Source: Mobula hypostoma
Lineage: Eukaryota
DNA: 64,000 nucleotides
Direction: 5' to 3'
NCBI RefSeq assembly: GCF_963921235.1
Contig: NC_086108.1
Coordinates: forward strand, 57,724,001-57,788,000
Part shown: piece by piece, positions 1-64,000 of the stretch
Layout of the letters: every line of letters begins with the position of its first letter
How positions within the stretch are numbered: the first letter of the stretch is position 1
Position numbers and translations under genes: made by a program
The notes under the pieces: model-generated
Told to the model about the DNA's origin: nothing
The model's input: only the letters and a program-made list of their open reading frames with translations
Databases searched by the model: none

Positions 1-350
1 ATATAAGCAATAAATATTGAGAACACCAGTTGTAGAGTCCTTAAAAGAAAGTCCATAAGAGAATGGACCAAAGAATGAGTCCATAGGTTGTGGAATCAGT
101 TCAGTGTCGAAATGAGTGAAATTATCACCTCTGGTTCAAGAGATTGATGGTCGAGGGATAATAACTATTCACTACTTCACTTTTTTTCCCTTCCTCTTTA
201 TCCTACTGTCCACTGCTATAAGCATTTAGTTACCTTTATAATCAGTTCTTGATTACCTTTTGGAATAATGATTACTGGGGTTTACATCTGTATTATACTT
301 CTTCATTAGCAAAATGTTAAATTGTAGTGGATGGCCACTAGCTCCAATAT

Positions 351-625
351 AGGGTGGCAGGGTGGCCTAGTGGTTAGCATGACAGCACTTTACGGTACCA
401 GGAACCCGGGTTCAATTCCAGCCGCTGACTGTAAGGACCGTGTGAGTTTCCTCCGCTTTTTCTGGTTTCCTCCCATAGTCCAAAGACGTACCAGTTGGTA
501 GGTTAATTGGTCATTGTAAATTGTTCCATGATTAGGCTGGTGTTAAATCGAGGATTGTTGGGCGGCATGGCTTGAAGGCCTGGAAGCGCCTGTTCAGCAC
601 TGCAGCTCAATAAAAATAAATAAAT
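351..625 (+). mobile_element. tRNA-derived SINE, V-SINE/HE1-like
   Basis: Pol III A box TGGCCTAGTGG (363-373) and B box GGTTCAATTCC (409-419); V-domain-like core GGTTTCCTCCCATAGTCCAAAGACG; A-rich tail AATAAAAATAAATAAAT. Confidence 0.8.
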
Positions 626-1234
626 ATGAAAAGATTTTTGTTTCTATTTCGTTTAAAGTATCTCCACATGATCCATTTCATTGCCTGGGTACTATATATA
701 GCAGTGCCTCCATCATTTTGGAGTAAAAATCATACTGATCAAGAAAGTTTTCCTTTTAGAAATTCATGTCCTTATTTGACTTTAACACATTTATTGTTCT
801 GGTCAATATTGGGACAATTAATCTCTTCCAGTGTTGGAAATCCAGCTTTTGCGAAGCCTAATTTCCTTGCAAATCTGCTCCTCCTCCTCCTCCCTATTTG
901 ATAATCACTAACACGATAGAGATAATGTTTCTTTTTAAGTTTTGGCAGTTAAATCCAATCCAAATAAATTTTATCTTTGATCCCTGTAGAACAATCTCTC
1001 TTTCTAGCATTATTATATCACCCTTAATTACAACTGTCGCGATCTTTTCCCTCCCCTTCTCTTTCCTCACTGAATTCAGGAATTTTAAGCATCTGATCCT
1101 TTCTGTTTTTGAGGCAGATGTTGATTGTCATGCTAAATGATATTTTCATATGAGTATTTGCACCTGGAAAATGCTCCTCTTATTAACTGCACTTCATACA
1201 TTTGCACACTTCTGTAACACATAGACTCAAGCCA

Positions 1235-1787
1235 TATTGCTCGAGTCAGACCACATCTGGAGATTGATGAGCAGCTTTGGGATGTGCTGGCATTGGAGAT
1301 GGTCTGGAGGAGGTTCATGAGAATGATCTTGGGAAGGAAAGGGTTAACGTACGAGGAGCATTTGATGGCTTTGTGCCTCTACTAGCTGGAGTTTTGAAGA
1401 ATGAGAGGGGAACCTATTGAATGTTGAAACGTCTAGAGAGAGTGGATGTGGAGAGGATGTTTTCTACTATGAGGGAGTCTAGGACGAGAGGAGCCAACTT
1501 CAGAATACAGTGATGTCTCTTTTAGATCAGAGATGAAGAGGAATTTCTTCAGCCAGAGGGTGGTGAATTTGTGGAATTCATTGCCCCAGACAGCTGTGGA
1601 GGCCAAATCACTGGGTATATTTAAAGTGGAGGTAGAGAGGTTCTCGATTAATAAGAACGTCAAAGAATATGGAGAAAGGACAGGAGAAAGGGGTTGAGAG
1701 AGATTAAAAAAAACACCCACGACGGAATAGTGGAGCAGACTCAATTAGCTAAATAGGTTATTTCTGCTAGGTCTTATGGCCTTATGA
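1235..1787 (+). mobile_element. CR1 LINE 3' fragment (decayed)
   Basis: CR1 ORF2 C-terminal DNA (AGACCACATCTGGAG, GAGTCTAGGACGAGAGG, TTCTTCAGCCAGAGGGTGGTGAAT) followed by a TCTTATGG-type tail. Confidence 0.8.
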
Positions 1788-3089
1788 GTCACGTGAAAGA
1801 AAGTAAAATAAGCCGTGGAAAAAACTCATTCACCTATATCATAAAATTGTAGACTCAAGTTCCACTTGAGAGATGTGTATATGAGAATCTGGGCTGGAAC
1901 TGCTCTGTGAATAAATGCCATTGGTTTGCAATGTAACATCTGTCATATTCCAGCAATAATTGGTCCATTTTCTTATCAAAAACATGGCATCCCAGTAGTG
2001 CAGTTCTCCCTCAGAGCTACCCTACTAGCTTAGGAATGCTTTCTTTATCTTCTGTTCCTTCATCACCAGTGCCTGCATGAGTTCTGGCTAGCATAACATG
2101 CAGAGTATTAACAAAGGTAATAGGAGCTCTCTCATATGTTTATTTAGTTTATTCAAGGTTCTTCTCAGATATGGACATGCACACGATCAAGTACTTGATG
2201 TAGTGGCACATATTTGGATGCACTAAACCATATGAATTACCTCATTTTCCCAATTTCCTCCTCCCCCACCCACCCATCACTGATAGCAGCCACTCATGCT
2301 TGGTGATCCATTACATGCAGAATATTCTACTCAGCTAACCTCTAAATCATTATCTGAGCTGATGACTGGAAATGTTAAATTAAATGGTGGTGTATCATTG
2401 GTTTTTAATTGTAGTTATTAGCTATCTGAATGAAGAAAAGAAGAAATTTTGAGTTGTAGTGAAACTGAGATGTGCATGCTTATATCACCCGTAGATTGTA
2501 CATTAGCAGGAATATGGGTAGAGGGAGAAATGAGAATGGACAGAATTAGTTATGTTTCAGCTCTTCCAGTAGTCTTTGGTTCAGTAATATTTGACATTAT
2601 TCTATCATTCCCCATCATATAAGGATGACTGATCTTTGCTAGATAGATCACACATATATAAAACTATCTGTCATAGTTGAATAGATGACAGTGTGTTCAA
2701 ACCACAGGAGGTAGGGATGATGTTTACAGAGGGTACAGGATGTTAGGGAGTGTTGCAGTATATGAATGTTAAACGTGGCTGATGCCAGCTGCAAATTGGA
2801 AGTTTGTGAATATCAAGCAACACACCTACAGTAAAAGCAGCAGATGAGAGTTATCCTGCTTGAAGATTCTCTCTCCTGTTTCTTTAGGGCTATGCATATT
2901 AATCCATTGTCTTTCCTGTTAATCCATTGAAATAGTTTCCTTTAGTTGTTGTTATATGCATCCAATGGAGTTCCCTAAAACAGTATGTGGATAGCCTAAC
3001 TTGAGGAGGGACTACGGATCTATTCAAATATTGTTTTAAGAAACTTTCCAGCCTTGGGTGATGGACCTTTCAGTGGGGAACACTTGGCT

Positions 3090-4020
3090 TGGCTTATTAT
3101 TCTCACATACACCAATGAACATGTCCTGCATACTGTTCATACCCATCAAGCCATCACAGTGCATTCAGGTGGTACAAGGTAAAACCAAATGTAAAATAAA
3201 GTGTAACAGTTACAAAGAAAGTGCAGGAAGACAATAAGGTGCAAGATCATTACAAAGTTGATTGTGAGTTTGAGAGTCTACCTTATAGTACTAGGGGCCA
3301 CTTAATAGTCTTATAACATCAGGGTAGAAGCTATCCTTGAGCCCGGTAGTACATGCTTTCAGGCATTTGCATCTTTTTGCCCTATAAGAGACGACGGAAA
3401 AGAAAATGTTTGGGGTGGGTGGGGTCTTTGACTATACTGACTGCATGGAGTGGAGACTGGTTTTTATGATGTGCTGGGCTGTGTTCACAACTCTGCAGTT
3501 TCTTGCAGTCATAGGCATAGCAGTTGCTATACCAAATGTGATGCTTCCAGACAGGGTGCTTTCTATAGTGCTTCATAAAAATTGGCAGTGGTCAATAGGG
3601 ACATGCCAAATTTCCTCACTCTTGAGGAAGTAGACTTGTTGTCTTGCCACCACGTTACTGAACTCTATTTACTTCAAATACTCTGATGCATGGTTATTTG
3701 AGATGTGGCCCACTGCAGAGGTATCATGTATAAACTTGCAGATGGGGCTGGAGCATAATCTGGCCACATAGTCATGAGTATACAGGAAGAAGAGTAGGGC
3801 CCTGAGGATGCAGCCTTGTGGAGCACCAGTACTGAGAATAATTGTGGTGGAGGTGTTGCTGCCTATCCTTACTGATTCTGATCTATTGTTCAGGAAATCA
3901 AAGAACCATTTGTAGAGGGAGGTGTGACTCCCAGAGTTTGGTAAAGGGTTTGCTTGGAATTATAGTATTGAAGGCAGAGCTGTCATCAATAAACAATAAT
4001 CTAATATTATTTGCTTTATT
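3090..4020 (-). mobile_element. Rex1/Babar-type LINE 3' fragment (decayed)
   Basis: Minus ORF 3898-4086 contains [24 protein letters not shown]-like RT DNA near 3810-3830; family 3' tail near 3090-3260. Confidence 0.75.
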
Positions 4021-4034
4021 CAGAGATACAGCAT

Positions 4035-4372
4035 GGAACAGGGTGGTGTATTTACTGATAGAAGATTTTAAAGTTGTGAGAGTCATAGGTAATCAGACTC
4101 CTTTCCACAGCACAGGAAAGTTAACACCAGAGGACATGCCTTTAAGGTTGAGGGGTGGTGGAATTTAAAGGTGATGTGAGAGGCAATTTTTTTTAATGCA
4201 GAGTGGTAGGTGTTTGGAATGGGTTATTAGCTGTAGTAGTGGAAGCAGGTACTCTGGTGGAGCTTAAACAGTTTTTAGGTGGATACATGAATATGGATGA
4301 ATCGCAGGAGGAGGGCGTTTAGTATAAATTGGCATCAAGATCAACACAAGAATGGCTGTACTGTTCTATATT
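4035..4372 (+). mobile_element. CR1 3' fragment
   Basis: TTTAAGGTTGAGGGG...GAGTGGTAGGTGTTTGGAAT...CTGTACTGTTCTAT, the typical CR1 3' end. Confidence 0.65.
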
Positions 4373-4527
4373 CTAGAAGCAAATTCCCATGTTGAAGGTT
4401 GGAAAACTGCCCCATAACCAGATTTTGCTGCTGAATTGCACCAGAGTCAAGTGGCCATGCATTATGACAGACAATGAAGTTTGTTCTAGGCTTGCAATGG
4501 GTCCACAAACTTCCAGGCTGTACTTAC

Positions 4528-4590
4528 CTGCAAAGGGCAAAATGCTGACATTCTCTTTGGGTGATTGTTTACAGTCAGCTTGATTCGGCA
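4528..4590 (-). other. Candidate 63-bp spliced exon (host transcript unknown)
   Basis: Minus strand reads ctattttcag|TGCCGAATC...TTTGCAG|gtaagt; length is a multiple of 3; open as xPNQADCKQSPKENVSILPFA or CRIKLTVNNHPKRMSAFCPLQ. Confidence 0.3.
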
Positions 4591-4671
4591 CTGAAAATAG
4601 ATCAATTTTTGTTAATAGCTATTGCATAACAAATGCAGTATCCATTTGATTCTGTTTGAATTGAGGCCCTC

Positions 4672-4900
4672 TGAAGCACCTTCAATTACTCCAAAAGACT
4701 GAGGTGTGGTAAAATACTGAAAGGCTTTTATTCGCTGTACAATACGACCTCCACAGTGAGTGTCTGCCCCCGGACTGGGGGGGAGGGGCAAGGCGAACAC
4801 ATTTATACAGGACTCTGTGGGAGGGACCACAGGGGCAGCCAGCAGAGGGGCGTGCCCAGACAGGCAACCGAGCCACAACATATATACATGGTTTACCACA
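4672..4900 (-). mobile_element. Solo LTR (229 bp) with 5-bp TSD
   Basis: TG...CA termini; CCCTC at both 4667-4671 and 4901-4905; on the minus strand TATAAAT (4801-4807) precedes AATAAA (4727-4732). Confidence 0.85.
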
Positions 4901-5519
4901 CCCTCTTTCCTCCAATTACGTGCTTACATTGTATGGATTCTGAGTTGGTGCTGCTTTGCTACTATAAATTTATTTGTTGTCCCTGGTTTAGATCTTATGT
5001 GATTCGTTGTTGAATTACATCGGAATTGGAACATTTTACATGCAGTCATTGCAAACTAAATGGCCAAATCATTTATAATTAATTATACTGGTCAGATTAT
5101 TGAAAACAAAACTGTTCTCATTTGAAATCATTTTTTCCCCAAAACACTTTTTTATAAGCACAAAGCTTAATAACACCAGAGTGGAACCTCTTGCTATCCC
5201 CAGTTTATATGTGATGGAAATTCAACAAGCGGAGACCGCAACAGTTTCTCTGAGTATTTCCAGGATTTTGTTTATGTTTCTCTTCACATTCCCAGCAGTA
5301 GCAATACTTTACCTTTCATGTCTCTATTGCATATTTTTTAGTCAAATACTAAATAGGACTGGAGGTCTTCAATCACAAGTCTTTGAAACTCTTCCTCAAA
5401 ACATTGCTGGCTGTTACTAAATAAGTCAATAAAATCTCTATCTACTGTGTATAGTTTAATCTCACTATGAAGCCATAAAATCTATTTAAGTTAGATGTTT
5501 GGTTTGATCCTTTGGTTAG

Positions 5520-6180
5520 ATCTCAGCCTCTGTACCCCCATCTGCAACTGGATTCTTGAGTTCCTCATAGGGAGACCATAGTCAGTACAGATTGGTGATA
5601 ACATGCTCTCCTTGCTGATAATCAGCACAGGCGATCCTCAAGGATGCAGGCTTAGCCCATTGCTCTACTTTCTGTACATTCATGATTGTGTGGCCAGGCA
5701 GAGCGCAACCATCATCAATAAATTTGCTGATGGCAGTACAGTTATTGGTAGAAACTCAGTTGTCGATAAGGAGGAACAGAAGAGCGAAATAGATCGGCTG
5801 GCTGAGTAGCGTCAGAACAACAACCTCAAATAAGGTCAGCAAGTCCAAAGAATTGATTGTGAACTCCAGGAATGGGAAGGCAGGAAAACATACACCAGTC
5901 CTTATTGAGGGGTCAGTTGTAGAAAGAGTGTCAACATCTCAGGAGCTATCCTGGGCTCACCATATTGATCCATACTCAGTGTTTTATCCATCTCCATCTC
6001 CACCATTAGATTTCTGAGTAGTCCATGAATTCCTGACCATTACCTCACTCTCTTTTACACAATTTATTTATTTAATGCCTTTATTAAGACATAGAGTTAA
6101 TTTTTATGTCTTGCAATGTACTGCTGCCACCAACAACAAATTTCACAACACATGTCAGTGATGATAAATTTCATTTTGGT
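5520..6180 (+). mobile_element. Rex1/Babar-type LINE fragment
   Basis: ORF 5603-5809 GDPQGCRLSPLLYFLYIHDC...KFADG (RT); 3' tail CTGCTGCCACCAACAACAAATTTCAC. Confidence 0.75.
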
Positions 6181-6199
6181 TTTTAACTTGTGCTTAATT

Positions 6200-7645
6200 A
6201 CTTTTAAATCCCATACTTCAGTCCTATGTCTCTTATAATTCCATATATTTGTATCAGGTCACCTCTCTGCCTCCTTTACTCCAGGGCAAACTAGCCCAGC
6301 CTATCCAATCACTTTGCATAACTAAAATTTTCCAATCTAGCCAACATCCTGGTGAAACTGCTCCTTGTTCTCTCCATATTCTCTTCCTGTAGAATGAGAA
6401 CTGTGCACAATACTCCAAATGTGATGTAAGTAATATTTTGTAAAGATGCAGGGTAATATCCCACATTGCATATTCCATACCCAGACCCATGAAGGCAAAA
6501 ATGCTTTATGCCTTTTTCAGCACCCCATCTACTTGTGTTGTCATTTTTAAGAAACTACTGAGCTGAACTCCAAGCTCCGTCTTTTCAACAACATTACGGT
6601 ACTTGGTTCTCTATAATTTGCCATATACATCAAACCCCAATTTGCCTTTTGTTTGAAATTAAATTCCATCTGCCAAGACTGCCTACAACTTTGCATCTGA
6701 TCTATATCTTTCTGTAGCTGTAGACAGCATTCCTCTCTACTTGCTACATCACCAACTTTCATGCCATTTGCAAGCTTGTTCATTATACCTCCTATATTTG
6801 CATCCACTTCATTAATATACTGTATATCACAAGCAACAAGGCCACCAGCACCGATCGGGGCAGCTCACCACTGGAAAAAGGCTTTGACCAGAAAAACGTC
6901 CTTCCATCAGTATCTCCTGCCTCCTATAATCAAGCCAATTTTTAAATAATCCGATTAGCCAGATAACCTTCTGGACCAAGTTAACGTGTGGGACCTTGTC
7001 AGATGTGTGTCTACCACTCTACCTTTAACACTTCACAGTTACATCTCAAAATACTGAATCAAGTTAGTGAGAGAGGATTTCCCACATACAAAGTCCTATT
7101 GACTATCCTGATCAATCCCTGCTTTTTCAAATGTATATAAATCTTACTCCTTTGGATTTTCTCCTAAGTACTTCCCTTCCATTGAAGAAAAGCTCACAGG
7201 CCTGTAGCTACTTGACCTACTCCTGCTGTCCTCAAATAAAAGAGCAACAATAGTTATTCTCCAGTCTTCCAACACGAACCTGTGATAAGAAACTTGGAAA
7301 AAATCTTTGTTTGAACCCCAGTGATAAATTATATTGAGCCCTGAGAATTTATCAACTTTTATGTGTCCCATTCCTCCCCCTTCATCCTGACCAGCTCCAG
7401 ATTTTCAACATTCTTTTCATTGAACTTGCCATCTTCTAAATACTTCTTTGTGAGTACAGGTGAGAAGTATTCATTTAAGACCTTGCCCAGATTGCCCAAC
7501 TCTCTGTATATAGATAACCCCTTTTGGTCTCTCAGAGAACCCATGCTTTCCTTGCCATCCTCTTGCTCCAGATATACTTAAAGATGTCTTGGGATATTCG
7601 TTAGACTTACTTGCCAAGAATTATTCATGATCCCTTTTTGCCTTT
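6200..7645 (-). mobile_element. CR1 LINE ORF2 fragment (decayed)
   Basis: Minus ORFs contain HLEYCAQF, LQKDIDQM...WQMEFN, IKVDKFSG...YRPVS and LNEYFSPV. Confidence 0.8.
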
Positions 7646-7649
7646 TTAT

Positions 7650-8870
7650 GATCATAGAGCAATATGGTATGGAAATCAGGAACATTAGCCCAACTGATCA
7701 TGTTGCCTGACTGAGCTAAATCCCATTTGCCTGCATTTGGCCCAATCCCCCCAAAATCTCCTCTATCCAAATACTTGTCCAATTACTCCTCTATGATTTG
7801 CTCTGCTGGGTTATTTCATGACATGTGTCGCACTGTGGAAATAGTCGCCATTAGACCCCTTTTAAGTCATTCCACTCTCACTTTAAACCTTGGTCCACTA
7901 GTTTTGAGCTCCCCTATCTTGGGGGAGAAAACTGTGGCTTTTCACCATATTATAAGACTCTATAAGGCCATCCATTGGCCTCGTCTACTCCAAGACAAAA
8001 AGATAATTGATCCTCTCCTTATGACTTAACTCTTTCATTCTTAGTCACCCCATTGTGTCTTTTTTGTACCCTGTACAGCTTAATGATATCCCTCCTGTAG
8101 CAGATGATGAAACAACTCCTGTAGTTGATAGCCTGACTGATGAAGGCAAGTAGACAAAGCATCATCTTCACCACCCTGTGTCGGAACTCCCAGGAAATTA
8201 TGTATTTGTACCCTTAGGTCTCTCTGTTAAACAGCACTCCCCAGCACTCTACCAGTTACTTTTTAAGTACTGCCCTGACTTGTCTTATGAAAATGCAGCA
8301 GCTCATATTTATCTCAAGTCAAGTCAAGTCACTTTTATTGTCATTTCAACCATAACTGCTGGTACAGAACACAGTAAAAATGAGACGATGTTTTCCAGGA
8401 CCATGGTGCTATATGAAACAATACAAAAACTACACTAGACTACAGTCCTATCCACGACTGTAGTCTGTGCACAAAACAGTGCAGGCACTACAATACATAA
8501 TAATAAATAATAAACAAGACAGTAGGCACAGTAGAGGGTACAGTAGGTTGGTGTCAGTCCAGGCTCTGGGTATTGAGGAGTCTGATGGCTTGGGAGAAGA
8601 AACTGTTACATAGTCTGGTCGTGAGATCCCGAATGCTTCGGTGCCTTTTGCCAGATGGCAGGAGGGAGAAGCGTTTATATGAGGGGTGCGTGGGGTCCTT
8701 CATAGTGCTGTTTGCTTTGTGGATGCAGCCTCATTTGTCAATCACCTGCCCACTGGGAATTGATATCCTGTTGTAATCATAGGCAACCTTCTTCACTGTC
8801 CTCTATCCAGCAATTTTTGTGTGATCTTCAAATTTACAGAACATGACACTTACAATCTCACCTAAATTGA
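7650..8870 (-). mobile_element. CR1 3' fragment interrupted by the Rex1/Babar insert at 8315-8729
   Basis: Reverse CR1 tail at 7650-7760; KFEDHTKIAG (decayed FADDTK) at the 8803-8830 end. Confidence 0.6.
8315..8729 (-). mobile_element. Rex1/Babar 3' end, same subfamily as 63264-64000
   Basis: (CAAGT)n tail followed by CACTTTTATTGTCATTTC.ACCATAACTGCTGGTACAGAAC, nearly identical to 63264-63710. Confidence 0.85.
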
Positions 8871-10029
8871 TAGTATAAATAATGTATAATGGGAATAGAG
8901 TGAGATGATGGAAGGATTTGAACAAAGGAATCAGAATTTTAAATTCGAGGCATTGGTGGTGAGGAGTCCATGTTTCAGCAAGCACATCTATGAACACAGA
9001 AGACTATGGCTATTTATATTATCTATGGCCCTCATAAATTTTTATAAACCTCCTAAGGTAACTTTGCTAATTTCTTCCTTAAGTTCTCTTCTGTGTACTA
9101 TATTCCTCGAGAGATTTGTTCTATTCCAGTTGCTATTTCCTTAAATATATTTGATAACCCATTTACTGTTATATCTTTTAATATAATTTTATGGGCATCT
9201 TAGCTAGCTTACCTTTCATAACTGTATATTTAGCAATAATTAATCTTTTGAATTCAACTAATGTGGAACCAAGAAAGGTAGAACATTGTAAATGGCAAGA
9301 AACTTGGAAATGGTGCAAACATTCTTTAAAATCTCATGGATAGATACCAAAAATAATGGACTAACAAAACATTATTCTTTATATCAATTAGCCTGGAGCA
9401 AATGGGGTAAGTTTTATAGTTTCAAGCTTTGCCCAAACTTACACTGCACAAAGGGTATTAGCATTCCACAGCTACTTGTTTCCAGGTAACACACATGATT
9501 GCCACTTAGACAGTTCTTCACTCTTCTCTCTCATGTAGACCAACAGAATCTGCAGAATCTTAAATGTTAAGCCATGTGTAATTCCTTACCTATTTCAGAG
9601 TTTGTCATGAGCCTGCCTGACCCTTGACCCTATTTCTGTATTTCTCTAACAAATCTGGGCCTCCTGACATTTGAAACATTAATTAAAATTAGTTGATCAT
9701 AAATTTCTTACTTGCACCTGTTCTTTTTTGTAGATGTGCTTCCTGATCTATATGCCATTGAATTTAAAATTCTGATCCCCATATTCAAATCCCTTCAAAA
9801 TCTCACTTGATTCCATTTTTAGTGCAGTTTCTCAATTTCTCATTTCCATTGGAGACTGCCTTCCAATGTTTCCATTTTATAAGATTGCTTATTAACTCTG
9901 TGAAGATGTCTGATTCAATTTTCTTTGTTAGTTTAATATAATTTTGACTAATTTGTCTCCTATGATATGCATATAAATGCAAGCTGTTTTTATAAAGAGG
10001 ATTTAATTTATTTTTGTGTGATTATGGAA

Positions 10030-13000
10030 AAGTTGAAAGTTGCCTGCATTCTTGATGGTAAGGTAATTCTGATGGATAGTTTAGTCCTGAATGTCCATAA
10101 ACTATTTAACCCCTGGGTTGTGGAGGAGTTGTGAGATGCCTCACATCCAAACCCAGGCGAAAGGCTCAATGCCTTTATGTGCCTTATTTAGTTGGAGTCC
10201 TTAAACACCATTTCCACTCAAAATTCCAACTGACTCTCCTTTTAAAAAAAATTCTTGAGAGGAGGTTGAGCAGCCAGAGGTCATTACAATACACGTTGAT
10301 ACAAATGACACTGTTAGAAGGAGGGGCAAGATCCTGCAGAATGAGTATAGGGAGGTGGGTAAATAAGTTAAGAAGCAGACCCTCAAGGGCAGTGATTTCC
10401 AGATTACGCCCAGTGCCATGTGCTATTAAGGTCAGAAATCGAAGGATAGATCAGATGAATTTTCAGCTGAGGAGCTCGTGCAGGAAACAGAGATTCAAGT
10501 CCTTGGACTATTGGGTTGGTTGCACTTGGATCAATAACCTGGCAGGGAAATTTGCTCATGCTACACATGAGCATTTAACCTAGACTGGAAGGGTTTGGGA
10601 CACTGAGCAGTAGCAAATCATAGGCTAAAGCAGTAGCCAGCAAAAGCAAGTAGTCAGAATAGCCAGTGTCACTGTAAAGGCAAGGAAAGGGCTATTCAGT
10701 TAAATTGCATTTATTTCAATGCTGAAGGTTTAACAGGTAAGGTGAATGAACTCAGGGTATGGATTGGGGACTGCAATAACAGAAACATGTGTGAGAGGAG
10801 GGCATGACTGGCAGCTCAATATTCCAGGACTCAGATACTACAGGTGTGACAGAGGAACAGATAAACGAGGAGGCACTGTCACCTTCTTGATGAGGGAAAA
10901 TGGAACAGCAGTACTTAGAGATTTTTTTTGGGGGGGGTTACCTTGAGGCCTTTTGGGTAGAACTTAGAAACATGAAGGCAATGGTTATTCCAGTGGTGTT
11001 GTATTATAGATCCCCCCCCCCCCCAGTATTCAACTGGAACTTGAGCAGGCATGTAGAGAAATTGCTCATAGTTGTGAGAGCAATAGCATTGTGTTAATGA
11101 CAGGTTTTAATTTCCCTGATATTCTCTGGACTATCCAGAGTGTTAATGGCCTGAATGGGTTGAATTTATGAAATGTGTCCAGGAATGTTTCCTGAGCAAT
11201 ATATAGAGGGCCCTCTTTGGGGGTGTGCAATACTATCTGAGAAAACAAGGTGGGGTAAGTAACTGAAGTGGCAGCCAGGGAGCACTTTGGCTCTACTGAT
11301 GAGAATTCTATTCGTTTTACGAAGTGATAGAAAAGGATGGGACAGGTCCATTGATTAGGGTCAAAAACTGGAGCAAAGCTAATTTTGGGGGAATAAGGCA
11401 GGATCCAGCAGAGCTCAACTGGGTGAGCTGTTTCAAGGGAAAAGAATGAGGAGCAAATGGGAGGCTGTAGGAGTGTGATATTAAGAGTCCAAGCACAGCA
11501 TGCTCCTGTGAAGGTGAAGGCTAAATCTGGTAAGTTTTACAGAACCTTGGCTGATCAGGGAGATTGAAGCTCTGGTCAAGAAAAATGAAGCATACTCTGG
11601 GTTTACAAGGTCAGGAATGAGTGAATCTATTGATGACTTTTGAAGGATTAAGCGTAATCTTAAGAGGGAAATCAAGATGGCAAAGAAAGCATATGAGATG
11701 GATCTGGAAGACAATGTTAAGGCAAATCTGAAGAGGTTTTTTTTGCTGTGCAAGGAATAAAAAGATCAGCAGGTCCACTTGCATCTTGAGCTGCAGGAGA
11801 TGGGTGGGATTTTTAATGAATATTTCTCTTCAGTATTTACCGAGTGGGGGAAAATCATGATTGCCCATAAGATGGGGGTGGCAGGAAAACAAGTGGAGAT
11901 GTTTTGGAAGATATTTGTACTACCAGGGAGAAAGTATTTGCAGCCTTACACTGCACTAAGGTTGATAAATCTCAGGCCATGACTGAGTGTATCCTTGGAC
12001 TTTATGGGAGGCTAGCGGAGAAAACACGGAGGCCTTTGCGAAGATATTTGTTTCATTAGCCACTGTGAAGTTCACGAAGGAAGGTTATCAATATTCTGTT
12101 TGAGAAGGGTAGCAAGTACGAGCCAGTGAACTGATGTCAGCATAACGTCAATTGTATGAAAGTTACTGCAGAGAATTCTGACGGATGGGATCTGCCAGCA
12201 TTTGGATACTCAGAGTCTACTTAGGAGGAGTCACCCGGACTTTGTGCTTAATAGATATTTTGGAGTTTTTTGAAGAGGTAATTAAAATGGTAGATATGAG
12301 TAGGGGTGTGGATGTTATCTGTTTTGAATTCAGCAAGGCCTTTGACAAGGTCATCATGATACTGTTCTGCAAGATTAGTGGATTCAAAATTGGCTGAAAG
12401 GTAGGAAGCAGGGAGTGATAATTCAAAATAATTTCTAAGAATGCAGGCTCGTGATTAGTGCGCTGCGGGGGTCTGTGTTTTATTCATTATTTATACAAAT
12501 GATTTAAATACAAATGCACAAGGCTTGATCAGTAAGTCTGAGGATGGCACAAAATTAGGAGTGTGTTTTTGATGGTGATAAAGGTTACCATAGACTGCAG
12601 GGGAGTCTTGATCAGTTAGGGAAGTGGGCCAAGGAGTGGCAAATGGATTTCATTACAGATAAGTGTGGAAAGTCTAGCCAATGTAGGGCTTATACTTGGA
12701 ATGTTATGGCACTGGGGAATGTAATGGAACAGAGAGATCTCAGAGTGCAAATGCAGAGTTTGTTAAAAGCAGCTTCAGAGATGGGCAGGGTGGCAATAAT
12801 GGTGTTTAGCACACTATCCTTCAGTCAGGGCACCGAGTATAGCAGCTGAAACATGTTGGAGTTGCACAGATTGTTGGTGAGGCCACACTTGGAATACAGC
12901 ATACAGTTTTGATCACCCTGTTGTAGAAAAGCCGTAGTTAAACTGGAACAGGTGCAGAGAAGATTTAAGGATAATGCTAGGACTGGAAGGCCTGAGTTAT

Positions 13001-13425
13001 AGGGAGAGGTTGTCCAGGTTAAATCTGTATTCTTTGGAACACAGGAGAATGAGGGGTGGCCTTATAGTAACTTTTAAAATTATGAGAGACATAGATATGG
13101 TGGATGGTAACAGTCTTTTTCTCAGAGTAGGGAAGTCCAAAACAAAGATATAGGGTGAGAGGGAAAAGTTTTAAAACAGACCTGAGGGGCAACATTTTGT
13201 CACAAAGATGATGATGAGTATATGATTGAGTTGCCAGAGGAGGTAGTTGAGGCAGATACAATAGCATCATTCACAAAGCATTTGGATAGTTAAAATGGAA
13301 GGGTGAGGATGAGAGGGCTATGGGCTGACCGCAGGAAATTGGGACCAGCTGGGTGGGCATCTTGTTGGCATGGACTCAGTGGGCTAAAGTGCCTATGTCT
13401 GTACTGTATTGCTCCATAACTCTAA
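10030..13425 (+). mobile_element. Near-full-length decayed CR1 LINE (esterase-type ORF1 remnant + APE/RT ORF2)
   Basis: EQPEVITIHVDTND near 10270-10310 (SGNH-like); LNCIYFNA and AITET (APE) from about 10700; FNEYFSSVFT, EFFEEV...FSKAFDKV, WQMDF, HLEY; 3' tail near 13400-13425; many stops and frameshifts. Confidence 0.85.
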
Positions 13426-13612
13426 AATTGCTAAGATTATCTGAGGTGTTGCAAGAACTGAAATCCGCTAATTGATGATTGAAACGTGAGGTCTGAAGAA
13501 TCGTGACTTTATTCGCTGGCATTAAGGAAGTGCTGAGTAAGAGGTATACTTTGTTGTGTTTAGACAGCCATGAAACAGGAACAATGATACCTGGCCATGT
13601 CTTCAGCGTATA

Positions 13613-14986
<1,374 letters not shown>

Positions 14987-17149
14987 TAAGCTCTAATGTT
15001 TTTTTGTTGAAATAATTTAATCATAATTTTAAAAATGTAGGCTGCAATAAAATTGCAGTATTTAGGGTTGTTTTGTCTCTGAGAATAATACATTTACTGA
15101 TTTTTAAATAAGTATATTAACGAAAGGATAGAAATCTCACGTGGGTGAATCTGGAACTGAAATCTCTTCTAAAAATGCATGATAACTGCATGGCTTAGTG
15201 GACTGTACCAAATCTCTGTCTGTAGGAGGAATGGAAGGATAATTAATGTAGTTTAGATTTCTCCCTCAATGTTATTTCTTGTTAGTTTCTAACAAGTGTC
15301 AATAATTAACATATTTCATCATATCATTTTACCTTCTCTGATAATGAATCTTCCCTCCTGGTCATGTGAATGATGTACCTTGTTCATTTCTATTTCCATA
15401 GTGGGTAATTTCTGCAGATAGAGATATAAGAAAAAGATGTACTCAATTTATTTGTCAGAAGATGACTCTAATGCTGAATGAAATCTCTTCCTTTAGTTCA
15501 TATTGGACAAGAAATGAAGACTCTTTTAATTCATAGCCTCAAGCATAAATTATTAAATCCATGTGTAGTGTTGAAATATTTTAATTCACTGAATATGAGA
15601 CAAAAACACTGCGTTGCCATGCAGAGGCAGCAGGTGTCGAGAGACCCTTACATAATGAATCATTAAGGCAACTGCAGAAAGAACGATAAAGCACTTCATA
15701 ACAGTGACGTTTGGTGTATGGGGGTGGGGAAGTGGGCTATAAGTGTGTCGTGCCACTGATTCATTTTGCTGCAATTCTTTTGGTTTCTTTCTTCCTTTCG
15801 AAATTGGGGCATACCGATGCTGTCAGTTCTGTCAAGCACATGGCTTAGTTCAATAGAAATCTACGTGTTACACATGAGTCCATATCGGTTTTGTGGGTTT
15901 AGCACCAGGCAGATGCCCCAGAGATGGAGAGGCTACAGCTATCGGAAGACTTAGTAGAAGTGAAGTAAAACTGCCAATTGCTGAATCAGTGTTTTATTAT
16001 AACTGGATTACTAATGGACTATTATTCAACCTTTCAATGTGAGTATGCGATTTAAAGCTTTGATTAAAGGTGGCTTTCTGGTTGGAAAGTATCAGTAATT
16101 TTTGACATGCATGCTTAAAATCAATGAGTTGTTGCATTTTGAAAATGAGGGTTTGGAAAACTGGTAACTTATGATTATTTTTGTACAAAGATATCTATTG
16201 AATGGTGCATTAGGAATTCAGAAAATCTAAGAACCATTTTTCAAAGGAAGGGCAAATATCCAAGCCTTAGCATATTATAGAACCTTGAAAATATTGACTA
16301 AAAGTAAATACTATGCAGTAGAATTATCTATACTGCTTAAAGAAAATGGATTACTCAAGGGTTAGAAATGCCCTCCTAGATGGTTGTGCAGTATTTAAAA
16401 TGTATCTTTTTTATGAAGCTGACAATCTAAAGCAGCATCTACTTTACTACACTTTGTACAATATATCTGCTCCTCAGAGCTTTTAGCTTTGTATTTGGCA
16501 GAAAATACTTGGATATATTTAACTGCTAACAGACAAATGATACCTACTGTGCACCGAAAATGCAGCCATTAAAGGTTGATATAATTATTTGTTAAAGAAG
16601 TTCAGCAAGTCAAAGACATGCCATGGCTTTTCAACAACTTAGCTTTGCAAAATTCATATCTAGGTCATTGATGCTTCTACAACTTAATCGTTGACAGATT
16701 AATTATGATTAACAGTGCTCTGATTTAACATGAATAAATTTTATTTGTCAGATAAATCTATTCTGCCTCAATATCTGAGCTATTTTATTTATAATCGAGG
16801 ACTAGTTTATTTTATAAGGCTGGGACATGAAACAATCTTCCTTTTACATTGGGGGAAATGAGAGCTACTTAACTACAGTATTTAGTTATTAATTGATAAT
16901 AATGGGTCTGTTTAATTTTTATCATTTCCTCCTGCAGTCATCATATTTAAAGATCTGTTTCAGCACAATCTTAACGGGTCATCCATTAAGCAGAAGAGGC
17001 TCTTGGGAGTCTTGACTTGTGTTACATTTAGAGCAGAAAAATATATATTTATAGTCTACATTTGGTGCATATTATGTGGCTTCAGTTCTGGGAATGGCAT
17101 AATCATTTTTGACAAACTGTTTCTGATAACTATAAAATTATCATTTTCT

Positions 17150-17375
17150 TTTAATTCATCCTTGGGACATAGATATCCCTGGTAAAATTAGCAGTTATTG
17201 TTCTTTTCTGGTCTTCTAGCCAGATCAAAAGTCAGCTAAAAGCTGACTTTGGTGTGGGACTCACATCACATATCAGTCAGCTGAGTAACAATGATAATTT
17301 TCATATCTTGAACAATGTTAGTGAGGTGACTGAATTTTGATGGCAGTCTGACTGTTTGTGGTTATTTTTATTAAA
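17150..17375 (-). mobile_element. Old SINE-like fragment (related copies at about 42240-42520 and 47270-47510)
   Basis: Degenerate shared motifs of the type (GGACATT)GTTAGTGA.../CAGCATTTATT...CCC among the three loci. Confidence 0.35.
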
Positions 17376-19204
17376 GATTCTTTTCACTTCTGAATTTTAA
17401 ATGTATCTTCGGGTTGCTGAGGTGGGACTTGATTTCACATTCTCTGTTATTATTCCAGGTCTCTGAGTATGCTTTATCAACATAATACAGTGCATACCCA
17501 ATATATGGCATAATGATCACTTTTGTTAAGTGCAGTCTGTCAGCCCATTTAAACTCCTTTTTTAAAAAAAAGCATTCATTTTTGTTTGAACCCTTCCAAA
17601 TTTCCCACCTCAAAGTAGAATACAACATCAAATACCCAGTACTATCAAATGCCTCACCTTTAAGTTCATTCTTTGCTCCTGGGCCATCAAACCATAAGGA
17701 GAGTCACATCAGAGCTAAATTATTTCCATAGCAAATATAAACTTTTCAAAAGAGGTCATTGAAAGTGTTGCAAACTGAAGTTTGACTTTTTTACCTCTGT
17801 CATTTTCTAGGTCAATAATACCAAGGTCAAGAGGTGGCATTTTCTACCATCTTACTAAAATCAACAAAGAACCAAAAACTGTAAACAGTTGAGATAACTT
17901 GAGATGTATGTAGCTCTGTTCATTTTGAATGCAAATGTAACACTAAACAAATGCTATGATGATCCTTCCTTTGCTAGTAACCTCAGCATCTGTTTACAAT
18001 ACAGTCAAAGTTGACTTTATTGTTAACTATGTACCGTTGTATGCACCGTTGCAATGAAAAACTTATTTGAAGCAGCATCACAGTCACACACCGTCATATA
18101 TGCAGCATTCACAGGAAAAAAACATAAACAATTTTTACAAGAAAGAACTTGCCCAACAAAATTATTTCTGTTTTTAACATGAAGATAGTATATCTGCAAC
18201 TTAGTGAGTCACGAATTTCAGTCTTTTTGCGCTGTCTGCGAAAGTGCATCGAGTTGTACAAAGGATAAATGTTTAATCCTTCCACAGATTCGCAGTTACG
18301 TTGATTGCATTCTTTGATGTGGGACATGTAATGTAGTTGAAAATAAGGCAAGCTTATGGCAAAAAACATTAGGATATTACAATGATAATGTTAGTGATCT
18401 TTGAGTCAAACCATACGGTGCAAAAATTGAACTAGTAGAAGGATTTCTGTACAGTTTGTAAGTCCAAAATGAGAGTGAAGAATAGAACATGAAAAAGGAT
18501 GGTCCACTGTTTACTGAAATTTCATAATAGCAAAGGTAACCACACTTTAAGGAAGAGAAATAATTTGGAAGCATGCTAATTAAATTTAGGAAAGCATATT
18601 TTATACAAATTGAGGTATTTTTGGATGATCACTGGAAAGATTGTACATTTCAGATTTCCACTTTCCAAGTACTTTGTAATTGAAATACTGCTATTGTCTA
18701 TTCCAAAGTTGGGTAAGTTTTGGCCCAAGTGTGTAGGCTAGTTTTGTGAAGATTATAATTTGGATATTATTTAGAAACAAATGGATGTCACTAACTGTAA
18801 AGTGAGTGTTTAATGAAATGCAAAATTTAATTGGACCAGTAATCAACTTGAAGAGAGTATAAGAACATAGAGTAGAAGCAGAAGTAGGTATTTTGTGTCT
18901 ACTCAGCATTTCATTTAATTCTCAGCTGATCTTTTATCACTCCACCATATCCCCAAATGTAAACTGGTAATTCCCCTAACATTTAAAGGCATTTAATTGT
19001 CCGTCTTGAAAATACTCTGTAGCTGCATCTTAAATGACATAATGAGTAGTGAATTATGAACCTCATCAATGTCTAGGTGAAGACTTTTCTTCTCAACTCA
19101 TTCCTGAATGGCTCACCAATTTGAGACTGTGACCCGTTGCTCAGAGATTTATAAACTCTGCATCTATCCTTTCAAGATGCATCAGAATCTTGTATGTGCC
19201 AATG

Positions 19205-19843
19205 AATGAATCTCACCTGGTCCCTGAACTCCTCCATCCTGATCAAAAAGGCACAACAGTGCCTTTATTTCATGTGGAGCATCAAGGAAGCTCACCTTTG
19301 TCGCAGGATACCGACGGACTTTTACCACTGTACCATTGAGAGCATACTCACCAACTACATCTCAGTGTGGTATGGCAGTTGTCCCGTATTGGACCGCAAA
19401 GCACTCTAGCGTGTGGTGAAAACTGCCCAGCAGATTATTGGCACCAAATTGCCCACCATTGAGAACATCTATTGTAAACGCTGCCTGGGCAGGGCAAAAA
19501 GCATTATCAAGGATGCATCTCACCCTAACCATGGACTTTTTACTCTCCTTCCATCCGGTAGGCGCTACAGGAGCCTCCGCTCCCACACCAGCAGGCACAG
19601 GAAGAGCTTCTTTCCTGAGGCTATGACATTGCTGATCCTCATATCACAGCGCTAAGCAGTACTGCATCCATATTGTCCTGTCTCAGTACTTTTATATTTG
19701 TATGCTGTAGCACTTACTTTTTATTCGCAGTTATTTTGTAAATAATACTATTCTTTGCATTTCTGATTAGATGCTAACTGCATTTCATTGGCTTTGTATC
19801 TGTACTCGGCACAATGACAATAAAGTTGAATCTAATCTAATCT
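19205..19843 (+). mobile_element. Rex1/Babar 3' end
   Basis: KKAQQCLYF...FYHCTIESILT...WYGSC; IIKDASHPNHGLFTLLPSGRRYRS; (TCTAA)n tail. Confidence 0.88.
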
Positions 19844-19996
19844 CTCATATTTCAAATTCAAGAGAGCTCAGACCTTTTTAGCTTAGTCACTTATGGCAGA
19901 AACTACCAGTGTGAGAATCAATCTGATTAATCCATTCATCAGATCAAAGGGAATTCACCCAAACTAAATGTTGCATTCCATTTATTTTTCCTTTAA

Positions 19997-21940
19997 GGTG
20001 CACCATCTCCCCCATCCTATTTATTACGAGAATGAACCTCCTATTATCAGCAGCAGAAAATGTGACCCGTGGCCCAACACTGGAGTCGGGCATTGTTCAG
20101 CCGGCTCTACGAGGGTTCATGGACGACATCACTATAACGACTGTGTCACATGTCCAAGCAAGATGGGTATTGAAAACCCTGGGCAATGTAGCCACTTGGG
20201 CGAGGATGTCTCAAGGCCAAGAAGTCCAGGTGCATGGTGATCAGAAAGGACAAAGTTACTAGCACGCTTAGCCTCCAAGTTCAGGGTGAGGTCATCCCTT
20301 CCATCGAAGATAACCCGATAAAATGCTTGGGGAAGTGGTTTAATGTATCACTGACAGATGGGGCCAAGGTCACCAATGCTGTGAAGCAGACAGACGATCG
20401 ACAAATCCGCACTTCTGGGTAAATTCAAGACCTGGCTGTATACGGCATTCTGCCCAGGCTTCTCTGGCTCTTCACACTTTATGAGTTCCCCATGACTGCT
20501 GTAGAGGGCATCGAGAGGAAAACCAACAAGCACCTGCAGAGATGGTTGGGAGTTCCCCCAAGCTTCTCTTCAGTGGACCTCTACATTCATTCCTGGCAAC
20601 TGCAGCTTCCCCTGTCATCTGTTTTGGAGGAATTCAAGGTGGCAAAATGCAGAGCCTTGTTAAGCTTGAGAGATTCCAATGATGTCTTGGTAAAGCAAGC
20701 AGGCGTTACAACCAGATCTGGGCACAAGTGGGCAGCCAATGCAGCTGTGGAGGAGGCAGTGTGTTCTCTGAAGCTGCGAGATATCATCGGCAATCCCTGC
20801 GTCAGGTGGCAAGGCCTCGGCTCAGTTCACTTCCAGAAGTGGGGAAACGCAAGCATAAGGAACAGGCGAGACATGATACAGGCAGAAGTACGGATCCGTG
20901 AGGAAGAGAAGTGGATTTCAAAAGCAGTGGAACAAGGGTCCCAGGGTGCCTGGACAAAATGGGATCTGCCTAAGCGCATGATCTCATGGGCAGAATTATG
21001 GAGACTGGAGCCCTCCCGTATTTCCTTCCTCTTGCGATCCGTGTATGACACCCTTCCTTCACCACTACATCTGTACACATGGGGAATGAGAGAGGACCTG
21101 TACTGTAAGCTCTGTGGTCAAAAGGGGACACTGGCTCATATACTGTCCGGGTGTAAAACAGCTCTAACTCAAGGACAGTATAGGTGGTGCCATGATAAGG
21201 TGCTTCTGGCTCTTGCTGACACACTAGAGCGGGAGAGATGCAAGAAGAGTCTGGCTGGCACAGATTTGAGGAAGGCCATCACCTTCATCAAAGGAGGAGC
21301 TAGGCCTTTCGTAACCAAACAAGCAAAGTTCAATCTGCTGCTAATGGCCACACCCTGGGAGATGAGGGTTGATGTGGGAAGGAGGTTGCAGTTCCCGGAT
21401 GTGGTGCACACAACCCTACGCCCGGACATTGTACTGTGGTCAGCCGAAGACAAGAAAATAATTCTGGTTGAGCTGACTGTGCCATAGGAGGAGGGATGGG
21501 AAGAGTCGCACAAGAGAAAGGCCTTGAAGTACCAGCCCTTAGTGCAGGAGTGTAAAGACAAGGGATGGCAGGCATGGTTGTTCCCTGTAGAGATCGACTG
21601 CAGAGGTCTCCCAGCCAAATCAGCATGGTGGTTGTTGTCAGATCTGGGCCTGGACGAAAGGAGCGACAAACAGGCAGCTTGTAGGATGGGGGAAGAGGCA
21701 GAACAAGCCTCTTGTTGGATTTGGAGTAGGTGAGAGGAGGGAAGCTGGAAGCCAGGAGCAGATGGGCAGAGATTTGGCCGCCACTGCCGGCCCACCAACT
21801 GAAGAGTGTCGTGGTTAAGGGTCGAAATACTCGGTGAAGGTTGGGAACCACTTGATGACATCTGCTCCTGGCTGAAGGCTACAGTTACCTTATAAGGTAA
21901 CTGGAGAATGCACCCTAACAGGTGTTTGTAACAAGCACAC
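19997..21940 (+). mobile_element. 5'-truncated non-LTR retrotransposon with restriction-like endonuclease (Hero/NeSL/R2 group, Hero-like)
   Basis: GCTISP and RGFMDD (RT); CKLCGQKGTLAHILSGC zinc knuckle; HDKVL; LRPDIVLWSAEDKKIILVELTVP (PD-(D/E)xK); ORF 20492-21487 is 331 aa; premature stop at 21485-21487. Confidence 0.88.
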
Positions 21941-22713
21941 AATGGTCCAGATTTGACCTCACCAGGGCTCTGAATAGTTAGAGCAAGTTGGCTCTACTCT
22001 CTGTTGTGTAGTCAAGGAATCCTGGAACACAAAAACAGGCCCTTCCACCCAAATGGTCCAGGCCAATCAAGATTACTACCAGAGCTTGTCCTATTTCCCT
22101 CTATTGGGCCTATAACCATCTGTCTAGCCTATCTCATCTACTTCATCTGACAGTTTACTCCATAGCTCTTCATACTCTTTCCATATTCTTGTACTAAGCA
22201 ATCGATTACTTTATGGATTGCTATCTAATAATAGGAAATTTATCATTTTTCTTGAAAGCACCAGAATACCTGTTGTTGTTTTTTCAATTCCATATGATGG
22301 GCCGGATCAATCTGGCCCTGAACTGCAGCTGGACTTGCCACCACAATACCTGTATTTGAGAGTTGTAGGTGAAATTCATGTAACCATGAGTACTGAGATG
22401 GCTTAATGCATCTTAAACTGTGGCTCTGCCTCCTGTACACCACGATAGCCCTTGACAGCTAGCTTGCTGGTTGGCTTTGTAGGTTTTGATCAATTTTTAA
22501 TTCATCTAACAATCAATGACATTAAAAACTATTCCTTATGTTTTATATCACATTAAAATGATAAAACTAAATACAAATCAACAAAGTAGATTAAAACTGT
22601 AACAAATAATTTAAAATTATTAAAATTAAGGTAGTTACTTACCTGCACATACATTATTCTACAAGGTTTGACAGCTCTATTCAAATAAATACGGTCACAT
22701 TTTATTCATAAAC

Positions 22714-22955
22714 ATGGGATCTTGCAGATGCTGGAAATCCTGAGCAGCACACACAAAATGATGGAGAAACACAGCAGGTCAGGCAGCATCTATGGAGAGG
22801 AATAACCCAGAAGAGGAATAAGGGGGACGAAGCCTGCATAAGAAGGCTTCTTTCCCTTGCTTTCCAGTGCTGATGAAGGGTCCTGGACTGAAATGTTAAT
22901 TATATTCCTTTCCGCAGATGCCTGCTGAGTTCCTCCAGCATTTTGTGTGTGGCAC
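22714..22955. mobile_element. Two Penelope pseudo-LTR termini in inverted orientation
   Basis: TGCAGATGCTGGAAAT...CACACACAAAATG...GGCAGCATC (minus-oriented end), then CTGATGAAGGGTC...CTGCTGAGTTCCTCCAGCATTTTGTGTGT (plus-oriented end). Confidence 0.7.
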
Positions 22956-23774
22956 TCTTTTACTTTAACAGCTTTGCCAGAGTTAGAGCTGAAGGTCAGA
23001 TTCAAAGTGCCTCCATGGCTCTTTCTTCAGAAAGTCACTAGTATTACTTATTTGAACAATTAGTACCATATAACAGCAAAGAACATATTTTTCATTGAAT
23101 TGTAGACTTCATTTTGATGTGGCTTTCGAGTAGACATATATTTGGAACAGTTGTTCATTTTAACCACACTCTCCCCACTAGTGTATTGGTTACATTCTTA
23201 TCCTAGTACGTTGTGTGATTCTAACTGCAAGTTAGGGAAGGTGTAGTCTTTTAAATGTCTGCATACTGAGATACCTCAGGAGCACTATTCAATAAGCTAA
23301 GTAACCGCTGCCAGATAAAAGCATCATCTACTGTAATCACCCATCAATATAACCTGACAGCTTCAGATGCTGACATGAAGAACGTCAGTTGATAGGGTGA
23401 CATCTGAAGGCAAATTCTAGCCATATGCTGGGTTTTAGCAGGATGAAGTGAACTCTATTAGGTCATTTACATTGAATTAATTTTAAAATGTGCTATACAG
23501 ACCAACTAGTCCATCCTGGCACTCATGTTCAACTCTGCCAATGTTGTTTCCTCCACCATAATATCAAACCTCCACATAAGTATAGTTGTACCATACACCT
23601 CAACGTGATGGCAGAGTTCACATTCATTCTCTTCCATCATTGCTCAAAGGAGTCTGTTCTGAATTCCTTTTGAGACTTCTCGATGGTCATTTTAAAATTA
23701 TTGTCTTTGATTATACTTTTCACCTCTTGAAAGCATTCCATATCCACTGGATCAAAATATTCACAATTTTAAAA

Positions 23775-24130
23775 GCAATACTCAACATTCTTTTCTCAGG
23801 GATGCTGTCAATGATGGATGCTGATTTTTTGAGGCATCGCCTTTTGACGATATCCTTGATGATGGAGAGGAGTGCCCATGATGGCACTGGCTGAGATTAC
23901 GAGCCTCTGCAACATTTTCAGATCCTGCGCAGTGGCAGCTAACGTAATCAAAGACCCCACCCACCCTGGATATTCTCCCTTCTCCCTTTCTCATCAGATG
24001 GAAGATACAAAAACCCAAAAGCACAAGCCGCCAGGTTCAAGGACAACTTCTTACCCTGCTGTTACAAAACTGTTGAATGATTCCCTTGTAGGATAAGATG
24101 GACACTTCACCTCACAAATATACCTTGCTG
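23775..24130. mobile_element. Rex1/Babar 3' fragments in opposite orientations
   Basis: Minus piece 23790-23935 joined to a plus piece encoding VIKDPTHPGYSPFSL. Confidence 0.5.
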
Positions 24131-25150
24131 AAGTTGTATAAGTCTTTGGTGAGGTCTAATTTAGAGCATTGGGTGCAGTTTTCATCACCTACCTACAGGA
24201 AAGATGTAAATAAGGTTGAAAGAGTACAGAGAAAAATTACAAGGATATTGCTGGGACCTGAATTATAAGGAAAGATCGAATAGTTTGGACTTAATCCCTC
24301 GGAACGTAGAAGATTGAGAGGAGACTTCATAGAGGTATACAAACTTATGAGGGGTATAGACAGAATAAATGCAAGCAGGCTCCTTTTGCTGAGGTTGGGT
24401 GAGACTACAACCAGAGGTCATGGGTTAAGGGTTAAAGGTGAGAAGTTTAAGGGGAACATGACGGGAAGTTTCTTCACTCAGGGTCCTGAGAAGAATGTGG
24501 AATGAGCTGCCAGCATAAGTCGTGCATGCAATTCAATTTCAATGTTAATTCAATTCAAGTTTAATTGTCATTTAACCATGCATGAATACTCATGAATACA
24601 GTGAAACGAAACAATGTTACTCTGGGGTCAAGGTGCAAAGACACGTTACCGATAGTGACACACAGTAAGCACACAAGATCACAATCACGTAATGAGTCCC
24701 GACGCCCACCAGCCGCTCTCCCGTGACACTGTGGCTCGACGGCCAGTCCTTGCACATACAAATCAATAAACCCATACAGAATGTCAGTAAAAGCACGATG
24801 CAGAACATGCATATATATATAGTGCAGACCACCCAGCCCACTGATATCGGCTGTCGACTAGCCCCCATGCCTGCTAGGCGACACCACGGCTTTCAGGCTC
24901 AGTCCCCACCCTGACACCCGACTCCTGATAGGCGTATCTGCAGCTTTCAGGCTCGGTACTTCCATATTCAAGCATATATAGAATATTAGTACTTTTAAGA
25001 AAGAGTTTGGATAGGCACATGGATAGTAGGGGTATGGAGGGCTGGTCCCAATGCGGGTCAGTGGAAGTAGGCAGTTTAAATGGTTTGGCACAGACTAGAT
25101 GGGCTGAAGGAGCTGTTTCTGTGCTATACTTTTCCGTGACTCTCTGACTT
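24130..25150 (+). mobile_element. CR1 3' end interrupted by an insert at about 24548-24985
   Basis: RGDFIEVYKLMRGIDR...TRGHGLRVKG; resumes at TTTAAGAAAGAGTTTGGATAGG; GACTCTCTGACT tail. Confidence 0.8.
24548..24960 (-). mobile_element. SINE-like insert with Rex1/Babar-type 3' tail
   Basis: (TTCAA)n tail with GTTTAATTGTCATT...CAGTGAAACGAAACAATGTT, and a CpG-rich non-coding body. Confidence 0.5.
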
Positions 25151-26799
25151 TGTTCGGCATCATGTAATTTTAAAACATTTGTTGTACCTTAAACCTTCTC
25201 TGAACGCTATCCCCTCCCTCTATATCCTTTTCCTAATATGGTGACCAGAACAGTGTGCAGCTTAATTGTCTATCTGTGAAGCTTGGCATTAATGTAGTAG
25301 GACTTCTCTAACTTTCAATCCTGTCCCTCATCAAATAAATCCTAGAGCTCAATTTGCTTTCTTTATGATCCTGCGAACTGTCGAACATTAGATGTACAGG
25401 CAGGTAATGAATAATTTCTGCTTTTAAGTCTACTTTGTCCTTGAGTTAGAAAATACACAAAAATCACTCAATAAGGTTACCTTTACAGTATCGTACTAAA
25501 TGGCATAAAATCACATAGAAGGCACATAAGAAAAAGCAAAGTGAAGGAGAGAGGAAACTAGTTCTGCTGTATGGAAGAACTCTTATGCATATGCAAATGA
25601 CTTAATTTAATATTATAGATGCTCATTTGTAAGTAGGAATGTCCATAAGTCAGGCTTTTATAACCTGGGACAGCCTGTATTTGCAGACCCAGATCATTTC
25701 ATTTCTCTACCCCCCCTTAACCTCCAGCTTCCCAAGGAATGAGACATCGCTTTTTCTCCAGCCATAATGTTCCAGTACACATTTATCCATATGCTGAACT
25801 TCATTAACGATTTGCCTATTCTGCAAACTAAGTATCTCCCTTTATTTGGATGCTGTCCTCTGTATTAGTTTCCTTCTCTCCACAACTTGATATTGTTCCC
25901 AAATTTTGAAATTGCATTCTTGTCCCATTAATGTATATTATGAACAATAGTAATCCAGGCACTGACCACCACTACCCAGCCTCTCTCCCTTCCGGTCCTG
26001 AAGACAGCCAACAATCCTTAGTTTGCTACTTTTCCCTAGAATTCCACATTTTCTAACATCCTACAATATATTTTGAAGGAAATCTACGAAAAGCCTTTTG
26101 AAACTCTGGCTAAATTATAGCTGCTGTGTTATCACTGTTGGTTCTCCCTTTAATCTTTTCAGAAAATTCTAAGTGATTGGTCAAACAATGTTTTCTCCTC
26201 TTTCTCACTATTTTTCCATAATGTTAAGCTGATTGGCCTGTAACCTCCAGGACATGTTATGTTTGCCTTCTCAAAGATAGGGCTAGTGCCACTAATCATC
26301 TGGCATTATGCCTTCATCTAATGAATTAGTAATTGTGTAGCAATGCATCTGCTACCTTTTCATGGAATCAGAGAAAAAATTATACTGTAATGCAAATTTT
26401 AATTATTTTTAATTTGATTCCCTTACATTTAATGGTTAACTATTTTAGTACCCTTCTGTTCTATAACTAATATGTCCCCTAATGCCCTCCTTTACTCGTT
26501 TCTTTACTAATTTTTCCTGTTGTGTCTATGCTTAGACTGCTTGCATTCCTCATAGAGCCTTTACCACCCACCCCCCCACCACCCCCATTTACGTTCTCTG
26601 TTAGGACACGGCCCCCATTTCCATTCATTTGGAGACAATCTCAGAACTACTGCCATCATCATCACATGAGAAGGAACCTTCTTTACTTCATTGATTTTTT
26701 TTTATTCACAAGTTTTTTTTTTATCTGTCTGCTTCAATTCCAGTTTGCATATGTTTCAGGCGGTAACCTAGATATTACCTTTATGAAGTTTGATTTTTA

Positions 26800-26910
26800 A
26801 TTTAGAGCCTAGCTCCTGAAATTTTTTTTGTAAGGCTGCTTCCTAATTTTGGCTATATTGTTTGTTCCAATATGGACCATGGCAACTGGAATAGGTTCCT
26901 CCTTTCCAAG
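26800..26910 (-). mobile_element. CR1 ORF1 (esterase-like) fragment
   Basis: GKEEPIPVAMVHIGTNNI in ORF 26809-26997. Confidence 0.55.
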
Positions 26911-27010
26911 GCAACACACACACAAAATGCTGGAGGAACCCAGGCCAGGCAGCATCCATGGAAAAGAGTAAATAGTTGACATTTCAAGCCGAGACACTTA
27001 CATCAGTCCT
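26911..27010 (-). mobile_element. Penelope pseudo-LTR fragment with degenerate hammerhead motif
   Basis: Reverse strand reads GACTGATGTAAGTGTCTCGGCTTGAAATGTCAACT...CTCCAGCATTTTGTGTGT. Confidence 0.65.
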
Positions 27011-27954
27011 GCAGATTTTCTTGTGTTTGTGTCCTCCTTTCCGATATTCCTCTACAGCCTTTGTAAGATATCCTTTACCAGGTAGGCTGTGGAGGATGTT
27101 ACCTTTCCCCCTAATTATAGAGTTATATTTATCACTATCGTGTTTCTGTTCTGCTCTTCCCTCAACTATAGACAGCCTTCAGATCCCTGTTGGACTGCTT
27201 TATTGGTTCCCCACTCTCCAGTTACCCTAGTCTTCACAAGTAGGGAGTACCGATATTTGTGAGACAGGACCTCATGCCCCACTTCCTGTGAAGCCCTATT
27301 ACACAGTTGCTTTTTTTTAAACCATTATATGCTTCCTGTTTTTGAACCCTGTTTTCTCCTTTGGGGTGTTACAGTGCAAAAATGTTCCAGAGTTATTTCC
27401 CAGCTCGTGTGTGGGAGTATCTCTGCTTTGATCCGCAGATGTAGCCTAACCTGCTGTGATCCTCCAGCATTTTGTATGTGTTTCTCTGATAGCATGCCAG
27501 CCCAATGGGTTGGAGACATCTCTTCAAACATGTTTGCTCAGGATGATCATCCATATATTGTGTGTACTGCAGTCCTGACAAAAAACCTGTCTTGCAATCA
27601 CTTAGACCAGTTTTATTAATTTAATCTGTTGACGTCTTTAGTCAATTATTAGTTAAAACAGCTTATGTGTAGTTTTGCTATAAATTTATTTTAAAGCCAC
27701 CACCCTAGTTTTAAAAAGAAACGTGATACTTTCCAGCCAGTCACAGACAGCTACCCAGTGTCATCACTCCAGGAGTTGCTTTCTTGATGATCTTAAAACC
27801 AGAACTTTCTCTTTAGTTTTCAGAGCCACCCTGTACCAAGCTGCTTCTAAACTCTCATGTTTTAATCTGTTATTTCTCGCCCTCCCCCTCCCCCTCCCCC
27901 TCCCCCCCCCAACTATATTAGAACTTAGAGAGCCTTTCTTTCCTGTATTACCTG

Positions 27955-28812
27955 GGAAACATACAGCACAGAATCAGGCCCTTTGACCCAATGATCCAGC
28001 ACCCATCTATATAAGTTCCCTTTTCCAATACTTGATCTATAGCTCTCTATATCTTGATGATTCAAGGGCTCATCCAGATGCTTCTTAAACATTGTGACTC
28101 TCTGCCTCCATCACACTGTCAGGCAGTACATTCCAAACTCTAAATCCTGCCCACCATTGGGGAAAAAAATCTGCTTTGCATCACTATTGCTCCTTGCCTT
28201 AAACCTTTGCCCTGTGGCTATAGACACTATGCTATGGCCCTATACATACCCTTTATAGTTTAGTGCACACTCGCAGGTCCTCCTCGTACCTTTCCACTCC
28301 AAAAAATAGCAAACCAGCCCATCCAATGATAACTTAGTCACTCTATCACAGGCATATTCCTGGTGAATCTCCTCTGCTCCTTCTGCAGAATAATCACATC
28401 TTTTCAATATTCTGTTAACCAAAACTGCACTCAATATTTCAGTTAAGATTTCACCTAGGTTTTATAAATCTGTTTCATTATTTTCCTGCCTTTGTATTAT
28501 TTTATGCTCTGGTTAATAAAGACTAGCTTCCAATATACCTCTGCATCATCTCACCTATCTGTGATGTTACCTTCATGGATCTTTGGATGTACACTTGGGT
28601 CTCTCTATTCCTCAATGTCCCCTTGGGCCATGCTATTCATTGTATATGTTCAAGCCTAGTTGTCCTCACAAAATATATCACCTCATACCTTTCAGGATTA
28701 AATTCCATATGCCATAGCTGTATCTAAATTAGAAGTGATCTAGCTGTCTGTAGCCTAAGACCATCATCCTTACTGTTCATAATATAACCAGTTTTTGTCA
28801 TTTAGTGTAATC
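27955..28812 (-). mobile_element. CR1 3' fragment, continuing at about 29915-30380
   Basis: Reverse CR1 tail at 27955-28000; AAACTGCACTCAATATT (HLEYC-like) and TTAAATTCCAT (MEFN). Confidence 0.65.
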
Positions 28813-28814
28813 AT

Positions 28815-29908
28815 ATTACACTAAATTTATCCAGATGCATGGGATCCATGGTGAATTGACTATTTGGATTCTAAACTGACTTACCCATAGAAGACAGAGG
28901 GTAGTGGTTACTCTAACTGGAGGTCTGTCATTAGTGGTGTTCCACAGCGACCTATACTGGGACCTCTGCTGTTTGTGATGCATGAAAATGTAGATGGGTG
29001 GGTTAGTAAGTTTGTAGATGAAATGAAGATTGGTGTTGTGGATAGTATAGAAGACTGGTAAGAATACAGTGTGATATAGATCGGTCGCGGATACGGGCGG
29101 AGAAATGGAATGGTGACGTTTAACCCGGACAAATGTGAAATGTTGCACCTTAGCAGGTCAAATGCAAGGAGACAATGCTCTGTCAAGGACAAGACACTTA
29201 ACAGTGTTGATGAACAGAGGGATTCGGGGTCCACATTCATAACTCCCCGAAAGTGGCTACACAGATTGCTTGGCTGTTTAGGGCTTATGTGACATGGATT
29301 AGTTGGTGTAATGAGTTCAAAACTCAGCAAGTTATACTGCAGCTTTATAAACTCTAGTTAAGCAGCATCTAGAGTATTGCATTACAGTTCTTGTCACCCC
29401 ATTGTAGGAAGGATGTCAAGAATCAGCAGAGGGTGCAGAAGAGAATGCAGCCTGGATTAGAGGGCATGTATATAATGAGAGTTTGGACAAACTTGGGTTG
29501 TTTTTTCTGGACCAGCAAAGGCAGAGGGGAGATCTGATAGAGCTTTATAAGATTATGAGAGGCATAGATGCAGTAGCCAGCTAGTATCCTTTTACCAAGG
29601 TTGAAATATCTAATTCCAGAGGATATGCATTTAAGGTGAGAGATGGTAATTTCAAAGGAGATTGAGGGGCAAGATTTTACACTGAGAGAGTTGGGTACCT
29701 GGAATGTGCTGTCCAGTGTGGTGGTAAAGGCAGATACGTTAGGGACTTTTAAGAGCCGTTTAGGTAGGTATATGAATGTGAGGAAAATGGAAGGATATGG
29801 ACATTGTGTAGGCCAAAAAGATAAGTTTAGTTGGCCATTTGATTACTAATAAAATTGGTTAGGCACAATATTGTGGGCCGAAGGGCCTTTTCTGTGTTCT
29901 ATACTTCC
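28815..29908 (+). mobile_element. CR1 3' portion nested in an opposite-strand CR1
   Basis: HGIHG...WI, SGVPQ, LLFV, KFVDEMK, FNPDKCEMLH; tail CTGTGTTCTATACTT. Confidence 0.8.
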
Positions 29909-30442
29909 TACATTGACATCTTAGTCATTAATATATATAACAAACAGTTGCATTCCTAGTACTAATCTCAGTGGTACATGACTGTTCACAGTCTACCATT
30001 GACCAAAGCAATGTTCCACCATCACTCTCAATTTAATTTTATCAAGCTAGTTTTGGAACCAATTTGTCTTGGGTCCCAGGGGCTCTGATCTTTTGGACCA
30101 GCCTCCCATCTGATATTTTATTAAATGCCTTACCAGAGGCTTTATAACCGACATAATCCACACTGCCCTCCTCTACGTAGTGTTATCTCTTTGAAAAATT
30201 CAAAAGATTCTGACAGGATCTTCCACCAGCAAAACCATGCCATACTACCTCTGAAAAATCTCTGCCTTTCACAGTGTAGATTGATCCTGTCCACCAGAAT
30301 GTTTCCCAGCGAAGGCATTCCACTGACATTAGACTCATTGGCATGTGATTACCTAGCTTACACTGTGCTGAACTAAATAAGCCACGTCCTACATTTTCAT
30401 CGAAACATCGTTTTTAAACTAATGTAGCTTCCATCTTCTAAG

Positions 30443-31726
30443 CTACTTTACTTTATACTTTATTGTCGCCAGACAATTGATACTAGAACATACAATCATC
30501 ACAGCGATATTTGATTCTGTGCTTCCCGCTCCCTGGATTACAAATATTAAACATTAAAAATAGTAAAAGTTAGTAAATATAAAAATTTAAATTATAAATC
30601 ATAAATAGAAAATAGAAAAACAGGAAGTAAGGTAGTGCAAAAAAAACCAAGAGGCAGGTCCGGATATTTGGAGGGTAGGCCCAGATCTGGGTCAGGATCC
30701 GTTCAGCAGTCTTATCACAGTTGGAAAGAAGCTGTTCCCAAATCTGGCCGTACGAGTCTTCAAGCTCCTGAGCCTTCTCCCCGCAGGAAGAGGGACGAAA
30801 AGTGTGTTGGCTGGGTGGGTCGTGTCCTTGATTATCCTGGCAGCACTGCTCCGATAGCATGTGGTGTAAAGTGAGTCCACGGACGGAAGATTGGTTTGTG
30901 TGACGTGCTGCGCCGTGTTCATGATCTTCTGCAGCTTCTTTCGGACTTGGACAGGGCAACTTCCATACCAGATTGTGATGCACCCTAGAAGAATGCTTTC
31001 TACGGTGCATCTATAAAAATTAGTGAGGGTTTTAGGGGACAGGCCAAATTTCTTTAGTTTTCTCAAGAAGTAAAGGCGCTGGTGGGCCTTCTTGGCAGTG
31101 AGCTCTGCTTGGTTGGACCAAGTCAGGTCATTTGTGATATTGACCCTGAGGAACTTAAAGATTTTTACCTTTTCCACTTGTGCACCACCAACATAAATTG
31201 GGTCGTGCGGTCCGCTACTCCTTCTGAAGTCAACAACCAATTCCTTCGTCTTGCTGACCCAGGTCTTCGCACCATGCCACGAGGTTCTTAATTTCCTCTC
31301 TGTACTCAAACTTATCATTACCTGAGATATGGCCTACAATCGTTGTGTCATCAGCAAACTTATATATTGAGTTCGATGGAAACTTGGCTATGCAATCATG
31401 GGTGTACAGTGAGTACAGCAGGGGGCTGAGTACACAGCCTTGTGGGGCACCGGTGCTCAGAGTGATTGTGGAAGAGAGCTTGTCCCCTATTTTTACAGTC
31501 TGGGTCCTGTCTGTGAGGAAGTTGAAGATCCAGCTGCAGATCTGAGTGATAAGGCCCAGGTTCTGGAGCTTAGGAATCAGTTTATTTGGAATGATGGTAT
31601 TAAAGGCAGAGCTGTAGTCAATGAAAAGGAGCCTTACGTATGCGTCTTTATTCTTCAGGTGTTCTAAGGAGGAATGTAGGGCCAGAGAGATGGCATCTGC
31701 CATTGACCTGTTGCTCTGGTAGGCAA
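30443..31726 (-). mobile_element. Young 5'-truncated Rex1/Babar LINE
   Basis: ORFs 31230-31748 ([44 protein letters not shown]) and 30692-31318 joined by one frameshift; (TACTT)n-like tail at 30443-30465. Confidence 0.92.
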
Positions 31727-33079
31727 CATACTGTACTTCTTTAGCCACAGCAATATAATGAGGGAGACTCCATGATCATTGCTGTGGCTAAAGATGTATG
31801 AAGTATTAAAGGACTGTAGCCCCTGCAGTTTGCTACCCCTCCGGATGGTCTCTACTACTTCACTGCAACAATATGGTTATGATTCTGTTCAGTACTTTTA
31901 AAGAGGATCTTGAATGACTATGTCTGCAGAACCGAGAATGTGCAAACTGGATTTTGTAGATCTCACATTCAAAATAGACTTGCCTAAAAACTTTGTATAT
32001 TGTAACTACCTGCATCCAGTCGAGTGTGTTTCTTTGGGATAATGAGAAAGAGTGCGTAGAAGTGTGGATGAGAGAATGAAGCTGCTTGGGCAGAGATATA
32101 TTGCAGTTCTTGTGATGTAAAATTCTTATAACTATCCTTCATGCTGATTTTCATGACCCATTTTCTTCTGCCTTCTTTGTGACATAGCTCAGTAGTTTAG
32201 AGAAAGGTTAAAGAGATGCTAGCACATTAAGCAGCCCCAAAGACAGTTATTTTGTATGTCTGACTGCCTTTGTTTGCTGGTGTTTTTCCATTCTCAAACC
32301 ATTAAATCAACAAACAGCATTGGATACTGACATTTTGCTTTTCAGAGATTCCACAGTTTTATAGAATATTTGGGAATCCATTATCAGTTGCCCGAGTTTT
32401 GTTCTGAATTTGATCTCTTTCCCTGTGAGAGATAAGACCAGGAAATTGCGGAGAAGGATGCTAAATATTTAATTGAAGAGTTTGACACACTCTATATAAT
32501 GAACAAAAGACAGATGAAGTGTGTTTTGGATATGTTGAAGCAGATGGCACCGGATAGGGGAGGGAGTCAGAGGGTGAAAGTGCTTTTTTGATCCATTGCC
32601 AAGTATAGACCATTCGCTGGTTTTGTACCTCAGTGTTCACATTTCCACCTTTTCTAAACCTAATTTAAGGCTGATTAATCAGAGATGTTAACTGTTTCTT
32701 TTCTACAGATCCCACCTGACCTGATCAACAGTTGAGCCTTTTAGTTTTATTACACTTTTACAGGATCCATAATATTTTTTCCTGTGGTTATCATGATTAT
32801 GTACGTATTAGAACTCCTTCATGTCAAAGAATTAGTTAATTCTTTAGAAATCTGATAATGATGTTTTCCATGAATTTCGTGCTCCTGACTCCAAATAATG
32901 CTTCCAACTTGAAATACAAAAGTTGCAGGAGATCATTCAGACCAAGTTCCCAAAATATGATCCTGCTCCTCCGATTTTTTGCTTCCCATCCTGAACTTCT
33001 AAATCCAGTGATGCTGTTTGTCCAAGTGGCCATTCACATGTGACAAACAGATTGAGGACAAGAGGAAATTGAAGCTGAG

Positions 33080-35990
33080 TCAGATTTATCATCACTGAGA
33101 AGCATGATGTGAATTTCTTTGTGTTGTGGCTGCAGTACAGTATAAAGACATAATTACAAAATATAATGTTAAAAAAAGGAATAACAAGGAATTCAAGTGT
33201 CAAGAAAATGTATCTCAAGGTTGGATATGGTGATATGTAAATGTACTTTGATAACAAATTTACTTTGAACTTTGTGTATATGGATTGTTTAGAAATCAGA
33301 AGGAAGAAGCTTTTCCTAAATTGTTGTTGTGGGTCTTCAGGCTTCTGTACTTCTCTGATGGTAGTGACATGAAGTGGACATGCCCTGTTGGTCATAGTGA
33401 TTGAGGCATCGCCTCTTGGAGATGTCCTCAGTGGTGGGGATGGTTGTGCCTGTGATGGGTCTGGCTAAATCTACAATCTCTTGCTGTCTCTTGTGACCAT
33501 GTACATTGGGATCTCCGTACCAGACTGTGATGCAACCAGTCAGAATGCTTACCAGCATACATCTGTGCAAATTTGTACATGACTTTGGTGACACACCAAA
33601 CCTCCTCAAACTCCTAACAAAGTAGAGTTGCGGCTCTGCTGCCTTCATGATTGTATCATTGTGTTGGCCCAGGATAATTCCTCTCAGATGTTGACGCATG
33701 GGAACTTGAAGCTGCTCACCTTTTCCGTCATCTATCCCACAATAGGGCCGGTGTGTGTTTATTCTATTTTCTATTTTTATTTTTATTTTTATTTAGAGAT
33801 ACAGCATGGAATAGGCCCTTCCTGCCCTATGAGTTGCTCTACCCAGCAACGCCGGACAACTCTGATTTAATCACGGGACAATTTACAGTGAGCAATTAAT
33901 GTAGCCACTGAGTCTTTGGACTGTGGGAGGAAACCAGAGCACTTAGGGAAATCCCATGCATTCTCTCAATTTTCCCTTCCTGAAATCCACAGTCAGTTCC
34001 TTGGTCTTGCGATGTTGAATGTAAGGTTACTGTTGTCACACCACTCAACCAGCCGATCTATCTCACTCCAGTATGCTGCCTTGTCACCATCTGAGATCTT
34101 ACCAACAACAGTCATATCATCTGTGAACATATGTATGGTATTTCAGCTGGGCTTAGTCACACAGTCACGAGTGCAGAGAGCGTAGAGCAATGGGCCAAGC
34201 ATGCACCTTTGAGGTGTGCTTGTGTTGATCGACAGTGTGGAAGAAATGTTATTATCAATCCATACTGACTTCAGTTTCCCAATAAGGGCGTTGATGATCC
34301 AGTTGCAGAGCAAGGTACAGAGGTCCAGGTTTTCAAGCTTGGTGATTAAAACTGAAGGGATGATGGTGTGGAATGTTGACCTGTACTAACTGTAAATAAC
34401 AGATTGATGCATGTTTTGCTGTTGTTTAAGTTACCCCAAATCAGAGTGAAAAGCTAGTGTGATTGCATCCACTGTGGGTCTGTTGTGGTGATACGGAAAA
34501 TTGCAGCAGGTCTGGACTTCTTACTCAAGCAGGAGTTAATGACCAATCTCTCAAAGCACTTCATCACAGTAGTTATTGAGTTAGCTCACACTGTTCTTTT
34601 GAGGGCACCGGAATGAGTGCTGTCCTTTTGAAGCAGGTGGGGACCTCAGGCTGCTGCAGTAAGAGGTTGAAGTTGCCTTTGAACACCCAGCCAGTTGATC
34701 AGTGCAGTTTTTCAGTATCCAGCAAGGTACTCCATCAGGGCCTGATGCCTTGTGAGGGTTCACTCTCTTGTAGGATATTCTGACACCAGCCTCTGTGACA
34801 GGGATCACAGGATTGCTGGATGCCTTGGGGATTCATACAAGTGTGGTGTAATTCTCTTTTCAGAATCTGCATAAATAGCGTTGAGCTTATTGGGGAGGGA
34901 AGCACCACTGACATTTATGCTGTTAGGTTTCACCTTATAGGAAGTAATGTCATACAAACCCTGCCACTGCTGATATGCATCCGATTGTGTCTCTAATTTC
35001 ACAAGGAAATGCCTGTTTGATCTTATGATTGCCTTCTTTAGGATTCTGATTGCCAGAATGAATGCCACAGATCGAACTCTCGGCAGGCTGAGAATCTCCT
35101 TGGTCATTCAGGGCTTCTGATTTGGGAAAACCTGGTATGTTTTCTAAGACACAATCTATCCATGCTAGTTCTGATGAAATTGGTGAAGCTGACTTGGTGA
35201 ATATGGTCCAGTCCACTGGTTCAGAACAATCCTGTAAATGCTTCTTGACCAGGTCTTTACCACGAGTGCCGTGGTCTTCAGTCCCTGCCTATATGCAAGG
35301 ATTAGAAGTGCAGCCAAGTAACTTGTTAAAGTGTGGGTCTGGTATGGCACAATAAGTGTTTTCGATGGTGATATAAAAGCAACTGAGTGTGTTGGCTCTT
35401 CTGGTCCACAAATGATGTTGATGGTTTTGGTCAGAAACTTCTCCAAGCTAGTCTGGTTGAAGTCTCCTGCAATGACCGGGAGGAGATCAGGGTGTGGTGT
35501 CTCATGACTGCCGATATCGGTGTTAAACCCCTCCTTGACATCTGGAAGGAGTGGAATGTATGTTACTACCATGATGGCAGCAGACAGCTCCTTCAACAGG
35601 TAGAGTAGATGACACCTGATCACTAAATGTTTCAGGTCAGGGGAGAAGGAGTGAGACAGAAATGCCACATCTGTGGACCACAATGAGTTAATCGTGAAGC
35701 AAAGTCTGCCATGTTTGCCTTCACCTGATGCCACCATCCAGTTCATACAATGGATGGCAAAGCCATCAGGATATAACATTGTGTCTGGATTGCTGGACGT
35801 GAGCCTTGTCTCTATGAAGCAGAGAACACAGCTGTCCCTGATGTCCCTCTAGTACTGCACTCTTGCTCTGAGCTCCAGAGACTGTACACTAGCCAGGAGG
35901 ATAGTAGGGAAGTGAGGGAGGGGTTATCTTGGGGCCCTATCCTTTAGCTTTACCTGAAGTCTTCCATGTAGCTCTGTTTTCTGAGACAAT
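33080..35990 (-). mobile_element. Long decayed Rex1/Babar LINE including APE domain
   Basis: VIAGDFNQ (ORF 35165-35779), HKASGPDGVP, SILTGCITVWYG; family 3' tail near 33080-33300. Confidence 0.8.
33770..33965 (-). mobile_element. HE1/V-SINE fragment inserted in the Rex1/Babar copy
   Basis: TCTTTGGACTGTGGGAGGAAACC and ACAATTTACAGTGAGCAATTAA are reverse matches to the SINE at 351-625; (TTTTTA)n tail. Confidence 0.7.
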
Positions 35991-36049
35991 AGAGACCTCC
36001 TCTGAGCTTTCAGCAGAAGTTGTACTTGAAGCAAGCATGATGTTCTCCT

Positions 36050-37050
36050 CCGTTTCCTGAACATCTGCATTCACACCATCTTCTTACTGTCATAGTGATA
36101 GAGTTCCCCTTGACCTTACCTACCACCCCATCAACCTCTGCATCCAACATATCATATTCCACAACCTCCGCCATCTCCAACCTATCTTTACCTACTCACC
36201 CACCCCACCCCCCCAACTTTCCTCAGGGATCACTTTCTCTGCAATTCCCTTGTCCATTCACTAATCTCCCTCCTGGGTGCTTATCCCTGCAAGCGACCTA
36301 AATGCTACACCTGCCCACTCCCCTCCTCCCTCCCCTCCATTCAGGGCCCCAAGCAGTCCTTCCAGGTGAGGCAGTACTTCACCTGAGAATCTGCTGGGGT
36401 TACTTATTGTGCCCAGCCCTCCCGATATGGCTTCTTCTACATTGTTGAGACCAATTGTAAATTGAGGGACCGCTTTGTTGAGCTCCTCCACTCCATCCGC
36501 CACAAGCAGAACTTCCTGTTGCAAACATTTTAATTCTGATTCGCATTCCTGTTCTTGTACCAAGATTAGGCACTGTCACGGTGGAGGAGCAACAACTTTT
36601 ATTCTTTCTGGTTAGCTTCCAATCTGATGACATGAATATTGATTTCTCCAAGTTTAAAAAATAATCCCCCCCACCCCGCCTCCGCTCTTCCTCTATTCCT
36701 CACTCTGACCTTTCACCGATTCTCACCTACCAATCACTTCCTCCTGGGTCCCCTCCTCCATCCCTTTCTCTTACAGGCCACTCTCCTCTCCTATCAGATT
36801 CCTTCTTCTCCAGCCCTTGACCTTTCTCATGCACCTGGTTTCACCCGCCATCTTCCAGCTGGCCTTCTTCCCCTCCCCCCACCCTTTTATTCTGGTGTCA
36901 TCTCCTTTCCTTCTCAGTCCTGAAGAAGGGTCTAGGCCTGAAATGTCGACTCTTTATTCATTTCTACTGATGCTGCTTGACCTGTTGAGTTCCTCCAGCA
37001 TTTTGTATGTGTAGCTTTGGATCTCTAGCATCTCCGGATATTATTGTGTT
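36050..37050 (+). mobile_element. Decayed Penelope-like element 3' half with pseudo-LTR
   Basis: Colinear with 44570-45527 (CAGGGCCCCAAGCAGTCCTTCCAGGTGAGG, CTACATTGTTGAGACC, GGAGGAGCAACA). Confidence 0.85.
36916..36951 (+). ncRNA. Minimal type I hammerhead ribozyme motif
   Basis: AGTC-CTGAAGA-AGGGTCTAGGCCT-GAAA-TG-TC-GACT; catalytic core intact, stem III palindrome altered (CG>TG). Confidence 0.65.
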
Positions 37051-38779
37051 TATAAACTTTCATAAGTTATCAAAGCAAAATGGAATGCAAATAATGGTGT
37101 ACGTCCCAAGCAGGTTGAGGAAAGTTGAAATTAGAGATACCTGGGCTATTGGTGCAAAATGTATGTTACTGTATACAAAAGTAAGGGGAGTCTGCAATAG
37201 GGTAAATAATAAGAAATTTCTCTTCTAAGCAGAAATGGTAAAACTCGAGGGCAGGTTAAAGGATCTGAGGAAGGATGTTTTTAACTGAGGTGACTGGAAT
37301 CTGGAATGCATTTTCTAAGGGTGTATTGGAGGCAGAGACTGTGACAAATCTAAGTATCTAGATGAGAACTTGCATTTTCAAAGAATAGGTCAAAAGCCAA
37401 GCCTGGAAAATGCAGACTGGTTGTGTTACCTTTCCTGAAAAGGCAAAGGATAGCTTTATCCTAATCACAGTTCAGTTGTCTAACTCAGCATAAATTGGAT
37501 CCTGTTTGACTGGATCCTTTCTGATCTCAGCTCACACCACAACTTTTTTGAGGTAGGAGGATGGGGGAAGCAGAACTTCTGTGATATTGCCCCTGAACTT
37601 TCTAAAGTTTTCAACTCCATTTGACATAAGCTGCTTGCTTCATAGTTGCACATATAATTTTACTGTTCATGGCACCAAAATGAAATCCAAGCAGTCCCAG
37701 GGAGTTTTCCTCATGACTGCTGGGTTTCTTCCACGTCTATGGTTTCTTTGGATATCCCAAACATGCTGGTTGTTAAGTTATTTAGCTACTGCAATTTCTT
37801 CCAGTATAAGTGGATTACAGAAGTAGCAGGGTCGAAGTAGGTATTGGTTACTCTTGCGCTACAATGGTCTGGTATTTTTTGCACTAATGTCTTGTTTTGC
37901 AGTCTTCTTCACTGATTTGTATTATTGATGTACTGTATAATTTGTGTTCTGTGTGTCTCTAAGTACCACTTGTATCTCTCCATACTTGTGTATATCACAG
38001 CAAACTCAACTTACAGGGGAACAGGAGGAATGGAATTAATGGCATTGCTCCAAGTGTGGCATTGACTAGGTTGAATGGTTTCTTTCTATTTCAGAATGCA
38101 TATGAGAATATTGAATATATTTTCCCATGTTTAGGTTTAAGAAAAAAAGGTCTAAATTACCATATTTAGACAACTGTAATCAGTAACAAAATACTGAGGT
38201 AATCCGGATAGTTGGGGATACGCACATATGCCAGAATCAGTCAGCATCTGTTCCTCAGTTTTAAAATATTGTTTTGCATTTGGAGTGTGATAGATGCATA
38301 CTCTAAATTACTATGTGGTAGAAGCAAATGTTGGCATTTATATCAATGGATCTCCCATGTTGCTGTCCATAAAATCTTGCAAGATGTTGATCAAGAACTT
38401 TTATTCTACTTTTTGTATAATTTCAGCATATAACCAGTGGGGGTAATTTTGGGAGTAAATGAGAAATAACTTGTTTATGCCATAACTGATCCAGTTAAGT
38501 TTCCTGGTTCTTTTTGTCCTTCTCTGCTATTTGCCTGCAAACATTGAGTGAATCCATTTACATATATTAAAATGAAATCAATTGTGCAACAATCTGTCTG
38601 CACAGGCTTGAATTTGCTTTTGACAGTATGAGAACAATAGGACATTTTGAGCAGCTTGCAGTGAGCACTTTCCAACAGCAGATAATCATGGAAGACCATA
38701 AGGAGGGATAACATGGAGCAGAGGAGAGTCATTTAAATTTTCAAGCAGTTCAACTCTATTAAATTTTTCCTTATGATAG

Positions 38780-41700
38780 GGTTGTGCATTTAATGCTTAA
38801 TCAATAGTTGAGTAATATTGTAAATATATTGTTGGATTAAGCATTCTTTGTTGTTTGAATAATTCATTACGGATTATATGTAAAATTACATGCATGGTAT
38901 ACGTCATCACACCACCATGACATGCATACCTTGCTAAAAGTAAAACTGAAACTAAGACATAGCCAGCTCTGTGTTGCCTTTCAATTAGTATTTTGAAGCA
39001 AATGAAACAGCCATTGAGGAGTGAGTGCTGGCTCTGCTGAGGGCATTGCACTTAAAGGCATACAGTTTGCTTAGTAGCTGACTGCTCCAACCAAACCAGC
39101 AGAAATGAGCTGAGCTAATATCGTGAAAGTAATGCAGGAACATTTAGAACCAAAGCCATTGTTGATTGCAGAATGCTTTAGGTTTCAAAAGCAGAATCAA
39201 AAGGAAGGGGAGTCCATTTCAGGGTGTACATAGTTGAATTAAAGAGATTGTTTAAGCATTGTCAGTGATAGGCTTAATGATGCGCTGAGAGATCATTTAG
39301 TTTGTGGAATCTTACAAGAAAACATTCAAAAACTGATAATTGAATAGCAAGCAACTTGCATTTAAAAGAGCAGTTGGAACAACTGTATCAATAGAAAGAG
39401 CAGACAGAGATGCAATTGAGTCACTGTCAGGAATGGAAATGAGCGTGAGCGAAATTGCAACATTTAAACCGGCCTGGCTGAACAAATTGTCTTACTGTTG
39501 TGGCAGGGGCTCATATACACTAGACCAATGAGATTTAAAGGCCAAGCACAGAAAATGTAACAGAGCAGGATGCATACAAAGAACGTATTGGGCAGACAAA
39601 AGTAAATGGACTGTACAGGGAAGAGAAAAAGTTAAAAAGTCAAGTTGCATTTTCAAAATGAGCATCGATCTGCATGCTGTTAATGAAGAATCTGATAATG
39701 ATCCGAGTGACACAGGACTGAGTAGCCCTGAGAATTACCATGTGAAAACTAAGGAGAGACGAGCAATATGGCTTACTCCAGAAATGAATGGCAAGTTAAT
39801 TGAAATGGAATTGGACACTGCCTCGGCTGTTTCAGTCATCTCACAAAATGAATTTTAATGCCATTTCAAAGATACTGAGCTGAAGCCTGTAGATATCCAA
39901 CTAAGAATTTATACCGGAGAAAAGACAGATACTATGGGAATGAAATTTGTAACAGTGAAGTACAACAACCAACAAGCCACATTAGGCTTGTATGTAGTAA
40001 AAACAGGAGGGCAGCATTGTAGGGTCGTGATTGGCTGTGAGAACTGTGACTTGATTGGAGATCCATCCATCATTTGCGTGCCACATCCCCTGCAATTGAG
40101 TCAACTGAAAGCAAATTAAGAAAGGTGATGCCACAACAGTATTCAAGGATAGCATTGGAAGAACTGAACCATATCAAGGGTAAAATAATGTCAAATGAGA
40201 ATGCCACTCCCAAGTTTAACAAAGCCCGCCTAGTTCCTTATACCATCACCAGTGGTCCCAGTATCCAAAAAGAATGGTTCTGTGATGATTTTAAGGTCAC
40301 TATCAACCAAGTACTGAAAGTAGAACAATAGTCTCTGCCCAAGATAGAGGATATCTTTTCAAACCTTTTTGGAGGGAAACATTTTAGCAATATGGACTTA
40401 GCTGAGGCCTACCTACAGATGGAGATGGAAGAAGATTCAAAAGTGTTTCTCACCACAATGGCTTTTTTCGCATTCATAAGGTTATTTTTCAGGTAGCATC
40501 TGCACCTGTACTCTGGCAGAAAGCAATGGGCCAGCTGTAGCAAGGCTGACCAAACATCATTGTTACCTGGATGATATCATTGTTAACAGTGAGGATGACA
40601 AGGAACTTCTCCAAAATCTCATGACATGTTAAAAAGATTAGAAGATTATCGGCTCAGAGTGCAATGCCACAAGTGTGAATTCTTTAAACTTACTGTGATC
40701 ACACCATTGACGCACAGGGATTACAAAAATATGCTGAAAAAATTGAAGTAGTGGTGGATGCCCCAAGGACGTGTCACAGTTGCAGTCCTTGTTAGGATTT
40801 GAGAATTACTATAACAGGTTCCTGCCAAACCTGGCTACAGTGCTCCACCCCTTGAACTCATAACTAGAGACTGAGAGGAAATCACAATGGATAAAGCAGT
40901 GTGAGGTGGCTTTCAAAAAGGTAAAGGAAATGGTGACGTCAGCCTCTATACTCAGATATAATGATCCACATTGTACAGTGAAGGTTAACTTCGCCTCACC
41001 TCACCATATGGTACACGTGCAATCATGTCAGATGTTATGAAAGTGAACACCCCATAACCTTTGCATCATGCTCCCTTACCACTGCAGAGAAAAGTTCGAC
41101 ACAGATCGACAGGGGGGCCTTGAGTCTGGTTTGGGGTGTAAAATGTTTCAACCAGTGCTTGTACAGGAGAGAATTTACCCTCGTTACTGATCATCAGCCA
41201 CTAGTGTCTATTTTTAATCCACAGGAGGTTGTTCTACTAACAGTAGCAGCGTGAATGCAGAAATGGGCTCTGTTTCTTGGGGGGGGCGGGTGCATAATTC
41301 CCAAATCAAATTCAAAAAGATAATTAATCATGAAAATGCTGATATTGGAAAAAGGAGAAGAAAGGTGTCCATAGCTGTCAGGACTACCTCCTGCAGGCCC
41401 AGATTCAACTCCTACAGCCACCTTAGAGGATGACCTGGAACCTGAGATTGTTTCACAGCCACAAGTCTCAGCTGCCAAGCAGAGTGACCTCCACCCCCAC
41501 CCTTGTCAGGAAAGATGAGTAAGAAAACATCCATAGCAATTAACTCTTTAGGACTGAATGGGACAAGTTAAAATTTACTTCGCTGTGGATGTCTATGTAG
41601 TAGTATTTCATAGTATATTGTATATATGGTATATGTGTATAAGTTGAAATGCATTCTATATTGAGTTGGAGCTTATAGCTAAGCAATGAGGAGTGCTCTG

Positions 41701-41931
41701 TATTTAATACTTTAGTATTATTTGAGTAATATTGGAAATATTGTTTGTTTAACCTTGTTTAAATAATTCATTATGCGTTGTACGTAGAAGTACATGCATG
41801 CCATACATCATCATGCTATTACATCATATGTGCATGCCTTGCTGAAAGTTAAAACAAAACTAAGACACTCATTCCCTGCTCTGCATTTCCCTTCAATTGG
41901 TTTTTATGTTTTGAAGTTACAAAGTATAACG
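38780..41931 (+). mobile_element. Decayed Ty3/Gypsy LTR retrotransposon (gag-PR-RT-RH, integrase largely deleted)
   Basis: Diverged LTRs at about 38780-39010 and 41694-41931; purine tract before the 3' LTR; QKEGESI (gag), CCGRGSY knuckle remnant, MELDTASAVS (protease), YLDDII near 40564 (RT), FTLVTDHQPL near 41173 (RNase H). Confidence 0.88.
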
Positions 41932-42983
41932 TGTGATATAAAGGTAATACAAAATAGCATTAAGTTTCGGCAAAATATTTCTAAGAATGCGCTTTAGTGG
42001 AGAGTTAATTGAAAAGCTCTTATCAACTGCAGAATAAAAGCCTGAAGCCTAAAACCTGCCCGCAGTACCATTCTGCATCTGTGAGGATGATAACCACCTG
42101 AATGTGTACGGCACAATGAGGCAATCTGGAGAAATGAATAACATAATACTCAAATTGCATATGTGAGCTAAACTTGAGAAATAATGGTTAGGAAGCAGAG
42201 ATGATTTATGCACTTGTTCTAATTTATTCAGGGGATGCAGATGTCTCCAGTAATACCAGCATTTATTATCCAATTTAATTGACCCCAATAATGCATTTAA
42301 TCTTCAACCACAATGGTGAATCTGGAATTGAATATAGGCTGAACTGTTTAAGGGCTCCAGATCTGAAGGAAATTAATGAATCAATTGAAGATTTACGACA
42401 ATCCTATAGTGTTGTGGCTACCTTTACCACTATCAGCTTTTCCAGGGTATGGAATTTAAATTCCTCACCCACTACAGTGGGATTTGCACTGACATTTCCT
42501 GATCACTGCTCCAAATCAATGTGTCACTCTGAATGAAGGCAATGAAAATGATTTTGGTTTACAACATCCTAAGTCACTCATGAAACTCCTCAAAAGGAGA
42601 GGCTTCCTCATTGTTTAGATTGTGCATTTAGAAATTCAACGTGATGGGTACTGATATTTGTCGCAATACAATCTTCTGTCAAAATATGACCTTTCTTCAA
42701 TGTTTTCCTGGGAGGAGGATGATGGGGCAGGCATAATGTTCATGGTAGGTGGGTGGGTGGGTGAGAACATTTGATCAATGATCCAAGCATTCTATGTGCA
42801 GCTTTGGCATGCAAAATATCAGGACTTCGTCATTTCCTGGGCAGGTTGTACCAAGCAGAAAATGCCGGCCAGATCACAATAACCTGCACTAAGTGGATTC
42901 ATTAATGACTCTCCAAAAGACACAGAAAAACTTAATGTAACACTCTAGGGATGCTATCTCCCTTGATTTCAAATGAATATACA

Positions 42984-42989
42984 TTTATT
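42984..42989 (-). terminator. Polyadenylation signal AATAAA for the candidate last exon
   Basis: AATAAA about 235 nt after the stop; downstream GT/T-rich tract (GTGTTACATTAAGTTTTTCTGTGT) at about 42920-42945. Confidence 0.45.
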
Positions 42990-43223
42990 TAAACTAGGAG
43001 TCATCTTTATAAGGAGACAGCAGAAGAGCCCTTTTTATCCAACATAGTTAGCTGCTCATACTCATCTAACTAAAAGGCTAAAATGCTAATTTATCATAAA
43101 AAATGCTTTATACAAATAAAATCGTTACCATCCACAATCACATGAGTGTATTTACAAAAAGGCTTAACTGTTTAAATGAAGTACTGCTATGTTAATTGTA
43201 ATCTTGAATTACTCATGCATTGG

Positions 43224-43321
43224 TTATTGTTGGTCAATATCTTGCATCCTCAGACTTTGTTTCTGGGTATACTCAGGAGCTGGCATGCTGAGTGCGGTCC
43301 AATCACTTATCACTTGGATTC
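43224..43321 (-). CDS. Probable terminal coding exon of an unidentified host gene: (x)IQVISDWTALSMPAPEYTQKQSLRMQDIDQQ*
   Basis: Acceptor tcttgtttatattccag|G, phase 1, 31 open codons to TAA, unique non-TE sequence, poly(A) signal downstream. Confidence 0.55.
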
Positions 43322-43794
43322 CTGGAATATAAACAAGATGTGAGGAATACCAAGAGATTATAGAGAATTCACTGGTTGGAGAATCAATGTTAATGTTTAA
43401 TCAAAAAGGTGTCCTCTGCTTCAGTTACAGGACCAGCAATCTTGAAACATGACCTAACAAATGGCCAAAAATCCCAATTTGGTATCTGAACAATTAAATT
43501 CAGTTAATTGAATAATTTGCAATTGGAGAAAATAACCTCACCTCAGGAACTCAGCAACTTCTAACTGAAGTACTGAGTTGTTCAAAAGGTTCATAAATAC
43601 CTTTGAGGCAAGGGAGTCAGCTGCTGTACCTGTTCTGCTGTGAACCCAGCAAAATACTCAATTCTTGATTGCCCTGTGAAGTTGTTCACCAAGCATTTTG
43701 TGTATAAATACCATAAAATACAAATAAAAATGAAGCCAGTACAACCAACTGAAATGGCCCAGACACCAACTTTGAGTAGGGCAAAGTAACACCA

Positions 43795-44060
43795 GGTCCG
43801 AAATAGAAATAGATAATACTGGAACTAGTCAGTCCTAGATAGTATCTGTGAGGGGGAAAAACAGAGATAACATTTCACTTTAAAGACTTTTCATCAGAAT
43901 AAGGAAAGATTAGAAAGTGAACATGCTTTAAATCGTGGAGACGGGTCGGTGAGTGGTAAATGACTGATGGAATGACTATGAGAAGGTGGAGCCAGGGTGA
44001 CACTGAATAGCAGAAGTAGTACTGTTGCAGGCTGAAAGTGAGTGATGCAAGTGTTGTAGC
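43795..44060 (-). mobile_element. Highly decayed Penelope pseudo-LTR fragment
   Basis: Reverse strand CTGATGAAAAGTCTTTAAAGTGAAATGTTATCTCTG followed by a CAGATACT...CCAGTATT remnant. Confidence 0.45.
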
Positions 44061-44559
44061 TGTGGCTGGTATGCCTGCAGCAGCTGTCATCTTACTGAGA
44101 ACAGCCGAATAATGTATGGCCTGGTGAGCTAAATCTGGTAACTCCTATCTGATAGCTAAATACAGGGCGTCTATGAGTTGCAGCAGCAGAATTGTACTTC
44201 ATTTCAGTTAGAAACCTAATGATATTGCATATTAGTTGCTACTCAGTTGTACCAGAATGGTTATATTGAAATGGAGAAGGGGAAAAAAAATCAAACTGTC
44301 CACAAACTGTCCATCCGTCGTCAGTATAGACATGGAATATAAATGCAACAAAGTTGGTCCCTGTGTTTAATCAAAAGGTAATTGGGAATGGCAGAATAAC
44401 AATGAACAACTGTTGTATGGAGGAGAAAATAAGGATCTGGTTTTCAAAAATATTCTCATTAAGTTTAGAAGACTCTAAAGTGATGAGCTTCATTAAGGCT
44501 GAGAACAGAGGTCATCAACCCAGCTCTCTTGCCCCTGTTTTTCCCCTGTGCTCATCCCT

Positions 44560-45527
44560 CCCATTTTTTCCTTTCCCCCACCCATCTTCCCTCCCCCCCT
44601 CTCTGCATTCCGCAGGGATCGCTCCCTACACAACTCCCTTGTCCATTCGTCCCCCCCATCCCTCCCCACTGATCTCCCTCCTGGCACTTATCCGTGTAAG
44701 CGGAACAAGTGCTACACATGCCCTTACACTTCCTCCCTTACCACCATTCAGGGCCCCAAACAGTCCTTCCAGGTGAGGCATCACTTCACCTGTGAGTCGA
44801 CTGGGGTGATATACTGCGTCCGGTGCTCCCGATGTGGCCTTTTATATATTGGTGAGACCCGACGCAGACTGGGAGACCGCTTTGCTGAACATCTACGCTC
44901 TGTCCGCCAGAGAAAGCAGGATCTCCCAGTGGCCACACATTTTAATTCCACATCCCATTCCCATTCTGACATGTCTATCCACGGCCTCCTCTACTGTAAA
45001 GATGAAGCCACACTCAGGTTGGAGGAACAACACCTTATATTCCGTCTGGGTAGCCTCCAACCTGATGGCATGAACATCGACTTCTCTAACTTCCGCTAGG
45101 CCCCACCTCCTCCTCGTACCCCATCTGTTACTCATTTTTATGCACACATTCTTTCTCTCACTCTCCTTTTTCTCCTTCTGTCCCTCTGAATATACCTCTT
45201 GCCCATCCTCTGGGTAACCCCCCCCCCATCTTTCTTCCCGGACCTCCTGTCCCATGATCCTCTTGCATCCCCTTTTGCCTATCACCTGTCCAGCTCTCGG
45301 CTCTATCCCTCCCCCTCCTGTCTTCTCCTATCATTTTGCATCTCCCCCTCCCCCTCCAACTTTCAAATCCCTTACTCACTCTTCCTTCAGTTAGTCCTGA
45401 TGAAGGGTCTCGGCCTGAAACGTCGACTGCGCCTCTTCCTACAGATGCTGCTTGGCCTGCTGCGTTCACCAGCAACTTTGATGTGTGTTGCTTGAATTTC
45501 CAGCATCTGCAGAATTCCTGTTGTTTG
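44560..45527 (+). mobile_element. Young Penelope-like element 3' end with uninterrupted GIY-YIG endonuclease frame and pseudo-LTR
   Basis: ORF 44548-45099: CKRNKCYTC, GVIYCVRCSRCGLLYIGETRRRLGDRFAEH, VATHFN, PDGMN; ends ...CAGCATCTGCAGAATTCCTGTTGTTTG. Confidence 0.93.
45393..45428 (+). ncRNA. Minimal type I hammerhead ribozyme motif
   Basis: AGTC-CTGATGA-AGGGTCTCGGCCT-GAAA-CG-TC-GACT; stem I AGTC/GACT, ACGT palindromic stem III, predicted cleavage after C45424. Confidence 0.8.
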
Positions 45528-45769
45528 CATTTAAACCCACCCCTTTCATGCTGTCTTGCATCTTTCTCCCTCATTCTGCATTTGTATTTTCACAATATCT
45601 GATCTTGTGTGGACATACTTTCCTTCTGTTGTGATTTGATGGTCAATATTCTCCAAACAGACTGCTGTCCCTTTCAGTGCTTTTATGTTATGTCCTTTCA
45701 TTCTTGCCCAAGCCATACTACCCCTTCTTCCCAATGACAATACTGAATTCCTGCAGAAATTATTTCTAT

Positions 45770-46960
45770 TACCTTAATACAGTCAGCTGCCTTCTTGAAT
45801 TGCTACAGTTCTTGGCTTGAGGGTACTCCCACAATGCTGCCAGATAGAAAGTTCCAGGATTTTGACATGCTGTTGATGAAAGAATTCATTTACAGTAACA
45901 GCCCTGGTGTGTGACTTGAAGAAGAACTTGCAGATGGAAGTGTTCCTGTGTGCCTGCTCTCCTTGTAACTGGTGGAGGGTGTGGATTTGAGAGGCAAGAC
46001 AAAGAAACCCATTTGCAGTGTTTCATTGATGGTGCACAACTGCAACTACAGAGCCTAAAGTGAGTATTTTCTGGATGGGTACTAATATCACTTGATAGAA
46101 CATACAATAATATTTGATAGTAGACTTGTGGGACAATCACTGGAGTGGATTTGTACCTAGTTTTGTTAGCAGGGCAATTTTCCACATTCCCTTGTAGATG
46201 TCCATAAGACTATAAGAATAGGAGCAGAATTAGATCATTTGGCCCATTAAGTCTTCTCTGCCATTCAATCATGGTTGAGTTATTTTCCTTCTCAACCTCC
46301 TTATCCTGCCTTTTCTCCATATGTGAAAAAACAAGGCCAATTTATGGTTTGGGTTTAGCACTGCGATGTTGTCATAGTTCAGTGCAACAGTTATTTCTTT
46401 ACACGTATGAGGGAATTAGACTTATTTTATGACAGTGGTCTCCTCATGGAGATAAAGGTGATTACTTGTCACTCATTCCAGAAGTTGCATCTTTCATTTT
46501 TCTATTTTTGCAACTGTTTGCTAACCTGTGCTGTTGTTGTATATGGAGTCGTTCATGGCATCTCCTCTTTTTGTTAGAGATTTAATTGACCATCGCTGCT
46601 CTTGACTGCATATGAATGCTCTGCCGGAGTTGATCTGACGTCTATTGCAGGCTGATTATGTTCCTTACCATGCATGCAGCTTCACCAGGTTTGAACCTCA
46701 GTTTTAGGTCTGGCTCTTGCTGCTGCTAGCATGTTCCTTTTATGTTGCTCATCAGAACCGGTTTTGCCTCTGTCTTGCTTGGTTCCGTAGAGCAAACTTG
46801 AGTCATGGAGTTATAGATTGTGTTGGGCTAGAATAGTTTTGCATCTGCTGGTCTAAAGCGGCCCACAGATGTTCAGTTTTAAGCTGTTGAATCTGTTATT
46901 AATTTGACCCATTTAGTAGAGTAGTAATGCTGTATGAAGAACACACAACCTCGCTACTCT
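45770..46960 (-). mobile_element. Old LINE (L2/CR1-group) 3' fragment with a short CR1 tail insert at about 46203-46320
   Basis: GAGGGTACTCCCACAATGCTG...GTTCCAGGATTTTGAC and GGGCAATTTTCCACATT motifs; insert begins CATAAGACTATAAGAATAGGAGCAGAATTAG. Confidence 0.45.
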
Positions 46961-47094
46961 CATGGAGATACTTAGTTAACTTTTCAATTTTTTATTAGTC
47001 AGGAAAGATCTCCTCGAACATAAGCATGCTGGCCTTCCTTGATTCTTGTTGTAGTTTAATATAATTGAAGCCTTTGCAGAGGGTCATTTAATAC

Positions 47095-47268
47095 AGTCAT
47101 AAAAAAGTCCAGTACAGAAACAGGCCCATCAGCCCATCTGGGCTATACTGAGCCATTTAAACTACCTACTCCTATTGACCTGCACAGGGATGATAGCCCT
47201 CCATACCCTACCATCCATATGTCTATCCAAACTTGTCTTAAACATTGAAATCGAGCTCACTTGCACCA
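47095..47268 (-). mobile_element. CR1 3' tail fragment
   Basis: CAGTACAGAAACAGGCCC...CCCTCCATACCCTACCATCCAT. Confidence 0.65.
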
Positions 47269-47834
47269 TTTTGTTATCAATATGGAATCATGTACAGATT
47301 AGACTAGTTATGAATTGTTAATTCATTCTCCAAAGGACATTGTTGAACCAAATAGGGTTTTATGATTATCTGATGGCAGACTTTTAAAATTCTGATCCTT
47401 TATTTAAACTATACTAAAATTAAATTCCTTAATATTTTATTATATTTGAAACAGTATTTCTTAGACTGAGTCTCTGGATTATTTATCTTATAGCAAAAGC
47501 ACCGTTCTACCACTGTGAAACTGTGTGTTTATTCATCTTTGTAGTTTCTCTGTAGCAATTACTCCACAATTTCTCCTTTTCCACTCTGTAGGACTTCTCT
47601 CATGGTTTTACTCCTGCTTTCTGAAGGTAGCCAAAATGTAATCAGCAGTAGTATGTCTTAACCTCATTGTTTCTAAATAGCCATGCACTATTCTCTGCAT
47701 TCTCTTTCTACAAGCTGCTCCTCAGTGACATCAGCGGTAGGTAGGAGGTGTACTGATGTATTTTTCCCAACTATTTTCCTCAGCTCAGTGGCTATCTCTT
47801 TTACTGACACGTACAGTGAATTTAAGATCACTGG

Positions 47835-48090
47835 TGTTCAAAGGTTCATTTTATTATCAAAGCACGTACACAACTCTGAGATTTGTCTTCTCCAGATAGC
47901 CATGAAATACAGAAAAACCATGGAAGTAATTGAAAGAAAAGACATCAATGCCCCCCCCACACAAAAAAGATAAAGAAACAAAACCTGCAAACCCCCAATC
48001 CCCCAACTCCTTCCTCCCGACCTCCGGCCCGACACAGCCTTTGTGGAGAGCAAACCCAGTCTCCTCTGCATTCACCTCAATGTTCAAGTT
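47835..48090 (-). mobile_element. SINE/LINE 3' tail fragment (Rex-type tail)
   Basis: TTCAAAGGTTCATTTTATTATCAAAG...CAACTCTGAGATTTGTCTTCT. Confidence 0.4.
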
Positions 48091-48824
48091 CCCGTAGTGT
48101 TAGCCTCACTTCATATCACCCATATTCTCCTTTACATTCCTTCCAATGTTTTACCTTTGCTTATTCTACCCCATCTTCTGTCCAGTATTGCTGGCATACC
48201 CTTCAGCCTAAGCTCTGTCTTTTTAATTTTATTCTCCACTCTCAAGCTTTCTTGAAACAGTACTATTTGTACCAAGCTTTTAATATTTCTTATAATTTTT
48301 ATTAATGGATTGGTGTTCAATAATTGATCTTATTTATATTGTACCTCTTCATGTAAAACATTGTAAATTGTTTTACAATGGAGCACTTTTTTCAGTTAAA
48401 TACACATGATTGTTATAGTAGCTTTTTTACATGCAACTCCAGCAAATAAAGGACATTGCACAAGTAGAAGAAGCAGCTATGAGTTAATTGGACTGAATTA
48501 CTTAATAGAAGAAGACACAAAATCTTGCTTAAATGACTTAAATGAATATCCTCAACACAATACAAATAAACTTCACATATTTATGACATTATTCATTTAT
48601 ATGATGTTTAATATTGAATATAATTATATTGAAGCACACCTAAATAACATTTAAGAAAATTCTTCTGGACTAAAGAAAAATGTGCTAGTAATTTGGCCAT
48701 GGTTGTATTTTCATTGGGTCAGATATCTTCTAAGCCCATTATAACTTGCCTATGTGTATAACTTGCCCATTTTGCCATAACTTGTCCTATGAAGGTTGAA
48801 TGAAATAATTCTTCATCATCCTTG

Positions 48825-49020
48825 TCATAGATTCATAGAGCCATAGAACATTACAGCACAGAAACAGACCCTTTGGTCCATCTGGTCAATGCCAGCCTTT
48901 CTTCTGTCTAGTCCCATCTACCTGCACTTAGACCAAAGCCTTCAATACCTTTCTCATCCAAGTTACAACTGATCTCGCATCTACCACTTCCACTGGCAGT
49001 CTGTTCCGCACACGCTAGCA
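48825..49020 (-). mobile_element. CR1 3' tail fragment
   Basis: CATAGATTCATAGAGCCATAGAACATTACAGCACAGAAACAG tail. Confidence 0.7.
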
Positions 49021-49949
49021 ATTTCAATAGTAATGTGATTGTAGGTTTCCAGATGCCAAGCATGTGATGATATTTGGTATGCTGGCTGCAAAGTTCTAAA
49101 TTCAAATGAAGACCTTAAGCTCTATCAGATATAAATAGCCATGAGTGCTCTCACTAAAGGGAGATAATGCTGTAACTACCGAAACTTAAAGGACTGGTTC
49201 ACTTCCCTGCTTATTCTCCACAGTGAGTTTAACTGCCGATACCTATTATTGAGTGGTAGGTCCTCCCTCTCCAGCAAGGAGAAGATACTTCCAGGTAACA
49301 AAGTAATTTAAAACACAGTTCATTTATTTTCAGCTATACATGTTTAAATCCAAACAACATTCTTAAACACATTTAAGACTCTCAACGGATTTGTATCTTA
49401 AACATTTCCAAGTTACAAACCATTCCTAAAACAGAAGGGATTTGCAAAATACAAGTACAATCCTATAATCTAAAAAGACGTACCAACAATACAGATTAAT
49501 AAATTGTCCATCACAGATATTGAAGCCAGAGGAATGAATTTGAGTTCAGCCCAGGTTTCTTTCATGTTCCTTATCTCAGTTCCAATAAGCTTGAACTGCT
49601 CTCTACATTTATACTGTTTCTTTGCCACTTGGGTGTCCTGACATGCAAGTGATATTTCTTCAGATATCTTTTTTACACAAAAGGTCTAAAAGCCTCTTGG
49701 ACTCACAGACCCCAGATATCCCCAAACAAGTTTGTTTCAAATGTTTTTATTGTGAAGCAAAATCAGCTTAATCACAACCGTCAATGTCCTAAAGTACAAT
49801 GCTTCTTTTTCTTTCTTATAACAACATAATGAAAATCAAATGAATGTATGTATAGTAAACAAGCAAAAAGCAAAAGAAACCCTACCAACACATCTCCTTT
49901 CCCCTTCCCAGCCCTTCCCTCCCCTCACCCCTCCCGTATGTGCTGTTTA

Positions 49950-52900
49950 GGTCCTACCGGCCCCCACACTTAGTTCAGCTGTCAGTCTCTTCTAAGTACA
50001 ACAGTAATGGTTGCCAGATTTTTTCAAATTCCTTGAGTCTGTCCTTGATAACGTATCTTATCCTCTCTAGATGCAGAGTATCCATTAATGTAGCCAGCCA
50101 TTGTCTGAGTGATGGAGTTTCCTCCTTTTCCAGAACGTCAGTATGAGTTTCTTTCCATTAAGTATGCCATAGGTCAGGAGTTGTTGCTGGGTAGCCTGGA
50201 ATTTATTTCACCTCGCAGAAATTCCAGAAATTATTAAAATAGGGTCTGGTATTATCTGAACCTTTAGTACCTTCAATAGGATCTCAAATATTTGCTTCCA
50301 ATACTCTTGTATCCTGGAACATAAAGCATAACTATGCAACAAATTTGCCTCTGTGGACTTGCATTTCTCACACATTGGGGACACCTCTGGGAATATTTTA
50401 TGAATTCTTACTTTTGAATGATGTAGTCTATGTAGGATTTAAAATTGTATTGAACAATACCTGGCATTGATGGAACAGGAATTAACATACTCCAAAGCCT
50501 CATTCCATATAACCTCCTCTATCTCTGTACCCAACTCCTTTTCCCACTCTTTTTTAATATTATCCATTGTTGTATGACACTTTTTTTGTATGGCATCATA
50601 CAGATAGGCGATGATGTGTTCCGTCCCTAAACATGATCTTACATGATTATCTAATTTATCGGGTTCTGCCATCTCAAAACCAGAAAGATGTGATCTTATA
50701 TAGTGTCTTAGCTGGAGATACCTGAAAAAATAACTCTCTTGCAATCCAAATTTATCCTGGAGCTGCCGAAATGACGCAGAAGTCCCTTGTATGTATAAGT
50801 CTCCAATGCTGCATATCCCTAATTCTCGCCATGCATCAAAGGCCCCATCTATACATGAGGGGATAAAAGAGAGGTTCACTGATATAGGTACAAGAAAAGA
50901 TAATGTTCTGAGTTTCAAATGCTTCCCCATTTGTCTCCACATCTGTATGGTGCTATGGATAATGGGATTGCCTCTATAACAGGCTTTATTTAACTGAATA
51001 GGGGACATAATGATTGCCCCTATGGAATATGGTAGGCAATCCTCATGCTCCATCTCCAACCATCCGGGAAGTACAACTGTATCACCTATCCAGTATGCTA
51101 TATGGCTAAAGTTAGCAGCCCAATAATAAAAAATAAAGTTGGGTAGTGCCAGCCCCCCACTAGTCTTATTCTTGCAGAGATGTTCTCTCCTAATTCGATG
51201 GGCTTTATAATTCCATATGAAAGGTAGAATTGTCGAAACTAATCCTTTACAAAAGGTTTTGGTAAGATAGAGGGGCAGGTTCTGAATTAGATAAGGCAGT
51301 TGGGGAAGAAAGATCATCTTGACTGCATTTACTCTACCCACTAAAGAAATTGGGAGTGTCTTCCAAAATTCTATTTCTTTTTAATCTTTTCAATTAGAAG
51401 GATAAAATTTGCTTCAAATAGAGAACGATACTTTTTGGTTATTACAATTCCAAGGTAAGTAAACTTCTCAAGGGTTCTTTTGAATGGAAATTGTTTAAGC
51501 CCCTCCTGTTCTTCTACTTGGACCGGGAATAATTCACTTTTCCCCCAATTAATCTTATACCCCGAGAAAGTGCCAAATAAATTGACTATTTCTAGCAAAA
51601 CTGGTATAGTAATATATGGTTTTGTTACAAACAACCAAAACATTGTCTGCATAAAGGGAAATTTTGTTGATAGTATATTCTGTATTTACCCATAAATTTC
51701 GGGGTGAGAACGTATAGTCTCCGCCAGTGGTTCCAGGGCCAACGCAAACAATAAGGGACTTAATACACAGCCCTGTCTTGTGCCCCTGTGCAAACTGAAT
51801 GGTTCCAAGAGGGTCTGATTAATTAGTATTTTAGCACTAGGGTTACTGTATAGTAGCTTAATCTAAGTTATGAATTTGTCTCCCATTCCAAATTTTTTCA
51901 AAACCTTGTAGAGGTATTGCAATTCCACTTGGTCGAATGCTTTCTCAGTATCTAAACTTAATATTATAAGGTCTTCCTTAGGATGTCTTGGGGAGTGCAT
52001 TATATTAAGAAGGTGCCTGATGTTCTGGAAAGAATTCCTTTGAGGGATAAACCCTGTTTGATCTGAGTGTACCATTTATTTATCGGCTGACTGAGTCCCC
52101 TTGCCAATGTTTTAGCCAAAATTTTCTGATCTGAATTTAGCAGTGAAATCGGCTTATAAGGTCCTACCTCCTCTGGGTCTTTGTCCTTCTTCGGAACAAG
52201 CGTGATAATGGCCTCGTTCAGGGTTTGGGGTAACCTGCCAGTTTCAAACAACTTTCTATACATCCTTACTATATAAGGTGCTAATAAGTCACTATAATTC
52301 TTATAAACTCATTACCTATTCCGTCTGAACCTGGATGCTTGTCATTTTTCAGGGATCTTATTGTTCTTACTATTTCGTCATTTGTAATCTCTGCTCCCAA
52401 AGCCTGACACTCCGTCAGATCGAGTGAAGGTAGCCTACAAGTGTCTAGAAATGTATGCACGCTCGCCGTCAGTACATTAGATTGAGATGCATATAATTTT
52501 TCATAATACTGATGGGATCTTTGATGTCTTTATGTGACATCAAAGGAGCGCCCGAGTCTGATTTAATTTTATGAATGATCACTTTCCAATTTGTGTAACT
52601 GTCTTGCCAGCAATTTGTGCGGTCTCTCACCAAATTCAAAGAAATTCTGTTTTGTAAACACTGCTGTGTACATACATCTATTGATGCTTCTGGAAAGGCT
52701 CTGCACATCCTTTCTGAGAATATTTGGTTAAGTTTGTATTTTAATGCTGAAATTCTGTAGTATTTTTCTGCGGATGGTTGTTGCACATTCTCCATGTCTA
52801 GTTTATGTATTTGTTCTTCTAGTTCTATTTATTCTGCTTTAGTACGTTTCTTTAGGGAAGACTGAAAAGAAATTATACATCCTCTAACATAAGCTTTAAA

Positions 52901-53799
52901 TGTTTCCCATAGTAGTCCTGGGGGTGTTTCACTATTATCATTTGTCTCAAAAAACAATAAAATTTGCGATTCTAAATACTCATGAAATTTTGGGTTTTTA
53001 AGTAGCTGAGGATTAAACCTCCAATTTCTATGTACTTGCATTAATTCACCCAACTCCAGTGAAAAATTAACAGGGCTATGGTCTGAGATGACAACGTTAT
53101 GATACCTTACGTTATCGACTTGTGGCAGTATTTTGCCATCAAGGAGGAAATAGTCAATCCTGGTATATACATTATGAACTGTAGAGTGGAACGAATACTC
53201 TCTCCCTGTTGGGTTGAATAGTCTCCATATCTCTCACAGTTTCATATTGTCTATATATGTTTTCAGCGGGTTACTTGCCTTTGATGATAATGCCCTCTGA
53301 TTGGAAGATCTGTCTAAATATGTATCCAGAACAAAATTAAAATCCCCTCCAATAATCAGGTTAGTGCTGGAGACTCTGGTATCAATCCTAGAACTCATCT
53401 AAAAAATTCCGGGTCATCCCAGTTTGGTCTGTGGATATTCAGTAAGGTAGCTGGCATAGATTGTATTTCCCCAGTAACTATAAAATATCTCCCATACTTT
53501 TCCGCTATTGTTGTTATGTGACGAAATGGAACGTTTCTGCAAATTGTTATTGCCACACCCCTAGATTTCATTGGAAACTTTGAGAAATATATTTGGCCTA
53601 TCCACTTGCCCCTAATTTTACAGTGAGTTTCTTTCTTCAAATGTGTTTCCTGCAAGAAGATCACATTGGCCTGTAGCAATTTTAGGTGAGACAGCACTTT
53701 ACCCCTTTTCAGTGGCTCATTAATCCCATTTACATTCCAGGAACAAAAAGTAATGCGATTTCTTGTCCCCTGACCTCCAACCATCTCTGTATTTAACAT
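49950..53799 (-). pseudogene. L1 ORF2p (APE endonuclease + RT), fragmented
   Basis: SWNVNG, IFLQETH, WRFN...WETFKAYVRG, YKPISLLNSDQKILAK, DQTGFI, SLDTEKAFDQV, FSGYKINWGKS, GRVNAVKM, GGLALPN. Confidence 0.9.
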
Positions 53800-55644
53800 C
53801 TGTATGATAATGTTTTTGATCTGTTCTGGGCCTTGTTAGTCGATCGGTCATTAGAAATGAATGGACCCTAAACAGCACTCTCTTACCCCTGACCCTCCCT
53901 CCCCCCACAACCCCCATCACCCTTGAAAGCTTGAAATAACCAACAAAAAAAATCCATATCTCCATTCACAAATACACCTAGTCAAAACTCTGGGAATAGC
54001 TTCTTGATCTCTAACACTTCTCTGAACCAATTTAGTAGCTCCCCAGTTACATAGATGGTCACAAAGCCAAATTTGGCATCAGAATGAAAAAACTGAGAAA
54101 AACTAGCAAACAGAGATTATCGAGATGTTAAAGTAAGTGTGATTCTCAAAGCTATAACTTACTCTTGCACCAGCAAGTCTAGCACCATTAACAACATACT
54201 CTTCATACAACACCAGTTTAGACCAACTCTTATTGCTATCTATGCACTCATAGGGCCTTAATCCGACACAGTACAATCCAAATATAGAGTGGCATCAAAG
54301 GTTTGGGCACCCCTGCTCAAAATTTCTGTTACTGTGAATAGCTAAGCGAGTAAAAGATGAACTGATTTCCAAAAAGCATAAAATTAAAGATGTCACATTT
54401 ATTTAATATTTTGAGCAAGAAAACTTATTTATTTCCATCTTTTACAGTTTCAAAATAACAAAAAAGGAAAAGGGCCGGAAGCAAATGTTTGGGCACCCTG
54501 CATGGCAGTACTTAGTAACACCCACCTTGGCAAGTATCACAGCTTGTAAATACTTTTTGTAGCCAGCTAAGAGTATTTCAATTCTTGTTCGGGGGATTTT
54601 CGCCCATTCTTCCTTGCAAAAGGCTTCTAGTTCTGCGAGATTCTTGGGCCGTCTTGCATGCACTGCTCTTTTGAGGTCTATCCACAGATTCTCGATGATG
54701 TTTAGCTCAGGGGACTATGAGGGCCATGGCAAAACCTTCAGCTTGTGTCTCTTGAGGTAGTCCATTGTGGATTTTGAGGTGTGTTTAGGTTCGTTATCCT
54801 ATTGTAGAAGCCATCCCCTTTCCAACGGGACATCAACTGTCTCGACTTCACCGCACCTTGTTCCAATTCCAACCTCACTCCTTCCAAACGCTCTGCTCTC
54901 CACTCCCTCCACACTAATCCTAACCTTACTATAAAACCCGCCGATAAGCGGGGTGCTGTTGTAGTCTGGCGTAATGACCTCTACCTTGCCGAGGCTCAGC
55001 GACAACTCACGGATACCTCCTCTTACTTAACCCTCGATCATGACCCCACTAAGGAGCACCAGGCCATTGTCTCCCACACTATCACCAACTTTATCCGCTC
55101 AGGGGATCTCCTATCCACTGCTACCAACCTTATAGTTCCCACACCCTGCACTTCCCGTTTCTACCTCCTACCCAAGATCCACAAACCTGCTTGTCCAGGT
55201 AGATCCATTGTCTCAGCTTGCTCCTGCCCCACTGAACTCATTTCTGCATACCTTGACACGGTTTTATCACCCCTTGTTCAATCCCTTCCTACCTATGTTC
55301 ATGACATTCTCATGCTCTGAAACTTTTCGATGATTTTAAGTTTCCTGGCCCCCACTGCTTTATTTTCACCGTGGATGTCCAGTCCCTATATACTTCCATC
55401 CCCCATCAGGAAGGTCTCAAAGCTCTACGCTTTTTGGATTCCGGACCTAACCAGTTCCCCTCTACCACCACTCTGCTTCATCTAGCGAAATTAGTCCTTA
55501 CTCTTAATCATTTCTCCTTTGGCTCCTCCCATGTCCTCCAAACTAAAGGTGTAGCTATGGGCACCCATATGGGTCCTAGCTATGCCTGCCTTTTTGTTGG
55601 CTTTGTGGAAGAATCTATGTTCCAAACCTATTCTGGTATCTGTC

Positions 55645-56173
55645 AACACACATAAAAGTTGCTGGTGAACGCAGCAGGCCAGGCGGCATCTCTAGGAAGA
55701 GGTGCAGTCGACGTTTCAGGCCGAGACCCTTCGTCAGGACTAACTGAAGGAAGAGTGAGTAAGGGATTTGAAAGTTGGAGGGGGAGGGGGAGATCCAAAA
55801 TGATAGGAGAAGACAGGAGGGGGAGGGATGGAGCCAAGAGCTGGACAGGTGATAGGCAAAAGAGATACGAGAGGATCATGGGACAGGAGGTCCGGGAAGA
55901 AAGACGGGGGCGGGGGGGGGACCCAGAGGATGGGCAAGGGGTATATTCAGATATTCAGAGGGACAGAGGGAGAAAAAGGAGAGTGAGAGAAAGAATGTGT
56001 GTATAAAAATAAGTAACAGATGGGGTACGAGGGGGAGGTGGGGCATTAGCAGAAGTTAGAGAAGTCGATGTTCATGCCATCAGGTTGGAGGCTACCCAGA
56101 CAGAATATAAGGTGTTGTTCCTCCAACATGAATGTGGCTTCATCTTTACAGTAGAGGAGGCCGTGGATAGACA
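55645..56173 (-). mobile_element. Inverted Penelope 3' end/pseudo-LTR inserted in the RT just before RYIDD
   Basis: Reverse complement of about 44970-45490; TGTC on both sides (55641-55644 and 56174-56177). Confidence 0.88.
55706..55741 (-). ncRNA. Minimal type I hammerhead ribozyme motif
   Basis: Minus strand AGTC-CTGACGA-AGGGTCTCGGCCT-GAAA-CG-TC-GACT, core intact. Confidence 0.8.
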
Positions 56174-57160
56174 TGTCCCCCACTTTTCCTTCGCTACATC
56201 GACGACTGCTTTGGCACTGCTTCCTGCATGCATGCTGAGCTCGTTGACTTCATTAACTTTGCTTCCAACTTTCACCCTGCCCTCAAGTTTACTTGGTCCA
56301 TTTCTGACACCTCCCTCCCCTTTCTAGATCTTTCTGTCTCTATCTCTGGAGACAGCTTATCTACTGATGTTTACTATAAGCCTACTGACTCTCACAGCTA
56401 TCTGGACTATTCCTCTTCTCACCCTGTCTCTTGCAAAAATGCCATCCCTTTCTCACAATTCCTCCGTCTCCGCCGCATCTGCTCTCAGGATGAGGCTTTT
56501 CATTCCAGGACGAGGAAAATGTCCTCTTTTTTTTTAAAGAAAGGGGCTTCCCTTCCTCCACCATCAACCCTGCTCTCAAACACGTCTCCCCCATTTCATG
56601 CACATCTGCTCTCACTCCATCCTCCTGCCACCCCACTAGGAATGGGGTTCCCCTTGTCCTCACCTACCACTCCACCAGCCTCTGGGTCCGACATATAATT
56701 CTCCGTAACTTCCGCCACCTCCAATGGGATCCCACCACTAAGCACATCTTTCCCTTCCCCCCCCCTGCTTTCTGCAGGGATCGCTCCCTACGCAACTCCC
56801 TTGTCCATTCGTCCCCCCCATCCCTCCCCACTGATCTCCCTCCTGACACATCCTTGTAAGTGGAACAAGTGCTACACATGCCCTTACACTTCCTCCCTCA
56901 CCACCATTCAGGGCCCCAGACAGTCCTTCCAGGTGAGGCGACGCTTCACCTGTGAGTCGGCTGGGGTGATAACTGTGTCCGGTGCCCCCGATGCAGCCTT
57001 CTATATATTGGTGAGACCCGACGCAGACTGGGAATCGTTTCGCTGAACACCTACGCTCTGTCCGCCAGAGAAAGCAGGATCTCTCAGTGGCCACACATTT
57101 TAATTCCACGTCCCATTCCCATTCTGATATGTCTATCCACGGCCTCCTCTACTGTAAAGA

Positions 57161-59481
57161 ATAGACAATAGGTGCAGTAGGCCATTCGGCCATTCGAGCC
57201 AGCACAGCCATTCACGGTGATCATGGCTGATCATCCACAATCTGTATCCAGTTCCTGCCTTATCCCCATAAGCTTTGATTCTGCTATCTTTAAGAGCTCT
57301 ATCCATCTTTTTTGAAAGCATCCAGAGACTTGGCCTCCACAGCCTTCTGGAGCAGAGCATTCCATATATCCACCACTCTCTGGGTGAAAACGTTTTTCCT
57401 CAACTCCATTCTAAATGGCCTACCCCTAATTCTTAAACTGTGGCCTCTGGTTCTGGACTCACCCATCAGCGGGAATGTGCTTCCTGCTTGCAGCGTGTCC
57501 AATCCCTTAATAATCTTATATGTTTCAATAAGATCCCCTCTCAGCCTTCTAAATTCCAAAGCATACAAGCCCAGTCGCTCCAATCTTTCAACATATGACA
57601 GTCCCGCCATCCCGGGAATTAACCTTGTGAACCTACGCTGCACTCCCTCAATAGCAAGAATGTCCTTCCTCAAATTTGGAGACCAAAACTGCACACAGTA
57701 CTCCAGGTGTGGTCTCACCAGGGCCCTGTACAGCTGCAGAAGGACCTCTTTGCTCTTATACTCAATTCCCCTTGTTATGAAGGCCAGCATGCCATTAGCT
57801 TTCTTCACTGCCTGCTGTACTTGCATGCTTGTTTTCAGTGACTGATGTACAAGAACACCTAGATCCCGTTGTGCTTCCCCTTTTCCTAACTTGACTCCAT
57901 TTAGATCATAATCTGCCTTCCTGTTCTTACCATCAAAGTGGATAACCTCACATCTATCTGCATCTACCATGCATCTGCCCACTCACCCACCCTGTCCAAG
58001 TCACCCTGCATTCTCATAACATCCTCCTCACATTTCTCACTGCCTCCCGGCTTTGTGTCATCGGCATATTTGCTAATGTTACTTTTAATTCCCTCATCTA
58101 AATCATTAATACATATTGTAAACAGCTGCGGTCCCAGCACTGAACCCTGTGGTGCCCCACTGGTCACGGCCTGCCATTCCGAAAGGGACCCGTTAATCGC
58201 TACTCTTTGTTTTCGGTCAGCCAGCCTATTTTCAATCCATGTCAGTACTCTGCCCCCAATACCATGTGCCCTAATTTTGCCCACTAATCTTCTATGTGGG
58301 ACTTTATCAAAGGCCTTCTGAAAGTCCAGGTACACTACATCCACTGGCTCTCCCTTGTCTATTTTCATAGTTACATCCTCAAAAAATTCCAGAAGATTAG
58401 TTAAGCACGATTTCCCCTTTGTAAATCCATGCTGACAATCCTGTTACTACTATCCAGATGTGTCGTAATTTCATCTTTTATAATTGACTCCAGCATCTTT
58501 CCCACCACCGTCGTCAGGCTAATGGGTCTATAATTCCCTGTTTTCTCTCTTCCTCCCTTCTTGAAGAGAGGGACAACATTAGCCACCCTCCAATACACAG
58601 GAACTGATCCTGAATCTATAAAACATTGGAAAATGATTACCAATGTGTTCACAATTTCTAAAGCCACCTCCTTAAGTACCCTGGGTTGCAGACCATCAGG
58701 TCCCGGAGACTTATCAGCCTTCAGACCCAACAGCCTATCCAACACCATTTCCTGCCTAATATAAATTTCCTTCAATTCATCCATTACCCTAGGTCTTTTG
58801 ACCACTATCACATCTGGGAGATTGTTTGTGTCTTCCCTAGTGAAGACAGATCCAAAGTATCTGTTCAACTCGTCTGCCATTTCCTTGTTCCCCATAATAA
58901 TTTCACCCACTTCTGTCTTCAAGGGCCCAGTTTTGGTCTTAACTATTTTTTTCCTTTCCACATACCTAAACAAGCTTTTACTACCCTCCTTTATATTCTT
59001 GGCTAGTTTACCTTCGTACCTCATTTTTTCTCCACGTATTGCCTTTTTAGTTACCTTCTGTTGCGCTTTAAAAGTTTCCCAATCCTCCAGCTTCCCACTC
59101 GTCTTTGCTATGTTATAATTCTTCTCTTTTAGTTTTATACTGTCCATTACTTCCCTTGTCAGCCACGGCCTCCCCTTACTCCCCTTAGGATCTTTCTTCC
59201 TCTTTGGAATGAACTGATCCTGCATCTTCCACATTATTCCCAGAAACACTTGCCATTGCTGTTCCACTGTCATCCCTGCTAGGGTATTGTTTCATTGAAC
59301 TTTGGCCAGCTCCTCCCTCATAGCACCATAGTTCCCTTTGTTCAACTGTAATACTGACACTTCCGAGTTTCCCTTCTCCCTCTCAAATTGTAGATTAAAA
59401 CTTATCATATTATGGTCACTACCTCCTAATGGCTCCTTTACCTCGAGGTCCCTGATCAAACCCGATTCATTGCACAGATGA
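57161..59481 (-). mobile_element. Young 5'-truncated CR1 inserted in the Penelope endonuclease region
   Basis: ORFs 58401-59273, 57964-58368 and 57299-57982 (KSPGPDG, NYRPISL, YLDFQKAFDKVPH, YADDTK, RPHLEYCVQFW); TCTATTG tail; AAAGA at 57156-57160 and 59482-59486. Confidence 0.93.
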
Positions 59482-59880
59482 AAAGATGAAGCCACACTCA
59501 GGTTGGAGGAACAACACCTTATATTCCGTCTGGGTAGCCTCCAACCTGATGACATGAACATTGACTTCTCAAAGTTCTGCTAATGCCCCACCTCCCCCTC
59601 GTACCCCATCTTATTTATTTATATACACACATTCTTTCTCTCACTCGCCTTTTTCTCCCTCTGTCCCTTTCACTATACCCCTTGCCCATCCTCTGGGCTT
59701 TCCCTCCCTCCCCCTTTTCCTTCTCCCTGGGCCTCCTGTCCCATGATCCTCTCATATCCCTTTTGCCAATCACCCGTCCAGCTCTTGGCTCCATCCCTCC
59801 CCCTCCTGTCTTCTCCTATCATTTTGGATCTCCCGCTCTCCCTCCCACTTTCAAATCTCTTACTAGCTCTTCTTTCATTT

Positions 59881-59916
59881 AGTCCTGATGTAGGGTCTCG
59901 GCCTGAAACGTCGACT
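59881..59916 (+). ncRNA. Hammerhead motif with core mutation (CTGATGT)
   Basis: AGTC-CTGATGT-AGGGTCTCGGCCT-GAAA-CG-TC-GACT; the conserved last A of CUGANGA is replaced by T. Confidence 0.6.
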
Positions 59917-60609
59917 GTACCTCTTCCTAGAGATGCTGCCTGGCCTGCTGCGTTCACCAGCAACTTTTATGTGTGTTGCTTGAAATTCCAGCATCTGCAG
60001 ATTTCCTCGTGTTTGCCCTTTTCATCTTTGGCTTTTTTACAGATGGTGTGTTGTTTGCTTCCAGAATTTGCTGGTATTTGATTGAATTAATTCTTCCCTC
60101 TACCAGTAAATGTTTCCCGTGCCACTGGCTGCAACACAAGCCCAAAGCATGATCGATCCACCCCCGTGCTTAACAGTTGGAGAGGGGTTCGTTTCATGAA
60201 ATTCTGCACCCTTTTCTCTCCAAAGATACCTTTGCTCATTGCAGCCAAAAAGTTCTATTTTAACTTCAGCAGTCCACAGGACTTGATTCCAAAATGCACC
60301 AGGCTTGTTTAGATGTTCCTTTGAACTTTTTGAATAGAACTTTTCTTGCTTAAAATATTAAAGAAATGTGCCATCTTTCACTTTATACCCTTTGGAAATC
60401 AGTTCATTTTTTACTTAGCTATTCACAGTAACAGAAATTTTGACCGGGGTGCCCAAACTTTTGCATGCCACTGTAACTCAAAGAATCCTGTTTTCTATAG
60501 GAATTAGAGACAGGGCCTCATTAATGTTCGAAATGTTCACAATTGCCTACCGCAGAGTTTTACTTGGGGCATCTTTATTCTGTAAGGGGTTTTTTCTCAC
60601 TGTGCGCAG

Positions 60610-61586
60610 TCACTTGTCAGCATTTCCAAAATGATGTTCTGTATACCAGCGAGCTTCTTCTGGATCTGTAAACACCACCTCGGTTCCATTAATTGTCACT
60701 CGTAGTTTAGCGGGATAGAGGAGGCCAAACTTGAGTCCGGGTCTATCCCGCAGCAACCTCCTGACCAGTGTGAAAGCTGCATGTCGTTTAGCCACCGTGG
60801 ATGGAACATCTCTGAAGATCTGAATCCTTTGTCCTTGATATTGTAGATTCTTGGTACCTATCGCCTTCCACATTATATCTTCAAACACATGGCAGTAATG
60901 GATCCTCACGATCAGGTGTCGTGGCGGCTCGTCGTCCCCCGGGCGGGTCCGAAGTGCTCTATGTGCTCGGTCTATCACCGGAGCTTCTTCCAGGTTTAGA
61001 ACTTCTTTTGGCATCTGTGCCGCGAAACCTCTTGTCTTCTGCCCATTTTCCTGCCCCTCTCGTAGGCCCGCAATTCTCAGATTCTGTCGTTTCAAACGCC
61101 CCTCTAAATCCAGGCATATTTCAGAAAGTTGTTCAACTTGCCCACAAAGTTGTTTCACCTTGCTTTCCAGCTCCACAACTATGTCCGAAGCTCCATTAGC
61201 TGACTCTGCTATCTCTTTCAGAGTTTGATCCTGTGTATTCAGCTGGGCCTTCAATGCGGTAATTGCAGCATCACTTTCCGCTTCCAACACAGCAATTTCA
61301 CTTCTCAAAGAGACTGCTACCTCTGCAACTTTTTCTTCAATTTTCTTACAAATGTCTGACTTCACCTTAGCTCTGCATGTAACGACTCTATGGCCACCGA
61401 CACCGCATTGTTGTCCATACTCTGTGCACGTGGTTCCACGTGACCCTCACTCGTGAGCTCCGAGGTGTCAATTGAGCCCGTTTCTTCGCTCATCTCTACC
61501 TTAGCCGTTCCTCTTCTCGGCATTTTGTAGTGCACTCCTTCACTCTTTCTCCTTCTGGTATGTATTGAAGAGCACCTCCCCTTCAT
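60610..61586 (-). pseudogene. L1 ORF1p (coiled coil + RRM/CTD), one frameshift near 61365
   Basis: DLEGRLKRQNLRIAGLREG, IDRAHRAL, PPRHLIVR, FGLLYPAKLRVT. Confidence 0.9.
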
Positions 61587-62038
61587 TTGCCACCCTAATC
61601 CTCAAATTGACTTTGTGTAAATGAAGTTTTAATATCAAATCTGCCGGAGCTACAGGAGGGTGTGTCCTACTTGCTCATGGCTCAACGCGCCTCCCTCCCC
61701 AAACAATGTTGTGAATCTAACTTCCTTGAGTACATAAACCTTCCAACTATAAACACATCTGATATTTGATATGCTAAAAGATGTTGTCTATTTGGTCTGT
61801 GAGCTTCCTTGAACTAAACAATTTGGTTAGTGTTAGCAAGCCAAATTAAATAATGTATTGTTGATTACAGCACCTACTGAGCAGCAATAAAGTGGCTGTT
61901 GTGGGCTAGCATCTGCTCCATAGACAAAGCTTGCTTACAAATGCATCTCTGTAGGCAGTGCTTGTTTTAACTTCAAACTGATTACTGCTTTCCATTTATC
62001 TGTTAAGAACTGAAGACTGGTTCCCGTTTATAAGTAGA

Positions 62039-63196
62039 AGATTCAAAAACGATTCAAAAGATTCAAAAAACTTCATTCTAACCGTACGTCAGCTCTGCAG
62101 GGCAGAATGAGACAGCGTTTCCCAGGAGCAGTGCGATCATAATATAACAAACGCAGAAACACAACAGCCACATGTCAGTTAAAATCAAGTTATAAGTGTC
62201 CAAAGCAGAGTCAGGTAGAGCAGCTATTTAGCAGTCTGACTGCCTGTGGGAGGAAGCTGTTTAGTAGTCTTGTGGTTTTAGTTTTGATGCTCCTGTAACG
62301 TTTGCCTAATGGTAGAAGAACAAACAATTCATGGAGAGGGTGTGAGGGGTCTTTAATGATGTACCGTGTCTTCTGGAGGCATTGACTCTGAAAGAGGTCT
62401 TGAACAGAAGGTAGGGAGACCCCAGTAACCTTCTCTGCTCTCCTAACCACCCTCTGCAAGGCTTTTTTGTCAACAGCACTGCAGCTGGAGTACCAGGTTG
62501 TGATGCAAAAGGTCAGCACACTCTCAACCACGCCTCTGTAGAATGTAGTTAAGATGTTAGTGGGGAGTGATGCTTGTTTAAGCTCCCTCAGAAAGTGCAA
62601 TCTCTGCTGGGCCCGATTCACAATCCCAGTGGTGTTCCTGGACCAAGTGAGATTGTCCGAGATCTCCACCCCAAGGAACTTGATGTTTTCCACTCTCTCC
62701 ACGGTGGAGCCACTGATGCTGAGGGGTGTGTGCTCAGGCTGAGACCGTCTGAAATCAATGATCATCTCCTTGGTTTTGGTGACGTTAAGCATTAAGTTGT
62801 TATCCCTGCACCAACTCTCTAGGCGTTTGACCTCCTCCCTGTACATTGTTTCATAATTTTTGCTGATGAGCCCCATCACTGTGGTATCGTCTGCAAATTT
62901 AATGATCAGGTCCTCCTTGAATCTGGCTGCACAGTCATGTGTGAGCAGTGTAAACAACAATGGGCTAAGCACACAGCCTTGTGGGAATCCAGTGCTCAGT
63001 GTGATGGAGTCAGAGATGTTCCTGCCAACACGGACCGACTGTGGTCTCTCTGTCAAGAAATCCAGAATCCAGCGGCACATGGCAGTGTTAAGGCCAAGCA
63101 GCGACAGTTTCTCCATTAGTCTCTGCGGGATGATGGTATTGAACGCTGAACTGAAATCAATGTACAGGATTCTGGCATAAGTGTCTTTGTTGTCAG
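62039..63196 (-). mobile_element. Young 5'-truncated Rex1/Babar LINE with uninterrupted RT C-terminal ORF
   Basis: ORF 62211-63116 (301 aa): [47 protein letters not shown]; (GATTCAAAA)n tail. Confidence 0.92.
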
Positions 63197-63263
63197 AGTG
63201 AGAGAGCTAAACAATATTAGTTGGAAGTTTACGTACAATTGTTTGATCTTACAAGTGGCAGCT

Positions 63264-64000
63264 CAAGTCAAGTCGTCACTTTTTATTGTCATTTCTACCA
63301 TAACTGCTGGTACAGAACATAGTAAAAATGAGACAATGTTTTCCAGGACCATGGTGCTACATGAAACAATACAAAAACTACACTGAACTACGTAAGAAAA
63401 AACACAAAAACTACACTAGACTACAGACCTATCCAGGACTGCATGAAGTGCACAAAACAGTGCAGGCACTACAAAAAATAATAATAAATAATAAACAAGA
63501 CAATAGGCACAGTAGAGGGTATAGTAGGTTGGTGTCAGTCCAGGCTCTGGGCATTGAGGAGTCTGATGGCTTGGGGGAAGAAACTGTTACATAGTTTGGT
63601 CATGAGAGCCCGAATGCTTTGGTGCCTTTCTCCAGATGGCAGGAGGGAGAAGAGTTTGTATGAAGGGTGCGTGGGGTCCTTTATAATGCTGTTTGCTTTA
63701 CGGATGCAGCGTGTGGTGTAAATGTCTGTGATGGCAGGAAGAGAGACCCCAATGATCTTCTCAGCTGACCTCACTATCCGCTGCAGGGTCTTGCAATTGA
63801 GATGGTACAATTTCCGAACCAGGCCATGATGCAGCTGCTCAGGATGCTCTCAGTACAGCCTCACTAGAATGTGGTGAGGATGGGGGCTGGGGTGGGAGAT
63901 GGATTTTTCTCAGCCTTTGCAGAAAGTAGAGACGCTGCTGGGCTTTCTTTGCTATGGAGCTGGTGTTGAGAGACCAGGTGAGATTCTCCACCAGGTGAAT
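63264..64000 (-). mobile_element. Rex1/Babar 3' end, runs off the window
   Basis: ORF 63535-63810 IIKDPTHPSYKLFSLLPSG...SFFPQAIRLLN; (CAAGT)n tail. Confidence 0.9.

Follow-up and report, generated by a model that had tools for sequence, protein, structure and literature searches.

Minimal hammerhead ribozymes in the pseudo-LTRs (pLTRs) of metazoan Penelope-like elements were described by Cervera and de la Pena in 2014 (PMC4209133), whose accessible text reports monomers to be inactive and dimers to have low activity, proposes a role in the trimming of precursor RNA, and presents a highly conserved G10.1-C11.1 pair as a typical trait rather than as a rule of the descriptor. For the anole lizard, the available portions of Frangieh et al. 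(2024, PMC11167929) describe cleavage by the motif as dependent on the element's protein, name uncut RNA as the main template, and place the start of reverse transcription at two internal sites, which define the tail; in the excerpts at hand, a tail of 30-40 bp is given both there and by Craig et al. (2021, PMC8557442). The latter excerpts also set out how the Neptune clade is recognized, namely by a reverse transcriptase (RT) followed by a C-terminal GIY-YIG endonuclease (EN), with a CX2-5CxxC linker between RT and EN.

In this work, we analysed a 64,000-nt stretch of the Mobula hypostoma genome (the window), for which an original prediction had listed seven 36-nt hammerhead motifs at different stages of decay. 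Verified directly in the letters of the window, all seven stand with their positions and strands, and so does their grading into two intact, one near-intact, one core-mutated and three degenerate copies (Table 1). In both intact motifs (45393 and 55706), a 4-bp stem I is followed by CUGANGA, one extra A between positions 9 and 10.1, stem II with three pairs and one U.G pair, GAAA, the ACGU segment without loop 3, palindromic at 15.2-16.2, and then C17 and the closing strand of stem I. This anatomy matches the minimal type I hammerhead in the accessible text of PMC4209133, and C17 of the 45393 copy is position 45424, where it had originally been placed.

A minimal-hammerhead descriptor is passed by three of the seven motifs, compared with a mean of 0.01 hits and a maximum of 1 across 200 dinucleotide shuffles of the window, and all nine other CTGANGA...GAAA matches in the window fail it. 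A profile HMM built from 40 copies outside the window recovers all seven, six of them at E 6e-16 or better and the 43866 copy only at the weaker value given in Table 1; the same profile has no matches in the reversed window and adds three pieces without a complete motif that had previously been missed, at 22752-22804 (minus strand), 27431-27476 and 32675-32724 (both plus strand). The Rfam search that had been proposed as a check did not find the motif: a scan of the window at E up to 10 gave five weak matches, none of them a hammerhead, so that a genuine motif, and with it the entire class in this DNA, escapes Rfam. The seven motifs are confirmed, all within reach of the family profile, and the catch made from the letters was correct.

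Table 1. Hammerhead motifs, the insertions that carry two of them, and the upstream tract, in window coordinates.
Feature	Position	Strand	Remarks
5'-truncated Neptune-type copy	44587..45528	+	Linker zinc finger, GIY-YIG end (stop at 45099), 3' UTR, hammerhead, tail
Upstream CCUUCAG tract, decoy hairpin	45384..45390	+	Predicted pairing with the catalytic core in the young form, in the lowest-energy folds in context
Hammerhead motif, intact, minimal type I, young subfamily	45393..45428	+	U at 11.1 is 45416; predicted cut 3' of C45424
Older 5'-truncated copy, RT middle to tail	54822..60016	+	Interrupted by 55644-56177 and a LINE at about 57161-59478
Hammerhead motif, intact, minimal	55706..55741	-	Within the younger antisense insertion 55644-56177
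Hammerhead motif, core-mutated (A9 to U)	59881..59916	+	3' end of the 54822-60016 copy
Hammerhead motif, near-intact (U at 15.2), older related family	36916..36951	+	Passes the descriptor
Decayed motif, older family	22866..22901	+	Stems disrupted, core letters retained; tail piece in inverted orientation at 22752-22804
Decayed motif, older family	26975..27010	-	Core reads CUGAUGU; 5' strand of stem I lost at the junction with an inverted tail piece
Strongly decayed motif, weakest of the seven	43866..43901	-	Core letters kept, stems broken; profile E 1.8e-4

The motifs had been assigned to Penelope pseudo-LTRs, of which one half holds. Their Penelope-like origin stands, with the end of a GIY-YIG ORF lying 293 nt upstream of the 45393 motif; the paired pLTRs do not, as all seven motifs are 3' ends of separate, 5'-truncated insertions, and none lies in a full element with two pseudo-LTRs when the window is compared with a natural unit, that of locus L104. 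Three motifs (45393, 55706 and 59881) belong to a young family and four (36916, 22866, 26975 and 43866) to older related families. The copy that ends beyond the 45393 motif is 97.5% identical to the L104 unit and has 12 mismatches in 944 positions to the nearest of 53 long matches; the GIY-YIG domain in its frame scores above the cut-off of Pfam PF01541 as a window fragment.

The older copy that ends beyond the 59881 motif aligns, by blastn and tblastn, with positions 1174-2000, 1997-2988 and 2981-3512 of the L104 unit, and the 55644-56177 insertion within its RT is a younger antisense copy with a short tail and a 4-bp duplication. A reading of 55706 and 59881 as the two arms of one insertion was rejected, because their subfamily letters differ and because 55644-56177 breaks the RT with that duplication; the two are separate insertions. 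The older copy itself had landed in a Tc1/mariner-type element, and the LINE and 55644-56177 came later. This DNA transposon is present twice in the window (13609-14988, and 54283-54824 with 60018-60475), with TA-flanked CAGT ends, a DDE_3 fragment at 13839-14294 and long inverted parts, and since the second copy is split by the 54822-60016 insertion, the first shows the empty site. The LINE fragment (57161-59478, minus strand), which we take to be CR1-like, carries RVT_1 and interrupts the GIY-YIG region of the older copy, where its insertion shows a short duplication. Further non-LTR retrotransposon fragments lie at 20423-21487, 30692-31775, 35165-35848, 50439-51380, 60610-61446 and 62211-63206; they include zf-RVT, and RVT_1 with ALKBH8_N, and some are presumably the ends of L1-like ORF1 and ORF2. 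No host exon was recognized among the window ORFs of at least 150 aa.

Among the older families, the 36916 motif is found downstream of a decayed thumb/GIY-YIG region (35956-36658; tblastn, 46-57% amino-acid identity), and the 22866, 26975 and 43866 motifs stand as isolated 3' ends that are not preceded by any convincing trace of the ORF, the 1.5 kb upstream of 22866 having no ORF homology. Self-comparison of the window shows the copies to be dispersed, three of them with ORF remains upstream, which sets aside a non-LTR retrozyme, as this would need a short tandem array with one hammerhead per unit and no ORF. The solo copies in the window are likely inert passengers.

Full copies of the parent element exist elsewhere in the genome. 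A search of its 3.48 Gb with 159 residues of the window endonuclease gave 202,833 candidates, and the 150 best scorers that were assessed, which are not a random sample, are without exception 100% identical to the window's endonuclease, with open frames of up to 1,043 codons. Among 12 long-frame loci examined, L103 and L104 are full partial tandems, each with a 1,016-aa ORF and a hammerhead in each direct repeat; the unit is 3.5 kb long, and the motifs in both loci lie about 3.5 kb apart. The direct repeats of L103 and L104 measure 611 and 1,456 bp, at 98.5% and 99.3% identity, respectively, and six other long-frame loci have inverted arms that are 98.6-99.7% alike. Because these flanking repeats are 98.5-99.7% identical, the proposal that the retroelement was recently active is supported; the figure speaks to past bursts and not to present activity. 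Within the full copies, the motif flanks the ORF on both sides: on one, the predicted cut precedes the ATG by 138 nt, and on the other, the motif follows the stop codon at a distance of about 290 nt.

The 1,016-aa protein has DKG, YIDD and a CX4CxxC linker, and then a GIY-YIG domain with an internal CxxC between GVIY and YIG; Pfam matches to the full protein (RVT_1, E 3.3e-5; GIY-YIG, E 0.001) are both under the curated cut-offs. In L104 (3243-6293), a proline/serine-rich stretch at about residues 225-285 separates the N-terminal region from the RT, and in L103 (7272-9000) the full copy is followed, 600 bp further downstream, by a tandem repeat whose period is close to 30 bp. The traits of EN+ Penelope-like elements are present, namely a single ORF running from RT to a GIY-YIG domain of the CCHH kind, partial tandems, inverted arms and a tail of 30-40 bp. 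Judged by the criteria in the accessible text of PMC8557442, the CX4CxxC linker points to a Neptune-type parent, with Nematis, which has the linker motif too, as a formal alternative; the Penelope/Poseidon clade was rejected because it requires the linker zinc finger to be absent, and here it is present.

The motif is abundant in this genome. Exact 31-mers with C at position 11.1 occur 7,424 times and those with U 42,847 times, giving at least 50,271 exact copies, and the reversed controls give 0. The G10.1-C11.1 pair is kept in the older of these two subfamilies and is a G.U in the dominant one, and all 35 motifs in the loci chosen by protein carry U (one locus having been fetched twice). The median divergence of the flanks from their group's commonest letters, taken from the first 30 loci of each subfamily and from copies with 80 nt or more, is 5.3% for the C group (27 copies) and 2.8% for the U group (24 copies), and the two groups also differ at 28 other diagnostic columns. 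In contigs of four other runs, C accounts for 19, 27, 18 and 82% of the depth at 11.1. Taken together, the lower flank divergence of the U group, the U in every protein-chosen locus and the C shares of the four runs indicate that U11.1 is probably a derived feature that marks the latest burst. Mere scattered CpG decay was rejected as its origin, as U outnumbers C by 5.8 to 1, the CpG at N7 is mostly undecayed among the matches listed, and the other diagnostic letters travel with U11.1. The 45393 copy differs by 2.8% from the letters that prevail, column by column, in the U11.1 group and by 8.7% from those that prevail in the C11.1 group, and the flanks of 59881 are nearer to the older C11.1 group (5.2% versus 9.5%). 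Many motif copies among the matches listed form close back-to-back pairs on opposite strands, some less than 100 nt apart (for example, L074/L075); such pairs are very short inverted insertions of motif and tail only.

Conservation was examined in 35 mostly older-family copies, three of them misfiled young ones, chosen by a profile that spans motif, linker and tail. Their commonest letter agrees with the 45393 copy in 35 of the 36 columns of the motif, in 8 of 16 in the linker, in 27 of 36 in the tail and in 15 of 36 upstream, the last figure being confounded by truncation. Among the contigs of the four other runs, many depart from the reference precisely at 45393 and at 45427-45429, where stem I begins and ends; variable positions in these contigs are as frequent within the motif (5 in 36 nt) as outside it (26 in 255 nt), and only avoid the 11 fixed core letters. 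No compensatory pair changes were found between families, whose stems are identical throughout and so provide no real covariation. With the three misfiled copies dropped, the two-sided changes in stems I and II of the 31-32 older copies are five A-U pairs at 10.1-11.1 and one change at the next pair, which decay can produce.

Self-cleavage by the motif is a prediction. In ViennaRNA, the hammerhead fold lies 2.2 kcal/mol above the predicted monomer minimum, the probability of stem I in context is predicted at 0.06 or less, and the double hammerhead, at -9.5 kcal/mol, is much less favourable than the lowest-energy dimer fold, predicted at -28.3 kcal/mol. U11.1 is predicted to weaken helix II, at a cost of 1.6 kcal/mol, and in both subfamilies the bulged register is predicted to be more stable than the shifted register. 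All these predictions ignore core contacts. The extra C of the upstream tract is found in 23 of 25 U-group copies, compared with 11 of 24 C-group copies.

Were cut RNA copied, insertions would start at +28. Patterns for copies starting at +28, +31 and +24 gave 471, 218 and 229 matches, respectively, which, corrected for the stringency of the patterns, is an excess at +28 of about threefold, but +31 turned out to lie in a trough. A wider pattern was followed through the first 100 of its 3,231 matches, of which 10 were dropped as small indels in intact copies, leaving 90 junctions between +23 and +36, with six row pairs representing the same insertion twice. On a strict reading, +28 is the commonest position (16 of 90, p 0.0006 against a flat spread); with CpG decay allowed, it holds 9 (p 0.19), with 9-12 at five other positions, so that the cut site does not stand out as a clean peak among these 5' junctions. 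In 27 of 30 junction rows an inverted arm lies beside the junction, mostly with short shared letters, six of the same rows join stem I to its own complement, seven join at +10 via shared letters, and none runs on into the ORF. The +28 class amounts to at most about 1,350 copies, less than 3% of the intact ones.

We consider it probable that truncated copies of a young Neptune-type retrotransposon, and of older elements related to it, left the window motifs as their 3' ends, and that the motif cuts RNA weakly and only with help. A tandem transcript would hold two motifs, whose palindromic ACGU segments could pair to form a double hammerhead, probably assisted by the protein that the element encodes; cleavage 3' of GUC would then reduce the precursor to an RNA of unit length that keeps a short leader. 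With reverse transcription starting some 95 or 130 nt beyond the core, every insertion would begin by copying the motif. The 3' ends of 60 copies fall into two groups, 29 at +77 to +102 and 31 at +122 to +131, with none between and with the reference itself ending at +131, and these fit the internal starts of reverse transcription in the available portions of PMC11167929. Early termination would leave solo 3' ends, which would then decay neutrally. As a copy with a whole motif would derive from RNA that was uncut, or rejoined, at that site, cutting may be slow or partial relative to copying.

A rather unlikely alternative is that the motif persists for a function unrelated to cleavage, for example the binding of a protein or the folding of the packaging and priming region, with catalysis vestigial in the young subfamily. 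It would account for the youngest and largest subfamily lacking the G10.1-C11.1 pair and for the conservation of the adjoining tail (27 of 36 columns), and the accessible literature offers it ribozyme mutants without effect on insertion in vitro (PMC11167929) and Naiads that spread without the motif (PMC8557442). However, all 11 fixed core letters are the commonest in older families too, a G.U at 10.1-11.1 is still a pair, and the anole motif does cut according to the text available (PMC11167929). We give even less credence to efficient cutting in vivo, with scattered copies cleaving host or element RNAs in trans through their palindromes. The sheer number of intact copies and the strict count at +28 would fit, whereas the loss of that signal once CpG decay is allowed, the inverted arms at nearly all the junctions inspected, the small size of the +28 class, and the inactive monomers and weak dimers in the accessible text of PMC4209133 all speak against it.

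That the hammerhead likeness is chance is extremely improbable. Neither the empty Rfam search nor a predicted minimum that is not the hammerhead fold would surprise if it were, but three descriptor hits stand against 0.01 expected, the motif sits in the right place of the element, and the extra A, the palindromic 15.2-16.2 and the 4-bp helix I are as in the available text of PMC4209133; chance is also contradicted by the motifs in the repeats of full copies and by conservation across families. Returning to weak, assisted cutting, the change of C11.1 to U, together with a base gained in the upstream tract that would let it pair with the core, raises the speculative and doubtful prospect that the largest and latest burst came from a turned-down ribozyme, weaker cutting perhaps having favoured spread. 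If true, this burst would be a natural test of whether hammerheads burden rather than serve these elements, and the small excess of insertions at +28 could then be a fossil trace of cleavage in vivo.

The arrangement itself is not new, having been the published default for these elements since 2014. As far as the accessible text of PMC4209133 goes, the motifs described there and those of the window share the type I form, the 4-bp helix I, the extra nucleotide at 9/10.1, the missing loop 3 and the palindromic 15.2-16.2, together with one motif per pLTR about 3 kb apart, a preponderance of solo truncated copies and pairs on opposite strands. They differ in number, with at least 50,271 exact copies here versus about 4,000 in coelacanth and 9,000 in Xenopus, in a helix II of 4 bp versus 7-8 bp in the Schistosoma families, and in the U at 11.1 of the dominant subfamily versus the conserved G10.1-C11.1. 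The searchable supplement of that paper contains no shark or skate term, and the literature searched contained no dedicated report on cartilaginous fish.

With the Neptune clade, in the excerpts of PMC8557442, the element shares the order of RT and GIY-YIG, DKG, the CX2-5CxxC linker, partial tandems, inverted 5'-truncated arms and the 30-40 bp tail, a likeness that rests on motifs and architecture, Nematis also having the linker motif. PAc, an element of Anolis carolinensis, likewise has a hammerhead at the junction of pLTR and ORF and two classes of 3' ends, but it belongs to the Penelope/Poseidon clade, whereas the element here appears to be Neptune-type; in the available text (PMC11167929), the PAc ORF starts inside stem II and the cut falls 26 nt after the start codon, in contrast to a predicted cut 138 nt before the first in-element ATG here. 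Non-LTR retrozymes (bioRxiv 10.64898/2026.07.22.740005) also carry type I hammerheads related to those of Penelope-like pLTRs, and the accessible part of that report includes one chondrichthyan; they are short head-to-tail arrays without an ORF, whereas the window copies are dispersed ends of an ORF-bearing element. Against this background, what the present analysis adds is the number of copies, the assignment to a Neptune-type element, the young copies that are intact, and the U11.1 subfamily. With full copies still intact, insertions in the tens of thousands and two natural helix II variants, C11.1 the older and U11.1 the younger, this young family is a good system in which to test whether such minimal motifs cut in vivo and whether they benefit or harm the element that carries them.
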